Of a stretch of 64,000 nt of DNA, positions 1 through 64,000 are shown in pieces. The stretch's first letter is position 1. Each line of letters begins with the position of its first letter. The position numbers were made by a program, and so were the translations under genes. Source of the stretch: Pseudomonas phage HPP-Temi. Under the pieces are notes generated by a model. The model did not search any database. It was not told the origin of the DNA and saw nothing but the letters and a program-made list of their open reading frames with translations. The stretch lies in sequence record PP968062.1; one strand, written 5' to 3'.

Positions 1-435
1 TTTGATCATGTCGTCCCAAGTTGCATCCAGGAACTGGAACCAACCAGTAGCCGTAGACGTGCCTGCTTTGACGAGATAATCGAATGCCGATTCAATGGAA
101 GCAAATGTAGCCAGCAATCGAGGTTCGACTCCGGTCATTGCTCCTACCGCATTCAGTGTGGGCATTGCAGCAGCCCGAGATTTGTTAGCAGCCGGTTTAG
201 GAATAGCTTCCCATTTAGCAGGAACTTGTGCAGAAGAGCTCAGTTCAGCCAGAGTTGCAGGCCCAACCTTTCCGTCAACACCCAGACCCCGAGAGGTTTG
301 GAAATCACGAACAGCTTTCTCTGTATCTCCACCGAAGATTCCGTCAGTGCTAACTGCGTATCCTGCGACCCGAAGTTTCATTTGTAGATCTTCCACAGCA
401 GAGCCGCGGTCGCCACGTTTGAGTACAGTACCCAT
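1..435 (-). CDS. Endolysin, phiKZ gp144-like (N-terminal peptidoglycan-binding domain + lytic transglycosylase); 3' part runs off the window start
   Basis: Manual minus-strand translation from the ATG at 435..433 gives MGTVLKRGDRGSAVEDLQMKLRVAGYAVSTDGIFGGDTEKAVRDFQTSRGLGVDGKVGPATLAEL...ANKSRAAAMPTLNAVGAMTGVEPRLLATFASIESAFDYLVKAGTSTATGWFQFLDATW. This follows remembered phiKZ gp144 almost motif for motif (ANKSRAAATPVMNAV...LLTFASIESAFDY...ATGWFQFL). The + strand ORF 95..454 is its antisense artifact. Confidence 0.85.
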   Translation of the reverse strand, partial: MGTVLKRGDRGSAVEDLQMKLRVAGYAVSTDGIFGGDTEKAVRDFQTSRGLGVDGKVGPATLAELSSSAQVPAKWEAIPKPAANKSRAAAMPTLNAVGAMTGVEPRLLATFASIESAFDYLVKAGTSTATGWFQFLDATWDDMIK

Positions 436-450
436 GTCTGTCTCCAGTAA

Positions 451-984
451 TTAATGTTCCAATTCTCGAATTACTCCATCTTCCATCAGACGGTAACCAC
501 CATCTTCCAGGAGACGAGCATATTGGTTGCCTTCTACCATTTCGACAGTAATCATAGTCGAACCGTAGTAAGCGTAACTACCAGTCATCGCGACGAGTTC
601 ATATTGGAACACGTCGTCTTTTGTATTGATAACAGTGGTAGAGAAGGATAGATCGTCCGGACCGAAAGTCATCTTACGGGAGCGGTTGATCTCTTCTGCG
701 ATGGCCGCAGGTGTAGCCACCCCAGATAGCTTAATGGACGGATTAGGTCCAAGGCAGTCAGGGTGAGACAGTTCCAGACGACGATAAACGAACCAGTCTT
801 TGAGACTGGCTTTATTATCGATCATCTCGATATAAGTACGTCCCGGAACACCCGAAGTCGGACTGAAGAACATGTCTTCAAAGTTTACGAATTCGTCTTG
901 AATGTTCTTATGCTTAGACGTTTCCCGAATCAGACGGCACAGGGCCGCACGAGACGGGAGGTTATAAGGAAAACGATCGCTCAT
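451..984 (-). CDS. Hypothetical protein (177 aa) between endolysin and membrane protein; no TM segment
   Basis: Long ORF in the ORF-dense minus strand; no recognisable motifs. Confidence 0.5.
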   Translation of the reverse strand: MSDRFPYNLPSRAALCRLIRETSKHKNIQDEFVNFEDMFFSPTSGVPGRTYIEMIDNKASLKDWFVYRRLELSHPDCLGPNPSIKLSGVATPAAIAEEINRSRKMTFGPDDLSFSTTVINTKDDVFQYELVAMTGSYAYYGSTMITVEMVEGNQYARLLEDGGYRLMEDGVIRELEH

Positions 985-1074
985 TGTTAAACCCTCAATT
1001 GTGGTTTACAAAATTTACTTAACCCACATAGCATTATAAAAGCCCCTCCAATTAAGGAGGGGCTAATATTATTG

Positions 1075-1518
1075 TTACTGAGTAGAAATTACCATCTTTA
1101 AGATCTCAATGAGACCAAGACCTAGGGTCTTAAAGATATCAGCAACTTCACTACTCATCGGTCCGTCTGTATTGATAACGCTTACAACAACACCAGTGGA
1201 CAGAATAGCAAGCAAAGCACTTGCAGTCAAAATGGAACTGCGGTAAGTATCACTAGCTCGATGACCAGTGTATTCCTTTTCCAGTAACACGTTCTGTTTG
1301 CTAAGATCAGACAGCGAATAGATCTCTGTCAGAACTTCATCAGCAGTTGTATTACCGTCAACACGTGCACTACCATCGGCATGCAACATACCGTTCAGGT
1401 ACGCTACGATTTGACGATAGTTAGGAGCCTTCGACAAAGGCTTATTGCCCATGTCACTTAGTATTTGTTCTAGAGTCATAGCTTCTCTCCATCTCCGACT
1501 GTTTTGTATCCCAGTCAC
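1075..1518 (-). CDS. Hypothetical membrane protein with C-terminal TM helix (possible holin/antiholin-like lysis component); start uncertain (1518, 1479 or 1452)
   Basis: C-terminal hydrophobic stretch ILTASALLAILSTGVVVSVI...LGLGLIEIL. Sits between the spanins and the endolysin. The internal Met at 1452 lies 1 nt after the o-spanin stop. Confidence 0.5.
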   Translation of the reverse strand: MTGIQNSRRWREAMTLEQILSDMGNKPLSKAPNYRQIVAYLNGMLHADGSARVDGNTTADEVLTEIYSLSDLSKQNVLLEKEYTGHRASDTYRSSILTASALLAILSTGVVVSVINTDGPMSSEVADIFKTLGLGLIEILKMVISTQ

Positions 1519-1870
1519 GGAGCTTCTCGATTTGTAGATTACACGAACCGAGATAATCGGTTTGGAGTAGCCAGTGATCAGTCATCAGTAGGAAGCGTGC
1601 TTCCCAAGGATCCGTGATACCAGCGACCTTATACCGATCTGGAGCTTTGATGAGGTCATCAGCTGATGGCGGAGGAGCTACGTAGCAAAGTTGTTTGAAG
1701 CTACTTGGTACCGCACTGCGCGTCCAGTCGTTTGGCTTTGCAGTAGTGCTCGTGCATCCTGTTAGCAAGGGTGACAAGAGCAACATCATCAGTAACACCG
1801 CTACTAGTTTCAGCGGTGGAGGTGGGATTTGACCGAATTGGTTCTTCCCTAGCTTTTTCCACAGGGACAT
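1454..1870 (-). CDS. Outer-membrane spanin (o-spanin) lipoprotein, overlapping the i-spanin gene in another frame
   Basis: From the internal Met: MSLWKKLGKNQFGQIPPPPLKLVAVLLMMLLLSPLLTGC. Positively charged N-region, hydrophobic core, lipobox L-T-G-C; proline-rich mature part. Starts inside the i-spanin ORF and extends past it (overlapped architecture). Confidence 0.6.
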   Translation of the reverse strand: MSLWKKLGKNQFGQIPPPPLKLVAVLLMMLLLSPLLTGCTSTTAKPNDWTRSAVPSSFKQLCYVAPPPSADDLIKAPDRYKVAGITDPWEARFLLMTDHWLLQTDYLGSCNLQIEKLRDWDTKQSEMERSYDSRTNTK

Positions 1871-2207
1871 CTTTTTCAGTAGGCCACTTGACCCCTGTTT
1901 GTCCGGATAAGTTAATGTACTCATCAATCACTCCTGCTCGTGATTGTTCTAGCTCTCTCAGCTCATCGACTTTTTGAGTGGTATATTGACTTACGGTTTC
2001 GTCAGTGATGGCAGCAGACTTACCTTGCATTTCCACTTTGACTTCTAGTTGACTATTCTTTTCAACTAGAGCGCCATTGTGAACAAGCTCATCAGTATAC
2101 TGGTTATAGAAGAACCACAGTCCAAGCCCACCGGTGATAACTACACCGATAAACACCCAATTAAACCACTTGATGTTTTTTAACCAGTTGAACATATTAC
2201 CTCTCAC
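1701..2207 (-). CDS. Inner-membrane spanin (i-spanin): N-terminal TM + coiled-coil periplasmic domain
   Basis: N-terminal TM WFNWVFIGVVITGGLGLWFFY, then a charged helical region (ELRELEQSRAG...). The o-spanin is embedded/overlapped; adjacent to the lysis genes. Confidence 0.6.
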   Translation of the reverse strand: MRGNMFNWLKNIKWFNWVFIGVVITGGLGLWFFYNQYTDELVHNGALVEKNSQLEVKVEMQGKSAAITDETVSQYTTQKVDELRELEQSRAGVIDEYINLSGQTGVKWPTEKDVPVEKAREEPIRSNPTSTAETSSGVTDDVALVTLANRMHEHYCKAKRLDAQCGTK

Positions 2208-2774
2208 CTAGAACAACTGTGTAAGGAAGTAGTATCCGATTGCTACGGCATCGATGGAGTGTTCGTCCAGTTGATTATGATCAACCTCACCCCATACAAC
2301 ATCAGTTCTACTTACTAGTGCACGTCGTACGTCTTCTTTATCCGTACCCTTAATCTTCTTCATACCCACATTAGTCTTAACCGTTGTAGGGTCTACCATG
2401 TAAAGCGGTATAAAGGGATCGTACTCAAAAAGAGCACTTCGTATCACAGCAACACATTCCACGAGGGCAGCAAAGCTTGTAGCGAATCTACCTAAGTAGT
2501 TAGATTCTACTATAACTGCGTGTGGACGATGTGTCCTTAAGAAGTCTAGTATCAAATCTCGCATGATCATCAAGCGGACAACTCGACTACCATGCAATTC
2601 CCCAAACGTTGTATAGTCAGGGTGCGTATCTCTAAGAACGGAAGTGTAAGCTGTTTTAACATTCACGCCGACATTCTTAAAGTCGTGTTCCAGCAGAGCC
2701 TGACCCAAGTTGGAAGAACCTGGGTCAAACGATGCTACACGAAATGGTTCATCGCTCTTAGGCACCTGCAACAT
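2208..2774 (-). CDS. RuvC-like Holliday junction resolvase
   Basis: RNase H-fold resolvase motifs: SFDPGSSNLG (first catalytic Asp region), VIVESNY (Glu), DEHSIDAVAIGYYF (C-terminal Asp/His). Length 188 aa. Confidence 0.65.
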   Translation of the reverse strand: MLQVPKSDEPFRVASFDPGSSNLGQALLEHDFKNVGVNVKTAYTSVLRDTHPDYTTFGELHGSRVVRLMIMRDLILDFLRTHRPHAVIVESNYLGRFATSFAALVECVAVIRSALFEYDPFIPLYMVDPTTVKTNVGMKKIKGTDKEDVRRALVSRTDVVWGEVDHNQLDEHSIDAVAIGYYFLTQLF

Positions 2775-2784
2775 AACTAAGTCC

Positions 2785-3681
2785 TTATACGAACTTAGCT
2801 ACGTTTACAGCCTTGTCACCAAGAGTCGGTTCAACGCCGCCGATATCGAAAGTCAGGTTCAGACCGTTCGAGTTATAACCAATCGGGTGGTTAGTAGCGA
2901 TGTGTACGTTTACTTGGCAAGCGATTACTTCGAGATACTGGAACGAACCGCCTGAACCAGCAGGTGCATCAACCTTACGGTCTACACCAGAGCACAGACC
3001 AATTTCCGAGATGATCGGAGAACGAGTCGATGCAGTACGGATACGGTGAGCGTTAGTGATCTCGATGATATCTTCAGCAGACAAGCTTACCTTAACGATA
3101 GCCGATGCAGAGATGTTCTTGTTCGAGCCAATAACAGTGCCGTTGTTCGAGATTGCTGGAGGAACAGGGTTGAGGTCATCAACTGTCGGAGTGTACGGCT
3201 TCGGTGTAGGGATACCGTTGATTACTTCGATTTCCAGAAGCTGAGGTTGCACACCAGTAACGTTGATTCGTAAACCGTAGTAAGCGATGTAGTTCTTACC
3301 ATTATGGGATTCAGGAACCCGCAGGCAGAAACGATCACGCTGGGCCGCTGGAAGATCGTCATTGACTTCACGGAGTACGAAAGGGATGTGGTTATACAGT
3401 GCAGCATGGTTGGAGCGGTGAATACGGTTCTCTACTTCGTCAGAGCCGTCAGCAGCTTTAACAGTGTAGTGACCCATGTTACCGATTACCATGTAGCGGA
3501 CGTTCGGGATTTCACCAGCAGCTGGGGTAATACCATTCTGTACGCCGAACTTCTCGTTAAGAGTAGTGTGAGCGATTACACGGAACGGAGATAGACCGAG
3601 ATACTTGGTGGTTTGCAGATACGATGCATAGCACGTACGTACTACGTTGATAATCTGCTGATCGATAGGGTTGCTAGCCAT
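2785..3681 (-). CDS. Hypothetical protein (298 aa)
   Basis: Long ORF with coding-like composition; function not recognisable. Confidence 0.5.
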
Positions 3682-3764
3682 TCTTTTAATCCTTGACTTA
3701 GAAAGTTCATTGTACCATTGTGTAAGAATTTTTAGCTTGCCTCCCTTTGGGGAGGCTTATGCCG

Positions 3765-4253
3765 TTAGGTGTACTGTTGGAAGTCACCACGTATCATTAC
3801 ACATGCCCACAACTGACCATGGTCGGACTTGGGAATAGCGTGAACGGTACTCAAGTTGAAAGCGATCTGCTCGCCTTTACGAAGTTCAACAAGACGACCG
3901 TTAAGTTGGATAGATTGGCGGTCAGTCAATGCAGTAGCAATGATAGTACCCGAACCAGGTTTATCTACCCAGGTAGTCATCTGATCGAGGAATCCACGTC
4001 CAGCAGGAATATCAAGGAACCAACCCTGAACTGCTTTCTTTTGGATATCTTCGTGGAAACCAATACGGAAGGTTTCACGTTGAGCTGCGGTCCAATCAAA
4101 CCACTTTGCATAATTGTAGATGCTCAGTGCTTTGGTCTTGTTCTTACCGATACGACAACGCGAACCATAGGAATCTTTGTACTTAACCTGACGGGAAAGC
4201 TTTACCAGAGTTTCCACTTCCTCATCGGTAAGGGGTTCGAAATGTTTATACAT
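3765..4253 (-). CDS. Hypothetical protein with HxD...H motif (possible 2OG-Fe(II) oxygenase/cupin-like)
   Basis: GFHEDIQKK ... STVHAIPKS ... MIRGD pattern; weak family assignment. Confidence 0.4.
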   Translation of the reverse strand: MYKHFEPLTDEEVETLVKLSRQVKYKDSYGSRCRIGKNKTKALSIYNYAKWFDWTAAQRETFRIGFHEDIQKKAVQGWFLDIPAGRGFLDQMTTWVDKPGSGTIIATALTDRQSIQLNGRLVELRKGEQIAFNLSTVHAIPKSDHGQLWACVMIRGDFQQYT

Positions 4254-4260
4254 GTCTGTC

Positions 4261-4818
4261 CTACTCGTAGAGATAGATGAGAACGAAACGAAGATGTTTC
4301 ACAGGAGGTACAGAATGCGGTGGAGTTTTGGCAGGGAAGATTACAGCTCTTCCGGGAACGTCTGGGATGAACTCACCATCTAGGTCAAGTCCATCTCCAT
4401 TATCGCACAAAGCAATGACCATATTAAATCGGTACATTGCAATGTCGATATGCTCCGGCATACCAAAACCAACCTCGTACATATTAACACATGCTTCTTT
4501 GGGTTTTATTCCATCGATGGTAGGTGCAATTTCAAACAGATAATCACTAAGCTCTTTTGGCATCTGTCCATTACCAAGGAACCAGTAGTTTGCTTCCACT
4601 GTACCCTTGGTAGGGATACTATTTATCTTCTTGCGATTGTACCATCTTGCACGAGGTAGCGCTTTTAAGTACTCCACCAGTCTTTCACTAACTGGTTGCG
4701 AAAACACGACCGCCTTCGATGTTTCTTGGGCCAATGAGTTCATGGAGACCGCCTTCGAAGGTAGCAGCTCGATCTTCGGCTTCTTGCTCATTGGTAATGT
4801 ATTCGTAGTTGGGATCAT
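4261..4818 (-). CDS. Hypothetical protein, possible 2OG-Fe(II) oxygenase-like (HxD...H); true start probably an internal Met (4791 or 4743) because of a 130-nt overlap with the upstream gene
   Basis: MPEHIDIAMYRF ... PPHSVPPV ... RAVIF motifs. Overlaps ORF 4688..5284 in a different frame. Confidence 0.4.
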   Translation of the reverse strand: MIPTTNTLPMSKKPKIELLPSKAVSMNSLAQETSKAVVFSQPVSERLVEYLKALPRARWYNRKKINSIPTKGTVEANYWFLGNGQMPKELSDYLFEIAPTIDGIKPKEACVNMYEVGFGMPEHIDIAMYRFNMVIALCDNGDGLDLDGEFIPDVPGRAVIFPAKTPPHSVPPVKHLRFVLIYLYE

Positions 4819-5284
4819 TCTGATAGAACTCTTTGTGATTTCGACTAGTATCTTTACAGAGTTTGATATAGTCTAGCATCTCACTAAGTTCAGTAAGTTC
4901 AAGACCGGTCTTCTCTGCAAGAGCCACGATTGCACGCCCAAGCACGTTTACTTGTTCTACGACAGGATAACGTTGAGTGATCTTGTAAGCCATCTGGTTG
5001 TCCAGCTGTGCTTCATAGATCAGACGAGGACCTTCGTTCTCTCCAAGAATAGAGTAGTTCTTTTCCCAGGTTCCATCGTCATTGATGGTGAGGTCACCGA
5101 CAACTCGGTCACCATTAAACAGATCCATGTTGTCTTCAACATAGATCACGTTTGGGTTATCTGGATCGCATTGATCGATAGTCATCGAAGTAGCAACGAT
5201 GAACTTACCATTCAGACGGTTAAAACAAAGGACAACAGGTTTACGACCCTTTTCAGGTTCTGGTACATTATGAAAATCGAACAT
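4688..5284 (-). CDS. Hypothetical protein (198 aa)
   Basis: ORF directly downstream of the tail-fibre array on the same strand. Confidence 0.5.
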   Translation of the reverse strand: MFDFHNVPEPEKGRKPVVLCFNRLNGKFIVATSMTIDQCDPDNPNVIYVEDNMDLFNGDRVVGDLTINDDGTWEKNYSILGENEGPRLIYEAQLDNQMAYKITQRYPVVEQVNVLGRAIVALAEKTGLELTELSEMLDYIKLCKDTSRNHKEFYQNDPNYEYITNEQEAEDRAATFEGGLHELIGPRNIEGGRVFATS

Positions 5285-5296
5285 GTGTAATTTCCT

Positions 5297-6661
5297 TTAG
5301 ACGATTCGAGTGAGACTACTACCGTTACGGCGCATTACAACCATTGTTGGCATTTTGCGACCATTGTTGAAGTCCAGCAAGTATTGAGCAAATCCATAAC
5401 CACCATCAGCAATCTGCGAGATATTTGCCTGGAGAGCACTGATAGCAGCTTGAGCGCTAGCATAACGTCCACCAGCATAATAGTGCCCACGTGCATTGGC
5501 ATTATAAGTCGCAAATAGATCACGGAAGTGAACGATTTGTCCATTACCCATAATGCAGTAGTCAGACGGGATATTTGGACGACCTTGAGGATCAGTTCCA
5601 GTAGGAGGCCATGGAGTTGGGAACGACGTAACGAATTGTTTTAACTCAAAACGAGTGATGTTCCAAATGTTACTAGCGTCAAGGTCAACTCGCGCTGGGA
5701 AATACAATTGTTCCCAACCTACACCAGCTAACAGTTTAGACGTAAATGCACGCTGTGTACGGTGAAGCCGTTGTGCATAGACTGCATCAATCTCGGCTTT
5801 GCTGTACAGGTTCATGATTGCCAGTGTTAACCCATGTGGGTTATTTTGATTACGGATGTGGTCTGTAAGCTTTGGAATCAAAATGGATTGGATTAGATTA
5901 AAGATACCTCCAATTGGCATATACACATTGGTAAGAGTAGTATCTGTTGACTGGGCTTTTGTGGCCATTGGCCAGTTATTAATTAGACCCAACTTAATCT
6001 TTGTCTTATCCGAAGAGTGCGGGTTATTTTCATCGGTTATGTGAGCATTCACCCGATTGATATAGTTTTGCACTTCGTCTTTCGCAAGCTGAACGTAATA
6101 TTTGTAATAGTCCGTACCAGAAGCGAGAATCGCAGTTCGCCCGGCTGCCCATGCATCACCTAAACGGTTAATATTGACAACTGTGGACTCAAGACCATAC
6201 AACTGCCAATACTCATGCATGTGTTCAGATGGAGTATATGCAGTCGGCTTACCGATGATTTCTTCCCAAGTAAACTTAAGATTAGTCTCATCTATTTTCT
6301 CCATCAGTGCTTTGAGTTCTTTTACAGAAACACTGAAGAATCCACCAACTGCATGGTATTCCACTCGAACGACTGGAGTGACAGAAGCATTGGTGATAAC
6401 CACAAGGCCCATCACATTCTGCCCAGTCATTTCAGAAAGCTTTTCGTAGTGATAGGTTAAAACATAGTCCTTACCACGTACGAGTGCTTTACCAGTAGAG
6501 TCCCTTAGTACAAAGCCATTCGTATAGAAACCACCATGGGTACAAACGAACACACGATGCTTCTTACCAGGAACTTGAATTAGAGTGTGTTCCTCACCTT
6601 TAATCCAGTTATCTGGATCTTCACCAGTAAGGTCAAGCTCAAGAAAAGTAATATCGTTCAT
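5297..6661 (-). CDS. Tail fibre-like protein, paralog 1 (shared N-terminal anchor domain + NPH fibre repeats)
   Basis: N-terminal domain shared with ORFs 6662-8068, 8079-9446 and 9864-12152 (L.LD.TG.DP.N..GE.HTL....G.......HGGFY...L.V.D.....L..GKDY.....MVGG). Repeats AHITDENNPHSSDKTKIKLGLINNWPMATKAQ and HIRNQNNPHGLTLA. Confidence 0.6.
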   Translation of the reverse strand: MNDITFLELDLTGEDPDNWIKGEEHTLIQVPGKKHRVFVCTHGGFYTNGFVLRDSTGKALVRGKDYVLTYHYEKLSEMTGQNVMGLVVITNASVTPVVRVEYHAVGGFFSVSVKELKALMEKIDETNLKFTWEEIIGKPTAYTPSEHMHEYWQLYGLESTVVNINRLGDAWAAGRTAILASGTDYYKYYVQLAKDEVQNYINRVNAHITDENNPHSSDKTKIKLGLINNWPMATKAQSTDTTLTNVYMPIGGIFNLIQSILIPKLTDHIRNQNNPHGLTLAIMNLYSKAEIDAVYAQRLHRTQRAFTSKLLAGVGWEQLYFPARVDLDASNIWNITRFELKQFVTSFPTPWPPTGTDPQGRPNIPSDYCIMGNGQIVHFRDLFATYNANARGHYYAGGRYASAQAAISALQANISQIADGGYGFAQYLLDFNNGRKMPTMVVMRRNGSSLTRIV

Positions 6662-8068
6662 TTATACCTTCCAGGAATTTAGCAATGTATCAAACACAGC
6701 GAAACCAACGGAGTTAATATACGTTGTGATTGCACCGTTACCAGTACCGATACCCCAGCCACCAAGATAACGGAAGATGGCCGTTGTACCAGCAGGGTGG
6801 TTCCTACCTAGCACGTTGTTCAACTGAGCTTCAGCGTTTGCACCATTAGGATCGAACGATCCAGCAGCGTAAATAACACTCTTTGGTTTATCGATCCAGG
6901 CTTCTTGAATATCGACCCAATGAAGCCAACTGGCGGCGTCAGCTGATGCAGGAACAAGGAATGCGTAGTTACTGGCCGGTGGGATTACCCCACTTGCAAA
7001 CGTTTGTGGTGGTAACAGACCTGTCTTTATCTGTCCAAGGATTTCGTTTGTGCGAGTGTACTCATAAAGCTCTTGGAATGTCATTCCATTGTTAGTCGTA
7101 TTGTTATTGGCATCTTTAACACCACCAATACGATCAGTACTGTTAACAGTTTCACCACGGTTGTAATAGTTCCCAGCTACTTGCTGGTGTTCTTGAACTG
7201 TATACGTACCGAGTTTGGCGGCTGTCTCTTTGTGAGGGTTATTACGGTCCTCAATGTGCGCTTGTAGAATCGGTATGAAATTCTTATCGATACTTTGTTT
7301 AGCGCGTAATGGCGTAGCATAACGATCAAGGATATCCCCATTGGCTGCTTCAGCTTGATCTTTAGTAGCAATAGCAGCATTCTTCACTTTTTCAAGCTGT
7401 ACTTTTGCAGCTGTGAGTTTGTGAGGGTTATTACGATCGTTAATGTGGGTAGTAAGACGTTGTTCGATGGAGGTAAGCTCATCTCCAACTAAAGCCAGTT
7501 CAGCTTTATATTGATCAAACAGAGCGTCCATATCTTTCTTTACGAACTTCTCACCAGCGGCGGTGATTCGCTTAAGTAGTAATACTTGAGGCGTAAACCC
7601 ATATAGTTCCCACAATGCGTGTAGGTGGCCGTTAGGTTTATAATCATCCGGTTTACCAGTGATGTTGTTCCAATGGATTTTCCGAGTATTGTTGATCAAC
7701 CCAAGTGCTTGGTTAGCGATCGCTTTACCAAGGTTACAGTAAACACCACCGACCATTTGGGCATCAACCCTGATCTCATGGTGAACCCGAGGGTTCTTAA
7801 TGACAATAACTGCAAAAGCTGGAAGACCAGTCTTCTTAGTAATCTCTGGATGCATCTGAGTGCATTGAAAATCGTCCTTCTCTTTTAACACATAGCCACG
7901 ACCATCGATCATGTGCAAGTTGTTATTATAGAAGTACCCTTTATCCAGAACAATCACCCGATATGGCAGACCAGCTTGATCTGCCAAGTTGTGGTATTCT
8001 CCACGCGTGCGGTTATTGAAACAAGTGCCCGTCCCATCATAGGGAAGAGCGTGAAGTAATGGGTTCAT
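6662..8068 (-). CDS. Tail fibre-like protein, paralog 2
   Basis: Same N-terminal domain; repeats THINDRNNPHKLTAAKVQLEKVKNAAIATKDQAEA and AHIEDRNNPHKETAAKLGTYT. Abuts paralog 1 with no gap. Confidence 0.6.
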   Translation of the reverse strand: MNPLLHALPYDGTGTCFNNRTRGEYHNLADQAGLPYRVIVLDKGYFYNNNLHMIDGRGYVLKEKDDFQCTQMHPEITKKTGLPAFAVIVIKNPRVHHEIRVDAQMVGGVYCNLGKAIANQALGLINNTRKIHWNNITGKPDDYKPNGHLHALWELYGFTPQVLLLKRITAAGEKFVKKDMDALFDQYKAELALVGDELTSIEQRLTTHINDRNNPHKLTAAKVQLEKVKNAAIATKDQAEAANGDILDRYATPLRAKQSIDKNFIPILQAHIEDRNNPHKETAAKLGTYTVQEHQQVAGNYYNRGETVNSTDRIGGVKDANNNTTNNGMTFQELYEYTRTNEILGQIKTGLLPPQTFASGVIPPASNYAFLVPASADAASWLHWVDIQEAWIDKPKSVIYAAGSFDPNGANAEAQLNNVLGRNHPAGTTAIFRYLGGWGIGTGNGAITTYINSVGFAVFDTLLNSWKV

Positions 8069-8078
8069 GTTGATTCCT

Positions 8079-9446
8079 TTAGATTGGTACCCAACCTTGA
8101 CCTGGGATATTCATAGAAGCGTAAAGAATGTCGTATACACCGTTCCACGCACCGTTACCAGCACCCCAAGCTTTAGTTTCGCGAATATAGTAGAAAACAA
8201 TACTATTCAAACGCATGTTAGAGAATGGGGGTGTAGTAGCAACCATTGCGTTTGCTTGTGCTTGAGTGATATTGACGTTGAAAGATGCAAATGCAACATC
8301 ACCACTACCGCCTTGAGGTAGAAGCGACAATAGAGCGTCAATATTAGTCCAGTTCCGATTGTTATCGAGAACAGCACGATTATTCAGAATACCACGACCG
8401 AGTCGACCAAGAGGAAGTTTACCTTGATCGTAGTTAGTGAAAGCATTCGCCGGGATGTCTTTACGATACAACTGTAGAATCTGGCTGTATGTCATATCCT
8501 GATTTAACCAGAATCCAAGGTTAGAGTTTTCAACAACCTCATTCCGTAGATATTTGGTATTAGCTAGAGCATTCACTTCTTGCTTGCTATGGGTATTCAA
8601 TTGCGCATTGGTAACACCATGCACATTACCTCGGGCGTCAATGTGTGCTTGTAACGGATCACCACCAAGTTTACTTACTTCAGCAGCTGAAAGCTGTGGG
8701 GTAAGATAAAGCTCGTTAGATAAACCAGCGATAGCCTCAGCAAGACTTGCCACGCGGTAGTTTTCTACAAGTCCTAGACCTACATGTTCTTTTGTATCGA
8801 CGTGCGGGTTTGCTTTATCTTGGATGTGTAAATCGAGTCGATTATTAAAGCGTTGTAAGAAACGATCATATTCGGCTTTTACATCTACTCGAAACTCAGC
8901 TTCTGCGTTACCAAGCTGACCAGTAATCGCACGAGAGATATTCTCAATCTCGTTGTTAAATGGTTGATAAGTATCTAGACGCCAACGCAGTGCAGCGAGT
9001 TCACCGGGACCATAAACTGGTTCAGTACCATTGTAGTCCAGCCACTTAGGAACATAGTCCGATGGTTTGGTTTTCCAGAAGTTAACGTAGTCTTGAATAA
9101 CGGTGAAACTGAATGCTACATCCCCGCCGACCATTTGGGCCGACAGATAGATCTTACCAGTGCGGGTCCGGTCTAAGAAGACGATACCACTAGCAATTTC
9201 CAGACCAAAGAACTCACTCGCCTGCTTATGGAAATAAGTGACGATGTAGTCTTTATTAGGGATGAGCTGAATATATTTCGAATCGAATACCTTGAGACTC
9301 TTTACATAGAAGCCACCATGGTACATCGTAACCATCTTGAACGGGAACCCCGAGATCGGAGTCAACGTTACATCTTCGCTACCTACCAGGTTATTCGGAT
9401 CACGTCCGGTCTTATCTAACGGTAGTTGTACGATTACATCGGACAT
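8079..9446 (-). CDS. Tail fibre-like protein, paralog 3
   Basis: Same N-terminal domain; repeats LHIQDKANPHVDTKEHVGLGLVENYRVASLAEAIAG and AHIDARGNVHGVTNAQLNTHSKQEV. Confidence 0.6.
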   Translation of the reverse strand: MSDVIVQLPLDKTGRDPNNLVGSEDVTLTPISGFPFKMVTMYHGGFYVKSLKVFDSKYIQLIPNKDYIVTYFHKQASEFFGLEIASGIVFLDRTRTGKIYLSAQMVGGDVAFSFTVIQDYVNFWKTKPSDYVPKWLDYNGTEPVYGPGELAALRWRLDTYQPFNNEIENISRAITGQLGNAEAEFRVDVKAEYDRFLQRFNNRLDLHIQDKANPHVDTKEHVGLGLVENYRVASLAEAIAGLSNELYLTPQLSAAEVSKLGGDPLQAHIDARGNVHGVTNAQLNTHSKQEVNALANTKYLRNEVVENSNLGFWLNQDMTYSQILQLYRKDIPANAFTNYDQGKLPLGRLGRGILNNRAVLDNNRNWTNIDALLSLLPQGGSGDVAFASFNVNITQAQANAMVATTPPFSNMRLNSIVFYYIRETKAWGAGNGAWNGVYDILYASMNIPGQGWVPI

Positions 9447-9523
9447 TTATTTTCTCCAAATTGAACAAAAGATAGAACCACCGTGCTTTTACACACAGTG
9501 ATTCCATCTGATGCCAGGGTAAG

Positions 9524-9847
9524 TTACAAACGATCGTAAGCGTCGTTGAACGACTTTTCTATCGCCTTGAAGATATTCTCCTCGGCGTAGTTATCTACCC
9601 GTTTAGGTGTCATGAACGAAGAGTTGTTCGTGCCGCCCTTAGCTTGATCTTGCTGTGCTGGTAGCCAGTCAGGTACGTTACCTAGACCGATGTCGCGAGG
9701 AGTCAGTTCGTGCACGTTACCTTTTGCAAGGATGTGTCCGTTCAGACGATCGCGGCAACTGCGCAACAGGTTGAGAACGATATTGTTAAACTGACCAATA
9801 TTGTTCTTCAACTTATCAAGCTCAACGCGGAATACTGTCATAGTCAT
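9524..9847 (-). CDS. Small protein (107 aa) carrying a single tail-fibre repeat unit
   Basis: GHILAKGNVHELTPRDIGLGNVPDWLPAQQDQAKGGTNNSSFMTPKRV is near-identical in pattern to a repeat of the 762-aa fibre (NAHIAATGNVHGMVPKDIGLGNVPNYPAATPQQAVDPTNNSTLMTPYTV). Confidence 0.5.
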   Translation of the reverse strand: MTMTVFRVELDKLKNNIGQFNNIVLNLLRSCRDRLNGHILAKGNVHELTPRDIGLGNVPDWLPAQQDQAKGGTNNSSFMTPKRVDNYAEENIFKAIEKSFNDAYDRL

Positions 9848-9863
9848 CTTGAAAGTCTCCTAA

Positions 9864-12152
9864 TTAAGGGATCACGATTTCCGTCCCACCTTGCCAGATG
9901 AGAGCGTTAGTCGGAGAGTCACCCCAGAATTCTGCGTAGCCTAGGTTGTTCACAGTTACAGTGTAGCCGTTACCAGCAGCTGCACCATAGAAAGGTGCAG
10001 ACCCGTAAGGAATTTCCAACTGACCGTTTTCGTTACTACCGAATACTGCTACGTCTGTGTCCATGTTCTCAATGTTGGTAGGATCACGGCGGATCGAAAC
10101 AACGTGGTGTCCATATGTACCAGAGATAGAACTAACGTTAACAAGAGTATTCGCTTTTACGAACTTCTGATCTTTAGAAGACCATACGTCCAGAGTGGAG
10201 GTCACTTCAGTCAACTTGAAGGTCGGTGTATAAGTAATCTCGTACACACGGATACGTCCACCTGCCGGAGTGGTGGTGGAGTTAGTGCCGTAGAACACCA
10301 GATACTTAGAACCAAGGCGAATGTCACCAATTTTCCAACCACCGGTCAGCTGTGCAGCCAGAACCGGAGTTGCCGCAGCGACCCAATCAGCAGCACCGAT
10401 AGCAGTATAGGTCGGATCACCGGAAGCCGGAGTCTTCTCTACAATAGCCATCTTACGAGCATCGGCAAGTTCGGTAGCTACCCACATTTCGGTTACCATA
10501 TCGCTCTCGGCATAAACCTGGGTTACTGCTCCACCGGCGATCTTCATGATCTTACCTTCAACGGAGTCGGAACTCGGCTTGACCTGTACGTAGAGCTCGG
10601 TCTTAGAACCCCATATTGCGATCATTGCGTTAGCCTGATTGAAACCAGCACCGGCAGCCCAACCAGCAGGAATAACCAGCTTGGCAGAACCAGCGGAACG
10701 AATACCATCACCTTGCGACCAGGTACCGGCCTGATAATCATACACAGTCGGAACAAGATGGTAATCGGCGTCTTTCAAACTCAACCAAGTCCAGGCACCA
10801 CCTTTAACAGGAGTAGTCGGATAAGCAGCTTTACCAGCAGGCTCAGACATGTACATTGCATCAGCGGCACCGTTAAACAGTGCATATGCAGCGTAGCCAG
10901 ACTGAGCACCTTGGATCTTATTCATACGAGCTTTATCCTGTTCTCCAGGAGGAGTCGGATCATTGAAGCTAATATCGGCAGAAGATGTAATACCTTCCTG
11001 GATCTTAGCAGTCAGCTCTTTCAAGATACCATTGATATCATCGTTCGACGGGAACTTAGCTTCCCATTCAGCAGGAGTTTCTCCACCGAATGTATCCGCG
11101 TCGCCACCCGAACCACCACCAGCGGCGATCTTCTGATCGATCTCTTGCTTGGTATAGGTACCGATCTTACCCGGAGTGATATTGTGCGGGTTGTTATCGG
11201 TAAGGTGCTTGTTGAAATCAATGATCAATTGATCCAGACGCGGGTCACCTTGTACTGCTTGGATAAGCAGAGACACCGTATACGGAGTCATCAAGGTACT
11301 GTTGTTAGTCGGATCAACAGCCTGTTGTGGAGTTGCAGCAGGATAGTTGGGAACGTTACCCAGACCAATGTCTTTCGGAACCATTCCGTGAACGTTACCA
11401 GTTGCTGCAATGTGTGCGTTCAGAGGTTTCAGAGCATACTCTTGAATACCCAGAAGCATACCACGCGGATTTACAAACAGGTCATTACGGTTTGCGTCCT
11501 TGTGCTGTTGGTCCGTTGCCATCGAGAAGTTGGGAACGTTACCCAGAAGGACTTGGGTCTTGTTAACACGGTGAGGGTTATTAAAGTCTTTCAAGTGAGA
11601 CTCAGTGGTACCAGAAGCAGTAGCTTCCATGATATCACCAAGACGCTTCAGAGAATCGTTAATCTCTTTAGAACCCACCAGACTGTCGATCGGTTGATCG
11701 TGGTCAAGAGGCGGGAACGAGGCAGGGAGTACATCGATATTACCCCATGCACGAATCAGCGGGTTATACTGTCGACGAGACAGTTCCGCCAGAATAGCCT
11801 GATCGCTAAAGCCCCACTGCCCACCGATAGTCCGATAGTCAAGACGTGCTTGACCGGCGATAGAGCGTTTCATGAAGCGGATAGAACCAGCGATCGGTCG
11901 ACCAATAGAATCCATTGCTTCGATGAAACGGTGGCCGATCATGTAATCGATGCCTTCTACATACAGAGCACCGGTCTGGTTGTTCCGTACTTTAAGAGAG
12001 TCGACAAAGAAAGGGGCCGCTTTCGGAATAATGAAATAGTAATCGGTAGGGCCGGGTACTTGCAGGGTTTGCACTTCCCCTGTGATGAGGTTAGCGGGGT
12101 TTGTCCCGTGCAGATCCTCGTCATATAGACCAGTTGTACTAACGGTGGACAT
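9864..12152 (-). CDS. Large tail fibre-like protein, paralog 4 (762 aa)
   Basis: Same N-terminal domain as the three upstream paralogs; three NPH/NVH repeats (HLKDFNNPHRVNKTQVLLGNVPNFSMATDQQ; AHIAATGNVHGMVPKDIGLGNVPNYPAATPQQ; KHLTDNNPHNITPGKIGTYTKQEIDQ). Long C-terminal region, Gly/Ala/Thr-rich and probably beta-rich. Confidence 0.65.
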   Translation of the reverse strand: MSTVSTTGLYDEDLHGTNPANLITGEVQTLQVPGPTDYYFIIPKAAPFFVDSLKVRNNQTGALYVEGIDYMIGHRFIEAMDSIGRPIAGSIRFMKRSIAGQARLDYRTIGGQWGFSDQAILAELSRRQYNPLIRAWGNIDVLPASFPPLDHDQPIDSLVGSKEINDSLKRLGDIMEATASGTTESHLKDFNNPHRVNKTQVLLGNVPNFSMATDQQHKDANRNDLFVNPRGMLLGIQEYALKPLNAHIAATGNVHGMVPKDIGLGNVPNYPAATPQQAVDPTNNSTLMTPYTVSLLIQAVQGDPRLDQLIIDFNKHLTDNNPHNITPGKIGTYTKQEIDQKIAAGGGSGGDADTFGGETPAEWEAKFPSNDDINGILKELTAKIQEGITSSADISFNDPTPPGEQDKARMNKIQGAQSGYAAYALFNGAADAMYMSEPAGKAAYPTTPVKGGAWTWLSLKDADYHLVPTVYDYQAGTWSQGDGIRSAGSAKLVIPAGWAAGAGFNQANAMIAIWGSKTELYVQVKPSSDSVEGKIMKIAGGAVTQVYAESDMVTEMWVATELADARKMAIVEKTPASGDPTYTAIGAADWVAAATPVLAAQLTGGWKIGDIRLGSKYLVFYGTNSTTTPAGGRIRVYEITYTPTFKLTEVTSTLDVWSSKDQKFVKANTLVNVSSISGTYGHHVVSIRRDPTNIENMDTDVAVFGSNENGQLEIPYGSAPFYGAAAGNGYTVTVNNLGYAEFWGDSPTNALIWQGGTEIVIP

Positions 12153-12240
12153 CGCGCCCTCCTTTAAAGCGCTAGCGCGCGGTTGTTAGCGTAATGATGT
12201 GAAATTCACATAAGATTGTCCGATCTTTTCTAACGGAGAC

Positions 12241-13527
12241 ATGACAATGTACGTGCTTGTACGTTCTAGGTATCGCGCTAGTCGCCGAGGTGGTCGGTGG
12301 CAGGAAGCGGACTTTACAAATGAGCCAGTTACAACACTGGCTGCAAAATATGGGGATGTCTATCTCTACATCGAATATCCAGGCCAAGGCCAACCTGTAA
12401 CTAAAGCACTGCATTGGGTTAATGTTACTAACTGGTTGAATGGTGTTGGACCGGCAGTTACTGTTCAACAGTGGCTGACTTCTTTAGGGAATACCGCTCT
12501 TCCTTTTGATAAGGAACTCCCTAATGAGAAAATTCGTTTGGTGAAGTATGCCCAGGCATGGCACTGTGGCTATAATTTTACCCCGGTTGCTCGTGGTGGA
12601 CACCCTCTTGACCAAGGGAGTGACTTCCATAAGGAAGATCTCCTTATGACTCACCCGAAGCACCAACCGGCAAAGATCCGAGACTACTCGATGATCTCTG
12701 TCAACGGTTACTTCCATCTCTGTGACTATACCACTGCTGGTGTTCGTATTATCGATGGCAATACAACGCTTCGTAAATGTAACGATAACCAGATTGGTGT
12801 ATATAGCTTCGAGACTATCGGTAAGCTTCAGTTCGTACCTATCGTCGACAACATGATCAGTGGACTCAATCCTACTGCTCCTCTGTGGGACGGTGCTTAT
12901 CTTACTATGCCTGCCAATATCGACATCAAGAACAAAACTGTACTACTGGTTACTGGTGGTTATCTGAACGTTCTGTCGAGTGTGTATAACCGTGTTGGTG
13001 AAAGGACCTGGCGAGTACAGTTCGGGAACATGATGTTCTTGGATCGTTATTTGGAATCCTATCACGCTATGGATTTGTCTTCCCTTGGGTTGACTATTGA
13101 TCCAGAGAACCCGACTCTATTCAATGTCGATGAACTTAAAGATAACGAAGTCATTCGCAAGTACCTGACCTTGAGTCAGAGCTTCTTTGTGATCGTTGAT
13201 TCTATTTCGTTCTTCCAAGAGTACGAAGCAATTGAGTATCTCAATCTACCTGGCCGTTATTTTGATAACAAATACGATCGTGCTCCTCTGGTTGGCGCGT
13301 ACGGTAGAATGCTAGATTATCACACCATCAAAGAACCTCATAAGGAGGGTATCTATCCTCAACATGAGAATATGTACGTTTACTGTGCTGTGTTGAACCG
13401 TCGGAATGCTTACGATGCAAATACACGCGCATGGCCTAAACAACAGTCTGTAGATGGTGGTCGTTATCCAGCTCATCCGTATCGCGATGAGACGGCATAT
13501 TACCGTATTCTCGGTGTTGAAGGCTAA
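12241..13527 (+). CDS. Hypothetical protein (428 aa), lone plus-strand gene between fibre array and portal
   Basis: Long ORF, followed by a bidirectional terminator hairpin at 13539-13557. Confidence 0.55.
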   Translation: MTMYVLVRSRYRASRRGGRWQEADFTNEPVTTLAAKYGDVYLYIEYPGQGQPVTKALHWVNVTNWLNGVGPAVTVQQWLTSLGNTALPFDKELPNEKIRLVKYAQAWHCGYNFTPVARGGHPLDQGSDFHKEDLLMTHPKHQPAKIRDYSMISVNGYFHLCDYTTAGVRIIDGNTTLRKCNDNQIGVYSFETIGKLQFVPIVDNMISGLNPTAPLWDGAYLTMPANIDIKNKTVLLVTGGYLNVLSSVYNRVGERTWRVQFGNMMFLDRYLESYHAMDLSSLGLTIDPENPTLFNVDELKDNEVIRKYLTLSQSFFVIVDSISFFQEYEAIEYLNLPGRYFDNKYDRAPLVGAYGRMLDYHTIKEPHKEGIYPQHENMYVYCAVLNRRNAYDANTRAWPKQQSVDGGRYPAHPYRDETAYYRILGVEG

Positions 13528-13538
13528 GACAACATATT

Positions 13539-13557
13539 GCCCGGCTCAAGGCCGGGC
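13539..13557. terminator. Bidirectional terminator hairpin between convergent genes (GCCCGGC tcaag GCCGGGC), followed by TTTATGTCG
   Basis: Perfect 7-bp GC stem between the stop of 12241..13527 (+) and the stop of 13567..16293 (-). Confidence 0.6.
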
Positions 13558-13566
13558 TTTATGTCG

Positions 13567-16293
13567 TTAGCGGAAGTCAGATGTATCTTCTTCTTCCTCT
13601 TCATCCTTTTCAGCAGCCGCCATCGGATCTTCAAGACCTTCAGGGTTAGGCTTATCTTCAGGATTGACGTCTTCAGAAGGACTATCACTAAAATCCATGT
13701 CGTCTTCTGGGGTATCGGTAGGTGTATCACCAGTGCCGCCATCAACACCCAGATCGGTTTGATCGTCAGGCATATCGGAGAACGAGTCATCTTGTCCACC
13801 GGTATCAGAACTATCGTCACCACCTGCGTTCCAATCACCGCCACCTCCACCACCCATGTCGTCAGCACCTTCAATGGTGGACTTATATTTGGCTTCGAGG
13901 CGTTTCTTGGATTCTTGTTGATGCTTAGCGTAACTAAGGATTGCAGAACCCACAGTTTCCTGTTGTACGTTCAGCCAGTCAAGCAGGCTGAACGCAGGCT
14001 TATCCCCATCCATCTCTGTAAGGACGTTAAGTTCCGGAAGGATATTGTGGGTAGCCATGAACTTACGTTTAAACAGGGCTTTAAGCTGAACCATCACTTG
14101 GTCAGACAGACCGGGAATAGAAGTGAACTCATCAGGGAAGAGCTCGCTAGTGATGTAGTTTTCGAGACCCATAGTCAGCAGTCGATCGTAAGCATCCATC
14201 GATTCAGCTTGACGTTCATGTTGAGTGTTGTCCGGTGCAGGCAGGGATACTTCAATTGCCGTAATGAACTCATCAACTACTTCTTCTACAGTTAGCGGTT
14301 TAAGCTCAGGAGAAGTGAGCATGTCAACATTGTCTTGAACGATCTTGTACATTTGGTTACGCAGGATAGAGCTGTGCGTTACAAACGACTTAACGAACTT
14401 AGATAGGTGTTGGCAGAACGCCTTTTGTTTCTCTTTAACACGACGGGACATTACCAGGTCGTTTTGCACAACAGAGGTAGCGAAGTCAGGAGAAGACATC
14501 GGGTCCACTTTCTCCGGAGGAACGCCCATACCGGAAATGTGCATACGGCGCAGGCGATCCTGAAGATCAGGGTTACCAGCGTTGACGTTAGTATTGTAGT
14601 CGTCGTATTGTACTTTGGTCTCTGCGTAGTCAGCACCGTTAGTGTTGATCTCAAAGTCAAAGCCCGAACGAATCAGGTGATCCATTGCCTGAGTGGGGTC
14701 AGGTGCAGCCAGAGGGAAACTCCGGTGAGCGGATTCCATGATGTTCGATTGAATGTTACTGATCGTTTGTTCCGGGTCAGTATCATCCGGGTCTAGAGTA
14801 ATGCTAACACGTTTACGACCTACTGCGTTACGCATACCACCAATAGCTTCTGCCATCAACAGAGTAGAACGCATGGTTGCGATTACTTTCGAACGAGACA
14901 GCAGGGTTTCACCAATACCGTTTTCGTTATAGTCGAATGCAATATAAACCAGAAGCTCGGCTGGAATGAATACCAGTTGGGTGTGTTTAGCTTTCCAGGA
15001 GCGGTACAACATGATCCGTTGGATTTCTTCAGTCAGACCGATTTCAATCTCTTGGTCATACATGCCGTTACGTAGACGGTTATTTAGATCGTTTACGATA
15101 ATGGCGTTATATGTTTGTTGGATCTCATCCACTTCGAAGTCTTGCTTAGAAGTGTTAGCACCCATTGCTTCCCGAGTAAGACGAAGAACCTCAGAACTGT
15201 TGTCGTTGTTCTTACCACCTTTCCATCCCGATTGGAGTTCGCCGTAGAAGTCACGTGTCGAATCCTTAGAGAGAGGGTAGCCATGTTGGTCGACTAGGAG
15301 GAAATAACCGATGTGTTCATGAGGTCGCCCTTGAATGAATACCGGAACAATAGACTCCATTGGCAAAGGCAGAGTCAGCGGATGACCTACCGATGGACGG
15401 TTCATGTACTTAGGCGAAGTAATTACCTGAGTGTGTTCAGTACCACCCAGACGATTTTGATACAGTTGTTCAATCTCTGCGTTACCGAACTTGTGGACAG
15501 CATTCTCCATAGAGATCTGATTACCACGAAGCTTACGAGCAATGTTCATTTCACGAACACGCTGAGACATAGACGGGACTTTGAGGATATTGAAATTGTC
15601 GGTTACAGTGAGTAGCTTGTCACCGCGAATACGGTTAACAGAAGCATTATCATGGTAACCTTCCAGAGAGATATTGTTCTTCTCAGGATGACCTAAGAAA
15701 CCAAGGTTTTCAGTCGTGGTGTTTTGGACACGATCTCTAATAGAAGAAAAGGTTTCCATCGACACCTGACGACGACCATTGATAAGGTTATCTAGAACGT
15801 TCTCTGGGAGAACTGCAAGAATCGAAGCCCCTTTACGGAACAAGCAATCCCGAAGGATCAGGTCCAGGCGGTCGTTAATCTTATAGTCTCGTTTAAAGTA
15901 CGTTTCAACTGGCTCTAACAATAGCTTAGAAATTTCACTATCAAAGATAGCTGGGTCGATAGCAAATGTAAGGTCCGTATCCGAAAGTGCTTTAGGATCG
16001 ATGATACTACCGACATATACAGTTTCTACCAGCTCTAAGTCTGGCAGCAATTGCATAATAGAGTCGGAGTCAACGATCTCTTGCAAAGTATCACGCGACA
16101 CCTTATCTAATGTGAAACGGTTTACGTTCACACGAGGCTTAGCTGCTTCGCTGCCAATTGCGTTCGGGTCCTTACGCAACAGGTTGAGGAGGGCGTTAGT
16201 CGGAGTTGCTTTCGATCCTAGTCGGAGCGTTTGCAACTTTGGGTACGCTACCTCATTCGTTTGTCGAGCCATTTGAAGCTCCTCGTTTAACAA
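13567..16293 (-). CDS. Large virion protein (908 aa) with poly-Gly/Asp/Glu acidic C-terminal tail; putative portal protein
   Basis: Size and position (about nine genes from the putative major capsid gene, as in phiKZ gp120-gp129 from memory). C-terminus DDMGGGGGGDWNAGGDDSSDTGGQDDSFSDMPDD...EKDEEEEEDTSDFR. No diagnostic motif; the portal call is an inference. Confidence 0.4.
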   Translation of the reverse strand: MLNEELQMARQTNEVAYPKLQTLRLGSKATPTNALLNLLRKDPNAIGSEAAKPRVNVNRFTLDKVSRDTLQEIVDSDSIMQLLPDLELVETVYVGSIIDPKALSDTDLTFAIDPAIFDSEISKLLLEPVETYFKRDYKINDRLDLILRDCLFRKGASILAVLPENVLDNLINGRRQVSMETFSSIRDRVQNTTTENLGFLGHPEKNNISLEGYHDNASVNRIRGDKLLTVTDNFNILKVPSMSQRVREMNIARKLRGNQISMENAVHKFGNAEIEQLYQNRLGGTEHTQVITSPKYMNRPSVGHPLTLPLPMESIVPVFIQGRPHEHIGYFLLVDQHGYPLSKDSTRDFYGELQSGWKGGKNNDNSSEVLRLTREAMGANTSKQDFEVDEIQQTYNAIIVNDLNNRLRNGMYDQEIEIGLTEEIQRIMLYRSWKAKHTQLVFIPAELLVYIAFDYNENGIGETLLSRSKVIATMRSTLLMAEAIGGMRNAVGRKRVSITLDPDDTDPEQTISNIQSNIMESAHRSFPLAAPDPTQAMDHLIRSGFDFEINTNGADYAETKVQYDDYNTNVNAGNPDLQDRLRRMHISGMGVPPEKVDPMSSPDFATSVVQNDLVMSRRVKEKQKAFCQHLSKFVKSFVTHSSILRNQMYKIVQDNVDMLTSPELKPLTVEEVVDEFITAIEVSLPAPDNTQHERQAESMDAYDRLLTMGLENYITSELFPDEFTSIPGLSDQVMVQLKALFKRKFMATHNILPELNVLTEMDGDKPAFSLLDWLNVQQETVGSAILSYAKHQQESKKRLEAKYKSTIEGADDMGGGGGGDWNAGGDDSSDTGGQDDSFSDMPDDQTDLGVDGGTGDTPTDTPEDDMDFSDSPSEDVNPEDKPNPEGLEDPMAAAEKDEEEEEDTSDFR

Positions 16294-16307
16294 GTGAGTA
16301 AATTACC

Positions 16308-18476
16308 ATGAGTAGCATGTATTTTGGAGTTTACCGTGACGATGTCATGCGACTAGCAAGGTCGGTGATTATCAAGTTTTCTGAAATCGCGAATCAGATT
16401 AATTCCCGGCTTAAAGAAGTCGGTCACGAAGCTGATCCAGCACGACCGGAAACTTGGAAATATTACAAGAACCTTGCTGGTGAATATCATGAAACAGATG
16501 TCATGATGACCGTGCGTTCCGCGGATACTCTTGAAATAATCGATTTCACAAAAGAAAATCTGGCGCTTCACCGCGCTACTGCGCGAGAGTATATTCCGGG
16601 TAGCGTTCTGTATAACAGTCTCGTAAGACAGTTCCCAGAACAGGCCGGTTTGATCACCGGAATCCTATATCCAATTGACATCCAAACGGCAATAGATTCA
16701 AATGATGGGGATATTTTGTACTTTGATCCGAAGTATGTGGAGGATAACGAATACTCGTTCTTCCATCAACTACAATCGTGGGTCAACGTATTTATCACCC
16801 GGTGGTATAACGCTCAGTTTAACTTGACTGACGATCTATACCTTGCAAACTTCCTTGGGCACCTTTATACAAGGTTGCCTGTAGCGATTATGTTGATTCG
16901 TCTACGTAATGCCAAGACTAATGAAGCACACAGTTATCACGTAACCGAGTATCTCGCCTCGCACCAAGGCTTGGATGAATTCATTCCTTATCTCTCTCTG
17001 GAGCAACGCTTGTGGCTCTACCGGAACATTGCCTTCCTGGAACGTAACGCCGGTAAGAAAGAGATTTGGCAACGGCTGGTTAAGAATATTCTGACTCCCC
17101 GCGGTATTCCGCTTATTAGCTTCACCATTGAGCAGAACAGTTCCAAGATGCCTGAACAACATCGACCATCCGTGGACATGGTTAAGCACGACGTTAACTT
17201 CCCGATCGTTCAAGAAGGCCAAGAGACCACTACGGTAGCTGACGTACTGGAACGTGAAGACGATCTAGCCCGTGAGAACCCGTTAGTACGCTTTGATGCT
17301 GAACAAGAGATCACTGATAAGATGGGCTCTGATCAGTACAGTTGGCTTCGTACTAAAGTGCTGGACTCTGAGGTCATTGACCGTTCGAATAGTTCTGTAC
17401 GTTCTCTCATGAGCGTTCTACTTAATGAGTGGTTGCATCTGGCTTCTAGCGACAAATATCGTGCTTATGTTCAGATCCCTAACCCAAGGACCGGCGAGTT
17501 CATGACCATGACTGTAAAGGATGCGTTCATCGTAATGCTTTACACTTATGCCAAAGCTCGTGATATCCCAACGGATAACATTCCTAGTCTTGTGGCCTAT
17601 GAGGTTCTTCGTGACAAGCTTCCGACGTTTGCTGAACTACGTCCTGCTGTAGATAAACGGATCGTTAAAGATAAGTTGATCACAGCTGTACAGGATATGG
17701 TTACTCCGATGGGTAACTATATCTCTACCGAACAGTTCTACTTGGATTGCGTGCGGTTGCATAAGGAATACCTATTGCAATGGGAGATGTATTCGTTCCA
17801 AGAACACCCAGCTGGACGTTCCTATTGCGAGCAACTGGTTAAGTTCCATTACATGCACCGGATGTGTAAATTAGCTCCTCCGAATACTAAGTTCGAAGAC
17901 TACTTCAAGAAGGCGTCGTTTGATATTCTTAATCTGAATAAGACCGAAGCTGAACAAATGTGCATGGACTGTATCAACATTGCAACTGGTTCTAACTTGG
18001 TACGTGTGATTACTCTGGGTGAGGTTCAACGTGAGCTGCTTCGTCTGATGGGTCGTCTGTCCAGCTATCCGCTTCAGTATTTACGTAATGTTAGCTTCAC
18101 TGATTTCCATATCCTCGGTATGGTTGTGCCGCGCGTAGGCGATATCAGTGTAGACGCAGCCGGTAACTATATTTGTAACGTTGCTGTACAGAACGTTAAA
18201 GCTTATCGCACTCAGGCCGGACATACTTACCGCATTGTGGATGACTCGACATCACCGTATGTTGATTATGTTTATTCTCAGTACGACAAGTTCTGGATAA
18301 ATCCATTTGTAGAAGTACGTGATCTCAGTTATGCTAATGCTCACTACTATATCCCTGTTAACGGTGTAAACGTTTCGAACGTGGTTATCGAAACCATTGA
18401 CAATCCGAATACCACTGGTGATCTGGATAACTACAAGAACTCCACTGATCCAGCTTGGCCCAAACTTAAGGAGTAA
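16308..18476 (+). CDS. Hypothetical protein (722 aa), probable virion/structural component
   Basis: Long ORF, first gene of a three-gene plus-strand operon (16308-19794) that ends at a terminator. Confidence 0.55.
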   Translation: MSSMYFGVYRDDVMRLARSVIIKFSEIANQINSRLKEVGHEADPARPETWKYYKNLAGEYHETDVMMTVRSADTLEIIDFTKENLALHRATAREYIPGSVLYNSLVRQFPEQAGLITGILYPIDIQTAIDSNDGDILYFDPKYVEDNEYSFFHQLQSWVNVFITRWYNAQFNLTDDLYLANFLGHLYTRLPVAIMLIRLRNAKTNEAHSYHVTEYLASHQGLDEFIPYLSLEQRLWLYRNIAFLERNAGKKEIWQRLVKNILTPRGIPLISFTIEQNSSKMPEQHRPSVDMVKHDVNFPIVQEGQETTTVADVLEREDDLARENPLVRFDAEQEITDKMGSDQYSWLRTKVLDSEVIDRSNSSVRSLMSVLLNEWLHLASSDKYRAYVQIPNPRTGEFMTMTVKDAFIVMLYTYAKARDIPTDNIPSLVAYEVLRDKLPTFAELRPAVDKRIVKDKLITAVQDMVTPMGNYISTEQFYLDCVRLHKEYLLQWEMYSFQEHPAGRSYCEQLVKFHYMHRMCKLAPPNTKFEDYFKKASFDILNLNKTEAEQMCMDCINIATGSNLVRVITLGEVQRELLRLMGRLSSYPLQYLRNVSFTDFHILGMVVPRVGDISVDAAGNYICNVAVQNVKAYRTQAGHTYRIVDDSTSPYVDYVYSQYDKFWINPFVEVRDLSYANAHYYIPVNGVNVSNVVIETIDNPNTTGDLDNYKNSTDPAWPKLKE

Positions 18477-18478
18477 TC

Positions 18479-19357
18479 ATGTACATCACGAGAGACTACC
18501 TCCAGTCTACTCCTTGGACATCCATCATTGACATGATTAATGATGCTTGTTTTACCCAGCTGTTTCCGGGTAGTACCAAGCTTGAGAAGTTCGAACCTTT
18601 GAATGGGACCAAGACTCGTATTGTCATTAGTGTTAATCGCAGTGAGGCTCCCGGCAATCTGTTGCCGGAAGTCCCGCTCGATACTTATACGTACGATAGA
18701 CTGGATCTAACTACGTTCTTCCGTCAAACTCAAGTTCTGGATATTTCCGGGATTGATGTTCCATTCTCCTCGATGGATATCGTAGAGAAGCTATCGGAGT
18801 TGAACAACATTGTTTTTGATGTGGATGACTTCGAACACACTGAGTATAATGTCTTCAATCAAGAGTTCATTCTACGGGCTAACAAAGAGTCTCTACGTTT
18901 CGTGGGGTTCTTAAGAGTACGTCTTATCAATACAATCCGTGTTGATCTTTCTGTACAATCCAAGGTTGAATTCCCTACCGTAGGTAAACCAGACAACGTT
19001 ACTGCTGGTGACGTTACTCTAATCAATGGGACCTACTACATCACTGGTTATGACTTCTCTGCACATAGAGAATACCTACGTCATCAGACTAAGGCTGGTA
19101 CACATCCAGATCCTAAGAAGATGGCAGCTATTCTCGCTGAGGTGACGAAGAAGCCTTGGACTGCGGTAAAGACACCAGCTTCGCACAACATCGCTTATAC
19201 AGAAGAATTCGGGGTATTAAAGTATCGCGTCATTTATAACGGTGTCGTACTTCCACGCTTCACTAAGCGGACTGATATTCAAAACGTTCTAGTCATCGAA
19301 CTGCACAAGACTCTGTGTCAAGATGTGGTTGGTGAAATTCGTATTCACTATAACTAG
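18479..19357 (+). CDS. Hypothetical protein (292 aa)
   Basis: Tightly coupled to the upstream gene (start 3 nt after its stop). Confidence 0.55.
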   Translation: MYITRDYLQSTPWTSIIDMINDACFTQLFPGSTKLEKFEPLNGTKTRIVISVNRSEAPGNLLPEVPLDTYTYDRLDLTTFFRQTQVLDISGIDVPFSSMDIVEKLSELNNIVFDVDDFEHTEYNVFNQEFILRANKESLRFVGFLRVRLINTIRVDLSVQSKVEFPTVGKPDNVTAGDVTLINGTYYITGYDFSAHREYLRHQTKAGTHPDPKKMAAILAEVTKKPWTAVKTPASHNIAYTEEFGVLKYRVIYNGVVLPRFTKRTDIQNVLVIELHKTLCQDVVGEIRIHYN

Positions 19358-19359
19358 GA

Positions 19360-19794
19360 GTGATTATGCACGTATCAAACATGCGGGTTAAACTACTCCA
19401 GCAGTTTAGTCTACAGAACAAACTAGAACCCGCGATTCGACCTGAAGATGTTATCTGGACAAACATTGAAATCTGGTTAGAGAATGGTAATAACTCAAGA
19501 GCTACCATTCAAGCTCTGGCAAGTAGTAATCATTTCAAAGGACAGCGTACTATCAATTTCAATCGATACAGAATCGAAGAAGCATTGCGTGGCGTTGTTA
19601 TTCCCGGAAAACGTTCTGACTACTCGACTATCCACGATGTAGTTAAAGTACTGCGGGATAAGGTTACTGCACCAGTAGATACCGAAGAATTCCTTGATGG
19701 TCCTCTTGTTGGTAACACGGTTATTCTGAAGCCGACTATTCGCTCCATGGCGTACATTCCTACGTCGCAGATCGAACTAAGCTTCGCTGAATAA
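19360..19794 (+). CDS. Hypothetical protein (144 aa)
   Basis: Tightly coupled; followed by an A-run and a GC hairpin. Confidence 0.55.
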   Translation: MIMHVSNMRVKLLQQFSLQNKLEPAIRPEDVIWTNIEIWLENGNNSRATIQALASSNHFKGQRTINFNRYRIEEALRGVVIPGKRSDYSTIHDVVKVLRDKVTAPVDTEEFLDGPLVGNTVILKPTIRSMAYIPTSQIELSFAE

Positions 19795-19815
19795 AAAAAA
19801 AAAATAAAAGCAGCT

Positions 19816-19837
19816 GCCCTCTCCCGAAGGAGAGGGC
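19816..19837. terminator. Bidirectional rho-independent terminator (GCCCTCTCC cgaa GGAGAGGGC) flanked by an A12 run on the left and TTATGCCGTT on the right
   Basis: Perfect 9-bp stem with tetraloop between convergent genes. A/T run gives a U-tract for minus-strand transcripts. Confidence 0.7.
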
Positions 19838-19871
19838 TTATGCCGTTATTGCCTTTGTTCAATGATAGTCT

Positions 19872-20573
19872 TTACACGAGCGCCACGAAAGTACCGTCTT
19901 TGAAACCGACCTTACACTTAGCTTCATCGTACCACACGTCCACACCCATACGAGCGAGACCTTCGATAACGTACTTGTCGTAGTTACCTTTACCGCGCAT
20001 CACCGACTTCAGTTGGCGGGTCAACATGGTGTGGTTTGTAGACATGAACATACCCGGAACATCCAAGTCTTTCACACGCAGGTTACGCGGCAGCAGAGAC
20101 TCCATGGTGATGTTCAGGAGTTCCATGCGACGCAGGTCTTCGCGGAGAGCGCGGACGTTGTACACCATGGCCAGGCGAATGTCACCGCCGTTGCGGAGAT
20201 GTTCTTCGGTCAGGTGAGGTAGAGTTGCAGTGGGATCGACCAGAAGAGCACGTTCACCGGTGGTGTGTACTACAGGATCGAGGTAGGGATTGTGAACAAC
20301 GTATTCGCCATTGACCCAGCGATACAGATCCAGCGTGGAGGTAACCTTATAAATCATTTCCGGATCACCGCGCAGGGGCAGGTCGTCTACGGACAGTACG
20401 TCGATGGTCATGCTCTCTCCTTTAGCTTTCTGAAGTACAACCGGTTCATCGGCGACGTCGATGATAGTATCGAAGAAATCCGGAGATTGTTCTTCGTCAC
20501 GCAGAGCATTGCCAAATAGCTGGCGATGGGACGGAACGAAGATGGATTTAACAGCGTCGATTACTTGGTTCAT
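19872..20573 (-). CDS. Hypothetical protein (233 aa)
   Basis: ORF with an early-promoter-like motif just upstream at 20609-20640. Confidence 0.5.
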   Translation of the reverse strand: MNQVIDAVKSIFVPSHRQLFGNALRDEEQSPDFFDTIIDVADEPVVLQKAKGESMTIDVLSVDDLPLRGDPEMIYKVTSTLDLYRWVNGEYVVHNPYLDPVVHTTGERALLVDPTATLPHLTEEHLRNGGDIRLAMVYNVRALREDLRRMELLNITMESLLPRNLRVKDLDVPGMFMSTNHTMLTRQLKSVMRGKGNYDKYVIEGLARMGVDVWYDEAKCKVGFKDGTFVALV

Positions 20574-20608
20574 TTTGCAATTTCCTTTTGATTAGGGGAG
20601 TTATATCA

Positions 20609-20640
20609 CCTCTGTGATATAGGCTTTATTTATCTTTAAA
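20609..20640 (-). promoter_or_regulatory. Candidate phage early-type promoter (gene strand: TTTAAAGATAAATAAAGCCTATATCACAGAG)
   Basis: Matches the recurring motif TTTnAAA-N2-6-CTATAT(T/C)ACA, which occurs five times in this window. An inverted copy, TTATATCAC, lies at 20601-20609. Confidence 0.4.
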
Positions 20641-21165
20641 TACAGGGTTATCGAAATCGTCTTTATAGAGGATGTCGAAACCCACGATATCAGCCACGTG
20701 CTCACGCTCATTCAACTGGTAACGGAAACCAATAGTCAGAGGCAGGAGATCGTACAGGTCGTTCATATCACGTGCCAGGGGACCAGCCGAGGTAATATCC
20801 AGGATCAGTGCGTTTGAGACGTCGATGCCATTACCTTGTCGGATATGCCAGTTATCGAGAGTGGCACATACGCGATTAGCATCAACAACCAGTGCACGGA
20901 GGATCATGTTTTCTGGGGAAGACACTGCTACCTTCGGATGACCCAGTTCAATACCAGACAACAGGAGTTCATTCTTCTTAACGAAGGACGAGTTCTCCCA
21001 GAGGTACAGCTGGCTCAACGTTCGAGCATGTTCTACAACCGCTTCAACACGTCCTTTACCCAATTGAGCCATGTCACGACGAAGACCTTCAACCATGCGC
21101 TGGCGCATCTCTTCAAAAGAGATAGTTACACGAAACTTTGCACTCGGAAGTTTTTCGAATTTCAT
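20626..21165 (-). CDS. Hypothetical protein (179 aa)
   Basis: ORF in the capsid-proximal block. Confidence 0.5.
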   Translation of the reverse strand: MKFEKLPSAKFRVTISFEEMRQRMVEGLRRDMAQLGKGRVEAVVEHARTLSQLYLWENSSFVKKNELLLSGIELGHPKVAVSSPENMILRALVVDANRVCATLDNWHIRQGNGIDVSNALILDITSAGPLARDMNDLYDLLPLTIGFRYQLNEREHVADIVGFDILYKDDFDNPVFKDK

Positions 21166-21188
21166 TTCATTCTCCTAGAGGGACATAA

Positions 21189-21208
21189 AGCCCCTCTAAT
21201 GAGGGGCT
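21189..21208. terminator. Intergenic hairpin AGCCCCTC taat GAGGGGCT with CATAAA left arm
   Basis: Member of the CATAAAG-hairpin-CTTTATG family. Confidence 0.5.
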
Positions 21209-21213
21209 AATTA

Positions 21214-21624
21214 TCAATCGGACAATATATCGAACGTGATGATTTCTTTCAGGATACCATCTACGTTCTTAAGGCCACGGACACCCAGACGCATTGGGAT
21301 ACCATTTTTGATCATCGCGCGTATCCGATCATGGAACGGACCGAATGGACGGATATACACATTGAAGCCGATGAGTTTAGCCTTTTCGTGTACTGGATCA
21401 ATACCGATTACTAAAGCGGCACCGTTATTGCAATTAATAGACGTGGCTCGTTTGTAATCTGTTTCGGTGTTGCCTGTCAGTTTCGGATGTCCGTACTCAC
21501 AAGCAATAGTACCATCGCGTACAGCGTTACTGAACTTAGAGCTTTCGTAATCTGTACGCATGTATTCGGGGAGGCGATTCAAAGCGATGAACTCTGTACC
21601 TACTCCATTGTCAAATGACAGCAT
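21214..21624 (-). CDS. Hypothetical protein (136 aa)
   Basis: ORF; no motif recognised. Confidence 0.5.
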   Translation of the reverse strand: MLSFDNGVGTEFIALNRLPEYMRTDYESSKFSNAVRDGTIACEYGHPKLTGNTETDYKRATSINCNNGAALVIGIDPVHEKAKLIGFNVYIRPFGPFHDRIRAMIKNGIPMRLGVRGLKNVDGILKEIITFDILSD

Positions 21625-21643
21625 GTACTGCTCCTCTAAAGAA

Positions 21644-21668
21644 GCCCCTCCGAAGAGGGGCCTTTATG
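21644..21668. terminator. Intergenic hairpin GCCCCTC cgaa GAGGGGC followed by CTTTATG
   Basis: GC stem plus conserved TTTATG arm. Confidence 0.5.
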
Positions 21669-21669
21669 T

Positions 21670-23736
21670 TTACTTCAGACGTTTCAGCAGAACAGCTTTC
21701 TCAGTCAGACGACCACGGATCACTTCCAGATAAACACCATCCAGAGTAATCAGACGCATGCGGACGTTTGCCAGACCATTTGCAGTTGCACGAGTGATCA
21801 TGCCTTTCAGTACTTCACGAACAGTCGGGTGGGTACCTTCAGATACCAGAACTGCTTTCTCGTTCAGGATGTTCAGAGTAGCCAGTTGTTCCAGAGTCCA
21901 ACCTACCTGGAAGTTGGTGAACTGGTCGGCTACGCCACGGGTGTTGTCTACTTCGGCCATAGTTACGGCACGGGAGATGATCTGCGCAGCACAAGCCTTC
22001 ACGATTTGCAGAATGTTGGAACCTTTCTTGGTGTTGATGTAATCCAGCAGCTCACCGATGTCATGAGCGAAGTCGTCGATGGTGATGTTCATCGACAGGC
22101 TATCGGCCAGGAAGTCATTGATGGACTTGGTCAGACGATCATTCAAGAAGCGGAAGTAACGAATACTCAGATGACCATTGGTTACCAGTTCTTTCAGTTC
22201 AGTTGCTACGCCGATCAGATCGGTATAGTTAACTAGCTGGCTCAGCTGGTCGAAGGTCTCATCGCTAACGTCCATGTGGTGAACGTTCATCGATTTGTAT
22301 TCATGAGCAGGAATCTCCACGCTCATGGATTCTTCGTCATCTTCGATACCCAGTAGTTCACGCATTGCTGCGCGTACTTCGGATTCGACTTCCAGATCAG
22401 TTGCACCCATGAACACTTGGTTGTCCAGAACTACCGGACGACTTGCTACGGCAGCAAGGCCACCATCTTGCACCAGGCTGGCCACTTCCTCACTAGCCAG
22501 TGCATTGCCACCAATAGTGGAGACGGGAGTTTGTGCAGCGTATACAACGCCGTTAGGACGATATTCACGACGACGCAGGTCATCGTTCAGTTCATGCTTC
22601 AGGTATTCCATTTGCGGGTTCCATTCAACGAATTTCTCTTTTACCACGCCATCCGGGAAACGGACGTAGAAGCGGCAGTAGTGTTCCGGATCAACCAGAG
22701 CACTGTACGGATCTTCGTCACCGACGGTACGTTCCCAATCAACCTGATGTGCCGGTTTGATCAGAACGCCACCGGGATTATGGATCTCATCATACGGACG
22801 GGCGATGTCTACACGGAAACCGGTGGGTTGGTAATACATCGGATCGATCATTACCTGACTGACATCGATCGGTGCCGGCAAATCGGTATCTTCAATTACA
22901 GCAGGTTGCCGCGCTTGAGTCTGGGGTTGTTGAGTGTACATCGGTTGTTGCTCCTGGTTATTGGAGTAGCCACCGTAGATATCAGTACTGACCTCTTCTT
23001 TCGGCATCAAAGGAGCCTGAGAAGGAGTATCATCGTAATACGAACTGGTGGTGCTCGACGTGGTGTTGTTTGTAGTGGTCTGATAGGTGCCAGCCGGCTG
23101 TGCGAACTGTGCCTGAGACGTGGTAGCGAACTGACCCATGTTACCCGGATTGATCGGAGGCAGGTTGCCTGCCATCTGGATACCATTGCCCTGTTGGTAC
23201 ATACCCATCTGCTGTTGTTGCTGCGGACGGTAGTTACCAGACTTGTACGCTTGGATGTCTTGCAGGATCTGCTGGTACATGCCTTGGGCAGTTTGCAGAC
23301 CTTGGAACATGTGCTGAGGAACAGCACCCATTTGTACTAGAGCCGGATAAGATGCTACGCACTGACCCAGGAAGGCTTCGTACATACGCTGAGCGCCCCT
23401 AGGCACTGCATCAGTTTGACTATAGTTCTTGCAGACGCACAGGAACTCGACGAAGTCAACGAGATGTTGACACCACTGCTGGAAGATCTGGTTTTGGAAC
23501 CAGTTCGAGGACAGCAGGTTGTAGGCAAAGATGTGGAGGTTACCTTTGCCAACCGACGATTGTGCAAGCCCACGGAACAGACCAACTGCCTGGAGTACCA
23601 GCTGTTGGTTATTCATCAGGTTCTGGCTAAGTTGGAGTTGAGGTACCCGATCATTACCAGCCGGCAGATTACCATTGAAGGTGCTCTGATCGACTTGTTG
23701 GCAGGAGACCGGGAGTTGAGCTTGTTGGTTGTACAT
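21670..23736 (-). CDS. Q/N-rich low-complexity (prion-like) protein, 688 aa, probable head/virion-associated
   Basis: N-terminal ~270 aa rich in Q/N/G/M/T (PQQQQQMGMYQQGNGIQMAGNLPPINPGNMGQF...TTTNNTTSSTTSSYY...NNQEQQPMYTQQPQTQARQP), then a globular C-terminal half. Confidence 0.55.
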   Translation of the reverse strand: MYNQQAQLPVSCQQVDQSTFNGNLPAGNDRVPQLQLSQNLMNNQQLVLQAVGLFRGLAQSSVGKGNLHIFAYNLLSSNWFQNQIFQQWCQHLVDFVEFLCVCKNYSQTDAVPRGAQRMYEAFLGQCVASYPALVQMGAVPQHMFQGLQTAQGMYQQILQDIQAYKSGNYRPQQQQQMGMYQQGNGIQMAGNLPPINPGNMGQFATTSQAQFAQPAGTYQTTTNNTTSSTTSSYYDDTPSQAPLMPKEEVSTDIYGGYSNNQEQQPMYTQQPQTQARQPAVIEDTDLPAPIDVSQVMIDPMYYQPTGFRVDIARPYDEIHNPGGVLIKPAHQVDWERTVGDEDPYSALVDPEHYCRFYVRFPDGVVKEKFVEWNPQMEYLKHELNDDLRRREYRPNGVVYAAQTPVSTIGGNALASEEVASLVQDGGLAAVASRPVVLDNQVFMGATDLEVESEVRAAMRELLGIEDDEESMSVEIPAHEYKSMNVHHMDVSDETFDQLSQLVNYTDLIGVATELKELVTNGHLSIRYFRFLNDRLTKSINDFLADSLSMNITIDDFAHDIGELLDYINTKKGSNILQIVKACAAQIISRAVTMAEVDNTRGVADQFTNFQVGWTLEQLATLNILNEKAVLVSEGTHPTVREVLKGMITRATANGLANVRMRLITLDGVYLEVIRGRLTEKAVLLKRLK

Positions 23737-23759
23737 CTGACTTTTCCTATTTAAGAAGT

Positions 23760-25388
23760 TTAAGAGACGAAGCGTTGTTGCGCTTTGTCAATAAGTTCAC
23801 GATCTTCTTCACGTCGTTCAACCAATCCGTCGTATCTCACGTTGACGAAGAGGTTGAGTCGGCCACGACCATCCGGGTTGTTCTTCGGTTGGTTTTTATA
23901 CTGACCCACTTCCGCAATCGAAGCGTGGATGAGACGAGAGCTATCGCCGATAAGCGACTTGTTGTGCGCCTTGGATGTCTTAGCGCGATCCTGCGGTACA
24001 AGAATTGAAGTTACCTTAATAACCTTGCTATCACCAGGAGACGACAGCGTATCGAGCTCGCCGTGTTCACTGGTGAGTTTCTTGATGCAGGTGTTGAGCT
24101 TAAACGAACGTTTCAGGGCATCGTTGATTTCCTGTCCAGTCCATTCTTTATCTTTACGGCCTTGGAAGGTATACGCAAACATAGAGACAGCATAGTTAAA
24201 CTCTGCCATCACATACCGGAGAATACTCAGGCGTTTGTCGTACATGCTGGTTTCATCGATGTCGGTGGCGTAAAGGTGGTGCGCCATGTCCGTCATGATT
24301 GCATACAGCAGTTCCCAGATAGTGTTAACCTTCACTCCAACAGAACGAAGTTCTTCGATGGTCATCTCATCGAGCGAGTTGTTGAAACTATCCAGGTGGG
24401 ATTCGATGTTCTCTGCAATCTTACCCTGGTGCTCGAAGTCACCAAAGATCATCAGACCCAGGATGATCCGCCACAGCTGTTTGTTATCCATGTAGCTCGG
24501 CTCATAGAACCGGCTTGGGAAAGCATCCACAACGTACCAGAAACCTGCGACCAATCGACGAATGAAATCCGTCTCTTTCTCTTTAGGTAGAACCAGTACC
24601 ATGTCCCCAGTTGGATGGCGACGTTTCAGAACAGCGGATTCGTAAACGTTCCACTGATCACGAGGATACTCAGACTCAGGGAAGTCTTTCAGATAACCAA
24701 TTTGTACATCTACTCCACCCCAGCGCTTGAACGTTTCAACAACGCCAAACTCACAGAAGAAGTAATGAGCCAGACACGACTCAATGTGCTGTCGGTTATC
24801 AAGATCACGTTTGGTACGCTTGGACATCTCGTTGTGAATCTGAGACCAGATCACGTACATCACTTCACGCTGACCATTGCACATGTAGTGGTGGTCAACT
24901 TGTTTGAACGTGAGTTTAGCTCGACGGAACGGAATGAAGATACTACCATTCAGAACCGAGAAGCCTACGTCAGTCAATACCGGGGAGATCGAATAGGTAG
25001 CACCGTTCAGAGTGCAGATACCGCCATCACGAACATAAGGTAGAAGTACCCGACGTGGGAACATCATTTCGCCTTTATAGCTCGTGATCAATTCGATCAT
25101 GTACGTGTTGCTCTCTGCGATATTGGCTACTCGCTTCGAACCGTACTCACGGGTGATCTCTTCGAAATGTACCTCAGGTTTACACAGACGGTTTCCATGA
25201 TACTTGAAGTCAGCAGGGAACAGCGCCGAGTTGATCTCGAACAACTTATCTACATAGGCACGAGTTGCGTTCATGCCTGTATCAGGGTTGATCTCCATCA
25301 TGTGCTTTACTGCAAGACCGTTGGCTAGGTCTTTGTTGAGCTTAGGTGTGACACCATCAATCCTGCCGATTACATACGGGTCCATCAC
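23760..25388 (-). CDS. Hypothetical protein (542 aa)
   Basis: Long ORF between the Q-rich protein and the capsid gene; RNAP beta/beta-prime signature motifs not seen. Confidence 0.55.
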   Translation of the reverse strand: MMDPYVIGRIDGVTPKLNKDLANGLAVKHMMEINPDTGMNATRAYVDKLFEINSALFPADFKYHGNRLCKPEVHFEEITREYGSKRVANIAESNTYMIELITSYKGEMMFPRRVLLPYVRDGGICTLNGATYSISPVLTDVGFSVLNGSIFIPFRRAKLTFKQVDHHYMCNGQREVMYVIWSQIHNEMSKRTKRDLDNRQHIESCLAHYFFCEFGVVETFKRWGGVDVQIGYLKDFPESEYPRDQWNVYESAVLKRRHPTGDMVLVLPKEKETDFIRRLVAGFWYVVDAFPSRFYEPSYMDNKQLWRIILGLMIFGDFEHQGKIAENIESHLDSFNNSLDEMTIEELRSVGVKVNTIWELLYAIMTDMAHHLYATDIDETSMYDKRLSILRYVMAEFNYAVSMFAYTFQGRKDKEWTGQEINDALKRSFKLNTCIKKLTSEHGELDTLSSPGDSKVIKVTSILVPQDRAKTSKAHNKSLIGDSSRLIHASIAEVGQYKNQPKNNPDGRGRLNLFVNVRYDGLVERREEDRELIDKAQQRFVS

Positions 25389-25393
25389 CCCTC

Positions 25394-26431
25394 CTATCGC
25401 TTTCGGAAAATCTTTTCGAGCAATGCATCTGCCTTGGCTACTTCTGCAATGAAGTCCACGACAGTTCCGACAGAGATATCTCTAAACAGAATGATATCTC
25501 TGATTGCCAAAGGTTCTGGCTCTTCGTCATACAGATGTCGATGGAACATATCGAAACAATCCATTCTACGCTGAGCGTCCTCTTTGGACATTCCTTTCGT
25601 TCCCTCCTTTACAGCTTCTCTCCATTCACGTAGACTGGAATAGATGCCATACTTTTTAAAGTCTCCAGGCTTGATAACAATTGCTTTCGCATTATCTCGC
25701 CTTGCCGCAAACGTCACATTACCCCTTAGGTTAATATGAATACCAACTGGCATATCTGGCATGAAGACAGGCTTCACTTCTAGCAAGTCGCTGCCGAAAG
25801 GCATAAACACGCTTTCAGTTATTCGCTCATCGTCTACAAAGTAGGCGACCGTAGTTGTGGTTGTCCAGATGATATCCTCTTGTCGATAGAGATCATCATT
25901 CTTAGAGAAGAAACAATCACGAGGGAAGAACGTTGTCTTCTTAACTCGATCAGTGGACACCACTTGTACGTTTAGCGCTTCGATCCAAAGCCCATACGGA
26001 TCAGTATCAATGTGATCTAGATCAACGATGAAATAGAAGTCCAGTTCACATGGAGTATTGGTTCCTTTGTTCTTGACAGAGTTAACCAGTTTCTCCAGAT
26101 ACTCTTGGGATAGGTTAGGCCAATGCTTGAGCATAGCACCTACGTTCAACTTAACGTCACCACCCCAAGTGAAGTTGATGCAGACTACAAGTCTGTTCTC
26201 AATTCGGTTTGTTCCAGGTAGATCTAATACCACACCACTACCATCGATGATGCTGATCTCGTGGGTCGACTGATTCAGGTATCGAACTCGTTTGTCAACA
26301 AGCCCTTGTCCGAAGAAGATGTTTTGGAAGACAGATGTTTGCCACCTGTCCATGTAAGACGTGTCCAGAGGACAGTCCAATACAGGATCGTCCTCAATGT
26401 GTCCCGCTCGGGAACGGTTGATCTGTACCAT
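25394..26431 (-). CDS. Hypothetical protein (345 aa)
   Basis: ORF; its N-terminus overlaps the upstream basic-protein ORF by 38 nt. Confidence 0.5.
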   Translation of the reverse strand: MVQINRSRAGHIEDDPVLDCPLDTSYMDRWQTSVFQNIFFGQGLVDKRVRYLNQSTHEISIIDGSGVVLDLPGTNRIENRLVVCINFTWGGDVKLNVGAMLKHWPNLSQEYLEKLVNSVKNKGTNTPCELDFYFIVDLDHIDTDPYGLWIEALNVQVVSTDRVKKTTFFPRDCFFSKNDDLYRQEDIIWTTTTTVAYFVDDERITESVFMPFGSDLLEVKPVFMPDMPVGIHINLRGNVTFAARRDNAKAIVIKPGDFKKYGIYSSLREWREAVKEGTKGMSKEDAQRRMDCFDMFHRHLYDEEPEPLAIRDIILFRDISVGTVVDFIAEVAKADALLEKIFRKR

Positions 26432-26873
26432 TTAAAACTATCCTATCCAATCTCATCTCTACTGGACGCCCTTGACGCCTACTCCGTTCTTGACGAGGCT
26501 TATATCGATCCGTCGTTGATACTTCCGGATTTCTATAATCTCTTCCTCCACGTTTCCCGTGCGCAACACGCGTTTTACCTTTACCCTTCCGCGTGCTGCG
26601 CGTACGCTGTTTTTCTTCAGGGTTACCTCCTGATTCTTTACAGCGTCCATTGGCAATATTAACCTGACGCATTTGCTTCTCGAATCGATTAGCAAAACGG
26701 GTCATATTCTCATCCTGACTAGGATGAAGTTTTTTGGTCGGTTGAGAGTTGGATTGGTAAGACGTATCATTACCAACAGTAGTATCTTTTTCCTGGACGA
26801 CAATGTCGCCGGGATTCATTTGGGTTTCACTGAGCTCTCGCTCAACATGACTCCCGTGTGCACTCCAGAACAT
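26394..26873 (-). CDS. Highly basic small protein (159 aa; Arg/Lys-rich C-terminal half), possible DNA-binding/internal head protein
   Basis: EEKQRTRSTRKGKGKTRVAHGKRGGRDYRNPEVSTTDRYKPRQERSRRQGRPVEMR; directly downstream of the capsid gene. Confidence 0.45.
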   Translation of the reverse strand: MFWSAHGSHVERELSETQMNPGDIVVQEKDTTVGNDTSYQSNSQPTKKLHPSQDENMTRFANRFEKQMRQVNIANGRCKESGGNPEEKQRTRSTRKGKGKTRVAHGKRGGRDYRNPEVSTTDRYKPRQERSRRQGRPVEMRLDRIVLNGTDQPFPSGTH

Positions 26874-26907
26874 TGTCTGATCCTCTAATTGGGGAATATT
26901 TCATCAT

Positions 26908-26939
26908 CACTGTAATATAGATTTGAAATATTTTTTAAT
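26908..26939 (-). promoter_or_regulatory. Candidate early-type promoter (gene strand: CATTAAAAAATATTTCAAATCTATATTACAGTG)
   Basis: TTTCAAA-N1-CTATATTACA motif upstream of gene 26394..26873. Confidence 0.4.
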
Positions 26940-26944
26940 GACGA

Positions 26945-26978
26945 CATAAAGCCTCTACCCGAAGGTAGAGGCTTTATG
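26945..26978. terminator. Extended palindromic hairpin CATAAAGCCTCTACC cgaa GGTAGAGGCTTTATG (15-bp stem)
   Basis: Perfect inverted repeat downstream of the capsid gene stop (27089); best example of the CATAAAG...CTTTATG element. Confidence 0.65.
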
Positions 26979-27088
26979 CCAGCAGTCAGCTTTACACTTC
27001 CGCTTTACCGCTCCAGGCGGCGGGCCACTCCGTCTTCAAGATAACGGGTAGTTCCATTCTCAAGCTTACGGAAGGTTCCCTTTCCAGT

Positions 27089-29314
27089 TCAACCCTTAAC
27101 GGCGTCGACCAGGGGCTTGTTCCACTGAGACTCACCCATCACTTCTTCGAAGCCAGTAACGTCGAATTCGAGAGCGAACGGGATGTTGTTTACGTGCAGG
27201 TTGAACGGAATCGCAGCGATTTCGCGAGTAACTTGCTGGCCACCACGGGTGATCGGCAGGTCGGCGATTACGGTCGATACGTAGTAGAATTGACCGAAGC
27301 TGAGGATGTCGTTCTCTTGCGGGTTCTTACGAGTCGGAACCACTACCAGTTTACCGTCGAACAGTTCGTTGTTGGTCGATACCAGGTCGTATTCCAGGTA
27401 AGCGCCCAGGGTACGATCGTCGCCCTTGGTCATCAGGTAGTTAGCGATCTCTTTGTCCGAGCAGAACAGGAACATCGGACGCTCGTCTTGGTTGCCGGAG
27501 ATCACACGGAAGGCTGCTTCGATGTTGGATTCACGGTAGGCCGGGAACAGTACACCTTTAACAGCGTTCAGGATTGCCGAGCAGACATCTTCCCAACGGT
27601 CTTGCGACTTCAGGGTGTCGATCATGTCAGGCAGGTGCAGCTTCTTGTAGCGGTAGGTCGGACGCATTACTGCGGACAGAGCACCTTCAACAGCACCGAA
27701 CTGCGGACGGTCGAAACCGTTAGCGGTTACTTCTTTCAGCTGAGCCAGGTAGTTCAGCAGGCGCTTAACAGCGTTGTTGCTGTTACGGATGTTGGTGTTG
27801 ACAGTCAGAGCCTTAACAACTTCGCCCGGACCTTCTTCGTCCATGGTGCTCAGCGGCAGGGTTACCGGAGCGTGCATCGGAATCGGGTGACGGAATTGCA
27901 GGGCACGAGTTTGCAGCAGGTGACCACGCTGACGACGGTTGGTGTTGGTGAAGCGGGTATCGAGGTCGAAACCAACGATTTCCATTTCGCCAATGCTGTC
28001 GACCAGTGCTTTACCATCGCCAGTTTCCAGATCGATACGACGCTTGTCTTCGTCCAGGATACGGTCGATAGTTACTTCACCAATGGTGAAGCGGCTGTCG
28101 CCACGGCTCAGGCTAACGTGACCGCTGAATTGCATGCTCAGACGCAGAACCCACTTACGTTGTTCCAGTTCTTTCATGCCAGCAGTTTGAGCTGCATCAG
28201 TAGTACGAGTAACGGCCGATACGGTCAGGTCGTCAGACCAGAAGTCGATCTTGGCGCCACGGGTATCACCAACCAGGTCCGGCTGGAACACTGCGCGCGG
28301 CAGACGTTCGGTTTGGAACTTGATGACTTTACCTTGGAACTTCACGTACAGAGCCTTCAGGCGGCCCGACGGATCGATGGTGTCCGAAATGTCCAGCATG
28401 CCTTTGTTGATCAGCAGGTTGGCGTTCGAGTTACCCATCAGGTCCAGTTTAACGCCCGGCTTCAGCGGAGCAGTTTCGATGGACATGTTTTGTTCGTTGA
28501 TAACGGTTACCGGAGGCAGCAGAGCCGGATCAGCGAAGTACTTCAGGTTGGTACCAGCAGGATCGATGGCCGGGATCAGTGCAGTGCACTCGTCGTCCAG
28601 GATGGACGGATCACGATAGGCTTCAACCATGTTGACTTCTTGGTTGTCGAGCTTCTGACCGGAAACAGCGTGGTAAACGTCTTTCATTACCGCGATGTAC
28701 GGCAGTACCTGAACCACACCGCCCTCGATCGGGTTGATTACGGTGGTCGGATAGATACGCTCAGCGAACTCGTCCTGACGGGAAGCAGCCAGGTTATAAC
28801 CAACGGTCACAACGCGGAAGTCACGCTGGGATTTCTCGTTGTAGTTTTCCAGACCAACGCCAGCAGCAGCTTCGAAAGTTTGGATCGAACCAGCCGGGCC
28901 ATCAAAGCGGTGTTCTACCGAAATGACGTTCTTGTCAGTGGAAGCAATTTTCTTACCAACTTGTTTCAGAGCCTTAACGTACTCAGTGGAGTTGGACATT
29001 GCCAGAGCAGCCATGGTAGCGGCCGACAGTTGGTTCTCGCCTACACGGCTTGCAGCGCCTTCGAAGGATTCGAAGCCACAGGTACGGGCGATCTTTTGCA
29101 GGCTAGCGTACATGCCAGCAGCGCTTTGAGCATCTTCGTCGCTCAGTTGACCGAAGGATTCCAGGCCGATTTTACTGATCAGTTTGCTACCGGCAGACAG
29201 AACGCTGTCACCGTAGTCTTTTTCCAGATCCAGTTTACCCAGGAAGTTTTCCATGGAGAAACGAGTCAGGTTTTGTTCGCCGTTCACTTTGAACAGAGCT
29301 TTAAGGTCTTTCAT
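27089..29314 (-). CDS. Putative major capsid protein (741 aa), phiKZ gp120-like by size and context
   Basis: Length 741 aa (remembered phiKZ gp120 about 747 aa). Strong long hairpin terminator downstream; neighbouring head/inner-body genes. The + strand ORF 27194..29320 is an antisense artifact. Confidence 0.55.
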   Translation of the reverse strand: MKDLKALFKVNGEQNLTRFSMENFLGKLDLEKDYGDSVLSAGSKLISKIGLESFGQLSDEDAQSAAGMYASLQKIARTCGFESFEGAASRVGENQLSAATMAALAMSNSTEYVKALKQVGKKIASTDKNVISVEHRFDGPAGSIQTFEAAAGVGLENYNEKSQRDFRVVTVGYNLAASRQDEFAERIYPTTVINPIEGGVVQVLPYIAVMKDVYHAVSGQKLDNQEVNMVEAYRDPSILDDECTALIPAIDPAGTNLKYFADPALLPPVTVINEQNMSIETAPLKPGVKLDLMGNSNANLLINKGMLDISDTIDPSGRLKALYVKFQGKVIKFQTERLPRAVFQPDLVGDTRGAKIDFWSDDLTVSAVTRTTDAAQTAGMKELEQRKWVLRLSMQFSGHVSLSRGDSRFTIGEVTIDRILDEDKRRIDLETGDGKALVDSIGEMEIVGFDLDTRFTNTNRRQRGHLLQTRALQFRHPIPMHAPVTLPLSTMDEEGPGEVVKALTVNTNIRNSNNAVKRLLNYLAQLKEVTANGFDRPQFGAVEGALSAVMRPTYRYKKLHLPDMIDTLKSQDRWEDVCSAILNAVKGVLFPAYRESNIEAAFRVISGNQDERPMFLFCSDKEIANYLMTKGDDRTLGAYLEYDLVSTNNELFDGKLVVVPTRKNPQENDILSFGQFYYVSTVIADLPITRGGQQVTREIAAIPFNLHVNNIPFALEFDVTGFEEVMGESQWNKPLVDAVKG

Positions 29315-29387
29315 GTTTGATTCCTACGCAGGATGGGTTTTGGTTATTACAAAATATCTTGTCAAACAAAGCTGGTATTTTCCGGAT

Positions 29388-29924
29388 TCAGCTTTGCGAC
29401 TCCAGATAATAAGTGAAGAGATTTGTTGCCATTACTTGCTCAAATGGGCAAGCTCTAGTCAGCTCGCTAATCATACTATCAAAGAAAGTATGGTTAGCCT
29501 TGATTGTGAGCCGGTCAGGATCGCTTGAACCAGTGTGCAGACTCTTCTGCACCGCAACCCAAAGATACTCATCTACAGGATAAAGGCTATAAACACTGAT
29601 ATAATCAGAGTCGTTAGCTTTACGTAGTGCCAAGTTAGCAATACGTTCCCCTAAACGATTATGCAATTCTTGCATCTTGAATTGATTTTCGTCTTCGGTG
29701 GTTGCCACTTGGGCGATCCCGACTATCGGACTGTCGGCTTTCTCGATCTGAGTGCCTTGACAGAACCGGAAGGGGAATTCATTGATAGCAGCGTCGATCT
29801 CCGCAAGGTCATTTACCGAGCTTACGGAAGCTATATAGTTGGGGCAGAGTAGCTTAGTAAACTGCACGCCATCAGCTTTGTACTGATCATAGACTGCTTC
29901 GGGGATAACAAGTAACTTGATCAT
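29388..29924 (-). CDS. Hypothetical protein (178 aa)
   Basis: ORF on the minus side of a divergent intergenic region (29925-30061). Confidence 0.5.
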   Translation of the reverse strand: MIKLLVIPEAVYDQYKADGVQFTKLLCPNYIASVSSVNDLAEIDAAINEFPFRFCQGTQIEKADSPIVGIAQVATTEDENQFKMQELHNRLGERIANLALRKANDSDYISVYSLYPVDEYLWVAVQKSLHTGSSDPDRLTIKANHTFFDSMISELTRACPFEQVMATNLFTYYLESQS

Positions 29925-30061
29925 CGGGATATTGACCTATTGTGGGACCAAGGCTATTAAGTGTCTACATAGGAATATATACTTAATTCGGAGACAAATT
30001 ACTTACGATAAAAATGATACACGGTACATCATTTTAAATTTACTAAAAGGATGCGGTTCAA

Positions 30062-31600
30062 ATGTCCTCCCCAAAACAGCTTCTTGTCAGTTGCGTTACC
30101 CTACTTTGCCTGGAACATCGCCCTGATTCTCCAGCTTCTCCTTCTACCGAACTGATAGACAAAATCGTTGGTTCTCTTGAAATTAAAGAAACTACCGTAG
30201 ACCACGATCATGGTCGTCAGACTTTCCTTGAACTGCGTAAGTTGGTTCAAGATCTTAATAAGAAGGTTAAGCACGAATTCCCGAGCATTGCTGAAGTTCT
30301 GCAATCTGTGCAAGTAAGTTGCCGTGAAGAGAACTATCTGTACGAAGCCGTGCTGAATGGTGTTAATGAGAACTTCCCAGATGGGATGGCCATTATGCAT
30401 CGGATTAACTCCTATCGCCGTTCGCTTAATGAATACATCAACGATGAAACTATTAAAGCGATCATGAAGGAGTATTCTGCTAAGCTTCTGTTTAACCGTG
30501 GTGGCGGTAATGATATCGCTGGTATGATCAACGAGATGGGCGCTAAGCTTGATCCTTATGTAAAGGCTCGTGCTGAAAGTCGACATCCCGCTGAAATGGG
30601 TTGCCTTGATTTTGACAACCCTGAAGGTGTAGAAGAATTCTTCGAAGCTGTACAAACTACTTTGTCTGCTGATGGTGCATTCAAATTAGGTTGGAAAGGT
30701 TTCAACCGAGTATTGGGTAGTTTGGGTGCTTTCCGTCGTGGTGAGTTCATTACCACTGCGGCACTGCAACACAACTTTAAGTCTTACCTGGTTATGCTGT
30801 TGTTCGTTCACGTGGCTCTGTTCAACAAGCCGTATATGCGTGACAAGTCTAAGAAGCCTCTGCTTCTGTTTGCAACTCTTGAAAACGAAATCGCTGACAA
30901 CCTTCTGACCATCTACAAATACATCCGTGAAAACGAAACGGGTGAGGAAGTCATTGTTAAGGACATCGACAAGCGTGAAGCAGCTGCTTATGTTTGTGCT
31001 CGTCTGGAAGAGAATGGCTTCAAAGTTAAGATGGTTCGTTTCGACCCAACCGAGTTTACCATTGGTGGTTTCACTAACTACCTTGATGGTCTGCAAAGCC
31101 AAGGTTACGAACTTCAGTTCCTGGTAGTTGATTACCTGAACATGCTGCCTAAAACTGGTCTGGATGCGAAAGTAGCTGGTGACGACATTCGTCTGTTGTT
31201 CCGTCGGATGCGTAACTATACTACTCCTCGTGGTATTACTTTCATTAGTCCTCATCAGCTAGGTTCTGACGCTCTGCAACTTATGCGTGAGAACACTGAA
31301 GACTTTGTTAAGGTAGTAGCGAACAAAGGTTACTACGATGGATGTCGTCGTCTGGGTCAAGAACCTGACCTAGAACTGTTCCACCACATCATCCGCCATA
31401 AGGGCAAAGCGTATCTCGCTATTCAGCGAGGTAAACACCGTAACACTGTAACTGGTGAAGAGGATCAGTATGTCCTGTTGCCATTCAGTAACATCGGTAC
31501 GATCCCATGGGACATTGATAAAGAAGAAGACTACTCGATGAAAGTTGTACCGGGTTCGGTAATCGGTGGTGATCTTGATTCTGACGCTTGGTCCATCTAA
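30062..31600 (+). CDS. DnaB-family helicase-like protein with degenerate Walker A (512 aa)
   Basis: C-terminal RecA-fold motifs of DnaB type: LQFLVVDYLNML (DnaB H2 / Walker B, IDYLQLM-like), DIRLLFRRMRNYTTPRGITFISPHQLGS (H3-like), DLELFHHIIRHKGKAYLAIQRG (H4-like). The expected P-loop position reads GSLGAFRRGEFITTAALQHNFKSY, with no GKT/S. Confidence 0.45.
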   Translation: MSSPKQLLVSCVTLLCLEHRPDSPASPSTELIDKIVGSLEIKETTVDHDHGRQTFLELRKLVQDLNKKVKHEFPSIAEVLQSVQVSCREENYLYEAVLNGVNENFPDGMAIMHRINSYRRSLNEYINDETIKAIMKEYSAKLLFNRGGGNDIAGMINEMGAKLDPYVKARAESRHPAEMGCLDFDNPEGVEEFFEAVQTTLSADGAFKLGWKGFNRVLGSLGAFRRGEFITTAALQHNFKSYLVMLLFVHVALFNKPYMRDKSKKPLLLFATLENEIADNLLTIYKYIRENETGEEVIVKDIDKREAAAYVCARLEENGFKVKMVRFDPTEFTIGGFTNYLDGLQSQGYELQFLVVDYLNMLPKTGLDAKVAGDDIRLLFRRMRNYTTPRGITFISPHQLGSDALQLMRENTEDFVKVVANKGYYDGCRRLGQEPDLELFHHIIRHKGKAYLAIQRGKHRNTVTGEEDQYVLLPFSNIGTIPWDIDKEEDYSMKVVPGSVIGGDLDSDAWSI

Positions 31601-31610
31601 TGACATAAAT

Positions 31611-31630
31611 GCCTTCCCTCCGGGGAAGGC
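31611..31630 (+). terminator. Hairpin GCCTTCCC tccg GGGAAGGC followed by TTTATTCAC, after the DnaB-like gene
   Basis: Perfect 8-bp GC stem 11 nt after the stop; CATAAAT on the left. Confidence 0.6.
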
Positions 31631-31660
31631 TTTATTCACAAATTCACAAGAGTAAATAGC

Positions 31661-32062
31661 ATGAGTTGTATTGACGCACTGATTGATAACCTAAAGGGTT
31701 ACCTTCGTTTCAATCTACAACAACGTCATGGTACTACTGTTCTGGTACATGTGGCATCCCAAAACCTCTATAAAGTAAAATTCGAAGTAGCTAAGCTTTT
31801 CATTAATGCATTAGATGGCATGGAAGTTGACTTCCTTACAATGTCCGCCAATGAGATCATGGAGAAGGGTGAGCGTTATCGAGCATCCCTGTTCTTTAGT
31901 CATCATCTCCATATCGACATTAAGCAGAAAGCTGCCCCATATCCAGATGGTGATTTCCTTGGAGTGGACGTAACCAACTATTCCAAATACTTCTACGATA
32001 CAGACCCGTGTCAAGAAGGTCAGGCTATGTTGGCTAACTATCTCGAAGAACGTAAGACCTAA
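31661..32062 (+). CDS. Hypothetical protein (133 aa)
   Basis: ORF followed by hairpin GCTCCC tacg GGGAGC TTTATGTCGTC at 32069-32095. Confidence 0.5.
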   Translation: MSCIDALIDNLKGYLRFNLQQRHGTTVLVHVASQNLYKVKFEVAKLFINALDGMEVDFLTMSANEIMEKGERYRASLFFSHHLHIDIKQKAAPYPDGDFLGVDVTNYSKYFYDTDPCQEGQAMLANYLEERKT

Positions 32063-32118
32063 CATACTGCTCCCTACGGGGAGCTTTATGTCGTCACAAT
32101 CTTATAACACTAATTAAC

Positions 32119-33135
32119 ATGGAATTCATCATGTTCGGACAAGACGAAAATAATATCTGGTTAGAATACCCTAGTACTGGCTTTGAAGATATCGAAAACG
32201 CGCGTAAAGTCGCTAACAGTTTGGATAGCCTGGCATTTAAGGTACGCAGTGCCCCTGTAGCGTCGCTGGAAGCATTTTGTATTGCTTTTAATGCCATCGT
32301 AGGCGAAGACTTCAAACCCTCTAGAACGGTCTCTTTGGAGGGCTTTAGTGGGGCTCCGTCTCCTATGCATCATCTGGCTACTCGTATTACCCAACATAGT
32401 AACAACATGCACGGAGCAATTAACCTTGCTTTAGAAGATTTCAACAAAGATGCTCTAGCTAAGTTTAAAGAAATCGTTGATGGTTATCGGAAAGCCCGTG
32501 CTCAATTGGATCATGTGAAGACAGATCTTGAGCCTACTGATAGCGTCGTTAAGATCAATCACGAGCGCGTCTGGAAACTGTTTAACAAGAATAACAAATT
32601 CGTTAAACCCGAATCCATTAAAGAAGATGTGATGGATGTTGGTAAGATCGTAGGTACTATCAAAGATGCAGCTGTTAGACTTAGCTCTGGTCGCCCTGTT
32701 CAACTAGATCCCGCTAAGTACGAACTGATGATGAACACTTTCGTTGTGATTAAGGATAACTCCATTACGTTCGAGTCTCCTGAACCTCCGAAACCCAAAG
32801 ACGAATACAGTGCTGGTGACATCGCTTGGATCGTTGGTTGGAGTGTCATGTTTAACGTTGTTGGTCTTATCGGTTCTCTGATTTTCAAGAAGAAGACTGC
32901 TTCTGAAGCTGATCGGAAACGTGGCGTTAATGAAATGCTTGCTTTCATCAATACGATCAAAGGTTTCGATCGGAGTATCACTGAGATTGAAAGTGCAATC
33001 AAAGCACTACAGCAAACTGAAGAGAACAAAGAGATGTCAGCTATGCTGATCAATAGTGCTATCAAGCTTACCAAACATATCACAGACGTCACTTACGGTG
33101 CTGCTGTGTTGTTCACTAAGATTTCTAAGAGTTAA
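32119..33135 (+). CDS. Hypothetical protein with one TM segment (338 aa)
   Basis: Hydrophobic segment IAWIVGWSVMFNVVGLIGSLIF; followed by terminator GGCGAGG tttgg GCCTCGCC at 33145-33164. Confidence 0.5.
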   Translation: MEFIMFGQDENNIWLEYPSTGFEDIENARKVANSLDSLAFKVRSAPVASLEAFCIAFNAIVGEDFKPSRTVSLEGFSGAPSPMHHLATRITQHSNNMHGAINLALEDFNKDALAKFKEIVDGYRKARAQLDHVKTDLEPTDSVVKINHERVWKLFNKNNKFVKPESIKEDVMDVGKIVGTIKDAAVRLSSGRPVQLDPAKYELMMNTFVVIKDNSITFESPEPPKPKDEYSAGDIAWIVGWSVMFNVVGLIGSLIFKKKTASEADRKRGVNEMLAFINTIKGFDRSITEIESAIKALQQTEENKEMSAMLINSAIKLTKHITDVTYGAAVLFTKISKS

Positions 33136-33144
33136 AATATTAAT

Positions 33145-33164
33145 GGCGAGGTTTGGGCCTCGCC
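33145..33164 (+). terminator. Rho-independent terminator (GGCGAGG tttgg GCCTCGCC + TTATTATTT)
   Basis: GC hairpin plus T-rich tail directly after the stop of 32119..33135. Confidence 0.65.
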
Positions 33165-33360
33165 TTATTATTTCGTCATAGACTCTAAAGCAGGAATAAG
33201 GATTAAAGAGGTTTATAATTAGAATAAGGAAATACCTTCGGTATTGTTTATTACTAAATAAAACCCCCCTCCTCCGGAGGTACCTTTTCCTCGCTCTACA
33301 GATTTATTAAACACCCTAGTAAAACTTCTAAATCGATAAAAAAAAAATAAACTAAGTAAA

Positions 33361-33383
33361 GCCCTCTCCACAAGGAAGAGGGC
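33361..33383 (-). terminator. Rho-independent terminator for the minus-strand island (GCCCTCT...AGAGGGC, with a T10 tract on the minus strand)
   Basis: The A-run 33338-33360 becomes the U-tract on the minus strand. Directly downstream of the stop of 33392..33676. Confidence 0.65.
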
Positions 33384-33391
33384 AATTGAGG

Positions 33392-33676
33392 TTAAGCTGC
33401 TCTAGTAAACAAAAGATTACTAGAGTTAGATTTAATATGATAGTTCGATGATCCATCAATCCATTTAGCTTCGGAAAGCTCGTTCACAAGTCTCCCATTG
33501 CCAATGTAACCTAGGAACATCTTACCATCGTATACAGCAACTTTGATTTGCTCATTTCGTCCGTAGACTAGTGGCTTACCATTGAATGCTGTTACCTCTA
33601 GACCTGTTAGATATCCACGGTTGGGATCAGGTCTGGACCTTGTTTCAAAGACTTTCATTAGAAGTCTCCTCTGCAA
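33392..33676 (-). CDS. Hypothetical small protein (94 aa)
   Basis: ORF; hairpin AGCCCTCCTG tgcaa CAGGAGGGCT (33723-33748), then ATATGTCGTC on the gene strand, lies upstream. Confidence 0.45.
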   Translation of the reverse strand: MQRRLLMKVFETRSRPDPNRGYLTGLEVTAFNGKPLVYGRNEQIKVAVYDGKMFLGYIGNGRLVNELSEAKWIDGSSNYHIKSNSSNLLFTRAA

Positions 33677-33930
33677 GAAAGCCCACTTGGGCGAAAAGTC
33701 AAGCTTAAACTTGACGACATATAGCCCTCCTGTGCAACCAGGAGGGCTAATCTTTTCAGAACGTACGGTGTTGTTATAATACTGCTAGCGAAAATGCCCA
33801 CGAGGGGTAAGTAGCTAATCCGCAGTTCTCTTGGACGACACCTACTGACAGTGTAGTCGCGAATGCACTGTTTGGAGCCCCATTGGTTTAGCGGCCAATG
33901 GGGATTTCCTTTTTATGCCGCTTCGGACTT

Positions 33931-34350
33931 CTATTTAATAGGTTTCTTGTACTTCCATTTGTACAGTTGGTGCAGGATGAAACTCAGAACACCTAAAGCC
34001 AGTACACCTGCAATAGCCGTACCGACGATCTCTTGGGGAGTGATTGCATTGAACTCGGTACCGAAAACAACCCGAGTAATGATAATGAGCATCAAACCGA
34101 TCAGAGTGGTGACCCAGAGACGCGGGTGCAAGGAACGACTCAGACGAAGACCTGGAACAGAAACACGTTCCATCCGAGTGGACCAGGTGTGGTTACGGTA
34201 GTACATCATGTCAGTGAAGTAATCACTGTAGATGTGCAGTAGTTCCCCACGCTGATCGCCGGTACCATGAGCCAAGCCATGGTAGTAGTAAATACCACCA
34301 TCTTCTTTGTGGGTGTAAAGTTCAGCGTTGTCTTTGGTATACATCGACAT
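33931..34350 (-). CDS. Membrane protein (139 aa, two C-terminal TM helices)
   Basis: LWVTTLIGLMLIIITRVVFG and IVGTAIAGVLALGVLSFIL hydrophobic helices. Confidence 0.5.
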   Translation of the reverse strand: MSMYTKDNAELYTHKEDGGIYYYHGLAHGTGDQRGELLHIYSDYFTDMMYYRNHTWSTRMERVSVPGLRLSRSLHPRLWVTTLIGLMLIIITRVVFGTEFNAITPQEIVGTAIAGVLALGVLSFILHQLYKWKYKKPIK

Positions 34351-34355
34351 TTTTA

Positions 34356-34622
34356 TTACTCCGGCATTCCAGTGTGCACAAGAGAATTGAAACGAACATC
34401 GAACGTGTCGTACATGTCGGCAGTCAGTTCTTCGAAGACTGGACTATCCATGAAGGATTCAAGTGCACGACGAGCCGCAAGACGCTTATCACCTTCACCA
34501 TTAGCTCCGGGATAAACCGAATTACCCTCACCTGGCTTAGCAAAGCCATCAAAAACATGTGACTCACCTTCACGGTCAGTCACAGTTGCTTTAACGGAAT
34601 AGCCTGCGTAACGGAGTCCCAT
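34356..34622 (-). CDS. Hypothetical small protein (88 aa)
   Basis: ORF in the early island. Confidence 0.4.
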   Translation of the reverse strand: MGLRYAGYSVKATVTDREGESHVFDGFAKPGEGNSVYPGANGEGDKRLAARRALESFMDSPVFEELTADMYDTFDVRFNSLVHTGMPE

Positions 34623-34864
34623 TAGTCATCCCATCCTTTTACTTCGTACCATAGACAGGCACGATTGTATTCAACAATGTAACCGTCTTTACGGAGAATT
34701 TCCGCTTGACGATCATTCATCTTCCCTTCAACAGGCGTGTTCTCGTTGCTGTAATCGAAGTTTACCTCTGAGTCGCCAGCGAGCGCCCGTTGCTTAATTT
34801 TAGCATGGATAGATTCCATACCGGCTTCTTTATAAAGAAGTTCACGCAGTTCTTGTAATGTCAT
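34622..34864 (-). CDS. Hypothetical small protein (about 80 aa from MTLQELREL...); translationally coupled (ATGA overlap) to the upstream gene
   Basis: Internal Met at 34864 overlaps the stop TGA of ORF 34861..35070, so the ORF-track start at 34981 is probably too long. Confidence 0.4.
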   Translation of the reverse strand: MTLQELRELLYKEAGMESIHAKIKQRALAGDSEVNFDYSNENTPVEGKMNDRQAEILRKDGYIVEYNRACLWYEVKGWDD

Positions 34865-35070
34865 GTAACTACCCCTACAATAAAGACTCGACTGATTTCG
34901 TTGAGATAAGCGAGTACTAGAAGAATACCTGACCAGATAGCGATATTCATTGTAGTACGCTTTTCTTCCAATCCAGGACAAGTGGAATTAACTATTCGAT
35001 GACAGAAAGCACCGAATAGACCAAGTCCCATCGCGACAAAGATGATGGTAAACCAACCAAGATAGATCAT
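34861..35070 (-). CDS. Small membrane protein (69 aa)
   Basis: Hydrophobic throughout (IIFVAMGLGLFGAFCHRIV...ILLVLAYL). Confidence 0.4.
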   Translation of the reverse strand: MIYLGWFTIIFVAMGLGLFGAFCHRIVNSTCPGLEEKRTTMNIAIWSGILLVLAYLNEISRVFIVGVVT

Positions 35071-35621
35071 TGCTGTTGTACCGGTGTCAGTTGTTTGAGA
35101 GCATTGATGATACGGTGAACAGTATCACGTGCCAGTTCTCGGGTATGGAAGTTATTGGATATTTGGTAACGCAGTTCGACTTCCCCAGTTTCAGAGTTAC
35201 GGTCGAAATCTTTTACGATGTATTCACTATCCAGAATAGCTTCCACCATTTCTTTGTTGAGGTCGAACTCAGCGATAGTTGGTGAAACCAAACGACCCTG
35301 GAGATTTCTGATTACCTCATTGCGGAATGCAATGGCGCCTTCGGCAATCTCCAGTCGCTCTTCGATGGCGATAAACGGATTCTTCCAGAGTTCGGTTTCC
35401 ATGGTAGGACGAACAGAGGCTTTCTCCCATGCAATGCACCAGTAGTACCAACGTTCTTGGATTTCTTCGTTGGCTTTATCGAATGCAGCTATCGCGTTTT
35501 TATTACGATGGCAATCCAGAGGACGAGTATCCTTCGGAAGCCAGGTGTCAGTCTTCTCGTGGTAAACGAAACGATCAACACCGGGAGTTACGGCTTGGAA
35601 TTCCTTCAATTTTTTATCCAT
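35067..35621 (-). CDS. Hypothetical protein (184 aa)
   Basis: ORF overlapping the downstream gene by 4 nt. Confidence 0.5.
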   Translation of the reverse strand: MDKKLKEFQAVTPGVDRFVYHEKTDTWLPKDTRPLDCHRNKNAIAAFDKANEEIQERWYYWCIAWEKASVRPTMETELWKNPFIAIEERLEIAEGAIAFRNEVIRNLQGRLVSPTIAEFDLNKEMVEAILDSEYIVKDFDRNSETGEVELRYQISNNFHTRELARDTVHRIINALKQLTPVQQQ

Positions 35622-35750
35622 GTGAAATAATACCTATTGGTTGATAGTATGTAAGAAGATTACGCGTTATTTCTTATTCCTACTGCTGGGTGTTTGCCCG
35701 AAACGCGCAATGCTTGAGACGAACTCTTGGGCGAAAAGAGATGGTATTTA

Positions 35751-35783
35751 GCCCCTACCTTCGGGTAGGGGCTTTATGCCGTT
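35751..35783. terminator. Hairpin GCCCCTACC ttcg GGTAGGGGC followed by TTTATGCCGTT
   Basis: Perfect 9-bp stem; member of the conserved element family. Confidence 0.55.
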
Positions 35784-36066
35784 AACCGACAATAAGACCC
35801 TCAAGCATTAGGGTTTCGGTGTCGGACGCAGGTTGAGTCAGACGAGTTACACGAATGTAGTTCGTCCAGTCACTCCTGTCATAACAACAGCTGCAACCAC
35901 GGACCTTGATGTTGACAGCTTCGATTTCGAAATCATCGAGCTTGATTTCTTTACCGAAGTGATCGACCATGCGTTGGAACAACTTACCGAAGGAGAACGT
36001 TTCGTACTCGCAATCGATGTGGAGGACATCGACAGTGTCCACCGGGGGATTGTAACTACTGCTCAT
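35782..36066 (-). CDS. Hypothetical small protein (about 94 aa from MSSSYNPP...; longer ORF-track start at 36108 overlaps the neighbour)
   Basis: Cys-rich (CEYETF...GCSCCYDRSDW). Start chosen to limit overlap. Confidence 0.4.
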   Translation of the reverse strand: MSSSYNPPVDTVDVLHIDCEYETFSFGKLFQRMVDHFGKEIKLDDFEIEAVNIKVRGCSCCYDRSDWTNYIRVTRLTQPASDTETLMLEGLIVG

Positions 36067-36394
36067 TAGCCATCTCCTTACGTTTGTTTTTGGCCCAGTT
36101 CTTTTCATACTTCGAACTGATGAATTTCGCAGCGCCTGCGTTCAGCCAGTAGCGTTCGCCTTTGAGATAGCGTTCACGTTTGGCACGGGTCAGGCGAAGA
36201 GGGTCGAACATGTCCTGCTGGTCACACATGTATCGATTCCGCAGGAAGCAGTTGTCGTTCAGAATGCGAACGCTGTACAACTGACCGAGTCGGCAATTCG
36301 CAAGAATTGCTTTCTCAGTACGCAGACGACGTTCGTATTCCTGGGCATCTGCTTTACGAGAACGAGGATGCTTTCTTCCGAGTTTCTGAGACAT
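36056..36394 (-). CDS. Highly basic small protein (112 aa), possible nucleic-acid binding
   Basis: K/R-rich (RKHPRSRK...KRERYLKGERYW...KNKRKE). Confidence 0.4.
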   Translation of the reverse strand: MSQKLGRKHPRSRKADAQEYERRLRTEKAILANCRLGQLYSVRILNDNCFLRNRYMCDQQDMFDPLRLTRAKRERYLKGERYWLNAGAAKFISSKYEKNWAKNKRKEMANEQ

Positions 36395-36405
36395 TGTGGT
36401 TTTTC

Positions 36406-36711
36406 CTATTCCGTTGGTTTACGAAAAATCTTATCATGGAAAGTCATCGCTAACACGACACCTACGGAGCCACCTAGTCCACTGGATATAATAGCGGGAA
36501 GACCCACTATTACAAATAGACCAATGGTGGTTAGCTCAAGGGTACTGATACCCCACGAGGTGAAGAAAGCTGCTTTTTTGTATCCATGAAAGATGTTTCT
36601 TTGTTGAAAGGTTTTTACAAAGGCGTAGATGAACGACGTGGCCGTACTTAACAGTAGTAATACCCAGACAGGTAGATCATGATTAATGTTAATCACTTCT
36701 CTTGTTCCCAC
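36406..36711 (-). CDS. Integral membrane protein (101 aa, about 3 TM)
   Basis: WVLLLLSTATSFIYAFV, TIGLFVIVGLPAIISSGLGGSVGVVLA hydrophobic segments. Confidence 0.45.
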   Translation of the reverse strand: MGTREVININHDLPVWVLLLLSTATSFIYAFVKTFQQRNIFHGYKKAAFFTSWGISTLELTTIGLFVIVGLPAIISSGLGGSVGVVLAMTFHDKIFRKPTE

Positions 36712-37721
36712 TTGGTAGGTTCACGTTTACTACGTTGGACTTTATGGATACCTTCCAATTGGTAACCACGGCCAGTTGCTTTGTAGCTGTGTTCCTGATC
36801 CACACGTGCATGGAAAGCCAGGAGGGCTTCGATCGGAGCTTCCACCGGGAAGTACTCGGTGTTGTTGCAGTCCCAACCGAATTCCCACACACCTTCGCGA
36901 ACTTCGTAGCTGTTATCGGTGAGGTAGGTGATGTTGATCGTGTGTGTAGTAGCATTGGCACCGTTGAAGAAAAACGAACCTTCGGTAGCACGAACATCAA
37001 TGCGACCATCATCGATGGTATCCTGATAGTAGAAGCCACGCTTGAAGAAGAACTGAAGCATTGCATTGAAGTAACTGTTCAATACAGCCACTGCGTTAGC
37101 ATCTTCGACTACCCATTTACCATCAACAATCTTGTTCAGATAGTCGCGGTCATGTTGGATACCGAAGTCATTCACGATATCGGCATACAGCTTGTGGTGT
37201 TGAGCAACTTCATACAGACGCTCCAGGGTAGCCCAACGGAGCACACCAGTGGGATGGAGACCCAGCATGATGCGACCGATGTTCCACATGCCAGCACCGT
37301 TGGCTTTGTAGCTCTCGTCCAGGTAGCCTTTGACTTGGGCACCGGGAGAGAGTTCGTCAGCCGGGAAACCAGATGCAGTACGAATGCGGATAACGTTCAG
37401 TACCGCTTCGGGTTCTTTCATGTCCAGCAGGTCAACGCCGAAGGTAGTCCAGCTACCACGGATCTTGTGCTGATACGCAACGCGAACGGTCCCACCGAAC
37501 GGAGTAACGAACCAACGGGCGTCTTCATTGATGACCATGTGGACACCACAGTTCCACAGCGCAGCCAGAGGATCAGTGGATGCCAGGATACGCTTGGTAT
37601 CGTTCTCTTCGCTTTCGGTAGCTTCAGGGCTGGCGCGGAGATGAGTCAAGAGGAACAGGATGGCGGAGTCGTTGGTTTGGGTATTGAGCATTGCACGAGT
37701 CAGGGATGCATTGATGATCAT
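36693..37721 (-). CDS. Hypothetical protein (342 aa), largest gene of the early island; possible enzyme
   Basis: Globular composition. Weak resemblances only (WNCGVHMV, EVREGVWEFGWD), not assignable. Confidence 0.5.
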   Translation of the reverse strand: MIINASLTRAMLNTQTNDSAILFLLTHLRASPEATESEENDTKRILASTDPLAALWNCGVHMVINEDARWFVTPFGGTVRVAYQHKIRGSWTTFGVDLLDMKEPEAVLNVIRIRTASGFPADELSPGAQVKGYLDESYKANGAGMWNIGRIMLGLHPTGVLRWATLERLYEVAQHHKLYADIVNDFGIQHDRDYLNKIVDGKWVVEDANAVAVLNSYFNAMLQFFFKRGFYYQDTIDDGRIDVRATEGSFFFNGANATTHTINITYLTDNSYEVREGVWEFGWDCNNTEYFPVEAPIEALLAFHARVDQEHSYKATGRGYQLEGIHKVQRSKREPTKWEQEK

Positions 37722-37736
37722 TTCGTAATTTCCTTT

Positions 37737-37937
37737 TTACAGAGTGTTGAGGGTGATGAAGGTATACTGTCCCAGGGCGAAAGCACCGAAGAGGCAGAAT
37801 CCGAATTGGGCTATATCCCGACCACCATTTTTCTCATTGGAACTGAGATAGGTGAGGACCCCGCAGCAGAAGCAGAGGATACCAAGGATGACGAACAGGG
37901 CATAATGGAAAATTCCTACAGTTTCACACATTTTCAA
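37737..37937 (-). CDS. Small membrane protein (66 aa, 2 TM)
   Basis: GIFHYALFVILGILCFCCGVLTYL and FGFCLFGAFALGQYTFI. Confidence 0.45.
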   Translation of the reverse strand: MKMCETVGIFHYALFVILGILCFCCGVLTYLSSNEKNGGRDIAQFGFCLFGAFALGQYTFITLNTL

Positions 37938-37982
37938 TTTCCTTTTTGCGTTATAAAAGAGACACGGTATAAAAATAAAAAA

Positions 37983-38000
37983 GGGGACCCGAAGGTCCCC
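37983..38000 (-). terminator. Rho-independent terminator (GGGGACC cgaa GGTCCCC, followed by TTTTTTATTTTTAT on the minus strand)
   Basis: Perfect stem plus U-tract immediately after the stop of 38006..38638. Confidence 0.7.
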
Positions 38001-38005
38001 TGGTG

Positions 38006-38638
38006 TTACGCGGCTACCTGAGTGTAGGCCAAAGCATTACACTTCGGCTTACTCGGAGAGACCTCACTGAAGAACATCACGCGATCGTTGATGTACTCGC
38101 GGGCCAGTTCTTCAGATTCGAAGAACATACCCATGGACAGTTTATCTTTCGCATCTTCCATTGCAACCGGCGTACCACGTGCTTCGATCACCACAGACCA
38201 GACACGACCACCGGTATCCATTACGGTTACCAGATGGAAGAAGATCTTGGTCGGATTAGGTAGAGCAGCGGTAGCGGGTTTGGACCACTCCGTTACAGTA
38301 CCCAGGGCCTGGACGGTCATGTCAGCAGTATTGCGCTGATGCATCCAACCTTCCACAGTCGGTACACCGTTTTTCAGGACGATGATATCATACCAGCTCG
38401 CGTTGTTACGTACGACACATCGTTCGTATTTACCACCGGCATTGACGTTACCCATGATCAACACATCGTGAAGCGGAACTTCGATGTGAGTGATCTTGGA
38501 GGTGTAATCAGGAATCAGACGATCATCGACTTTCACCCAGTTAGCTGCACGAGGATGCGCCAGTGTAGCACGAACAACGCCTTTGACAGCTTGTTCTTTG
38601 AGAGCAGCCATTACCAGAACTGCTTGAACGACGTCCAT
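38006..38638 (-). CDS. Hypothetical protein (210 aa)
   Basis: ORF; no motif recognised. Confidence 0.5.
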   Translation of the reverse strand: MDVVQAVLVMAALKEQAVKGVVRATLAHPRAANWVKVDDRLIPDYTSKITHIEVPLHDVLIMGNVNAGGKYERCVVRNNASWYDIIVLKNGVPTVEGWMHQRNTADMTVQALGTVTEWSKPATAALPNPTKIFFHLVTVMDTGGRVWSVVIEARGTPVAMEDAKDKLSMGMFFESEELAREYINDRVMFFSEVSPSKPKCNALAYTQVAA

Positions 38639-38822
38639 AATTACTCCTTAATGCATGTTTTCTATTTTGACAATATCCCACTGTGACAATTCAGTGTCAC
38701 GGTAGAACATTTGAAGTGCATCATCGATTCCCATTTGAGAGGGAGCCTCCCAGACGGTACCATTGTAACACGTGATTTTCCAGAGCATGACTACTCCATG
38801 TTAAAAGTTCTTAGGGGGCGAA

Positions 38823-40004
38823 TTATTTGATAACAACCGCTTCCGAGAGAGTTTCCATACTACCGATAACCAGTTTGGATTTCTCTTCATCGGGTTCTTC
38901 CATTGCTTCACGCAGGAGTTCACCGATAGTTTTGGGTTGAACGTCATCGCTGATTTCACGAGAACATGCCGAGTCTTCGAACATGTCGGTCATCCCGAAG
39001 TCGTCATCAAAACCAGAGTCGTAGTACGAGTCTTCCATGGAGTAACTCGATTCATCGGAAGAGTCCGAAGACTCACCGTACATCTCGTCGAAGTCATGTT
39101 CCATTTCTTTCTCGTACATCTCGCTCATCGCTTTGTTATCTTCTTCCTGTGCTTTACGACGAGAAGTCTTGTAGAACGGCAGCAGGCGTTGCAGGACTTT
39201 ATGGAACTTCTTCTTGTTGATCAACCAGCTACTGGAATAACGAGACAGTTTTACTTCAGCTGCCTTGATAGTCGGATCAGCATACATCGCTGCTATCAAT
39301 TTCTCCAGATCGTACAGATGATCCTTCGAAGGGTTGGTATACGCGGGATGCTCTTGGAGAGCGAACATCACGAACGTACGCATGTCAGTGATGAAGTACT
39401 GGTTGTGGTGCTTGTTGATCTCGACGTAGACCGGATCGGTATGACGATGGTAGTCGAACTCTTCAGCCCATGTCAGGTTGCGAACCTTAGTGGGACGAGG
39501 ACCTTCTACCCAACGAACAGTCGGATGTTTCTCACGGATGTTCCAACCATGCATGCGGTCGTATTCAGTCGGTTCTTCTTTGAACCAGGTGAAGTTACCT
39601 TCGCCACGTTCGAGGATCTTTTTACACCAGCTAATGTTGATGCTGTACTTGCGTCCTTCGATCAAGTTGCAGGGTTTATCCAGAACAGCGACATAGCTGT
39701 CATGACCATTGGCCACGATACCAAGAACGGTAGCTTCGAAGGTTTCATAACGCTGACCGGGATACACGCGTTCATTTTCGTCCAGGAAACGGAGAGAACA
39801 GGACTCGAAGATTGCACGGGTACCAGCAGGGAAATGAGCGCGGCCGAAGGGGCTCTCGGCTTTACGTTCCTTGCGACGTTCGATAACCCATTCCAGTTTT
39901 TCTTTGGTCAGACGGGTGGTGGGTTCGCGATATTGTTTCATGGTAATTTCCTTTTTACATTTGGGTTTAGTTGAGTACATCTCAATGCATCCTTTCCAAG
40001 ACAC
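38823..40004 (-). CDS. Hypothetical protein (393 aa) with acidic Ser/Asp/Glu-rich C-terminal tail
   Basis: C-terminus ESSDSSDESSYSMEDSYYDSGFDDDFGMTDMFEDS. The + strand ORF 38937..39974 is antisense. Confidence 0.5.
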   Translation of the reverse strand: MSWKGCIEMYSTKPKCKKEITMKQYREPTTRLTKEKLEWVIERRKERKAESPFGRAHFPAGTRAIFESCSLRFLDENERVYPGQRYETFEATVLGIVANGHDSYVAVLDKPCNLIEGRKYSINISWCKKILERGEGNFTWFKEEPTEYDRMHGWNIREKHPTVRWVEGPRPTKVRNLTWAEEFDYHRHTDPVYVEINKHHNQYFITDMRTFVMFALQEHPAYTNPSKDHLYDLEKLIAAMYADPTIKAAEVKLSRYSSSWLINKKKFHKVLQRLLPFYKTSRRKAQEEDNKAMSEMYEKEMEHDFDEMYGESSDSSDESSYSMEDSYYDSGFDDDFGMTDMFEDSACSREISDDVQPKTIGELLREAMEEPDEEKSKLVIGSMETLSEAVVIK

Positions 40005-40036
40005 ATTGAGATGGGGTCTCCGAAGAGACCCATCTA

Positions 40037-40639
40037 TTATTCCTGGGTCAGTTCCCCAAGACGACCTTCAGCTTTCATACGGCGGATCTCCGAAATGGAC
40101 TTACCGTATTTTGCAGCCAGTTCCTTTACGGTGCCTTCAGGGGCAGGTTTACTCATGTTGCGAAAGTTTTGCTTGGCGATGTTGTAGTTTTGAGCCTGAA
40201 GAGTTCTCAGCTCAGAACGAACCAAAGCATTGCCAATGCACTGAGAGGTGAAAGTGACCATGAAAGACTTCAGCTTATCACGGTACGTATTGACCCATGC
40301 ACAGGATTCATCCACGTGCGTGCACATGTACTCGGCGGCTTTGGCATATTCCAACAAGCCGACTGCATCTGGTCCAACATCCTGGTAAACCATTTTGTTG
40401 AAAAGGCCCAGTGCGATATCAGATGCACGTTCAGCTGTAATGAAATCGATTGCATCATTAATGATCAACGTTTCCAGATCTTTGAACTTAACCGCATCGT
40501 TTTTGATCAACGCCAGCATAGCGTCAACCTTTACGGTCAACATCATGTCTTCATTACGACGATTGACCAGTTCATTGGTCTGCTCTTGGGTGAACACATG
40601 GTCCACGTTTTGGAAGACTTTCGACAGACGACTATCCAT
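40037..40639 (-). CDS. Hypothetical protein (200 aa) with C-terminal helix-turn-helix resembling sigma region 4
   Basis: C-terminus GTVKELAAKYGKSISEIRRMKAEGRLGEL resembles the sigma-70 region 4 / HTH pattern. Confidence 0.4.
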   Translation of the reverse strand: MDSRLSKVFQNVDHVFTQEQTNELVNRRNEDMMLTVKVDAMLALIKNDAVKFKDLETLIINDAIDFITAERASDIALGLFNKMVYQDVGPDAVGLLEYAKAAEYMCTHVDESCAWVNTYRDKLKSFMVTFTSQCIGNALVRSELRTLQAQNYNIAKQNFRNMSKPAPEGTVKELAAKYGKSISEIRRMKAEGRLGELTQE

Positions 40640-40812
40640 TTATTTATCCTCATTTACAGTGAATGCAAACATAGTACATTTCGGTTTAGCCGGATGTTGA
40701 CACCATTCCTTCGAAACCTTACCATCGGGTTTGGTCAGTTCATAATAGAACTCACCGCAAGCAGCAGCGAGTCCCATCAGAACTGCAAGAAAACCTACAC
40801 CTATTTTGGTTT

Positions 40813-41199
40813 TCACTTAGCGATGATCCGTTGTACGAAATGTTGGAGATTTGCAACCAGCCGATCGAACTCTTCCTCGGTCAGCTGATCACGATGAGAT
40901 TCCAGAAGTACTTCTACCTCCGGAAGAACGTTCAGAGCGATGTCCAGCTGGATACGCGAAATGAACTCTGCGACATCCAGTTCACGATCACGCCTGAGCC
41001 GATTCACCAACTTGCGATGTTGATCACTATTACGGTAGGCCGAGATCTTATCGATCAGGATGTCCGATATACTGCTTTCGATCTGCTGTACTTCGGTCGG
41101 ACCTTCTTCCTTGTAGGCTGCTTTTACCGCCAGAACAGCTGCTACTGCGGTAGAGGCAACAGCGACTGCAATGAGACCATACTTGATGTAGTTTTCCAT
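40813..41199 (-). CDS. Single-pass membrane protein (128 aa; N-terminal TM + helical domain)
   Basis: N-terminal GLIAVAVASTAVAAVLAV, then a charged helical region. Confidence 0.45.
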   Translation of the reverse strand: MENYIKYGLIAVAVASTAVAAVLAVKAAYKEEGPTEVQQIESSISDILIDKISAYRNSDQHRKLVNRLRRDRELDVAEFISRIQLDIALNVLPEVEVLLESHRDQLTEEEFDRLVANLQHFVQRIIAK

Positions 41200-41204
41200 G
41201 ATAT

Positions 41205-41531
41205 TTACTCCCAGCCCATTTCGGCTTTGAATTCATCAACGCGGGTATCAACGATGGCTTTATATTCGCCATCGCTATCACGCATCTCTAGTGCCATCTT
41301 GATACGAAGGCCCAGCAGGCGTCGTGAGAAATCCCTGCGCACCTTGAACTCTTGTTCACTTTCAGCGTTGATGCGAGTAATTTCGAAGAGAGCCTCCAGC
41401 TTCTTCGAGAACTCGTTGAAGTAGATCTTGTCCGTGACTTTCTGAGCCAGGATATCTACACCGATCATGATACCAGCTACGGCGAAACCAATGCCAACAC
41501 CGATCGCTACTTCTTTGAGAGTCTGGTTCAT
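41205..41531 (-). CDS. Single-pass membrane protein (about 108 aa from MNQTLKEVAIGVGIGFAVAGIMIGV...); same architecture as 40813..41199
   Basis: The internal Met at 41531 gives an N-terminal TM + helical domain. The longer ORF-track N-terminus (from 41690) overlaps a small upstream ORF. Confidence 0.4.
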   Translation of the reverse strand: MNQTLKEVAIGVGIGFAVAGIMIGVDILAQKVTDKIYFNEFSKKLEALFEITRINAESEQEFKVRRDFSRRLLGLRIKMALEMRDSDGEYKAIVDTRVDEFKAEMGWE

Positions 41532-41568
41532 TTTATATTTTCCTATTTTCGAATTTGGGGGATATTGC

Positions 41569-41721
41569 TTAACGCAGTTCAGCTTTGGGCTTTGCAGCTT
41601 CTTCCTTAGCTTTACGACGTTCTTCCAGCCAGTTGTTGTGGTACATGGCAACGCCAGCGAAGCCAACAACGGCGACGGCGATAAGGCCAAGTTCCAATGC
41701 GTTTTCTTTAATGAAGCTCAT
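41569..41721 (-). CDS. Small single-TM peptide (50 aa), not in ORF track
   Basis: Manual translation: MSFIKENALELGLIAVAVVGFAGVAMYHNNWLEERRKAKEEAAKPKAELR. Cognate stop TAA at 41569-41571. Confidence 0.35.
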   Translation of the reverse strand: MSFIKENALELGLIAVAVVGFAGVAMYHNNWLEERRKAKEEAAKPKAELR

Positions 41722-41726
41722 GGTGA

Positions 41727-42068
41727 TTATCCCTTCAGAGTGCTGTCGGCATTGAAGACATCGGGACCAACCGAGAGACTTCCCAGAAGATCCGGCGCGA
41801 GGTATACGGAGTTGAGAGTTTCGTAAACACCGGCAACGGCATCTACTTTGACCAGACTAGAACTACGCAGGGAAACCCACTCACCGTTGCGATAGGTTTC
41901 ACCGACCAGTACACGAACGTCATCGACGTCGTTACGGTGTGGCCACAGTACCTTGCCTTCCACCACTTCTACGTTACGTGCATGGTAGACCAGTTTACCG
42001 TTCATGCGCGCAACGATGTTCGGACGCTGAAGATCATCGATAACTTTAACAGCGACTGCCTTTTCCAT
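41727..42068 (-). CDS. Hypothetical protein (113 aa)
   Basis: ORF; no TM. Confidence 0.45.
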   Translation of the reverse strand: MEKAVAVKVIDDLQRPNIVARMNGKLVYHARNVEVVEGKVLWPHRNDVDDVRVLVGETYRNGEWVSLRSSSLVKVDAVAGVYETLNSVYLAPDLLGSLSVGPDVFNADSTLKG

Positions 42069-42079
42069 TTTGTATCTCC

Positions 42080-42235
42080 TTATTTAGTTACAAGCATTTC
42101 TTGGCCATTCGGCCCGATACGATGACCGAGGATAACCTCGGATTCTTTTTCAACTTTCGGAGCTTCATAGGAACCACCGTAAACAACAGCAGCACCCAGA
42201 ACCATACCAACCAGAATCATTACGATAGCTTTCAT
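42080..42235 (-). CDS. Small secreted/membrane peptide (51 aa), not in ORF track
   Basis: Manual translation: MKAIVMILVGMVLGAAVVYGGSYEAPKVEKESEVILGHRIGPNGQEMLVTK. Signal-peptide-like N-terminus; sits directly downstream of promoter motif 42267-42303. Confidence 0.35.
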   Translation of the reverse strand: MKAIVMILVGMVLGAAVVYGGSYEAPKVEKESEVILGHRIGPNGQEMLVTK

Positions 42236-42266
42236 GTTGAGTTTCCTTCTCAGAATAGGGGTTTAT

Positions 42267-42303
42267 CACATTTGTAATATACGTTTCAAATGGATTAAAA
42301 TGT
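42267..42303 (-). promoter_or_regulatory. Candidate early-type promoter (gene strand: CATTTTAATCCATTTGAAACGTATATTACAAATGTG)
   Basis: TTTGAAA-N2-TATATTACA motif, 30-70 nt upstream of the small ORF start at 42235. Confidence 0.45.
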
Positions 42304-42326
42304 ACATTCGAATGAGATAAAGGAAA

Positions 42327-42342
42327 GGGCTCCTAAGAGCCC
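42327..42342 (-). terminator. Hairpin GGGCTC ctaa GAGCCC after the stop of 42349..42630
   Basis: Short GC stem immediately after the stop codon, followed on the minus strand by CTTTCCTTTATCTC. Confidence 0.4.
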
Positions 42343-42348
42343 ATCCAG

Positions 42349-42630
42349 TTACAGCTTGTTGAGGAACTTGCGGATCTCTTCACGCAGCTCGCGCAGAGTT
42401 GCGGTCATGAGGATCTTTTCTTCTGCATCGCTGATCAGCCTTTCAGCCAGCCCTTCCAGTTCGATCTTGCGTTCGTCACTGGTGTAATGAGTCGGCAGAC
42501 GATCGTTTGCATCGCGCAGTTGTTGCAGAATTTCTTCCGCGGTGTTTTCGTCGGTCCAGGTGATAGCGATCATAGAGAGAACGCCACCGATGAGAACGCA
42601 GCCGAGACCTTTAGCGATATTGGAAAACAT
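42349..42630 (-). CDS. Single-pass membrane protein (93 aa)
   Basis: N-terminal TM GLGCVLIGGVLSMIAITW + helical domain. Confidence 0.45.
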   Translation of the reverse strand: MFSNIAKGLGCVLIGGVLSMIAITWTDENTAEEILQQLRDANDRLPTHYTSDERKIELEGLAERLISDAEEKILMTATLRELREEIRKFLNKL

Positions 42631-42658
42631 GGTAAATCCTTACAGTTGGAAGTATATG

Positions 42659-42859
42659 TTAAGAGGTTGCTTCTTCGGGAGTAGCTTCGGTCGGTTCCGA
42701 TTCCGGAGTAGCGGGCGCTTCGGTTTCAGCCTCGGGTTCTGTGGCGGGGGTTTCAGCTTCCACCGGTTCCGCAGACAGGGTATCATACAACTTGTAAGCA
42801 GCGGTACCCAGAGCGAGGACAGCTGCAACAGCACCAGAGGCGATCAGAATCTTTTTCAT
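42659..42859 (-). CDS. Small single-TM protein with acidic E/P/T/A-repeat tail (66 aa)
   Basis: MKKILIASGAVAAVLALGTAAY..., then EPVEAETPATEPEAETEAPATPESEPTEATPEEATS. Confidence 0.45.
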   Translation of the reverse strand: MKKILIASGAVAAVLALGTAAYKLYDTLSAEPVEAETPATEPEAETEAPATPESEPTEATPEEATS

Positions 42860-42873
42860 GGGCGGTTTTCCTT

Positions 42874-43203
42874 TTAAGGCAGGTCTTTGTATATGACCTG
42901 TTTGATGTAATGGTCGATCCGCGGTTCAGCGGTCTTCCTGATTGGTTCGTATTCCTTGGAGAGGATTACGGTTACTTCCTCCCAACAAGCATCACGTAAT
43001 AACTCGTAACGCTTCTCGGGAGTTCCAACAAGGTACTGGCTCCTACGGAGCAAGACACAGTGATAGCTATCAATAATCTTACCAGCATCATTAACAACCT
43101 TGTTCACCATGTCGATATGGCGCTGCATCAGATAGGCAGTTCCAGCACAACAGGCTACAACCACGCCAGTCACTACAGCGCCGATGACGTAGACGGTTCT
43201 CAC
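42874..43203 (-). CDS. Single-pass membrane protein (109 aa), apparent GTG start overlapping the upstream stop
   Basis: N-terminal TM VIGAVVTGVVVACCAGTAYL. The rev-comp of 43201-43203 is GTG, inside a GTGA overlap. Confidence 0.4.
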   Translation of the reverse strand: MRTVYVIGAVVTGVVVACCAGTAYLMQRHIDMVNKVVNDAGKIIDSYHCVLLRRSQYLVGTPEKRYELLRDACWEEVTVILSKEYEPIRKTAEPRIDHYIKQVIYKDLP

Positions 43204-43295
43204 GAACCTACTACTTCGTCGTAGATGGCACCTGCAATGTTCATTGCCATGATACCAACGGTTACCACGAAGACGGTCTTGAAGAGAGTGTTCAT
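43200..43295 (-). CDS. Tiny hydrophobic peptide (31 aa), not in ORF track
   Basis: Manual translation: MNTLFKTVFVVTVGIMAMNIAGAIYDEVVGS. ATGA overlap with the upstream peptide gene. Confidence 0.3.
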   Translation of the reverse strand: MNTLFKTVFVVTVGIMAMNIAGAIYDEVVGS

Positions 43296-43402
43296 ACTTG
43301 TTCTCCTTGAGCAGCGTTGAAGACTTCGTCTACAGCCCAGCAGGCAGCGTTGACGACGATGATGCAAGCAGCGAGTTTAACACAGAAACGTGCAAGGTCC
43401 AT
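43292..43402 (-). CDS. Tiny hydrophobic peptide (36 aa), not in ORF track
   Basis: Manual translation: MDLARFCVKLAACIIVVNAACWAVDEVFNAAQGEQV. Start about 35 nt downstream of promoter motif 43436-43469. Confidence 0.3.
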   Translation of the reverse strand: MDLARFCVKLAACIIVVNAACWAVDEVFNAAQGEQV

Positions 43403-43435
43403 GGTGAATCTCCTTGATTTGATTGGCTATTATCA

Positions 43436-43469
43436 CACTTGTAATATAGCCTTTAAATTGGTTTGAATG
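43436..43469 (-). promoter_or_regulatory. Candidate early-type promoter (gene strand: CATTCAAACCAATTTAAAGGCTATATTACAAGTG)
   Basis: TTTAAA-N2-CTATATTACAAG; best match to the window consensus. Confidence 0.45.
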
Positions 43470-43476
43470 TAATCGG

Positions 43477-43911
43477 TTAAACTACCGACTTGCGGGTAAT
43501 GCGTTCGATCAGGTTCTGATCAGTGATGAAGTGACCCAGTACACGACCGATGATATCATCGGCCATGTGTTCGTTGTGGATGTTCACATCAGTGCACAGG
43601 TTGTTGATCAGGCCAGCTTGGCGCTGAAGACCTTGAGTGTTAGCGATGGACTTCTTGCGATATTCCTTGATCACTTCAACGAACTGACGTTCACCGGTAA
43701 TGAAGCGACTGTTCAGACTGGAATAACGCAGGATGTTTTCCATCTTGCCGATCATGTTGTCCATGGTCGACATGTGCCACTTCCAGATATCGGACTTGAT
43801 ATCCTTGGCCAGTTCACGTTGATGGTTCATGTAGATGGCATAAGACATGTAAGCGATGAAGGCGATTACACTCAGGGCTACGATTACGTTGATTGCGATA
43901 TTCATTTTCAA
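43477..43911 (-). CDS. Single-pass membrane protein (144 aa)
   Basis: N-terminal TM NIAINVIVALSVIAFIAYMSYAIYM. Confidence 0.45.
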   Translation of the reverse strand: MKMNIAINVIVALSVIAFIAYMSYAIYMNHQRELAKDIKSDIWKWHMSTMDNMIGKMENILRYSSLNSRFITGERQFVEVIKEYRKKSIANTQGLQRQAGLINNLCTDVNIHNEHMADDIIGRVLGHFITDQNLIERITRKSVV

Positions 43912-43978
43912 TTTCCTTTTGGGTTGGAGTGAAGCGACATAAAGCCCTGATCGGAATGACCAGGACTTTTAAGTTTGG

Positions 43979-44452
43979 TTAAGCAAGGGCCGCCATCCAG
44001 GGCGGTACAACGACCACCATCTCGTTTGGGATATGACCGCTGAATAGTTCTAATGCTTGTTTCACATCAGGCCATTTCAACATGCCGTTTCCGCAACCGA
44101 GCGGGGGTACAACGATCTTCCACTTAGGGTCGATCCCATCTTCTACATCAATGTTGTCGACGATCCATTGAAGACCGTCATTGATGTAGCTTAACTGTGA
44201 ATCATCTTGCCACCGATCTTTAGTCGGGAACATCATGTAACGTTTACCATCATCACCTAGATAGATGGCTGGGTTACCGATTGTGATGATACGGTACTTG
44301 CAGTCATGCTTGTACTTCTGATACAGCTCGGGGAACTTATCGCGAAACCTCTCGGCTAGACCAGTTCCCATTACGCCTCGGGTGTTAACAGTGATAAGGT
44401 AAAGATCCCCAGGCTCTTTAAAGATGTCTTTACCTATTACGAATTCAGCCAT
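43979..44452 (-). CDS. Macrodomain protein, TARG1/OARD1/DarG-like (putative ADP-ribosyl hydrolase; candidate anti-defence factor)
   Basis: LYLITVNTRGVMGTGLAERFRDKFPE parallels the TARG1 N-terminal motif (C-x-MGAGIA-x-x-FK-x-KF), and VVPPLGCGNGMLKWPDVKQALELF parallels the TARG1 region (MPRIGCGLDRLQWENV). Length 157 aa fits a stand-alone macrodomain. Confidence 0.6.
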   Translation of the reverse strand: MAEFVIGKDIFKEPGDLYLITVNTRGVMGTGLAERFRDKFPELYQKYKHDCKYRIITIGNPAIYLGDDGKRYMMFPTKDRWQDDSQLSYINDGLQWIVDNIDVEDGIDPKWKIVVPPLGCGNGMLKWPDVKQALELFSGHIPNEMVVVVPPWMAALA

Positions 44453-44521
44453 AGTGAATGGCTCCTTTGCCCTACAAAAATCTAATGGTCATGAGACCAC
44501 AACTCATCAGATTGTGCAAGA

Positions 44522-44686
44522 TTAGGCGAACTCGTTTACCGCCTTTTTTACTGCTATAGTTAGGGTAATTGCAGCGGTTATCATCGCGAGTCCAGCGGTT
44601 GCATATTGGAGCAGTTCACGGTTGTGCGCATACTCGCGTCTGGATTTCTCGTTGTCTTCGTGGGACTTTTTGTGATCGTAGAACAT
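44522..44686 (-). CDS. Small single-TM peptide (54 aa), not in ORF track
   Basis: Manual translation: MFYDHKKSHEDNEKSRREYAHNRELLQYATAGLAMITAAITLTIAVKKAVNEFA. Confidence 0.3.
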   Translation of the reverse strand: MFYDHKKSHEDNEKSRREYAHNRELLQYATAGLAMITAAITLTIAVKKAVNEFA

Positions 44687-44695
44687 GATGTATCC

Positions 44696-44839
44696 TTAGA
44701 GACCGTTAAAGATCAAAGTGAGAATCAAAGCAACTGCAAAGGTAGCGATTACGCCTTCGAGTGTAATCCAGCTCGGAGGTGTGTTGGGGTCATTACGCTT
44801 TTCACGGGGGAACATTTCTTCCTTAGCTTGTTCTTGCAT
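44696..44839 (-). CDS. Small single-TM peptide (47 aa), not in ORF track
   Basis: Manual translation: MQEQAKEEMFPREKRNDPNTPPSWITLEGVIATFAVALILTLIFNGL. About 30 nt downstream of promoter motif 44868-44900. Confidence 0.3.
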   Translation of the reverse strand: MQEQAKEEMFPREKRNDPNTPPSWITLEGVIATFAVALILTLIFNGL

Positions 44840-44846
44840 AAAGCAC

Positions 44847-45278
44847 CTAATAGAACTGGTTTATTCCCTCTTGTGATATAGGGTTTAAAATGCTTTGAAT
44901 GCAAGGTGGACATTCACGCAGTTCTATAATCAACGCTTCTATGTTACCTTCTTCATTACAATACGTTTGTACATTAGTTATTTCCCCATTTAGACTATTG
45001 AATGCTAGCCTGTGGTGATGATACAGATCTCTGAAGTGCCCTTCAAAGTAACTAGCCGATACCGGATAACGCTGGAGTTCCATTAGGATGTATTGATAAC
45101 CCTTATTGAACTCTTGGGCATTATGGTTGTAAATGAAGTTGTGTTGCAGTTTGATGTATTCAGTTGCCAAAGAGTACAGATGGTTTATTACATCCATGTT
45201 GAGGTCAATGAACCCCTTTAAAGATCCAATATAGTTGTATGACCATACGTGGTCAATACGAAAGAGCACGTTCTGCAT
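44847..45278 (-). CDS. Hypothetical protein (143 aa)
   Basis: ORF; His/Tyr/Asn-rich; preceded by terminator hairpin 45300-45321. Confidence 0.45.
   Translation of the reverse strand: MQNVLFRIDHVWSYNYIGSLKGFIDLNMDVINHLYSLATEYIKLQHNFIYNHNAQEFNKGYQYILMELQRYPVSASYFEGHFRDLYHHHRLAFNSLNGEITNVQTYCNEEGNIEALIIELRECPPCIQSILNPISQEGINQFY
44868..44900 (-). promoter_or_regulatory. Candidate early-type promoter (gene strand: GCATTCAAAGCATTTTAAACCCTATATCACAAGAG), embedded in the 3' end of ORF 44847..45278
   Basis: TTTTAAA-N3-CTATATCACAAG motif. Confidence 0.4.
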
Positions 45279-45299
45279 ATGGTCCTACCTAAATAAAAA

Positions 45300-45321
45300 C
45301 CCACCCCAATTAAGGGGTGGG
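45300..45321 (-). terminator. Rho-independent terminator (CCCACCCC aattaa GGGGTGGG, with a U-tract on the minus strand); stop codon of the upstream gene lies in the loop
   Basis: Perfect 8-bp stem; the preceding A-rich run gives TTTTTATTTAGG on the minus strand. Confidence 0.65.
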
Positions 45322-46695
45322 ATCTATACCGTCTTCTGTTACTTCGAAACGGTTAATGAAAACGCCCAGCGTTACAATACCGACGTGGCGATTGACTGTG
45401 GCCCCAGCGTCAGCACTCTTACGTTGTTCGTTTACACCTAATAACACACCGTGGTATGTTTTAACCTTGTTATCAGAGATCGTCTGAAATTTGACAGGCA
45501 TCCCAGGATACAGAAGATCCGGATTACCATAAGTCCATTCGAGTTTAATCTCTTGTCCCTGTTTCCTAGCCATATCGCTGTATTGCTTGAACGGGTTAGA
45601 AGTCAACCGATCCTTAGCCCAGCGTACATTATTGAAACCGGTATCCAGATCCTTCATCTTGACTTCAAATAAGTTAGTAGCCCGATCAACGAGCATCTTA
45701 TTATCTTTATCAATAGCAAAGTCCTGGAAAATTTTACGTGCATCACCAAAGCGGAACGAGTTACCGTTCTGAATCTGCTCTGCAAGGCCACTATCAAGCG
45801 AACTAGCGTCACCCGTGGCCAAGACAGTAATGTGTCGCATCGTGTTTCTAAACGTCTTTTCGGCGCCTTTATAGCGGTCGTTAGGAACGTTGATCAGGTT
45901 GAGTACTTTCGTATTCTTACCGTATCGAGTTGTATCGTAAAGAGGATAGAAATAGATGATCTGGTTCTGGATATATCGACCCATTCCAGTTGCATAGATT
46001 CCACCTTCTTTATCTTGAAGGAACCTGTGAACATCCTTCAGAGGCATCCCATCGGGAATGATAATTTGGTTACGTTCTTCTTGGCTATAACCATCGGCTA
46101 CATCCATAGCAATTAAACGTTGATCATCTGCCCCACCTACCAATTGACCAAACTGAGTCCAGATAGACTGCAAGGCATTCATGGTAGTTGTAATGCGATA
46201 CGTGGTACCGCAGGTAACCATCATCATTTTGTACGTCAGTTCATCTACTAACTGCATCTGAACTTTAATCATACCGATTTGGTTCATCGCCTCACGAGAT
46301 TTCAGGTTAGAGTGTTTACCGGATAGTGCCGGGTTATCATCACCACTAACAGAAATAAATCCACGATAACGCTTTGTAACAGCCTTACGTTCAACATCAC
46401 GTGTAGAGATAGTATCGAGCAGAGGAAGCTCGGACAAATCCACCTGTAGATTATCACGGTAAGGAACGATGTCATGAACGTAGTCACCATAACCGATCAG
46501 AAATTGCACTTCACGAAAATCACCTAACTGGCCACTCCCATAGTCCCTCTGTAAATACAGAAAATCGAGACGGATGGGAGTAATCCATTTTTTGTTAGCG
46601 AGGATCTTAATCTCATTACGGAAGTTAGCGTAGCTTTCGCCGATCTCAGTTACCTGCTCTACTTCACGCATTAATAGCGTGCTATCGACAGACAT
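45310..46695 (-). CDS. Hypothetical protein (461 aa), probable virion structural component
   Basis: Long ORF at the start of the late/structural gene block. Confidence 0.55.
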   Translation of the reverse strand: MSVDSTLLMREVEQVTEIGESYANFRNEIKILANKKWITPIRLDFLYLQRDYGSGQLGDFREVQFLIGYGDYVHDIVPYRDNLQVDLSELPLLDTISTRDVERKAVTKRYRGFISVSGDDNPALSGKHSNLKSREAMNQIGMIKVQMQLVDELTYKMMMVTCGTTYRITTTMNALQSIWTQFGQLVGGADDQRLIAMDVADGYSQEERNQIIIPDGMPLKDVHRFLQDKEGGIYATGMGRYIQNQIIYFYPLYDTTRYGKNTKVLNLINVPNDRYKGAEKTFRNTMRHITVLATGDASSLDSGLAEQIQNGNSFRFGDARKIFQDFAIDKDNKMLVDRATNLFEVKMKDLDTGFNNVRWAKDRLTSNPFKQYSDMARKQGQEIKLEWTYGNPDLLYPGMPVKFQTISDNKVKTYHGVLLGVNEQRKSADAGATVNRHVGIVTLGVFINRFEVTEDGIDPTP

Positions 46696-47267
46696 TATTC
46701 GGCCTCCACAACGTAACGCTCAATCTGATCAACGATAGATACGTAAGGTTTCAACTTACCATCAACTTCAGCACGACCTTGCAACCACTTGTTAGTAGAT
46801 GCCAGGTTCCGACGACGGTTCATTGCTACCAGAGAGTCAAAGATTTGACTACGTACGTCTTCACGCGGTTCCAGCTTCTTAGCCAGTTCGTATACCTCAA
46901 TTGCCAAAGCTTCGAATAAACGAAGATCTTCAATTGGAGGGAATCCATCTGGATGTGCATGGAATAGAGTTTGTTCACGCCAGTCACCCAGATGCTTCTG
47001 AATATCAGAATAGATCTGAGCGCAGTCTTTATAGTTAACCAGGCCAACCGTGTAACCTTCACCTAGTAACATTGCCATGCCAGCCGCAGTCTGTTGACCG
47101 CGGGACATGTGCATTGCCCGTTCCCGGTCGACTTGTTTGTCGCCAGTTACGTTGATGTGGTTATTACGGAGGTAGTTGGTACTATAAGCTGCAAGGTCTG
47201 GGACAACAACTTCATAGCGGAGATGGAACAAACGCCATGCCGCAGTGTATCGTTCACAGAGTTGCAT
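46695..47267 (-). CDS. Hypothetical protein (190 aa)
   Basis: ORF, 1-nt overlap with the downstream gene. Confidence 0.5.
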   Translation of the reverse strand: MQLCERYTAAWRLFHLRYEVVVPDLAAYSTNYLRNNHINVTGDKQVDRERAMHMSRGQQTAAGMAMLLGEGYTVGLVNYKDCAQIYSDIQKHLGDWREQTLFHAHPDGFPPIEDLRLFEALAIEVYELAKKLEPREDVRSQIFDSLVAMNRRRNLASTNKWLQGRAEVDGKLKPYVSIVDQIERYVVEAE

Positions 47268-47273
47268 TGGAGA

Positions 47274-48680
47274 TTACCTCGTTGCGTATTTAAGTAGAGC
47301 AATCAGGACAGGGTGATAATAGAAGCGTTCCAAGTTATCCCAAGAGAGGCAGCACTTAGTAACTTTCCTCAACTGGTTCATGTCCATCGGTTTGCGGTTG
47401 ATCATTTGCCAAGCTAGCATTTCCAACTTTGTTTGTAGCTTAGCGTCTTCGGTGTAGAATGCTTCGGTGAATACGTAGAAGTTATCACGTACTACTGGAG
47501 CGATATCAGCTGGTCGATCCCAAGCACTATCTTGTTTGATAGTGTTCGGGTCAGCACGCTTGAACCATTCAAGATCTCGTTCTTCCTGAGTCTTGTATGG
47601 CGTCTGTGGACGACGGGGTTGTCCTTCATGGAAAGGAATACCTTCCGGACGAGCACGGTCTTCACCATCGTACTGGGAGTCTACATCAGTAGGAGCATCC
47701 ATCGGGAATACGAAACGTGGGATACCGGTATAACCGATAGCTTGAAGTTCAGGACGCCAGCGAGAGATTCGTGTAGCTACAAGATGAGCGCGCTCAGTAG
47801 AACCACACAGACGTGTAGCGTCTTGCCGGAGAATAGCATCCCACACAGTAGGCTGTTTCATTACCGGTTCAGACATCACGTTCAGAAGCTTAACGTTCAT
47901 CATCCGACGGTCAGCTTTCATATCAACCATCATTATCATTGCTTTAGTAACGAAGTGGTCGTATGTCTTCATCAGCTGATCCGGTACAAGGAACGTACTG
48001 TGCTCAACAGAGAAGAAGTCACTGATATAACGACGGATGATTTCTTTACGGAGAGCAACGAAGTCTTTCTGATCTTGTTGTTCTTGTTCCGTAACGAAAG
48101 GACCGCAACCACTGGTCAGAGAACTGGCCGAGTAGTAATAGGTCAGAATGGTTTTGCGTTCAAGGTCAGCAATCTGTTGTTCAGTCAGTTTGCTAACCAT
48201 CTTCCATTCAATGGCGTAAGTCGAATCACGCAGGAAGGTTTCACGACGAGCAGCCGTGATAGTAAACAGACCCAGTACGCCGTCACCGATGTTACCGATG
48301 AACATGTCTCCGACGTTAGGTACTAGGAACGGATACGTGTGACCAGCACCAGTTACCGAGAACGTACGAATGCGTTCATCCTGAGAGATATCCAGAGACT
48401 GGTTTACTTTCAGGTCCATTCCTTTAATGCAGCGATACTGCTGATAAGGAGGCTGACGGTGCAGGGCTAGCGGAGTCGGTTCTTGAGTCGTGTCCAGAAC
48501 CTGAGAGAAGTACGTGACGTTCCAGTTAGAGCCGTTGATCCATGCAAGCATAGAACTCTTCGGTACGAACTTGGTGTCAATGGCAATACCCCTATAAACA
48601 TCGGGACGTGCTTTAACTTCGATCGGGTTAACTTCTGGACTCTGAGGAGCGACTTCTTCCTCGTCTACAAAAAGAGACAT
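47274..48680 (-). CDS. Hypothetical protein (468 aa), probable structural
   Basis: Long ORF. Confidence 0.55.
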
Positions 48681-48682
48681 CG

Positions 48683-50368
48683 TTAACTCCTAATGTCGGA
48701 AATGATGTGTGCAAACAATACGTTCAATGGACCGACTTTATGTTGATCTATATAACCACCACCTGGTCCAACTTCTGCAATGATCTTGTCTTGCTCTTCA
48801 CGAGCTTTAGCAATATCACCCCATTTCACGATACCACGTTTAAACGTATTAGGTAATTCAGACGTGATAGGTGTAGTACCTTCACCTGGAGCTTCTGGGT
48901 TTTCTGGACGAGGGCCACTTAGGCCCAGTAGTTTCATCTTCTCGATCGGGTTACGACCAATACTAACACGGAACAACCGGAACAGACTCCAACAAGTAGT
49001 TGGATAACGGCGAATCATCTCCCAGTACTTATCATGGATACCATAGAAGTTCTTAGAGAGACTGATTTGGATGTGGTAATACTTCAGCGGATCTAATGGG
49101 AATGTTGTTCTCAGAAGAGTAGTTCCAGGATCAATCGTCATCGGTACACGTAACCGTTCGTTATTTTGGTACAGACGGATTTCAAAGAAAGAACCATCTG
49201 CAATTGCAGCTGTTCCTAATGTCTTAATAAACTCAAGCCAATACGGGTTGAATGTAAACCGACCTAGGTTCTTGAAGTCCATCAGAGATGTCAGGTCATC
49301 CTTACTCAAACACAGCAGTCCGTTAAAGAACGTGAAGCGGTGAATAGGAATCTGATCGGTATGCCAATCATCGACATCTGGATGTTGAATGTAGGGCAGC
49401 CCCATGTCACGCATCAGAAGGAACTGATGGTCAAGGGTACCACGCAGAGAAGTTGTCTTACGATCAACAGCCTGATAGTTCTGATAACGATATTCAGGAC
49501 GGAAGATCTTCGGGATCACACACTGGTTCATCAGCATCGGGTAAGATACCCGCATGTGAGTTGGCCGCTCGTAACGACAGAGATAACTGAAGTTAACAGT
49601 GTAGCCACCAGCATTGTCAGAAGACTTCTGTGGAGTATCAGGAGACGAACTGAAATCGAACCAACCTACCACGTCAACTTGTCGTTCGTAGATAGTCAGC
49701 GTCGGATGGGTATCGATAAGAGTAGCCATCTCAGTCTGCGGTTGGCACCAATGAGCTTCCATCCATTCTTGGAAGGATTGATCACTTGGCCAATTAGACT
49801 TCTGCATCGTATCGTACAGACCTTTCATAAGGCCCAGTAGAGACGGAGGAACGTTGTAGTGATAAGTCAACGACATAGTCATCTCAGCACCACCAGCAGA
49901 ACAACGAATACGTTGATCGTCTAACCAGCGTTGAGCCAGTACTACGTTAGGTGCCTGATACTCGATGTCAATCCTGAAATCAACAAAGCGTCGAATAGGA
50001 CGAATTGTAATATCGTGAGTCTCGTCTACAAATAGAGGGAAGTTCTCGTTATTGTAAACAGAGGTGGAAAGAGTAAAGTTCTCTTCCGCTATTTCTTCAT
50101 AGGACACTACAATCCTTTCTTCTGGATCGAAGTGTACTGCGTCAGCTGCATCACAGCAGTTACCGAACATACCGTCGTTCATTGGAACTGTATCGATACG
50201 ACCTGGGAGTAGAACTCTGGTTGCACCGGGTAACTGCATCATGGTAGCAATCTGTCGAACAGCATCAACAGACACCTTCCGCATTACGGTTTCGTATACG
50301 TCTGGCAAGGGGATAGTTGCATGGGGCATGGTAACCACCTCATGGTTTAAGATCATAAGATCCGGCAT
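48683..50368 (-). CDS. Hypothetical protein (561 aa), probable structural
   Basis: Long ORF. Preceded by hairpin 50372-50393 (CATAAAGCCCTGCC tttttg GGCAGGGC GATATG). Confidence 0.55.
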
Positions 50369-50406
50369 AAAGCCCTGCCTTTTTGGGCAGGGCGATATGT
50401 TGTTAC

Positions 50407-52983
50407 TTACAGAGCTTTGCGAACAGCGCCAACGATACCATCAGCCATGTCGAGTGCGTGTTGAGTTGTGAACTTGTACGCATCAACGTGAGCGTGGGAT
50501 ACCTTCAGCATTGCAGAAGCCAGATCGTCGAGATCAGCTTGCTCGTTCCAACCCGATGCACGAGAAGTAGTATCGAATTCACTGGAACCCGTACTCAGAG
50601 CACGGTTACGAGTAACATCAAGATTAATGATGTCATCGATCGCTTTGGAACCAACCGAGTCAGCGAGTTTATCAGCCAGAGCAACGTAAGCCTTAGCCAT
50701 CTTCAGCATGTTAGCCAGATCAGCTTTTGTTACATCGAAGGAAGTAACACGATCAGCTACTTTGACTTTCTTGAACACAGGAACAAGAGTGTAGCCAATA
50801 GCTTCGATACCACTGTCACGACCACGTGCACCTTTCTCGTACTCAATAGCCCAACCACCCATGAGGGCGTTAGCCATGTTTTCCGGATACTTGGCAGGTT
50901 TGATGTTCAGAGCAGTCTTAACCAGCGGACCAGTCTTCTCGTAACCACCTTCGGTAACAGCCTTGTTGATTACACCTACTACTTCTTGCAGAGCACGTTC
51001 AGAGTCTTTGATACCCTTAACAGCGATCTCGGAAGTAACACGCAGGTCTTTAGCAACAGCCTGTACCAGGTTACCATCTTTGGTAGCCAGATCAGCGGAG
51101 ATACCTTTAATGGTTTCACGACCGATGTTGGATTGACTGAGTTTGGTCAGGGCCAGGTCTACATCTTTGTTAAGAGCGTTCGCACGTTTCTTAACTTTAG
51201 TGACCAGAGGACCTTCCCACCATTTGATCAACTTCTCGTTCAGAGCACGCTTCAGGCCAGTAATACGACTAAGGAAACCACGGAAGGATTCCAGCGAGGC
51301 ATTGTAGTACTTGTCGAGATCGTCTTTACCATAGTTTTCCATGGAAGGAATGGCAGGAGCTGCATTACCGAATGCCTTAGCGAGTTCATCCAGTTTAGAC
51401 TGAGTCAGAACCAAAGTCTGAACACTGTAGCTTTCGTTAGACAGACCATACTTCAGGATCTCCATGAAGCCTTCAACAGACTCTTTCTCTCTCTGAAGAT
51501 CTTCGATGGTACGAGAAGCATCAACGGCTTCTTCTTCATCAGCGTTAGCATCTTCTTCAGCTTCGTCTGCTTCTTTTGTGGCTTCGGCTACATCGTCCTC
51601 AGTGACATCAGTGTCAACGTCTTCGATATCCAGTTCACCTTCGTCAAAGTCAGCTTCGCCATCTGCGTCGATTTCTCCATCGGGAGCGTCTTCTTCGATT
51701 TCTTGGAGGACGGGCTCTTCTTCGGTGGATTCACTCTCAGACTCATTTGGAGTCTCATCGGTAGACTCGGGTTCTTCAGCTGGTGCATCTTCAACCTCCG
51801 TCTCAGTTTCGGCAGGAGTCTCTTCTTCGATAACAGGTTCGTCCGCAGGTGTCTCTTCGACTTCTTCAGTCTCAGTAGCACTGGGTTCTTCCAGTTCAAC
51901 CGGCGGTTCTTCCGCAGTAGACTCCTCAACAGGAGTTTCGCTTTCTTCTACAACGGGCTCTTCGAGTTCAGCTTCAGTCTCTGGGACTTGTTCTTCAACC
52001 GGAGTTTCCTCAGCAGGAATATCGGTGCCAGTATCTTCCGCAACTTCCTCAGTGGTCTCTTCAGTCTCAACTACGTCGGCAGCAACTTCTTCCTCGGTAG
52101 TTTCCGCAATTGATTCCTCTACCTGAGGTTCAGATACTTCGCCAGCTTCTTCTTCCAGTTCAGGAGTAGATACACCGTCTACGGGAGCATTAGCGTCGTC
52201 AGTAGCCTCGGGTTCCAGTTCCGGCATTTCTTCCTCTTCGCCACCTAGAGTCTCACCACCTTCAACAGCAGCAGGTTCTTCATTGGTAGCTTCAGGAGCA
52301 GCGTCACCAACATCGCCTACTTCAGACAGATCTGCCGAGGAGGTTTCATCGGTAGCTTCAACCGGAGCCTCAGGAGCTTCACCTATAGTTTCAGCTTCAG
52401 CGGTTTCACCAGCGTCATCAACTGTAGTTTCAGTATTCAAGGATTCGATGTCACCAGTCTGTTCGGAAGCACCGGTTTCACCGGAGTTCTCGATATCAAC
52501 ACCGGAATCACCTTGTTCGTCAGTAGCCGGAGTATTACCGTTTACATCGACATCACCGGACTCGATAGCTTGGGCATCGGAAGCAGCTGCATCAACAGTT
52601 TCTTGTTGAGTGGCTTGGATCTGCTCAGCTTGTTCGGTGAGTTGCTGTACTTCAGCAGCCTGAGCTTGTTCAGCTTGGCTAGCCGCAGCTTCAGCAGCGG
52701 TTTCGTTAGTAGTAGCCATCGGTTCAGGAATGCCAGTAGACTCATCGTTGGTCTCGCCAACGACAGGTTCTTCTACTACTTCCAGATCGCCATCAGGTTT
52801 TACTTCTTCGGTAGGGGTAGCTTGAGCCAGTTCATCACCAGCTTCAACCACATCATTTTCCGGAGTTGCAGATGCTTCTACGTTAGTAGCATCTACAGTT
52901 TCAACAGTCTCGGGCTTGTCTTCGGTGGAGCTCTCATCGAAGTCTTCGAGACTGGTGATATATTTGTGGATGTTCTTCAACAT
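50407..52983 (-). CDS. Inner-body-like head protein, paralog family member with about 450-aa hyper-acidic E/T/A/P-rich disordered region (858 aa)
   Basis: N-terminus MLKNIHKYITSLEDF, shared with 54249..55676. Conserved core LEAY-like region (FMEILKYGLSNESYSVQ...) aligned with four neighbouring paralogs. Long acidic low-complexity N-terminal half. The + strand ORFs 50383..52113 and 51506..52126 are antisense artifacts. Confidence 0.6.
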   Translation of the reverse strand: MLKNIHKYITSLEDFDESSTEDKPETVETVDATNVEASATPENDVVEAGDELAQATPTEEVKPDGDLEVVEEPVVGETNDESTGIPEPMATTNETAAEAAASQAEQAQAAEVQQLTEQAEQIQATQQETVDAAASDAQAIESGDVDVNGNTPATDEQGDSGVDIENSGETGASEQTGDIESLNTETTVDDAGETAEAETIGEAPEAPVEATDETSSADLSEVGDVGDAAPEATNEEPAAVEGGETLGGEEEEMPELEPEATDDANAPVDGVSTPELEEEAGEVSEPQVEESIAETTEEEVAADVVETEETTEEVAEDTGTDIPAEETPVEEQVPETEAELEEPVVEESETPVEESTAEEPPVELEEPSATETEEVEETPADEPVIEEETPAETETEVEDAPAEEPESTDETPNESESESTEEEPVLQEIEEDAPDGEIDADGEADFDEGELDIEDVDTDVTEDDVAEATKEADEAEEDANADEEEAVDASRTIEDLQREKESVEGFMEILKYGLSNESYSVQTLVLTQSKLDELAKAFGNAAPAIPSMENYGKDDLDKYYNASLESFRGFLSRITGLKRALNEKLIKWWEGPLVTKVKKRANALNKDVDLALTKLSQSNIGRETIKGISADLATKDGNLVQAVAKDLRVTSEIAVKGIKDSERALQEVVGVINKAVTEGGYEKTGPLVKTALNIKPAKYPENMANALMGGWAIEYEKGARGRDSGIEAIGYTLVPVFKKVKVADRVTSFDVTKADLANMLKMAKAYVALADKLADSVGSKAIDDIINLDVTRNRALSTGSSEFDTTSRASGWNEQADLDDLASAMLKVSHAHVDAYKFTTQHALDMADGIVGAVRKAL

Positions 52984-53078
52984 GTTGTTTACCTTTCTGT
53001 ACAGAATACGAGTAGCGCTGTTCGTCCTAAACGCTACTCATGGACGAAACACTGTTTCAGATTATTGAACGCCATGGC

Positions 53079-54200
53079 TTACTTAATGTTGGCACTGCAT
53101 ACATTAAGAGTAGCGTTAAGATTACGCCCGGCAAGAGCCAAGACACCCAAATAAGGATTAGCAAGCCAATCAATGTAGCGCTCAAGCACTTCAACAAACT
53201 GACGTAGAACTGTTTCATCTACTCCCTCGATTTGGTCATTGGCAACCTGATTACGGATTCCTTTAACAATTGCAAGCATTGCACGGATCCGTTCCTTACG
53301 ACGATGACGAATGTTCATGCCACTAGCACGTCCAAACATTTCAGCCATCTTCTCTACTTGGCGCAATACAGAGATCTGTACAGGACCGCCAAAATGTTGG
53401 AACTTGATCACACTAGGAATCGGAAGCGGGTCACGCTCGGAGTTATCTAGCTTAACGCTGATACCCATCATTCGTTCGTAACCAGTAGCCTCTGGTGCCT
53501 TATCAAGGACGACCATTTGGTAATTACCCATTAGGTGTAGAGACTCATGGCGGTAACCGCGATGGTTGTACAGCGGATTGGATGCAACCATCTTAACAGG
53601 GTTATTCAACATGATGGTTTCAATGAGCTTCTTCAGTTCCTCAGTCGACTTGATAGTGGTAGGGATATGGAATGCAGCTCGAATGAGTTCTTCGTTGTTA
53701 TAGTCAAAGAACTGTTTACCGATTTGTTCTAGGTTCTTTAGGTTTGCAATTAAAGCCTGAACTTCGTTAATAGCCTTATACCGAACACACAGGTTCTGGA
53801 TACGTGTAGCTACTTCGAAGGTAGGTTCCTTAGAACGACGTGCAGTAGTACGAGTGAGCGTACTTAGTTCTTCTACACGGAGAAGGATCTTATCGAAGGC
53901 AAGAGACAATGCAAGACTACCATCAAACATGTCTTCCATGATTCGAGTAAGGAAAGCAATGATCTTATCCAGAATACCGACTACGGTACCTTTAAAGTCT
54001 TCACAACCTAGATCCAGTAGATGAGCTTCTCTTTGGAAAACGGGATAGTTCTCAAATCCACCAATGAGATCGAGAATCCGATTAGCAGTTGCTTCATCTT
54101 TTTCCAGTAGTGCACTAAGAGCCGCAGGAGAATCATCGAATACTACGGTTTCCTCTTGCGGTGGGATTTCCACTTCGAGAGGGATAGTTTGTGTTTCCAT
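53079..54200 (-). CDS. Hypothetical protein (373 aa), head-module
   Basis: Long ORF between paralog-family genes. Confidence 0.5.
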   Translation of the reverse strand: METQTIPLEVEIPPQEETVVFDDSPAALSALLEKDEATANRILDLIGGFENYPVFQREAHLLDLGCEDFKGTVVGILDKIIAFLTRIMEDMFDGSLALSLAFDKILLRVEELSTLTRTTARRSKEPTFEVATRIQNLCVRYKAINEVQALIANLKNLEQIGKQFFDYNNEELIRAAFHIPTTIKSTEELKKLIETIMLNNPVKMVASNPLYNHRGYRHESLHLMGNYQMVVLDKAPEATGYERMMGISVKLDNSERDPLPIPSVIKFQHFGGPVQISVLRQVEKMAEMFGRASGMNIRHRRKERIRAMLAIVKGIRNQVANDQIEGVDETVLRQFVEVLERYIDWLANPYLGVLALAGRNLNATLNVCSANIK

Positions 54201-54248
54201 ATTAACTCCTGAACATAAGACGGGACTCCGAAGAGCCCCGTCGATGTC

Positions 54249-55676
54249 TTAGTCTTTTGCCGGCGCTTTATGCATGGCGACTTCTTGCATGTAGACAGAA
54301 GCGTAGGCTGCAACAGTGCGGGTAACGTACCGAATGATTTCACGAGAACGCGGGTTGGATTCGCGAATCATTTCCAGAGCGGTTTGAGTTACTTTGCGAG
54401 CAGCTGCTTTAGAAGCTTCGTCCAGATCAGCGGAGGTCAGTTGACCTTCGATCTTCTCAACGGCTTTCTTAATAGCTTCGGCACCTTCTTTGATCTTACC
54501 GTGTTCGTCACGAGCCTTCTTCAGGATCTCGATAACGTTACGCAGATTCTTGGTGTTCTTACGCAGAGTGCTCGGATCAGATACCTTCACTTCGAATTCA
54601 GCTGGAGCTTCTTTCGCAGAAGCAGCTGGACCGATACCGTAGACGATACCATCAGCATGCAGTTCTACACGCATATTGCCAGGGAACACATCGTGGTTAG
54701 CACCATAGATATCATCCAGCGGAGCGATAGCGTGACGGAGTTTATCCGACATTTCATCGCCATCACCTTTGACAACACTGTAGCTGTTCAGCAGCTTAGC
54801 CAGGTTCTCGTAATACTTCTTAACTGCGCTCGGATAAACGTAAGCAGAGAAGTGAGCCAGACCCGAGAGAGCTTTGGTATCGTTCAGTTTGGATTTACCG
54901 TTAGCAAACACAGGACCCGGATTACTCAGGATAAAGGTCTTACCGGTACCACTCCAAACATTACCACCCGCTTCAAGAGCTTCTTCTACTTTAGCAACAG
55001 CGTTATCTGCTTTGGTGATACCAGTCATCAGATTCTCAACGCCATCAAGGATAGCGGTAACAATCTTAGCGATGATCTCTTTCAGTTTCTCGAACGCCTT
55101 GTTAGCGTACTCTTTGATATCTTCAACAGAGATCTCAGCACGCAGGATAGCAGAACGATCACCGGCATCATACGATTCGAGACCAGTGGAAATTTTATTG
55201 GTACCCAGGACACGTTCAACTTGTTTGATACCTACACGGAGGAAGGCAGCAGTTTGTTGAGAGATATCACCACGAGCTTGACGCAGGAGACCAGTATAAG
55301 CTTCCAGAGCGTGTTGTGTTTCGATCAGTTCGTCAGCACGTTGTTCCAAGATCTCTTTCTCAACATGAGCATGAGAAACAGCATCGAGAACGCCAGCGGC
55401 TTCAGTTACATCGATAGGACCTTCAACCGGAACGATCTCGACAGGGACTTCAGTCGGAACAGGTTCAACAACATCTGCACCTACGGCACCGATTTCAGGA
55501 ACCGGAGTAGGAACAGGGAGTTCTTCAGGAACAGTGGTACCAACCACCGGAGTCTCTACGACTTCAACGGGTTGGGTTTCGATAGGAGCTTCTGCAACGG
55601 CAGCAACTTCTGGAGTAACCGGAGCTTCTTGGAACTCTTCCAGGCTACTGGTATACTTATGGATGGATCGTAGCAT
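54249..55676 (-). CDS. Inner-body-like head protein, paralog family member (475 aa)
   Basis: N-terminus MLRSIHKYTSSLEEF. Core ALEAYTGLLRQARGDISQQTAAFLRVGIKQVERVLG...TGLESYD, aligned with the paralogs. Confidence 0.6.
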   Translation of the reverse strand: MLRSIHKYTSSLEEFQEAPVTPEVAAVAEAPIETQPVEVVETPVVGTTVPEELPVPTPVPEIGAVGADVVEPVPTEVPVEIVPVEGPIDVTEAAGVLDAVSHAHVEKEILEQRADELIETQHALEAYTGLLRQARGDISQQTAAFLRVGIKQVERVLGTNKISTGLESYDAGDRSAILRAEISVEDIKEYANKAFEKLKEIIAKIVTAILDGVENLMTGITKADNAVAKVEEALEAGGNVWSGTGKTFILSNPGPVFANGKSKLNDTKALSGLAHFSAYVYPSAVKKYYENLAKLLNSYSVVKGDGDEMSDKLRHAIAPLDDIYGANHDVFPGNMRVELHADGIVYGIGPAASAKEAPAEFEVKVSDPSTLRKNTKNLRNVIEILKKARDEHGKIKEGAEAIKKAVEKIEGQLTSADLDEASKAAARKVTQTALEMIRESNPRSREIIRYVTRTVAAYASVYMQEVAMHKAPAKD

Positions 55677-55736
55677 TACATTTTCCTCAGAGGAGAATCA
55701 TCGCGCGATGATGATTGTTGATAACCATAGAATTGG

Positions 55737-56897
55737 TTAAGATGCGGCACTGAGCTCCATCTCACAGACCTTGTTACGGATGTCTGTAATCGAGTTGATG
55801 CGTGCAACAATAGGACCGTAGCTAGGACGGAGTTTAGGGATGAAGTCCATCACGATGCTGGATACCTGATCCAGAGCTTCACGAGACTTCTTCCAAACGG
55901 TTTCCCCACGGCGATCTTCAAGCTTGATAAGATCCTGAGTCAGACACTTCATCTGGTCATAAATCTTAGCCTCTTCCTTAAACAGCTCACCCAGATTGTT
56001 AGTAACCTGCAAGTTGTGTTTAAGAGTGCGTTCAATTTCAAGACGGCTACGTACGTGATGTTCGTACTCATGTGGACCTTCAGTCATCTCATCGTCATGT
56101 ATAACGTAAGGACCTAGGGAGTCATGGCGGAAACGAATCAGGTAGTTACCAGGAAGGACAATGTCTTTCATGGGGTAGACGATACTGGTATGCTTACCAA
56201 TGAACTCTGAGTTTGCTTCAAAGGTCGTAATGTCACCAGTTTCTACATCATAGCTCTTGAGCGATTTGCATAGGCGATTGATGTTATCAATGACGTACTT
56301 CGGATACGTTTGCACGAAGAACTTCATTACAGCGGTTTCAGCTTTGAAATCGTCCAGGCAGAACTCAGAGCCTGCAAAAAGTTTTGTTGCTCCACTGATA
56401 GTGATCGTAGTGTCACCATTGTGGAATTCCATGCTCGTCTTCCGAGAAGGAGATTGACGAGTCAGTTTCAAGAGTTCTTCTGTTTTCTTTTCAGTACGAG
56501 TAAGACCGCTCGTTACTCGTTGAGCAAGTTGCTTAGCTTCTTCGATGATCTTTTCGATCAACTCAAGAATCTTCTTACCGATTTCTTTTAACTTATCAAC
56601 AAGAGACTCTTGCGATACAGTCGGATCAGTTAACAGGGCTTCAAGCGATACACGTTCTTTCTTACCCAGTACGTGATCAATGTGTTCAAGGCCAACAGCC
56701 ATGAACTTACGGGTTTGTAAACTAAGACCATCTCGACCAGCATCAGTCAGTTGGTCGAGATAGTTTTCAACAGCAATGTGCGCTTCAAACAGTTCTCGGA
56801 ATTCATGTTCGTGATCATTGATGATCATGTCAGGATATTCTTCTTGGGGACTGTCTTTCAACTGAGGGCGGTTAGCCGGGTTTTGACGGGTGTCCAT
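55737..56897 (-). CDS. Inner-body-like head protein, paralog family member (386 aa)
   Basis: Core AVENYLDQLTDAGRDGLSLQTRKFMAVGLEHIDHVLG...SLEAL, aligned with the paralogs. Confidence 0.55.
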   Translation of the reverse strand: MDTRQNPANRPQLKDSPQEEYPDMIINDHEHEFRELFEAHIAVENYLDQLTDAGRDGLSLQTRKFMAVGLEHIDHVLGKKERVSLEALLTDPTVSQESLVDKLKEIGKKILELIEKIIEEAKQLAQRVTSGLTRTEKKTEELLKLTRQSPSRKTSMEFHNGDTTITISGATKLFAGSEFCLDDFKAETAVMKFFVQTYPKYVIDNINRLCKSLKSYDVETGDITTFEANSEFIGKHTSIVYPMKDIVLPGNYLIRFRHDSLGPYVIHDDEMTEGPHEYEHHVRSRLEIERTLKHNLQVTNNLGELFKEEAKIYDQMKCLTQDLIKLEDRRGETVWKKSREALDQVSSIVMDFIPKLRPSYGPIVARINSITDIRNKVCEMELSAAS

Positions 56898-56940
56898 TGT
56901 ACGGTCTCATTGAGTTAAACATAGAATTTGGCAAGACAGT

Positions 56941-56971
56941 CATAAAGCCCTCCTTCGGGAGGGCTTTTATG
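56941..56971. terminator. Extended palindromic hairpin CATAAAGCCCTCC ttcg GGAGGGCTTTTATG
   Basis: 13-bp arm palindrome between paralog genes. Confidence 0.6.
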
Positions 56972-58234
56972 TTAGTACTTAGTAAGCTCGTGTTTAGCGA
57001 TAGTCAGCTTGGCGTAAACAGAGGTTACGATCTGACGTTCAACTTGAGCGATTACATCCAGCGAACGGATCTTAGTGATCAGATTGGAGATAGCACCGAA
57101 TACAGCAGGATCATCCAGTTCAACGGTCAACTTAGCGCCGAGGTCATTGGATAGTTGTTGCAGTTCAGCATTGTGGCGATTCACAGCTGCATCATCAGTC
57201 ATGATACTCAGAACGCTTTCGCATTCTTGAGCAAACTTGGTGATAGCACTGGCAGGACGCAGTTCAACTTCGATAGGACCTTCAGCATCTGTACCTTTGA
57301 TGATCTTGAAGCCGAGGTTATCCATATCCCAGGACAGACGAATACTACCCGGAAGGAAGTCTTGACCAACAGAAGCTTGAGTGACGTTAGTCATCTCAGT
57401 GTGGGTATGATCCAGAACACTTTCGATGTATTCTTGAGCACTACCTTTACCAACGTTGTTAGTAGCGAATTTCATTACCGACATCAGAGCTTTCGGTAGA
57501 CGATCGTACAGGAATACAACATAAGCTTTCTCGTTAGCAATCGTATCATAGGTGTTCTCACCATCGGCTACGATGTTACGGGTATCTTCGATCTTGACTT
57601 TGGTAGACTCTTCATCAACATCGCCCTTACGAGCTTGAATCTCTTCAGCTTTCTTACGTAGATCTTCCGAAACATTGTCCGGTACTGAACCACGCATCTT
57701 ACCGCCAGGATAAGCGGGGAATGCACGAGAAGCCAACATAAGTTGTTGAGCAGCTTGTTTGGTTTTAGCCTTAGGACCAGCCAGTTTCTGATAAACAGCC
57801 TTAGCACGTTCGATCAGTTTAGCAATGAACTCCATGATACGCTTGCCAAGGGCCTGTACACGCTCTTTAACGTCCTCAATCGACACAGTGGTAGTCTGCA
57901 AGCCGTCACGCAGAGAACACGTCTTAAACGCTTCCAGAGACAGTGCTTCGCGCTGGATACCAAGACTAGCATCGATCTGTTTCATACCAATCCGCATCAT
58001 GGCAGCGGACTGTTTGGTGATACCTTTATCACCAGCTTGTTTCAGGAGTTGAGAATATGCTTCGAGGGATTCAGCGACACCTTCGAGTTCTTCGGATTCA
58101 ACTACTTCTTGTTCTGCAACTTCATTTTGGAAGTCGGATACGTCTTCAATCTCGACCTGGATATCCTCAGCAGGTTCGATGATCGTGTCAGCGGGTTCTG
58201 TATTTACGTTACAGGGCATTTCGGTGTCTAACAT
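56972..58234 (-). CDS. Inner-body-like head protein, paralog family member (420 aa)
   Basis: Core SLEAYSQLLKQAGDKGITKQSAAMMRIGMKQIDASLG...SLEAF. Confidence 0.6.
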   Translation of the reverse strand: MLDTEMPCNVNTEPADTIIEPAEDIQVEIEDVSDFQNEVAEQEVVESEELEGVAESLEAYSQLLKQAGDKGITKQSAAMMRIGMKQIDASLGIQREALSLEAFKTCSLRDGLQTTTVSIEDVKERVQALGKRIMEFIAKLIERAKAVYQKLAGPKAKTKQAAQQLMLASRAFPAYPGGKMRGSVPDNVSEDLRKKAEEIQARKGDVDEESTKVKIEDTRNIVADGENTYDTIANEKAYVVFLYDRLPKALMSVMKFATNNVGKGSAQEYIESVLDHTHTEMTNVTQASVGQDFLPGSIRLSWDMDNLGFKIIKGTDAEGPIEVELRPASAITKFAQECESVLSIMTDDAAVNRHNAELQQLSNDLGAKLTVELDDPAVFGAISNLITKIRSLDVIAQVERQIVTSVYAKLTIAKHELTKY

Positions 58235-58272
58235 GATTGCCTCGAAAAGGGAGTTGGATTACATAGCATAAA

Positions 58273-58288
58273 GGGAGCCGAAGCTCCC
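58273..58288. terminator. Hairpin GGGAGC cgaa GCTCCC with CATAAA arm; the gene-strand downstream reads TTTATGCTATGTAATCCAACTC
   Basis: GC stem with tetraloop; the downstream 22-mer is duplicated at 61001-61023. Confidence 0.5.
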
Positions 58289-58295
58289 CATGCTT

Positions 58296-60983
58296 TTAAC
58301 GAGTGGATGCATCCATCCAGTTCATCAGACCACGGATGTAAGTGAAGTAGAACTCCCACTGCCCACCACCGGCCTTGAAGAATGTAGCTTCGCCATCGTT
58401 ACCAAACTCGGCAATCTTACTTGCCAGTTTGACACACCATTTCTGAGTGTCATCTTTGGTATACTGAGCGATGTTACGGATGACATCAGTGTACTTACCA
58501 GTGCCAGCCATGTGAGCAGGAACGAAACGACTAAACAGACCGTGTTCGTTTACGACGTTGAAGGTTTCCCACCAAGTCTTACCCATAGAAGCTTCCCAAT
58601 AACCTTCTACGTAATCGATAGCTTTAATGATTTCAGCAGCAGCTTCAGCAACCTGTTCTTGGGTCATTGCAGGGAGAGTAACTTCAGCGTAAGAGTGAGC
58701 CATACCGGAGTTGTACTTAACCGGTTTGAACTTCTCAGCATCGAAGCTCGGCATTGCGTCGTACATCTTCTGCGCTTTCTCAGGATGGGTGCGATACTCC
58801 ATCTTGATCAGATAGTCGGTATACGGTTTAACAGATGCCGCTGCACGAGTGAATACAGATGCGTTACCACGAAGGGTTTGATTCAGGTGGCCAACCGCTT
58901 TAGCAATAACCTGTTTGAAATTATCATCCAGAGACGGGTCACCTTTGAACTTAACCTCACCTTCTACGAAGCGACGATTCTTCAGCCAGTTCGGATCAGC
59001 AAAAGTCTTAGCGATCTTTTCTTTGGCGGCAAGGTAACGTTCAGGTTGTAAATCTTCTTTGCGACCATGAATCATCGCATTGAAGAAATGACCTACTTCG
59101 TCGAAGAAACCTTCGTTAGAGAATACCAGGGGGTCATGGGACTCCATACCGGCACCTTTAACTTTCAGGTTGTTCAGGCATGCTTCCAGATACATCGCTT
59201 TACCGGACGAAGTATAGGTGACAAGAGTTGTAACCATTTGCAGGTTCATTTCTTGGATCATCTTAGTGATAGTACTAACGTACAGTTGTTGCAGTTCTTG
59301 AGTGTAACGTTCATCACCACCAGTACGGGCAGCTTTGATAGCTTCCTGAGACTTCTTCTGAGCGGAATCAACAATGCGAGTAATACGATCAGACTTACCA
59401 GCATTCTGATAGAACTTCTGGAGTGCCTTCAATTGAGTTTCAATCTGACCACGTTCAAGAGCATCGAGTTCTTCGCCAACGCGATCATCAGTAGCACGCT
59501 CAAGAATCAGTGCATGCCCTTCACGGATAATCTTACCACCACCAGGCAGAGCTTTCTCAACTTTGTCTTTGTTGGATTCGAGGCGTTGTTCAATGATAGC
59601 TTTGAACTCAGCTACGCCTTCACTCGAAGCTTCCATCTTAGCCAGTTGCTGACCAAGGAAGACAACGTTGGATTGCATAGCCATCGCGGCAGATACAGCC
59701 AGATCGATTACAGCTACTTCAGCAGAGGTATCAGTACCTACGAACTTACCGTCGGCATAGAAAAAGCGAGCTTTAGAAACTTTGATCTTCTCGTTTTCGG
59801 CGTAAGCGTTACGAGGCGTCTCAGCGATTGCGGTCAATGCCTTCTGTACACGGTCTTCAGCGCGGCTACGTTCGAAATCGAAGTTCTTCAGGTACTCAAC
59901 GAGCTTAGCCCAAAGTTCTTGGATCTTCTTGTAAATAGCACCACCGATTTGTTTCATACGACCAGTGATGGTATCTTCATTGACGTCTACCGATTCCATA
60001 GCGGAACGAGGAGTAGTGTCGAAAGATTCCAGACCAGTTGCTTTAGTCTTCAGACCAAATGTACGATCGATGTGCATCAGACTCGAATGCAGTACAGCAG
60101 CCGATTGCTTGGAGATACGACCGGACTTAACGATATCGTGATAAGCTTCTAGTGCAGTCTGTGCATCATGGAGCGAATCAATACTGGAAGATACTTGTTC
60201 GATACGATCGTGCGCCAGTTGAGTGGATTCATCCATTTCAACATCAGCAGCAGTCATCGGTTCAGCAGGAGCAATTTCTTCGATCGGATGAGCTAGAGGT
60301 TCGCCTTCAATGTTTTCATTCGAGGGCTTCTCTTCTTCCGAGGTTTCGCTTTCTTGAATTTCTTCACTGGCAGCTGCTTCATGGGCTTCTACCTGCTCAT
60401 GAGCTGTGGGTTCTTCAGCAGGAGTCTCGGACTCTACTTCAGATTCAGCTTCTGTTTCAGAAACGGGGGTTTCCATTTGAGTGCTGGGAGCAGCGGGATT
60501 CTCAATTGGCTCAGGAAGAGCATTCTCTTCAACCACTTCGGTGTCCGTGGATTCTTCGCTAACTTCCTCACTAGGAGTTTCGTTAACAGCGGGTTCAGTA
60601 GCCGCACCAACATCTTCAGGAGTAATAGCAGGTTCATCGCTGTTCTCGCGTACTACTTCAGACTCGGAACGTTGAGCTTCGATATTCGGCTTCTCACCGG
60701 TACCGTCCCATAGGGGTTCATGAGCATCACCGAAGTCTTCATGACCATAGATGCCTTGACGAGTAACCCACTCACCTTTAACGAATACCCAGTCAACACC
60801 GTTAACGTGGTATACCGCACCTTCTTCCGGATTCTCGGGAAGGTCTTTGGTAGTGGTCAGTGCTTTTACAGACGTCTCTACGGATTCAACCGGAACATCA
60901 TGGGCGACACCGTCGCCAATCGATTCGTTAGAAAGAGTGGCTTTACCACCACCCAGGTGCTTTTGCAGATTATGAATAGACAT
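58296..60983 (-). CDS. Inner-body-like head protein, paralog family member (895 aa) with acidic E/T/S-rich region
   Basis: Core ALEAYHDIVKSGRISKQSAAVLHSSLMHIDRTFG...TGLESFD; acidic low-complexity N-terminal third. The + strand ORF 59067..60152 is antisense. Confidence 0.6.
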   Translation of the reverse strand: MSIHNLQKHLGGGKATLSNESIGDGVAHDVPVESVETSVKALTTTKDLPENPEEGAVYHVNGVDWVFVKGEWVTRQGIYGHEDFGDAHEPLWDGTGEKPNIEAQRSESEVVRENSDEPAITPEDVGAATEPAVNETPSEEVSEESTDTEVVEENALPEPIENPAAPSTQMETPVSETEAESEVESETPAEEPTAHEQVEAHEAAASEEIQESETSEEEKPSNENIEGEPLAHPIEEIAPAEPMTAADVEMDESTQLAHDRIEQVSSSIDSLHDAQTALEAYHDIVKSGRISKQSAAVLHSSLMHIDRTFGLKTKATGLESFDTTPRSAMESVDVNEDTITGRMKQIGGAIYKKIQELWAKLVEYLKNFDFERSRAEDRVQKALTAIAETPRNAYAENEKIKVSKARFFYADGKFVGTDTSAEVAVIDLAVSAAMAMQSNVVFLGQQLAKMEASSEGVAEFKAIIEQRLESNKDKVEKALPGGGKIIREGHALILERATDDRVGEELDALERGQIETQLKALQKFYQNAGKSDRITRIVDSAQKKSQEAIKAARTGGDERYTQELQQLYVSTITKMIQEMNLQMVTTLVTYTSSGKAMYLEACLNNLKVKGAGMESHDPLVFSNEGFFDEVGHFFNAMIHGRKEDLQPERYLAAKEKIAKTFADPNWLKNRRFVEGEVKFKGDPSLDDNFKQVIAKAVGHLNQTLRGNASVFTRAAASVKPYTDYLIKMEYRTHPEKAQKMYDAMPSFDAEKFKPVKYNSGMAHSYAEVTLPAMTQEQVAEAAAEIIKAIDYVEGYWEASMGKTWWETFNVVNEHGLFSRFVPAHMAGTGKYTDVIRNIAQYTKDDTQKWCVKLASKIAEFGNDGEATFFKAGGGQWEFYFTYIRGLMNWMDASTR

Positions 60984-61023
60984 ATCGATTCTCTGACTTG
61001 TGAATTGGATAACATAGCATAAA

Positions 61024-61043
61024 GGGGAACCGCGTGGTTCCCC
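61024..61043. terminator. Hairpin GGGGAACC gcgt GGTTCCCC with CATAAA arm; the gene-strand downstream reads TTTATGCTATGTTATCCAATTC
   Basis: Perfect 8-bp stem; flanks duplicated with the 58273-58288 element. Confidence 0.55.
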
Positions 61044-61052
61044 GATATGACG

Positions 61053-62351
61053 TCAACGCAGACGCTTCTGTTCTTCTTCCGTAGGTTTACGAAGAGGAGC
61101 TTGATAAGCCTTAAGTTCCAAGTCAGCTACAAGAGCAAGACTTGCGATCAGGCGAATCATTCCAGCGAGTGTGTTGTTATAGTCGATGATCATCCGCATG
61201 ACGTTATTGAGAATCATGGTTAGATCGTTAACAACGTTGGATACGGCTGGGCGAGCTTCATCACGCTCCTCTTCACCCGGTTTCTTACGACCTTGGCTCT
61301 GGCGGAGTTGGCCAGCTTTAACACGGATCTTCTCGGCAGATTGTTCCAGCTTCCGTAGTTGCACGGAGATCTTCTGGTCATAACCTTTACGGGATTGGAG
61401 ACGCTTAGCCAGTCCAAGCAATACACCTAGACGTTGACGGATAGCGTTTACAGGAGATACCTGAATAACATTATCACCATCGTTCATTGGCTTCTGTTCA
61501 GGGACCGTGTAATACTTAAAACGGAAGTCACGGATAGAGTTAACCATGAACTGCCAGTCTTTAAGTTTCTCGGTTTTGGTCTCGCTAGGTCCAGAGAAAT
61601 AAATGGCCTTGTTACCCTGAGTAAGTCCAGAACGGAATAACGTTGCATTAACCCGGAATCGGTCGTCTTGTTCTACTTCAATAGCACCCTTCATCCAGCG
61701 CTTGGCGTTGAAGATCTCAAACCGGATGGTAGAGTCATCAGTCCACTCTTCGTCTAGAGTAAGTGTATTGAAGGTCTTATCAATTGCAACAAGATAAGGA
61801 ATAAAGACTTTGTCATAGAAGTCGATGGTGTTCTGGGTTTGTTCCAGAGCAGGACGAATCTCTGTCGGAGAGAACTCGCCATTGATATTGAACTTCTTCG
61901 CTTTCCTCAGTTCGATCTCAGGTTTGAATGGTTTCGTCTCATTCAAGTTAGAGGCCATTTCGTAAAGCATATTGATGCGCTCTACGGTTCGATCGATACC
62001 AGCCATCAGTACTTTAGCATAGCCGTATAGATCACTGTTCGCTCTTTTAATTTCTACTTTTGTGCGTTCCCAAACCTGCCTGCTAGAATCACTAATATCC
62101 TCGGTAGAAATAACATTAGTGAAGCCGAATTTATCAACTGCATAAGCAAGCATCTCAGGGCTAGTGGTCTCGTAGTTATTCTGAATAAAAGTATCCAGAC
62201 GTTCTAGAGATTCCATCCCAGTGAAAAGCTTATCCAGTTTTTCTGCGCAAACATCGAACTCGTTGAAGTCAGCTTCAATCGAGACGGACAGATCGACGGG
62301 TGTTACCCCGTCGACTGCGTTAGGTTGGGAATGGTCAACTGAGTCAACCAT
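61053..62351 (-). CDS. Hypothetical head-module protein (432 aa)
   Basis: Long ORF upstream of the paralog array. Confidence 0.5.
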   Translation of the reverse strand: MVDSVDHSQPNAVDGVTPVDLSVSIEADFNEFDVCAEKLDKLFTGMESLERLDTFIQNNYETTSPEMLAYAVDKFGFTNVISTEDISDSSRQVWERTKVEIKRANSDLYGYAKVLMAGIDRTVERINMLYEMASNLNETKPFKPEIELRKAKKFNINGEFSPTEIRPALEQTQNTIDFYDKVFIPYLVAIDKTFNTLTLDEEWTDDSTIRFEIFNAKRWMKGAIEVEQDDRFRVNATLFRSGLTQGNKAIYFSGPSETKTEKLKDWQFMVNSIRDFRFKYYTVPEQKPMNDGDNVIQVSPVNAIRQRLGVLLGLAKRLQSRKGYDQKISVQLRKLEQSAEKIRVKAGQLRQSQGRKKPGEEERDEARPAVSNVVNDLTMILNNVMRMIIDYNNTLAGMIRLIASLALVADLELKAYQAPLRKPTEEEQKRLR

Positions 62352-62361
62352 GGACCCCTCC

Positions 62362-62901
62362 TCAGTTATTTATCTTTTCAGGGACACTACCAAACAACAT
62401 GTTCAGTGTGTACATGAGATCGTCAAAGCCACCTTTCCGTTTCAGCCATGCTTGAAGCATTGCATCTACATCCGGAGACAGACCGTAGCTCAGGAACAGC
62501 TCAGCGATATCACGACGGTCTTCGATCAGTTGAAGACCAGCCGGCGGCTCAGCAGTAAGAAGCATCGGCCAGGAATGAATGCTCATCCGACGTGTACCAG
62601 TTGCAATGAAGCGAACGGTATCTTTCAGGAAAGCGTAGTTGTGATCAGCGATCAGTGCGTTGTTGTCTTGACGGATGAACCAGTTATAGTTACCATCAAA
62701 CTTAACACGTGCTAGGTCGATTACACGCTTACGGAATTCCCAATAGACGGTACGACGAGGGAAGTTGGTATACTCGATCATCAGCTCAACTACCCGAGGA
62801 TCACCTTGACGCATGGTGAAACGTTGAGTAGCTTTAGCTTGACCACCGGAATACTCACGGCTAGCATCGAAAGGTTTGACTGCATTAGTAGGCATGGTCA
62901 A
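62362..62901 (-). CDS. Hypothetical protein (179 aa)
   Basis: ORF. Confidence 0.5.
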   Translation of the reverse strand: MTMPTNAVKPFDASREYSGGQAKATQRFTMRQGDPRVVELMIEYTNFPRRTVYWEFRKRVIDLARVKFDGNYNWFIRQDNNALIADHNYAFLKDTVRFIATGTRRMSIHSWPMLLTAEPPAGLQLIEDRRDIAELFLSYGLSPDVDAMLQAWLKRKGGFDDLMYTLNMLFGSVPEKINN

Positions 62902-62905
62902 CTCC

Positions 62906-63799
62906 TTAGTTTACGCCGGCACGTTCTTCGATCTTAGCGATCTCGTATTCGTAGGCGGAGATACGACGCTCGTAAGCTTCGATTTGTTTCTGAAGTACAG
63001 GGCTGGTCGGTTCTTTAGCCAGAAGAGCACGCAGTTCTTCCAGACGAAGCTGGAGACCGTAGTATTCTTCTTGAGCTACGTTGTAACGTTCAGCTTGCAT
63101 TTCAGCAATCAGCTTGCCGATAATCAGGAACGGGTTTTGACGAGGCGAGAAGCCAGCCATACCCAGCGGGTCAGTCTTAGTCAGACCGAGGTTCTGTTGA
63201 GCGACTTGGAAAGTAGCTTCGTCAACAGTAGCATTAGAAGCAGCATTCAGCTTAGACTTCAGAGCTTGAGGTTGCAGAACCATTGCCGGGTACAGAGCAG
63301 CAAACTGCTCCATGTTGGTTTCGATCCAATCGGATTCCGCCGAGGTCCAAGCGGCACGGGTAGCTTTACCATGAAGGGCAGCTTCTTGGGCAACAAGGAA
63401 CAGAAGGTACTTACGACCGAAGCGAATGTAGAAAGCCAGACCTTCAATGAACTTGAGCATGTTAGCCCGGTCGAAGGTCAGGTTGGTGTTGGTGAACTGG
63501 ATAGAGAACAAGCTACGGATTTCTTTACGGATAACTTCGAAGTTACCACGGATGTTGTCCAGAGAACCGAGCATCAGATCGATAGCCGGAGAGTTAAAGT
63601 TAATCCCACGGCGCAGTACCATTTCCATCCGCTTAGCGAGATTGGATTTCAGGGGAATACCCTGGAAGGCCTCCCGAACGTCTGCAACGATCGGGGCCAG
63701 TGTATCGTCATATTCAGTCTGGAGTTGATCCAGAACGTTCAGCAGTTGACGACGCTCCATTACAGGTGCAAGCTGCTGGACATAGTTAAGAATACTCAT
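62906..63799 (-). CDS. Hypothetical protein (297 aa)
   Basis: ORF. Confidence 0.5.
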   Translation of the reverse strand: MSILNYVQQLAPVMERRQLLNVLDQLQTEYDDTLAPIVADVREAFQGIPLKSNLAKRMEMVLRRGINFNSPAIDLMLGSLDNIRGNFEVIRKEIRSLFSIQFTNTNLTFDRANMLKFIEGLAFYIRFGRKYLLFLVAQEAALHGKATRAAWTSAESDWIETNMEQFAALYPAMVLQPQALKSKLNAASNATVDEATFQVAQQNLGLTKTDPLGMAGFSPRQNPFLIIGKLIAEMQAERYNVAQEEYYGLQLRLEELRALLAKEPTSPVLQKQIEAYERRISAYEYEIAKIEERAGVN

Positions 63800-63816
63800 C
63801 TGTCATGTCCTTAGTT

Positions 63817-64000
63817 AAATGTTGGTTTGCATCTGTTTGCTGAACATCTTGAAGATTTCAGTGATGTCCTGACCTTTGGATTTCTCGGCCATCTTGATTT
63901 CGTCGATACGGAAGCTCGAAGAGATATCCACACCACGATGATAGATGGTCACACGCTGCCAGCGCTCGTCAACAACGATCAGCATCAACAGGTAGCTGTT
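63817..64000 (-). CDS. C-terminal part of a minus-strand gene running off the window end
   Basis: Open minus-strand frame ending ...EIFKMFSKQMQTNI with stop TAA at 63817-63819. Confidence 0.4.

Follow-up and report, generated by a model that had tools for sequence, protein, structure and literature searches.

The window (the whole stretch of 64,000 nucleotides of Pseudomonas phage HPP-Temi DNA, PP968062.1, that was analyzed) contains a gene for a divergent member of the DnaB family of helicases. The gene is a real, complete, ATG-started open reading frame of 512 codons plus a stop codon, and its features are collected in Table 1. A sequence resembling a ribosome-binding site precedes the start codon within a divergent intergenic region of 137 bp (29925-30061), and Met1 is nearly invariant in the alignment of the helicase family. 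The initial annotation placed the gene at the head of a plus-strand unit that diverges from the capsid-side genes, and the open reading frame map and the annotation of the neighbors bear this out: the gene is the first in a plus-strand run and diverges from minus-strand genes for a virion protein and the major capsid protein (phrog_14501 and the major head protein in the window). Gene order at the helicase is identical in PhiPA3 and in PS119XW; the genome of PS119XW also has genes for PhuZ and the nuclear shell protein.

Table 1. Positions in the window of the helicase gene, its domains, and its motifs
Feature	Position	Strand	Basis
Divergent DnaB-like gene, predicted replicative helicase	30062..31600	+	ORF, Pfam PF20307, PHROG 3213, orthology
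AAGGA, Shine-Dalgarno-like ribosome-binding site	30047..30051	+	10 nt 5' of ATG; sequence inspection
All-helical N-terminal domain (residues 1-145); collinear with the N-terminal domain and helical hairpin of DnaB	30062..30496	+	AF2, Foldseek, HMM
Linker and RecA-fold ATPase domain; residues 151-500 match PF20307	30512..31561	+	Pfam, hhalign
Variant Walker A (H1) loop A234-L-Q-H-N-F239-K240-S241	30761..30784	+	Profile, HMM, and hhalign register
H1a T-L-E274-N; E274 = E. coli DnaB E262 = V. cholerae E259, catalytic glutamate	30875..30886	+	HMM, hhalign
Walker B (H2) L-V-V-D357-Y-L-N-M-L, residues 354-362; D357 = E. coli DnaB D343	31121..31147	+	Profile, HMM, hhalign
H3 S-P-H-Q399-L-G; Q399 = E. 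coli DnaB Q384 = Bst Q362	31247..31264	+	HMM, hhalign
H4 region L-G-Q433-E-P-D436-L-E versus E. coli DnaB I-E-Q410-D-A-D413-L-I	31352..31375	+	hhalign
R-G-K458-H-R460; K458 = E. coli K440, R460 = E. coli R442 = V. cholerae R439	31427..31441	+	hhalign

The gene belongs to the DnaB family, as had been proposed from the sequence, and specifically to its divergent PF20307 branch. The Pfam profile PF20307 ("Divergent DnaB-like ATPase," divDNAB) matched the product with an E value of 4.9e-153 and 509.4 bits against a gathering cutoff of 26, with residues 151-500 covering profile positions 1-351 of 356, and PHROG 3213 matched with an E value of 4e-197. All of 605 relatives carry PF20307 and some carry PF03796 (DnaB_C) in addition; the family comprises 1272 representatives at 50% identity. 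Orthologs are phiKZ gp118, 201phi2-1 gp197, EL gp076, and PS119XW gp140 (504 of 512 amino acids identical to the helicase), and a protein of Pseudomonas phage PA1C is 99% identical.

The structural evidence points the same way. The AF2 model has a pLDDT of 85, with helices at residues 4-144 and 152-200, and its best 50 Foldseek matches in the PDB were all to DnaB, T4 gp41, or SPP1 G40P (E values of 2e-16 to 9e-13, probability 1.00). The alignments spanned 480-520 columns of the 512-residue query, those to DnaB chains about 490-500, and took in the N-terminal domain. A single-sequence phmmer search of the PDB with the helicase gave no relevant match, and a first profile of 31 sequences reached DnaB at an E value of 0.15 only. 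Significance required a broader profile of 58 sequences, which detected DnaB at E values of 2.7e-6 and 1.4e-5 (with positions 120-403 aligned to residues 96-358 of Aquifex DnaB), together with hhalign, which gave a probability of 95.2% against residues 190-446 of E. coli DnaB (E value of 2.9e-8, 251 columns; the E. coli sequence was checked against 6BBM_A). An assignment to KaiC or RadA was rejected: the matches to these proteins were far weaker (E values of 0.01-0.2) and confined to the P-loop region, whereas those to DnaB included the N-terminal domain and every motif.

The initial annotation had drawn attention to a degenerate P-loop. It was right that no canonical motif is present, a pattern scan for [AG]xxxxGK[ST] having found none anywhere in the protein, and its register was correct, but the segment that it quoted, GSLGAFRRGEFITTAALQHNFK (residues 219-240), ended one residue early, the next residue being Ser241. 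The loop A-L-Q-H-N-F-K-S is in register with A-R-P-S-M-G-K237-T238 of E. coli DnaB, so that F239, K240, and S241 are the equivalents of G236, K237, and T238. The word "degenerate" does not fit this loop: across diverse relatives the Walker A Lys and the Ser/Thr that follows it are each kept in 264 of 264, and only the Gly before the Lys is replaced. That glycine is normally strongly conserved among P-loops. Here, position 239 is occupied among the 264 relatives by Phe (159), Tyr (69), Asn (13), Gly (11), Trp (7), or His (3); hence Phe or Tyr is found in 228 and one of the three aromatic residues in 235. Strong conservation extends to Q236, H237, and N238, at positions where the residues of DnaB vary. 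Eleven members carry a canonical loop of the A-x4-G-K-S type, and the lineages with Gly239, at least seven in number, are mutually unrelated and have nearest neighbors with Phe or Tyr. Gly, Asn, and His appear at 239 in scattered lineages, with otherwise no obvious change in the loop. As to whether loss of the P-loop is conserved among jumbo-phage homologs, a residue other than Gly at 239 is indeed family-wide, but Lys and Ser/Thr are never lost (n = 264). In the AF2 model, the topology of which we judged by DSSP and pLDDT and which, as an apo monomer, cannot decide nucleotide binding, a strand is predicted at residues 229-234, the loop at 235-239, and a helix from K240. Exchange among Phe, Tyr, Trp, Asn, His, and Gly at a single position would be the behavior expected of a working P-loop, and on the strength of the alignments we predict that this one, a conserved variant with Phe for Gly and the Lys-Ser pair kept, is active rather than dead. 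The phrase "highly divergent nucleotide-binding mode" in the initial annotation came closest to the truth, but a P-loop changed at a single position is not highly divergent.

The remaining motifs of the active site are those of DnaB. The Walker B, H3, and H4 motifs had been recognized earlier, and the HMM and hhalign alignments confirm them. In the family alignment E274 and D357 are each found in 265 of 265 sequences and Q399 in 249 of 249, while D436 is conserved in 246 of 249 and both K458 and R460 in 248 of 249. An alignment of 58 sequences with 25-67% identity has only ten invariant columns, five of which are catalytic residues. V. cholerae DnaB, in which numbering is that of E. coli minus three (K234 of the former being K237 of the latter), lacks ATPase activity when E259 is replaced by Ala, and its R439 is a β-hairpin arginine finger (PMC12214026).

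These observations bear on the earlier proposal that the product is an ATPase-dead DnaB paralog acting as a regulator, a loader, or a hexamer poison. Other P-loop NTPases often suffer when the Gly that precedes the Walker A Lys is replaced, which, with the missing canonical GK[ST], speaks for the proposal. In a pseudo-enzyme, however, constraint should relax first at the catalytic residues, and in this family, across sequences of only 25-40% identity, Lys240, Ser/Thr241, the catalytic Glu, the Walker B Asp, and the H3 Gln are invariant and the arginine finger very nearly so; certain lineages, moreover, have a fully canonical A-x4-G-K-S in the very same loop, and T4 UvsX is active with the same Gly-to-Phe change (G-x4-F-K-S). 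Nor does PS119XW, a close relative, have another DnaB-like gene for such a protein to regulate or poison. A search with hmmsearch --max of six-frame open reading frames of at least 80 amino acids from PS119XW (300 kb) and from the window returned one match per genome searched and no second DnaB-like gene, the next match having an E value of 0.18. Most PS119XW genes are annotated "hypothetical protein," and a search for paralogs by annotation names was uninformative.

The helicase gene is also under purifying selection, with a dN/dS of 0.010 relative to PS119XW gp140. In phiKZ, PHIKZ118 received no transposon insertions in 1476 nt in a TnSeq experiment, as compared to 17 insertions in the 369 nt of 117.4, a downstream gene on the same strand (PMC12676376 supplement). 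The main text of the paper on a phiKZ antisense-oligomer screen does not mention gene 118, and that text is hence neutral on the question. The replicative helicase has been assigned to the core genome, in core block 5 (PMC10299810). It is a core and apparently essential gene, which argues further against a dead paralog, and we consider that proposal extremely unlikely. The invariance of the catalytic residues and the essentiality of the gene are compatible as well with a protein that binds nucleotide without turning it over rapidly.

We conclude that the product is very probably the one replicative helicase of the DnaB class (SF4, RecA-fold) in a nucleus-forming jumbo phage of Pseudomonas that resembles PhiPA3 and PA1C (Chimalliviridae), and that its composite active site is complete. 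The helical N-terminal domain, the linker, and the RecA-fold ATPase domain make up the two-tier architecture of DnaB. One subunit would provide Lys240 and Ser241 of Walker A, Glu274 to activate water, Asp357 of Walker B to bind Mg, and Gln399 of H3; the arginine finger, Arg460, and Lys458 would come from the adjacent subunit. Apart from the aromatic Phe239 in place of Gly before the Walker A Lys, a variant that runs through the family, the active site does not depart from that of DnaB. We infer that the protein forms a hexamer and hydrolyzes NTP, and inside the phage nucleus it may unwind the phage fork in the 5' to 3' direction alongside a divergent family-B polymerase. The present analysis established the family membership, the fold, the register, the conservation of residues, the presence of a single copy, and purifying selection; that the phiKZ ortholog does not tolerate insertions and that an ortholog, RAY gp315, localizes to the phage nucleus (PMC10299810) are taken from the literature. 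One point against this conclusion is that a bulky aromatic residue at 239 could change the geometry of the phosphate loop.

Another possibility is that the helicase is active but that its aromatic P-loop alters nucleotide handling relative to DnaB, be it the preference for NTP, affinity or kinetics, or the products, as with the ADP and AMP of UvsX. The prevalence of Phe, Tyr, or Trp at 239, together with the strong conservation of Q236, H237, and N238, suggests that a particular loop chemistry has been selected for and not merely tolerated, and the UvsX-like recombinase of the phage has a similar loop, ASRPNNFKT. (The UvsX-like protein of PS119XW gave no PDB match by phmmer, and the precedent was taken from the sequence of T4 UvsX itself.) T4 UvsX, with its F-K-S loop, is a strong ssDNA-dependent ATPase that makes the atypical products ADP and AMP (PMC3016280). 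Against this, the scattered lineages with Gly, Asn, or His indicate that the aromatic residue is not obligatory, and we found no link between the Phe of UvsX and its production of AMP; we regard altered handling as unlikely. The broader idea that the aromatic-for-glycine loop ([F/Y/W]-K-[S/T]) shared by T4 UvsX and both RecA-fold motors of this phage lineage, the divergent DnaB and the UvsX-like recombinase, is not neutral but an adaptation that changes NTP/dNTP preference, affinity, or products strikes us as quite unlikely. Were nucleotide handling indeed altered, the replicative helicase of chimalliviruses would be mechanistically distinct from cellular DnaB.

A further alternative is that the protein is a DnaB-fold motor whose work lies mainly away from the fork, for example in RadA/Sms-like branch migration during recombination-dependent replication. 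The weak profile matches to RadA and KaiC are in keeping with such a role, as is the placement of the gene among virion genes, outside any replication module. In phiKZ-like phages, moreover, neither a primase, the usual partner of the DnaB N-terminal domain, nor a canonical SSB partner has been identified (PMC4889955), so the context of the replisome is incomplete. The best matches in sequence and structure, however, are all replicative DnaB or gp41 and extend over the N-terminal domain, a part missing from RadA and KaiC; the genome has no other DnaB-class helicase, as judged from the PS119XW scan; and the helicase, as a core gene, co-evolves with the DNA polymerase of the phage. A motor devoted to work away from the fork is, in our judgment, very unlikely.

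The helicase itself is already known. Iyer et al. (2021) described the divergent DnaB of nucleus-forming jumbo phages, noting that its ATP-binding motif is modified and its Mg site intact, and predicted it to be active (PMC7824862); the PF20307 family is curated in Pfam and serves as a phylogenetic marker for the Chimalliviridae. The literature that we searched contained neither an assay of ATPase or helicase activity nor an experimental structure for any member of the family. What the present analysis contributes is the correction of a misannotation, in that the missing literal GK[ST] does not here signify a dead P-loop, and a residue-by-residue correspondence with the DnaB proteins of E. coli and V. 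cholerae (K240, S241, E274, D357, Q399, K458, and R460), which, with the T4 UvsX precedent, could be used in designing mutants of helicases of the phiKZ gp118 type. The helicase is a reasonable but conventional experimental target.

Finally, we compare the helicase with known systems. It is a full-length member of the PF20307 divDNAB family (phiKZ gp118, 201phi2-1 gp197, EL gp076, RAY gp315), with which it shares the consensus loop A/G-L-Q-H-N-[F/Y]-K-[S/T] and a location next to the genes for the virion protein and the major capsid protein. It differs in nothing substantial; the gene is uninterrupted here, whereas a group I intron following Pro389 divides it in PhiPA3 and in about 5% of the representatives of the family. 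With bacterial DnaB (E. coli, G. stearothermophilus, V. cholerae, and A. aeolicus) it shares the two-tier architecture and the RecA-fold C-terminal domain and, in register, the Walker A Lys-Ser/Thr, the H1a Glu, the Walker B D-Y-L, the H3 Q-L-S, the H4 Q-x-x-D, and the G-K-x-R arginine-finger hairpin, but sequence identity is only 11-17%, the phage protein is some 40-60 residues longer, and Gly236 and R-P-x-x of the DnaB P-loop are replaced by Phe and L-Q-H-N. T4 gp41 and SPP1 G40P are full-length structural matches (E values of about 1e-13 to 1e-14; ranks 33, 38, and 47), and our helicase would share their role as a phage-encoded, replicative hexameric helicase; T4 gp41 is one of the "standard" DnaB proteins found in T4-like and group-2 jumbo phages, in contrast to the present family, the divergent group-1 version (PMC7824862). 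T4 UvsX is a filament-forming recombinase that has no DnaB N-terminal domain and is not a family-level homolog; its Walker A sequence, G-P-S-K-S-F-K-S (3IO5), with Phe for the second Gly and Lys-Ser kept, is a precedent for the P-loop only and speaks solely to whether an F-K-S loop can work.

The helicase-like protein encoded in the window is an ordinary member of a previously curated, already known family. It matches Pfam PF20307 ("Divergent DnaB-like ATPase") at 509 bits (E 4.9e-153, cutoff 26) and PHROG 3213 ("DnaB-like replicative helicase") at E 4e-197, and its nearest database protein is the "putative helicase" of phage PA1C (99% identity). PF20307 was present in all 605 relatives, some of which additionally carried PF03796 (DnaB_C), and an exhaustive HMM search yielded 1272 family representatives at 50% identity. 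Orthologs named in the PhiPA3 record notes are phiKZ gp118, 201phi2-1 gp197, and EL gp076. Iyer et al. 2021 (PMC7824862) treat divergent DnaB as a hallmark protein of the phiKZ-like (group-1) jumbo phages; it also serves as a "replicative helicase" marker of the core genome, and the RAY ortholog, gp315, was found inside the phage nucleus (Prichard et al. 2023, PMC10299810). Neither the helicase nor its odd ATP-binding motif is therefore new to the literature, the P-loop peculiarity having been on record since 2021. The present analysis adds the exact register, family-wide residue counts, the repeated exchange of glycine and aromatic residues, and the UvsX precedent.

The strings quoted in the initial annotation, LVVDYLNML and GSLGAFRRGEFITTAALQHNFK, are indeed present (residues 354-362 and 219-240, respectively), and its assignment to the DnaB family is borne out by the Pfam, hhalign, and Foldseek results. 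Its register for the P-loop was also right, but its description of the loop as degenerate was not: the quotation stopped at ...NFK, and F-K-S falls exactly on G-K-T. The P-loop is a conserved variant. Three comparisons with DnaB, of rising power, agree on one register. Across 31 aligned sequences, in which the segment is RRGEF.L.GALQHN[F/Y]K[S/T]G, K240 never varies; the corresponding profile, searched against the PDB, placed aLqHnfKs on ARPSVGKT of G. stearothermophilus (weak, E 0.15). When the profile was broadened to 58 sequences, with identities as low as 25%, DnaB chains became significant (2vye, 2.7e-6; Aquifex 4nmn, 1.4e-5 over 284 positions), the 4nmn alignment pairing ALqhnyKs with ARPGMGKT, slEn with SLEM, DYLnm with DYLQL, and phQLS with AQLSR. 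Finally, hhalign of the 58-sequence profile against E. coli DnaB (a sequence identical to chain 6BBM_A) gave 95.2% probability and E 2.9e-8 over 251 columns. Counted from these columns, F239, K240, and S241 of the P-loop correspond to E. coli G236, K237, and T238, and E274 to E262, D357 to D343, Q399 to Q384, Q433 to Q410, D436 to D413, K458 to K440, and R460 to R442. In V. cholerae DnaB, whose numbering is that of E. coli minus 3, K240, E274, and R460 become K234, the P-loop lysine, E259, whose replacement by alanine abolishes ATPase activity, and R439, the arginine finger of the beta-hairpin (PMC12214026).

An AF2 model built on the family alignment (mean pLDDT 85; 89-96 near the P-loop) predicts a strand at 229-234, a loop at 235-239, and a helix from K240, the standard strand/P-loop/helix arrangement. 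The top 50 Foldseek matches in the PDB were exclusively DnaB-family replicative helicases (DnaB of V. cholerae, G. stearothermophilus, E. coli, Aquifex, and Thermus; T4 gp41; SPP1 G40P), with a best E-value of 2e-16; because the alignments cover 480-520 columns, they include the N-terminal domain. The protein is a member of the divergent DnaB family and has the fold and architecture of DnaB. The DnaB-like N-terminal domain (window 30062-30496) is well conserved; its bacterial counterpart docks primase, and a global survey detected neither primase nor canonical SSB in phiKZ-like phages (PMC4889955).

Among the DnaB motifs, the protein departs only from the literal GK[ST] of H1, and the initial annotation had proposed, as one of two readings, an ATPase-dead paralog acting as regulator, loader, or hexamer poison. 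That reading now seems highly improbable. When all 264-265 retrieved family members were aligned to the profile, K240 and Ser/Thr241 were each found in 264/264, E274 and D357 in 265/265, Q399 in 249/249, and K458 and R460 in 248/249. Of the columns in the 58-sequence alignment, whose members are 25-67% identical to the window protein, just ten are invariant, and K240, E274, D357, Q399, and R460 account for five of these. The DnaB-type catalytic set is therefore complete and invariant except for the Gly-to-Phe change. Position 239 itself is occupied by F (159), Y (69), N (13), G (11), W (7), or H (3). The 11 glycine carriers have a full canonical [AG]xxxxGK[ST] (e.g., ALQHQGKS) and comprise a single tight clade with 70-75% identity to the window protein and six singletons with at most 32% mutual identity, whose nearest neighbours have F or Y. 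Glycine and aromatic residues have thus been swapped repeatedly with K-[S/T] held constant, which would be the pattern of a working phosphate-binding loop rather than a relic. The gene is, moreover, under strong purifying selection: relative to gp140, its ortholog in the close relative PS119XW, it shows 87.8% nucleotide and 98.4% amino-acid identity (dS 0.86, dN 0.009, dN/dS 0.010).

Nor is the gene a paralog, as had been suggested. A single DnaB-like gene is annotated in PS119XW, and because most PS119XW genes are unnamed we scanned all ORFs of 80 aa or longer, from the six frames of the 300 kb PS119XW genome and of the window, with the family HMM and no filters. This HMM recovers canonical DnaB at ~1e-6 in a 177,635-sequence database. 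It matched the ortholog and the window gene only (E ~1e-192; next match, E 0.18), and the helicase is thus single-copy in PS119XW and in the window. In phiKZ TnSeq (ESSENTIALITY), PHIKZ118 (1476 nt) had zero insertions, as did the capsid gene PHIKZ120; PHIKZ117.4, immediately downstream on the same strand, had 17 in 369 nt (PMC12676376), and polarity on downstream genes therefore does not explain the result for PHIKZ118.

The helicase gene heads a plus-strand run, separated by a 137-bp spacer from a divergent pair of minus-strand genes. DNA identity over window 29000-32095 is ~89% to Pseudomonas phages phiHQ, PA1C, PS119XW, and BRkr, 78% to PhiPA3, and 72% to 201phi2-1. Megablast similarity to PA1C, PS119XW, and phiHQ ends at 32095; a near-identical counterpart of the ORF at 32119-33135 is absent at this position in all three, and the ORFs that follow gp139 in PS119XW are all small. 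This pattern suggests that a gene was replaced or inserted locally at window 32096-33135. A GTG-started ORF of 708 aa (27194-29320, +), antisense to the entire major capsid gene, is almost certainly a shadow ORF arising from capsid-gene codon composition and not a gene.

Features of the helicase locus and of the PhiPA3 insertion
Feature	Position	Strand	Basis or remark
Helicase ORF	30062..31600	+	ATG start, 512 aa; ORF listing
AAGGA site	10 nt upstream of helicase ATG	+	sequence inspection
phrog_17291, unknown function	31661-32062	+	second gene of + run
Virion structural protein (phrog_24630), 338 aa	32119-33135	+	third gene of + run
Virion structural protein	29388-29924	-	across spacer from helicase
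Major head protein	27089-29314	-	across spacer from helicase
Group I intron core	PhiPA3 (L001) 6392-6685		Rfam RF00028, 83 bits; inside PhiPA3 insertion

The window copy is uninterrupted, whereas the PhiPA3 copy, annotated as two "helicase" fragments, is intron-split by a single insertion of ~1.8 kb (NC_028999.1, about 4948-6737), whose intron core overlaps a CDS annotated as "putative endonuclease". From the exons as annotated, 18 residues (RGITFISPHQLGSDALQL) are missing, the true start of exon 2 being RGITFISPHQL. The gene is interrupted precisely at the Pro389/Arg390 junction, eight codons ahead of the H3 motif (window equivalent ~31228/31229). Thirteen of 16 truncated family representatives stop at this same residue (...RN[YF]xxP), which marks the junction, just 5' of H3, as a recurrent intron homing site.

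We conclude that the protein is very probably active as a replicative helicase, its P-loop being a variant form. It would form a ring hexamer and bind NTP on the 234-241 loop at subunit interfaces, with Asp357 and Ser241 holding Mg, Glu274 activating water, Gln399 sensing the gamma-phosphate, and the neighbouring subunit contributing Lys458 and Arg460 in trans; within the nucleus, hydrolysis would move the helicase hand over hand, 5' to 3', at the phage fork. That the aromatic loop alters nucleotide handling is a compatible refinement, though an unlikely one.

A precedent for the loop is T4 UvsX, whose deposited chain (3IO5) reads LLILAGPSKSFKSNFGL, with the Walker loop GPSKSFKS. UvsX hydrolyses ATP in strong dependence on ssDNA, and its Walker boxes superpose on those of RecA (PMC3016280); an F-K-S loop can therefore work within the same superfamily. 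The UvsX-like recombinase gp178 of PS119XW (L005 5051-6490, -; outside the window) likewise has no canonical GK[ST] and reads ...ASRPNNFKT... (in fuller form, ...GIASRPNNFKTALAV...), its Phe-Lys-Thr resembling both T4 UvsX and the helicase loop; phmmer gave no PDB match for it. The window helicase probably works as DnaB and gp41 do, differing from them at the literal GK[ST] of H1, where, as in T4 UvsX, phenylalanine precedes the Walker A Lys-Ser.

Follow-up and report, generated by a model that had tools for sequence, protein, structure and literature searches.

A conserved block of small membrane-protein genes behind phiKZ-type early promoters in a Pseudomonas jumbo phage

Imm and Sp of phage T4 are early inner-membrane proteins of 83-97 aa that mediate superinfection exclusion, act on the envelope and are non-essential in the laboratory, and the T5 Llp/Cor-type proteins are receptor-blocking lipoproteins. 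Small bitopic membrane proteins also occur in the phiKZ lysis cassette gp141-144 (class III holin gp142, regulator gp143) and as the T4 antiholins RI and RIII. Bacterial small membrane-protein regulators are single-helix proteins of less than 60 aa, often unannotated, that bind larger membrane proteins (PMC12648545). The accessory region of phiKZ, consisting of orf184-304 and orf1-20, includes ΦKZ014 and AdfM/gp104; orf1-orf20 fall within an uninterrupted non-essential stretch, which the authors of that work speculate to be an anti-defence locus (PMC12676376). ΦKZ014 is an early ribosome-binding protein (PMC10914614, PMC12571901) required in strain PaLo44 only, and AdfM counters DarTG2 (PMC13309987). 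No discussion of membrane proteins was found in the papers on that region. In the phage analysed here, a conserved run of predicted early membrane miniproteins, the roles of which are unstudied, adjoins these known anti-defence genes.

The window, a stretch of 64,000 nucleotides (PP968062.1), derives from a phiKZ-like Pseudomonas phage (Chimalliviridae) with 86% DNA identity to Pawinskivirus. Positions 33931-45278 (hereafter referred to as the island) carry 30 minus-strand genes, 17 of which encode a hydrophobic helix on two scales; all the features described below are on this strand. The island joins the PHIKZ102-104 and PHIKZ010.1-023 blocks, which are separate in phiKZ; in the window phage, Pawinskivirus and phiPA3 they are contiguous and lie between a PHIKZ101-like structural gene and helicase and capsid genes. 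The island is a true accessory block in a jumbo phage of the phiKZ-like, nucleus-forming type. Shared with the phiKZ accessory region are the genes PHIKZ010.1-023 and PHIKZ102-104 (as orthologues), the early promoters, and the small size and unknown function of the genes, whereas in phiKZ the membrane-protein run is shorter and the blocks are not contiguous.

Small membrane proteins are encoded by 13 of the 15 genes in 40640-44839. These 13 products of 31-142 aa, predicted to be bitopic from their hydrophobicity, include ten with N-terminal anchors, two that are tail-anchored and one mini-protein, secreted or anchored, that probably contains a disulfide. The first-pass annotation of the window had proposed more than 12 consecutive small single-TM genes across 33931-44839. 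Its observation of many densely packed small membrane genes stands; the genes are, however, arranged in runs of 2, 7 and 4, with the interruptions at 43979-44452 and 41727-42068 due to a macrodomain gene and a soluble PHIKZ011 homologue, respectively, and the left half (33931-40600) encodes mostly soluble proteins and four membrane proteins with 2-3 helices. The battery resembles T4 Imm and Sp in small size and in predicted inner-membrane anchoring, early expression and laboratory dispensability, but has no sequence or profile similarity to them and comprises 13 proteins in one collinear block. Unlike the bacterial regulators, it is phage-encoded, clustered and probably early-expressed.

Helices were called with the Kyte-Doolittle (KD) and Hessa dG scales on 19-mers, insertion and topology being predictions from hydrophobicity. 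The two scales agree and are bimodal, with dG of at most 2.5 in the membrane set and at least 7.4 in the remaining island genes. Within the window, a membrane helix is present in 14 of 27 island genes as against 6 of 44 outside (p=9e-4). Dense packing with small membrane proteins is above chance genome-wide in PS119XW (15/30 in the island vs 30/266 elsewhere, p=1.7e-6), also among genes of up to 150 aa (15/24 vs 18/125, p=2.7e-6), and the maximum per 12 consecutive genes is 10 membrane proteins in the island and no more than 4 elsewhere. As a control, a hydrophobic segment was found in 14% of non-gene ORFs (30-150 aa, other frames) and in 57% of the curated island genes.

Six peptides of the battery (47, 54, 36, 31, 51 and 50 aa) had been translated by hand in the first pass as absent from the ORF track. 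They are absent because the track has a cut-off of 60 aa, yet the PS119XW annotation lists every one of them as a hypothetical protein. Each has an ATG start, a Shine-Dalgarno-like sequence and one hydrophobic 19-mer (KD of at least 1.76, summed dG -0.4 to +2.0 kcal/mol), and dN/dS against PS119XW is 0.01-0.17. A codon model recovered 27 of the 30 curated genes with zero extra calls. Homologues of four of the six (the 47-, 54-, 36- and 51-aa peptides) are present in phiPA3, together with a positional counterpart of the 31-aa peptide; no phiPA3 counterpart was found for the 50-aa peptide. Because of this purifying selection and conservation across genera, the six are genuine small membrane-protein genes.

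An early-promoter PWM built from 21 sites gave 0-1 matches in shuffled sequence; each real match precedes a gene on the same strand by 34-94 nt, chmA of the nuclear shell being one such gene. The island has three early promoters of the phiKZ type (at about 44880, 43448 and 42281), with positions kept in three to four genera; each heads a unit whose first gene encodes a membrane miniprotein. The PWM scan detected no early promoter for the 142-aa gene (43477-43905) or for genes left of 38000; coverage extends from 44839 down to about 38006 only, and the first-pass placement of the genes behind early-type promoters holds for the right half and is not confirmed further left. Early timing in the window phage would follow from the promoter motifs and from homologues. 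Translational coupling, which had also been proposed, was read directly in the sequence as ATGA overlaps at 43292-43295, 35067-35070 and 34861-34864 and GTGA overlaps at 43200-43203 and 40813-40816, plus TAATG at 34622.

Promoter P1 (44862..44901, virion-RNAP type; octamer TATATCAC at 44873-44880; PWM 52-53 bits) lies within the 3' end of the gene for a 143-aa soluble PHIKZ102 homologue (44847..45278), the upstream border of the island, with 41 nt between it and the 47-aa gene downstream. Orthologous sites are found in PS119XW (L001 12275), phiPA3 (L016 2515) and phiKZ (L017 2376). P1 drives two tail-anchored peptides, TA1 (44696..44839; 47 aa, ending in IFNGL; KD 2.31, dG -0.36, dN/dS 0.12) and TA2 (44522..44686; 54 aa; KD 1.76, dG 0.85, dN/dS 0.06), the latter with 22 synonymous and 11 non-synonymous differences from PS119XW. 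TA1 matches phrog_34982 and is homologous to PHIKZ102.1 (45%), an unannotated phiPA3 ORF (E 2.6e-7) and Phabio gp149, with an invariant C-terminal NG; TA2 is homologous to an unannotated phiPA3 ORF (E 2e-12) and Phabio gp150 (E 2.6e-10). A candidate terminator, a hairpin followed by a U-run (44472..44519; -21.3 kcal/mol, z -2.3) with a terminator-like match at 44500-44485, separates TA2 from the macrodomain gene (43979..44452). The soluble product of this gene (Pfam Macro 30.6 bits, cut-off 22) is an orthologue of PHIKZ104/AdfM (anti-DarT2), with 61% identity to PHIKZ104 and Asn23 kept; AdfM, located mid-battery here, is reported to be late-expressed in phiKZ (PMC13309987). Downstream is a terminator hairpin with the GGCUUUAUGUC motif (43941..43969; 12-bp stem, -20 kcal/mol, z -3.6). 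The same motif also occurs just upstream of phiKZ early promoters and at window position 26919.

The 142-aa product of the following gene (43477..43905; KD 2.34, dN/dS 0.08) combines an N-terminal membrane helix with a helical domain of unknown type, for which the AF2 model was unusable; it is confined to the Pawinskivirus lineage, with one match among 1.84 billion representatives. Promoter P2 (43430..43469; TATATTAC at 43441-43448; PWM 59 bits), with orthologous sites at 10844, 3514 and 3564 in L001, L016 and L017, respectively, drives five genes. The first encodes a 36-aa membrane peptide (43292..43402; KD 2.14, dN/dS 0.01; 14.5 synonymous and 1.5 non-synonymous differences from PS119XW) that shares the motif FC.KL...NAA.WAVD with an unannotated phiPA3 homologue (E 3.5e-9). 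Its stop is overlapped (ATGA) by the start of the 31-aa membrane peptide (43200..43295; KD 1.86, dN/dS 0.06; 14.5 synonymous and 5.5 non-synonymous differences), matched in position by an unannotated 34-aa phiPA3 ORF. The stop of the 31-aa gene is in turn overlapped (GTGA) by the GTG start of a 109-aa protein with an N-terminal membrane helix (42874..43203; KD 2.13, dN/dS 0.12; phiPA3 gp109 homologue, E 1.6e-5). The remaining two are a 66-aa protein with an N-terminal signal/anchor (MKK...) and an acidic Pro/Thr/Glu-rich tail (42659..42859; KD 1.99, dN/dS 0.37), which has an unannotated 51-aa phiPA3 homologue (E 7e-6), and a 93-aa protein with an N-terminal membrane helix (42349..42630; KD 2.08, dN/dS 0.10), homologous to phiPA3 gp110 (E 1e-11) and matching phrog_25105. 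An intrinsic terminator, GGGCUC-UUAG-GAGCCC followed by UUUCCUUUAU (42327..42342), closes the unit.

Promoter P3 (42263..42302; TATATTAC at 42274-42281; PWM 52 bits) has an extended 20-mer in common with P2 and is orthologous to the phiKZ promoter at 4516 upstream of PHIKZ010.1 and to sites in PS119XW (L001 9682) and phiPA3 (L016 4674). It drives a 51-aa peptide and a long operon through the PHIKZ011-014 homologues, probably ending at a strong intrinsic terminator (37982..38001; GGGGACC-UUCG-GGUCCCC, then U6). The 51-aa membrane peptide (42080..42235; KD 2.31, dN/dS 0.04) belongs to the PHIKZ010.1 family, which has members in 72 records of Pseudomonas chimalliviruses, phiPA3, Phabio, Psa21 and EL among them; it matches phiPA3 gp111, and its tail ILGHRIGPNGQEMLVTK is identical in phiKZ. 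The soluble 113-aa PHIKZ011 homologue (41727..42068; 83%) is followed by three proteins with N-terminal membrane helices: a 50-aa peptide (41569..41721; KD 2.19, dN/dS 0.17) with an N-terminus similar to the PHIKZ012 family (phrog_27375, E 1.7e-5), a 108-aa protein (41205..41531; KD 2.19, dN/dS 0.13) weakly matching phiPA3 gp112 (E 5e-4), and a 128-aa PHIKZ012 homologue (40813..41199; 81% identity) with a four-helix domain modelled by AF2 at pLDDT 75-92, for which no PDB fold match with E<1 was found. A 58-aa protein (40640..40816; KD 1.92) has an N-terminal signal/anchor, a conserved ELTKPEGKVSKE...C...KC motif and unannotated homologues in phiKZ (77%) and phiPA3 (E 4e-7). Its signal-like N-terminus with LAAAC, short Cys-containing part predicted to be exported and early operon recall T5 Llp/Cor; however, the phiKZ and phiPA3 orthologues lack the lipobox Cys while the two other Cys are conserved, and lipidation is therefore not a feature of the family. 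The soluble 385-aa ΦKZ014 orthologue (38823..39980) shows 80% identity over 372 aa.

Eleven membrane genes keep their order in phiPA3, ten of them matched in sequence (E 1e-12 to 5e-4) and the eleventh by position alone, at only 20-53% protein identity between the genera. Phabio has the TA1-TA2-macro arrangement, phiKZ has TA1 with macro, and the corresponding region of Noxifer is likewise membrane-protein-rich. In phiKZ most members have been lost or replaced and the block is split; in the small-genome relative EL nearly all are missing. The conserved family-specific motifs are located outside the membrane helix. Pfam, PHROG, structure and literature searches found no family, fold or published function for the battery proteins, in agreement with their first-pass description as poorly characterised.

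The interpretation favoured here, with a probability of roughly 0.55, is an accessory block of independent early modulators of the inner or vesicle membrane, serving superinfection exclusion, envelope takeover or counter-defence. Within minutes of infection, the P1-P3 units would be transcribed by the injected virion RNA polymerase; the products would insert either in the inner membrane of the host or in the membrane of the early-infection (EPI) vesicle, the site of localised early translation, and may each modulate specific envelope or membrane-bound host proteins. A permissive laboratory host would make them dispensable, their benefit being conditional on other settings, as with the neighbouring AdfM and ΦKZ014 orthologues. 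The presence of these orthologues in the island, and of counterparts in a non-essential region (those of the P3 block being roughly orf1-orf20 of phiKZ), fits an accessory or counter-defence role. Pfam, PHROG, sequence and structure searches gave no similarity to known exclusion, anti-defence or envelope-targeting proteins, and the literature on the members and their homologues yielded no functional test. The first-pass interpretation is borne out for the existence of uncharacterised small membrane-protein genes, which are clearly conserved in related phages, contrary to the lack of conservation that it named as a ground for refutation, and, in the right half, for early promoters; the functions it suggested (membrane remodelling, superinfection exclusion, inhibition of host defences) stay candidates. 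Collinear conservation over four genera exceeds the expectation for independent fast-turnover accessory genes and hints at a joint function. The proteins might be subunits of one phage-built assembly, for example a pore, a tether or a device for docking ribosomes, located either in the membrane of the EPI vesicle or at the inner-membrane injection site. Gene order held between genera despite low identity, 36-31-109-aa coupling, family-specific motifs, co-transcription behind positionally conserved early promoters and a lipid compartment with localised early translation, where the gp14 and gp22 homologues gather, would all suit an assembly, but it appears unlikely, as the phiKZ homologues checked lie in a region tolerant of transposon insertions, phiKZ and EL form vesicle and nucleus despite their losses, and the vesicle arises before any phage protein synthesis.

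Components of lysis or its timing (holin, antiholin, spanin-like or lysis-inhibition factors) are still less probable. The PHROG 'holin' label on the product of 36406-36711, the same label in relatives, the similarity of small N-terminally anchored bitopic proteins to T4 RI-type antiholins and the signs of lysis inhibition in phiKZ at high multiplicity point in this direction; yet the phiKZ cassette, with gp142 a proven holin, differs from the battery in genomic place, promoter class and essentiality (orf142 appears essential, orf1-orf20 are not), the PS119XW spanin is about 30 kb away, no endolysin or spanin gene neighbours the island, and the promoters are early, not late. The battery proteins are not the lysis system. 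That the small ORFs are chance frames or decaying functionless remnants has next to no credibility: although some are very short (31-54 aa), hydrophobic 19-mers arise in the non-coding-frame ORFs of the control and the ORF at 37737-37931 has no homologue, every peptide shows far more synonymous than non-synonymous changes, phiPA3, Phabio and phiKZ have retained the ORFs with their lengths and motifs, and RBS sequences are present. This reading is refuted for the six peptides, the verdict not extending to 37737-37931.

That 64-aa ORF (37737..37931; two hydrophobic segments, KD 2.55, good RBS, positive codon score) is a candidate gene unique to the window phage, being absent from PS119XW and without a tblastn match at E<=1. 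Further left, a 101-aa multi-pass membrane protein with 2-3 hydrophobic segments (36406..36711; phrog_7045, E 1e-26; dN/dS 0.04) has homologues in phiKZ-like phages only, plus Noxifer at 51%; its 'holin' label is unsupported, and the gene lies outside any lysis cassette. The soluble 184-aa product of 35067..35621 is homologous (94%) to PHIKZ022; at the injected-DNA (EPI) vesicle of phiKZ, gp22 ranks with the earliest and most abundant phage proteins. The left half also encodes a 69-aa two-helix membrane protein of the PHIKZ019 family (34861..35070; 67% identity; KD 2.05 and 1.90, dN/dS 0.11) and a 139-aa PHIKZ023 homologue (33931..34350; 92%) with two C-terminal membrane helices.

DNA matches to the 11-kb region are confined to Pseudomonas jumbo phages, the nearest being the Pawinskivirus genomes PA1C, PS119XW, HHBS36_1, phiLBG22 and phiHQ (86% identical in DNA, with 94% of the query covered). 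Phages of the phiKZ group match only the left 7.3 kb of the region, and on the strength of both observations HPP-Temi is placed by sequence similarity as a distinct Pawinskivirus relative among the nucleus-forming phiKZ-like phages. A total of 30 minus-strand genes were curated between 33931 and 45278, each with an ATG or GTG start and a Shine-Dalgarno-like sequence. The translational coupling claimed in the first-pass annotation was found at five gene junctions of the island, where start and stop codons overlap as ATGA (43292-43295, 35067-35070 and 34861-34864) or GTGA (43200-43203 and 40813-40816). Length-greedy ORF calling chose long antisense frames and dropped true small genes; a codon-usage model, used instead, found 27 of the 30 curated genes and made no extra calls. 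The absence of several peptides from the ORF track, reported earlier, is correct only as the effect of a length cut-off; all six are annotated as hypothetical proteins in PS119XW. Plus-strand open frames of 197-439 aa lie antisense to real genes at 36702-38021, 38937-39974, 40169-40888 and 40831-41424; they are rejected by the codon model and are a trap for length-based ORF calling. The left border of the island is formed by a plus-strand gene at 32119-33135 (338 aa, one hydrophobic segment), and PS119XW carries at this border another gene (gp139) and a DnaB-like helicase.

Membrane helices were called from hydrophobicity only, by at least one 19-residue window with a Kyte-Doolittle value of at least 1.6 and by the summed Hessa dG. 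The first measure predicts a helix in 17 of the 30 curated genes. By the second, these 17 (-2.8 to +2.5 kcal/mol) are set apart from the remaining 13 (at least 7.4), the gap between them being empty. Read from 44839 to 40640, the genes encode two tail-anchored peptides (TA1, 47 aa, 44696-44839, and TA2, 54 aa, 44522-44686), a macrodomain protein, seven membrane proteins, one soluble protein and four membrane proteins. More than 12 consecutive membrane-protein genes had been claimed; the runs are instead interrupted by soluble genes, with 13 of 15 genes at 40640-44839 encoding membrane proteins. The description of a dense island of small membrane proteins holds for this right half, hereafter the battery, but not for the left half (33931-40600), which encodes mostly soluble proteins together with four proteins of two or three helices. 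The excess is evident against the remainder of the window (14/27 island genes with a membrane helix vs 6/44, p=9e-4, with the codon-usage caller) and in PS119XW, where the homologous island has 15/30 such genes vs 30/266 in 200 kb elsewhere (odds ratio 7.9, p=1.7e-6; the genome-wide control spans 214 of 301 kb). It persists in PS119XW among genes of at most 150 aa (15/24 in the island vs 18/125 elsewhere, p=2.7e-6). Runs of 12 genes contain up to 10 membrane-helix genes in the island and at most four everywhere else, and a hydrophobic segment is present in just 14% of non-gene ORFs of like size.

The six peptides translated by hand in the first-pass annotation (41569-41721, 42080-42235, 43200-43295, 43292-43402, 44522-44686 and 44696-44839) are, as judged from their pattern of substitution, real genes. 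Nei-Gojobori dN/dS values against PS119XW are 0.01-0.17 in all six and in nearly all the other genes, and synonymous differences exceed the non-synonymous (14.5/1.5 in the 36-aa gene, 14.5/5.5 in the 31-aa gene and 22/11 in the 54-aa gene). This synonymous excess and the low dN/dS refute a reading as spurious ORFs, and the homologues in other genera likewise support the earlier claim that the small ORFs are genuine. The synonymous divergence between the window and PS119XW is about 0-0.03 at 40037-40816 and greater than 2 in 41205-41531, 42349-42630 and 44696-44839; such jumps between neighbouring genes have the signature of a recombination mosaic and indicate recent exchange within the island. 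A candidate 64-aa ORF on the minus strand at 37737-37931, with two hydrophobic segments and a good ribosome-binding site, lies just past a strong terminator (37982-38001) in a 285-nt gap. The corresponding gap in PS119XW is 90 nt long (195 nt shorter) and lacks the ORF, and a search of 50,697 phage records with a threshold as loose as E<=1 gave no match; the candidate is therefore regarded as a probable lineage-specific insertion.

The arrangement is contiguous in phiPA3, a member of a separate genus. There, gp106 (PHIKZ101-like) and gp107 (PHIKZ102-like) are followed by an early promoter (weight-matrix match), an unannotated 46-aa ORF similar to 44696-44839 (E 2.6e-7), an unannotated 56-aa ORF similar to 44522-44686 (E 2e-12) and the macrodomain gene gp108 (67%). 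After a further early promoter (weight-matrix match) come an unannotated 35-aa ORF similar to 43292-43402 (E 3.5e-9), an overlapping unannotated 34-aa ORF that matches the 31-aa gene by position only, gp109 (similar to 42874-43203), an unannotated 51-aa ORF (42659-42859) and gp110 (42349-42630). A third promoter match precedes gp111 (53% to 42080-42235), gp112, gp113 (PHIKZ012-like) and an unannotated 60-aa ORF similar to 40640-40816, with gp122 (ΦKZ014-like) and gp126-128 (PHIKZ021-023-like) further on. The phiPA3 record (HQ630627 101221-119898) contains seven unannotated ORFs of 34-77 aa, six of them homologous to window genes, at local positions 2559-2699, 2709-2879, 3562-3669, 3662-3766 (the positional match), 4117-4272, 5713-5895 and 7205-7438. 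The strand call of phiPA3 gp125 (minus, local 11457-11744) may be wrong, because the homologue of window 36056-36394 matches the plus strand at 11583-11822.

In phiKZ, the island corresponds to the union of two blocks lying apart. The counterparts of 33931-42235 are in the left arm (PHIKZ023, 022, 019, 015, 016.1 and 014, followed by PHIKZ013, an unannotated 57-aa ORF, 012, 011 and 010.1), those of 43979-45278 are PHIKZ104, 102.1 (47-aa peptide, 45%) and 102, and the 461-aa gene flanking the island is PHIKZ101. The unannotated phiKZ ORF (NC_004629, local 5472-5645) is 77% identical to window 40640-40816. Phabio retains the PHIKZ102-like gene, TA1 (gp149), TA2 (gp150) and the macrodomain gene, after which a run of N-terminally anchored proteins and a 52-aa PHIKZ010.1 homologue occur. 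Membrane proteins make up 8 of the 18 genes at the same place in Noxifer, one being a 51% homologue of the "holin-like" protein, and the small genome of EL has essentially just the PHIKZ010.1-type peptide and the trio of gp13, a 46-aa protein and gp14 left. The 51-aa peptide family (42080-42235) is present in 72 Pseudomonas chimallivirus records. Alignments revealed family-specific motifs conserved outside the hydrophobic helix: the C-terminal ...IFNG[LFI] of TA1, HN(R/K)(D/E)...TA..A..T...K of TA2, FC.KL...NAA.WAVD of the 36-aa peptide, ILGHRIGPNGQEMLVTK of the 51-aa peptide (unchanged in phiKZ despite a diverged helix) and ELTKPEGKVSKE...C...KC of the 58-aa protein (40640-40816). Such conservation argues for specific binding partners.

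Two genes within the island have homologues of proven function. The protein encoded at 43979-44452 is a syntenic orthologue of AdfM (PHIKZ104), to which it is 61% identical, with a PF01661 score of 30.6 bits (above the curated threshold of 22), and it retains the catalytic Asn23 (...LITVN23...), the residue changed in the inactive N23A mutant of AdfM (PMC13309987). It is accordingly assigned as an AdfM/DarG2-like macrodomain with predicted de-ADP-ribosylation of DNA; AdfM itself is imported into the nucleus, removes DarT2 ADP-ribose from phage DNA and is reported to be late in phiKZ (PMC13309987). The gene at 38823-39980 is the ΦKZ014 orthologue (80% identical over 372 aa, with homologues in 68 phage records); ΦKZ014, an abundant early protein, binds ribosomes and is required in the clinical isolate PaLo44 but not in PAO1. 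Transposon sequencing of phiKZ placed orf1-orf20 within a contiguous non-essential region that its authors suspect to hold anti-defence loci and that roughly equals what the smaller phage EL lacks. A soluble 46-aa protein accompanies the gp13 and gp14 homologues both in phiKZ (PHIKZ016.1, 36%) and in EL, where it is an unannotated ORF (NC_007623 82300-105300, local 21899-22036) with 54% identity to window 38648-38788; its constant company hints at a functional tie to the ribosome-binding protein.

A weight matrix of 21 sites from the window, PS119XW, phiKZ and phiPA3 gave the early-promoter consensus cATT.AAA..taTTTAAA..CTATATTACAAatgTGAta, which is AT-rich, with an TATATTAC-like -10 element and upstream ATTCAAA and TTTAAA elements. 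We take TATATTAC to be the core of the phiKZ early promoter as published. In every case a gene on the same strand starts 34-94 nt downstream of the match, one of these genes being chmA of the nuclear shell, and the motif agrees with published phiKZ early promoters (AT-rich, extended -10, T-rich upstream element). Three predicted minus-strand promoters, with octamers at 44873-44880 (P1), 43441-43448 (P2) and 42274-42281 (P3), score 52-59 bits, while shuffled sequence yields 0-1 matches. P1 and P2 are kept in position in PS119XW, phiPA3 and phiKZ; P3 is kept in PS119XW and phiPA3, and its phiKZ equivalent, at 4516, belongs to the relocated block of the left arm. The first gene after each encodes a membrane miniprotein in the window and PS119XW, and the phiKZ counterpart of P2 is followed by the gene of a soluble protein, PHIKZ105. 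The units end in hairpins with U-runs at about 44472-44519, 43941-43969, 42327-42342 and 37982-38001. The hairpin between TA2 and the macrodomain gene weakens the notion of a single early operon of TA1, TA2 and the macrodomain, as does the late timing of AdfM in phiKZ. The motif scan found no early promoter for 43477-43905 or the genes left of 38000; as judged from the promoters, the label of an early island has support at 44839-44522 and 43402-38006 only. Outside the island, further early promoters are predicted on the minus strand at 26912-26919 and about 20614-20621 (44-49 bits), 46-48 nt upstream of the minus-strand genes 26394-26873 and 19872-20573. An GGCTTTATGTC motif, seen at 43941-43969 (minus strand) and upstream of the promoters at window position 26919 and phiKZ 2161, comes after terminator stems and immediately before early promoters, which suggests a conserved terminator-promoter junction module.

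The region is a real, conserved, promoter-organised accessory block rich in membrane proteins. Known identities were sought for these. Holins cause timed, lethal permeabilisation of the membrane and occur in lysis cassettes with endolysin and spanins. For 36406-36711, whose product has two to three hydrophobic segments, the holin label has a single PHROG (7045) as its basis and is contradicted by the context, which has PHIKZ015-like and unknown soluble proteins and no lysis cassette; in phiKZ the holin has been proven to be gp142, which belongs to the gp141-144 cassette and lies beside the endolysin gp144. A receptor-blocking lipoprotein of the T5 Llp type, which would have an invariant lipobox Cys at the cleavage site, was rejected for 40640-40816, since the lipobox Cys (LAAAC in the window and PS119XW) is missing in the phiKZ (TTAG) and phiPA3 (SVAV) orthologues. 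An expanded paralogue family was also rejected, as all-against-all phmmer and blastp comparisons gave only weak matches within hydrophobic segments (best E 0.003-0.01 in a 30-sequence space); a common N-terminus of 41569-41721 and the PHIKZ012 family is possible. Pfam, PHROGs, a word search of 5.8 billion proteins and a HMMER scan of 1.84 billion representatives revealed relatives in phiKZ-like phages only. In the PHIKZ012-like protein, the soluble part is modelled as a four-helix domain of generic type, for which the PDB gave no neighbour at E<1; for the 142-aa protein, a single-sequence model was of insufficient quality. The literature search found no paper on PHIKZ011-013 and no discussion of the island membrane proteins; the Avs5 activator JADA is, by name, gp316 of phage Pa36 and so does not point to the island.

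The neighbouring genes and the dispensability in relatives favour roles of the battery in superinfection exclusion, envelope takeover or counter-defence, a reading to which we assign a probability of roughly 55%. Its proteins would be synthesised within minutes of infection, enter the inner membrane or the membrane of the vesicle where early translation is localised, and work through specific contacts to proteins of the host membrane or periplasm; to judge from the flanking charges, several of them may have a short C-terminal tail that faces the periplasm. T4 Imm and Sp-type proteins, small early proteins of the inner membrane, keep a superinfecting phage from passing its DNA into the cell or penetrating the wall. 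For the battery, small size and a hydrophobic helix were computed, and early expression and an inner-membrane location are predicted from promoters and hydrophobicity. Its Pfam and PHROG searches gave no match beyond unknown-function PHROGs. The strongest rival, a membrane assembly acting jointly, is suggested by the collinear gene order across genera and the translational coupling, but most members are lost in phiKZ and EL, and we consider it unlikely. Control of lysis timing is possible for single members but improbable for the block.

Infection by nucleus-forming jumbo phages begins within a lipid vesicle, for which, to our knowledge, no phage-encoded membrane components are known, and we know of no assigned role for most of the approximately 200 dispensable jumbo-phage genes. 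A rather improbable extension is that the battery forms a joint phage-encoded membrane machine, built on or beside this vesicle during the first minutes of infection. It might serve as an exchange pore, a tether for ribosomes or mRNA, or a device for handing the genome over to the nascent nucleus, and would include TA1 and TA2, the three coupled proteins of 36, 31 and 109 aa, and the 51-aa PHIKZ010.1 peptide, which is universally conserved; if true, no membrane components of phage origin would have been identified for the early-infection vesicle before them.

Small early phage membrane proteins are already known as a kind and these ORFs have been deposited as hypothetical proteins, so that the battery is a well-defined lead and not a surprise; its density, cross-genus order, promoter architecture and phiPA3 gaps (five to six members) were not found described in the literature searched. 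The analysis yields a compact, testable set of about 12 tiny real membrane proteins with predicted early promoters and two proven host-interaction neighbours, in an order conserved in Pawinskivirus, Miltoncavirus (phiPA3) and Phabiovirus and partly in phiKZ. Annotation-based phiPA3 screens never covered several members, because these are absent from the phiPA3 reference annotation. Whether the role is exclusion, defence inhibition or one at the vesicle, the set is a clear target for existing Cas13, antisense and transposon tools. A second, smaller cluster is present in PS119XW (NC_070882) at 61.9-63.2 kb, where gp074-gp078 encode proteins of 62-100 aa with 2-3 membrane helices and a predicted early promoter lies inside the cluster at 62220, upstream of gp075.

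Follow-up and report, generated by a model that had tools for sequence, protein, structure and literature searches.

The closest described counterparts of the gene analyzed here are PhiKZ gp104 and PhiPA3 gp108, which Morgan et al. (Cell Rep 2026, April; PMC13309987) named AdfM, abbreviated from anti-DarT factor macro. AdfM is a DarG2-like macrodomain that is present in about half of chimalliviruses and localizes to the phage nucleus (PMC13309987). PhiKZ gp104 strips DarT2 ADP-ribose off a TNTC oligonucleotide in vitro, an activity that is lowered by the N23A substitution, and it rescues DarT2 toxicity (PMC13309987). Deletion of gp104 costs PhiKZ 3-6 logs of titer on DarTG2 hosts; deletion of gp108 has the same outcome in PhiPA3, with several logs lost on DarTG2 hosts; and without AdfM the phage DNA is ADP-ribosylated and genome packaging fails (PMC13309987). 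The PhiKZ deletion mutants lost titer on only two of the nine clinical strains that are permissive for the wild type, both of which carry DarTG2, and PhiKZ mutants lacking gp104 grew normally on DarTG2-free hosts (PMC13309987).

The DarG macrodomain by itself suffices as an antitoxin that neutralizes DarT (PMC5179494). Mutational data of Jankevicius et al. (PMC5179494) showed that DarG K80A is inactive and that N22A is the second most damaging substitution; for W83, a stacking role on the modified thymine was put forward, but the effect of W83A was small, and TARG1 has Ala at this position (PMC5179494). The K29E mutant of T. aquaticus DarG is impaired. The human terminal ADP-ribose glycohydrolase TARG1 (OARD1; PDB 4J5S), which has the same macrodomain sub-fold, acts on ADP-ribose attached to Glu or Asp of proteins. 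Two other types of phage-encoded anti-DarTG factor have been described. The NADAR enzyme of T4-like phages (PMC11825919) is an orphan antitoxin-like eraser, as is AdfM, but its fold is unrelated to the macrodomain and it reverses the guanine ADP-ribosylation made by DarT1. AdfB (Gp145) of ICP1 (PMC11481870), also of unrelated fold, acts by direct binding to DarT and leaves the mark in place.

We analyzed a 64,000-nt stretch of DNA from Pseudomonas phage HPP-Temi (PP968062.1; hereafter the window), in which a preliminary description had placed a TARG1/DarG-type macrodomain protein within an early gene island and had proposed it as a candidate anti-defense eraser of DarT DNA marks, uncharacterized in phiKZ-like phages. 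The last of these statements is outdated: AdfM was published in April 2026. Since that publication included the PhiKZ and PhiPA3 models, the identification is already known; the protein family is that of AdfM, and the gene is not new. The candidate role as an eraser is supported by profile, sequence and fold comparisons, together with the orthologue experiments in PhiKZ and PhiPA3 (PMC13309987).

The macrodomain gene and its orthology to PhiKZ gp104

The AdfM-like ORF occupies 43979..44452 on the minus strand, with its ATG at 44452 and a TAA at 43981..43979, and its translation is 157 aa long; the plus strand of the same interval has many stop codons and a broken frame. A Shine-Dalgarno sequence, AAGGAG (44467..44462, minus strand), can be read 9 nt 5' of the ATG, and GAAGGAGCCATT is kept in PA1C and PhiKZ. 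Comparison with the PA1C counterpart gave 89% nucleotide identity, 95% amino-acid identity and a dN/dS of 0.039, and this is therefore a genuine gene under strong purifying selection. The identical 157-aa protein was found on a separate public assembly contig, with the same adjacent genes called. A homologue search returned 273 phage records at E<=1e-5, some of them from non-jumbo phages of 54-78 kb. The PA1C counterpart is labelled 'hypothetical protein' and is also annotated as 'similar to PHIKZ104'.

The DNA of the window is about 81% identical to that of the 300-kb P. aeruginosa jumbo phages PA1C, PS119XW, phiHQ and BRkr. The macrodomain protein aligned with PhiKZ gp104 (PHIKZ104) over its full length, with 61% identity and 97% coverage, and the upstream genes are collinear with PhiKZ gp099, gp100, gp101, gp102 and gp102.1. 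Searches with the macrodomain found a single match each in PhiKZ and the window. The phage protein thus resembles AdfM of PhiKZ and PhiPA3 in being a stand-alone macrodomain of ~160 aa, in the numbering of N23 and K78, in its position after gp099-gp102.1 and in its single copy; with PhiKZ, it further shares a predicted homologous early-promoter site 5' of gp102.1 and a Pseudomonas jumbo-phage lineage. The locus differs from that of PhiKZ in that an unrelated 54-aa ORF takes the place of gp103 and the downstream genes are not gp105-gp116. These comparisons make it very probable that the macrodomain gene is the positional orthologue of PhiKZ gp104 (AdfM) in a PA1C/PS119XW-like Pseudomonas jumbo phage and that its product is an eraser of DarT2 marks. 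We infer the activity, import and timing of the phage protein, with enzyme activity, phenotype and nuclear import taken over from the orthologues. The phage protein and PhiKZ gp104 are unlike in 39% of their residues.

Family, fold and active site

Our profile searches assigned the protein to the TARG1/DarG-type macrodomains, as the preliminary description had proposed. Pfam Macro (PF01661) matched over profile positions 3-117 of 118 with 30.6 bits (gathering cut-off 22; E=3.5e-7) and the PADLOC DarG model with E=3.2e-36 (model positions 8-145 of 329). The NCBIfam model antitoxin_DarG (NF048014) gave 123.3 bits, below its cut-off of 250, and the positions matched (7-148 of 338) correspond to the macrodomain half of the model. 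Among solved sequences, the best matches were the DarG macrodomains 5m3i from M. tuberculosis (E=5.5e-22) and 5m31/5m3e from T. aquaticus (E=3.7e-21), and after them the DarTG fusion of Thermosipho (7omu); the single-sequence PDB search gave E=1.1 for human TARG1. A profile built from 24 phage homologues matched DarG at 1e-41, TARG1 at 2.8e-9 and yeast Poa1p at about 1e-3. Both motifs quoted in the preliminary description are present, VNTRGVMGTGLAERFRDKFPE as aa 22-42 and PPLGCGNGMLKWPDV as aa 116-130.

The Macro fold consists of a mixed beta-sheet between helices. An AlphaFold model of the protein built on the homologue alignment had a pLDDT of 94.5 and a pTM of 0.90, and the folds closest to it were 5m3e, 5m3i and 5m31 (TM 0.82-0.86) and 7omu, with TARG1 next (about 0.77-0.86). 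The PDB yielded 215 fold matches at E<=0.001, of which the best 50 are macrodomains or designed proteins of that fold. The protein belongs to the TARG1/DarG clade, and inside that clade it is clearly DarG-like; the DarG2 macrodomains of T. aquaticus and M. tuberculosis (PDB 5M3E, 5M31, 5M3I) are nearest in both sequence and fold, with 33-34% identity, whereas identity to TARG1 is about 21%.

The residues of the active site were compared by HMMER alignments, in which N23, K78 and W81 align to N22, K80 and W83 of T. aquaticus DarG, and the loop G119-C-G-N-G123 aligns to the DarG GxGNG loop G117-G121, all of which are thus common to DarG2 and the phage protein. N23, T77, K78, G119 and G123 are invariant across the 24 homologues; position 81 is aromatic throughout, with Trp in 21 of the 24 and Phe or Tyr in the others. 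The position of T. aquaticus DarG K29 is Thr in the phage protein and Ala in most phage homologues. On this alignment, N23, K78, W81 and the G119-G123 loop are predicted to be catalytic or substrate residues. A proposed check on the TARG1 residues K84 and D125 was borne out for the lysine, which is kept as K78, and not for the aspartate: the counterpart of TARG1 D125 is the invariant G123 (GCGNG, against GCGLD in TARG1), and TARG1 A90 is replaced by Trp. The Asp125 position is Gly in genuine DarG too, and the phage protein is therefore DarG-like and not TARG1-like.

Strictly speaking, however, the phage protein is no DarG antitoxin. It differs from DarG2 in being phage-encoded and, besides the K29 position, in the C-terminal DarT-binding domain: by the PADLOC and NCBIfam models this half is absent, and the protein ends at residue 157. 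No DarT or ART family of Pfam was matched by any of the 10 flanking ORFs, and Pfam gave nothing above threshold on these ten neighbors. The phage macrodomain is a free-standing eraser, and because it has no DarT-binding domain, it would act only by reversal of the modification and not by sequestration of the toxin.

Neighboring genes and RNA hairpins

The virion genes upstream of the macrodomain gene form a block, which a strong intrinsic terminator (45300..45321, minus strand) closes at the end of the gp101 homologue; the terminator has the form CCCACCCC-loop-GGGGTGGG followed by TTTTTATTT and a folding energy of -20.6 kcal/mol that none of 200 shuffles equaled. Two small ORFs lie between the gp102 homologue and the macrodomain gene, both on the minus strand. 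One (44696..44839) encodes a 47-aa homologue of gp102.1 with a C-terminal hydrophobic segment (45% identity to PhiKZ gp102.1; hydropathy maximum 2.31), and it is the first gene of the predicted early unit described below. The other (44522..44686) encodes 54 aa with one hydrophobic segment; it lies where PhiKZ has gp103 but lacks homology to that gene, and both the gene calls of the independent contig and the PA1C annotation include it. The downstream neighbor (43477..43911, minus strand) encodes 144 aa, hydrophobic in one segment near the N terminus, and shows no homology to PhiKZ gp105. Homologues of PhiKZ gp103 and gp105-gp111 were not found in the window, and synteny with PhiKZ breaks downstream of the macrodomain gene; beyond the small downstream ORFs lies a block with homologues of PhiKZ gp010.1-gp022.

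The membrane miniproteins that the preliminary description had placed next to the macrodomain gene were recovered by our hydropathy analysis. A 19-residue segment with a mean Kyte-Doolittle value of >=1.76, that is, a strongly hydrophobic one, occurred in 9 of the 12 other ORFs in 41205-45278, a count that takes in two overlapping alternative ORFs at 43200..43402. The hydropathy peak of the macrodomain protein was 0.95.

Hairpins flank the macrodomain gene on both sides. Directly past its stop codon, a terminator-like 12-bp hairpin followed by UUUAU (43941..43969, minus strand) folds at -17 kcal/mol (z -4.18), and 1 of 200 shuffles was as stable in RNA folding. A stable terminator-like hairpin (44472..44519, minus strand; RNA fold -21.3 kcal/mol, z -2.45) separates the 54-aa ORF from the macrodomain gene; a terminator scan reported 44500..44485 within it, and in PA1C its stem is kept and its loop differs. 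This hairpin might attenuate transcription of the macrodomain gene. It lies between that gene and the promoter predicted at 44880, and it counts against an early reading of the gene.

Predicted early promoter and timing of transcription

In the RNA-seq data for PhiKZ (Gerovac et al. 2024, Fig. 3b source data; -2 to 10 min, two replicates), PHIKZ102 was silent, at 1-3 units, and PHIKZ102.1, gp103, gp104 and gp105 were on from 2 min. The mRNA of gp104 measured 258, 375, 474, 568 and 572 units from 2 min onward, and the gp102.1-gp116 block behaved like the classical early genes gp005-gp023 (Gerovac et al. 2024). The 39-nt gap 5' of PhiKZ gp102.1 contains TATATTAC inside a long motif, ATTCAAAC..ATTTAAACAGTATATTAC, which recurs 5' of gp005, gp006, gp010, gp010.1 and gp105. 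The motif coincides with a 2-min step-up in RNA at gp005, gp010, gp010.1, gp102.1 and gp105.

A predicted promoter of this PhiKZ early type, read by the virion RNA polymerase, was located in the window at 44867..44904 on the minus strand (TTGCATTCAAAGCATTTTAAACCCTATATCACAAGAGG; core TATATCAC, 44880..44873), inside the 3' end of the gp102 homologue and about 35 nt 5' of the gp102.1 homologue. Its position is homologous to that of the PhiKZ gp102.1 promoter, where the 2-min RNA rises from about 3 to 159 units. The site scored 22.2 bits with a weight matrix made from five PhiKZ sites only, shuffled windows giving 0-1 matches of >=10 bits, and it was recovered as an untrained match at 29 bits in a further matrix scan. 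The motif is kept in PA1C (L001 9847, 27.5 bits), and the core variant TATATCAC was also found at a strong motif site 5' of PhiKZ gp010. The next predicted early promoter, at 43435..43472 on the minus strand (core TATATTAC, 43448..43441; 32.8 bits with the PhiKZ-only matrix), is likewise kept in PA1C (L001 8416) and marks the start of the following early unit. The PhiKZ-only matrix gave five matches in the window, with cores at 43448, 42281, 44880, 20621 and 26919, all of them on the gene-sense minus strand. A scan for sigma-70 promoters found 5 against 4.6 expected and thus no enrichment, which fits a phage that makes no use of the host polymerase. A de novo promoter search by counts of AT-rich 8-10-mers returned only a recurrent ribosome-binding motif, AAAAGGAAATT.

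We therefore predict from the motif positions an early unit that would run from the promoter at 44880 through the 47-aa ORF, the 54-aa ORF and the macrodomain gene to the 144-aa ORF, after which the promoter at 43448 follows. The macrodomain gene is probably transcribed early, from the virion-polymerase promoter at 44880. The 'early island' of the preliminary description is supported to this extent, through the motif at the homologous position and the presence of PhiKZ gp104 mRNA from 2 min. A late assignment was also considered, in view of the remark of Morgan et al. (PMC13309987), citing Ceyssens 2014, that AdfM is expressed late and of the position of the gene after a terminator-closed virion block. 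The PhiKZ RNA-seq data and the promoter motif tipped the balance toward the early reading, and the early mRNA of PhiKZ gp104 conflicts with that remark. We lean slightly toward the view that AdfM is an early virion-RNA-polymerase gene, not a late one, in both this phage and PhiKZ.

Nuclear import

The surface of PhiKZ gp104 that is recognized for import has been mapped to aa 77-95 and is lineage-specific, and PicA has been implicated in the process (PMC11087766). In the phage protein, this 19-residue patch is 53% identical to that of PhiKZ and 100% identical to that of PA1C; over the N-terminal 65 residues, identity to PhiKZ gp104 is 74%. Such a pattern in the patch would be expected under lineage-specific import and proves nothing. 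With no more than 53% identity to PhiKZ in the patch, import should not be taken for granted on the strength of the PhiKZ data. Homologues of PicA (49% identity) occur in the closest relatives, PS119XW and phiLBG22. PicA and its neighbors (homologues of PhiKZ gp059-gp082) were not found in the 64-kb window, nor was ChmA, so that nucleus formation and import would rest on relatives at about 81% DNA identity.

Alternative functions

A macrodomain of the TARG1/DarG clade might instead be a general ADP-ribose enzyme without specificity for DNA, such as a protein or RNA de-ADP-ribosylase like TARG1, a deacetylase of O-acetyl-ADP-ribose or a phosphatase of ADP-ribose-1''-phosphate. PHROG 335 bears the label 'phosphatase', many GenBank homologues are annotated as phosphatase or Appr-1-p processing protein, and comparisons of fold and profile detect a relationship to TARG1 and yeast Poa1p. 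These labels are, however, inherited annotations that originate from ADP-ribose-1''-phosphate phosphatase and are not tested functions. DarG also matches the protein better than TARG1 or Poa1p by at least 30 orders of magnitude; the second catalytic residue of TARG1, D125, is Gly in the phage protein, which has kept DarG W83 (as W81) at a position occupied by Ala in TARG1. The only phenotype demonstrated for the orthologue is DarTG2-specific (PMC13309987), and a general enzyme of this kind is unlikely. The hydrolysis of ADP-ribose-derived immune signals, which the preliminary description had raised as a further option, found no support in our results. Degradation or sequestration of such signals, for example the cyclic ADP-ribose isomers of Thoeris, draws on the general fact that macrodomains bind ADP-ribose and on nothing else, whereas the active site equals that of the DNA glycohydrolase DarG residue by residue and the titer loss of the PhiKZ mutant was limited to DarTG2 clinical strains (PMC13309987). 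The orthologues are, moreover, nuclear (PMC13309987) and would thus be kept from cytoplasmic signals, and we regard this function as very improbable.

The gene could also be the antidote to, or regulator of, an ADP-ribosyltransferase of the phage itself, the two forming a pair of writer and eraser. Some distant homologues in Streptomyces phages do lie under features annotated 'ADP-ribosyltransferase', but none of the 10 flanking ORFs here matches a Pfam ART or DarT family, the neighbors being small hydrophobic and virion proteins, and the normal growth of the PhiKZ mutants on DarTG2-free hosts indicates that no phage-borne toxin was unmasked; such a pairing has little likelihood. Its having only half of DarG and its score below the NCBIfam whole-protein cut-off might suggest that the gene is what remains of a host DarG captured by the phage and is now decaying or without function. 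The macrodomain alone is nevertheless sufficient as an antitoxin (PMC5179494), and the dN/dS of 0.039, the invariance of the key residues in 24 homologues, the confident structural model and the conserved ribosome-binding site are not those of a remnant. This reading is effectively refuted by the selection and conservation data, and its probability is close to nil.

Proposed mode of action

Our preferred reading, that the protein is a DarT2-mark eraser of the AdfM type, suggests the following course of events. Host DarT2 would ADP-ribosylate the thymine of TNTC motifs in single-stranded phage DNA. The phage macrodomain, expressed early from the virion-polymerase promoter at 44880 and, as PhiKZ and PhiPA3 would suggest, accumulated in the phage nucleus via PicA, would grip the ADP-ribose through N23, T77 and the G119-G123 loop; W81 may stack on the modified thymine and K78 may cut the thymine-ribose bond. 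With the DNA restored, replication and packaging could go on. Macrodomain enzymes may be promiscuous; proteins or RNA are conceivable as substrates.

The window contains 2175 TNTC sites. This number is below the 2457 +/- 43 of dinucleotide shuffles; however, the apparent avoidance was gone when the expectation allowed for trinucleotides (observed/expected 1.05; 50th of 64 comparable patterns) and was rejected.

Implications

The comparison has value for annotation, as this gene, its PA1C counterpart carried as a 'hypothetical protein' and the many homologues labelled 'phosphatase' could be re-annotated as AdfM-type anti-DarTG2 factors. Such re-annotation is relevant where the host range of Pseudomonas jumbo phages for therapy is to be predicted on DarTG2-positive clinical strains.

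The early transcription unit is the only point that goes beyond the literature. If AdfM is indeed transcribed early, the macrodomain gene would be co-transcribed in this lineage with three small membrane-type proteins, and the eraser would be made within minutes, before or during formation of the nucleus, when it could shield the injected genome in its most exposed phase. The conflict between DarT2 and AdfM would then shift to an earlier stage from the late, packaging stage at which the published work places it, and confirmation of the unit would thus change the timing of this counter-defense.

Gene neighborhood of the macrodomain gene

The macrodomain gene (43979..44452, minus strand), which encodes the orthologue of PhiKZ gp104 (AdfM), is flanked, within predicted early units, by eight short ORFs (36-144 aa). 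Each of them encodes a single segment of strong hydrophobicity (Kyte-Doolittle maximum over 19 residues, 1.76-2.34). These ORFs occupy 42080..44839 on the minus strand (42080..42235, 42349..42630, 42659..42859, 42874..43203, 43200..43367 or its overlapping alternative 43292..43402, 43477..43911, 44522..44686, and 44696..44839), and none of the eight belonged to a Pfam family.

Synteny with PhiKZ gp103-gp116 was broken around the macrodomain gene (window ~41200..44700): the place of gp103 is taken by a non-homologous 54-aa ORF, and no homologues of gp105-gp111 were found in the window. According to the PA1C annotation, homologues of PhiKZ gp010.1-gp022 lie beyond the lineage-specific small ORFs near the macrodomain gene; thus, two early regions with ~100 kb between them in PhiKZ lie side by side in the HPP-Temi lineage. 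A strong intrinsic terminator (45300..45321, minus strand), formed by a G+C-rich stem of 8 bp with a T-run after it, overlaps the gp101 homologue at its stop codon. On one side of this terminator is the virion-gene block, and on the other are the gp102 homologue and the early unit.

The commonest AT-rich 10-mer of the window, AAAAGGAAAT(T), occurs on the minus strand at 43920, 39955, 37946, 37737, 33913, 20589, and 5298. Because an ATG follows the copy at 43920 by a few bases, this 10-mer looks like a favored strong ribosome-binding context.

Import patch, homologues, and DarT2 target sites

In PhiKZ gp104, a surface patch at residues 77-95 determines species-specific import into the phage nucleus (PMC11087766). 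The equivalent residues of the macrodomain protein (44168..44224, minus strand) were 53% identical to those of PhiKZ but 100% identical to those of PA1C; identity to PhiKZ over the N-terminal 65 residues was 74%. This pattern is consistent with a cargo that co-evolves with its own import machinery.

Annotations of macrodomain homologues in public phage records were inconsistent and mainly inherited, including 'phosphatase', 'Appr-1-p processing protein', 'protein-ADP-ribosylation protein', 'cysteine-type peptidase' (phage RVTF4), and 'ADP-ribosyltransferase' (Streptomyces phages). Homologues are also encoded in these records by non-jumbo phages of 54-78 kb; therefore, AdfM-like erasers are not limited to nucleus-forming phages.

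TNTC, the motif targeted by the host toxin DarT2, occurs 2175 times on both strands of the whole window. Its apparent 11% depletion relative to dinucleotide shuffles disappeared under a trinucleotide-aware expectation (observed/expected, 1.05), and avoidance of TNTC in the window is unsupported.

Timing of expression and predicted early promoters

The published timing of gp104 is contradictory: Morgan et al. 2026 (PMC13309987) stated that AdfM is expressed late, whereas the PhiKZ RNA-seq source data of Gerovac et al. 2024 gave ~258 units of gp104 mRNA 2 min post-infection. In the latter study, the gp102.1-gp116 block, including gp104, was turned on alongside the classical early genes, and the neighboring gp102 reached only 1-3 units. 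The PhiKZ region in question spans record positions 106424-108575; the window has a predicted early promoter at 44867..44904, upstream of the gp102.1 homologue.

The window contains five predicted PhiKZ-type early-promoter motifs (ATTCAAA..TTTAAA..TATAT[T/C]AC; cores at 43448, 42281, 26919, 20621, and 44880), all on the minus, gene-sense strand. The motif at 44880 and the two strongest of the five are kept in PA1C. With these motifs, it could be possible to map which genes form the early regulon in the HPP-Temi phage lineage.
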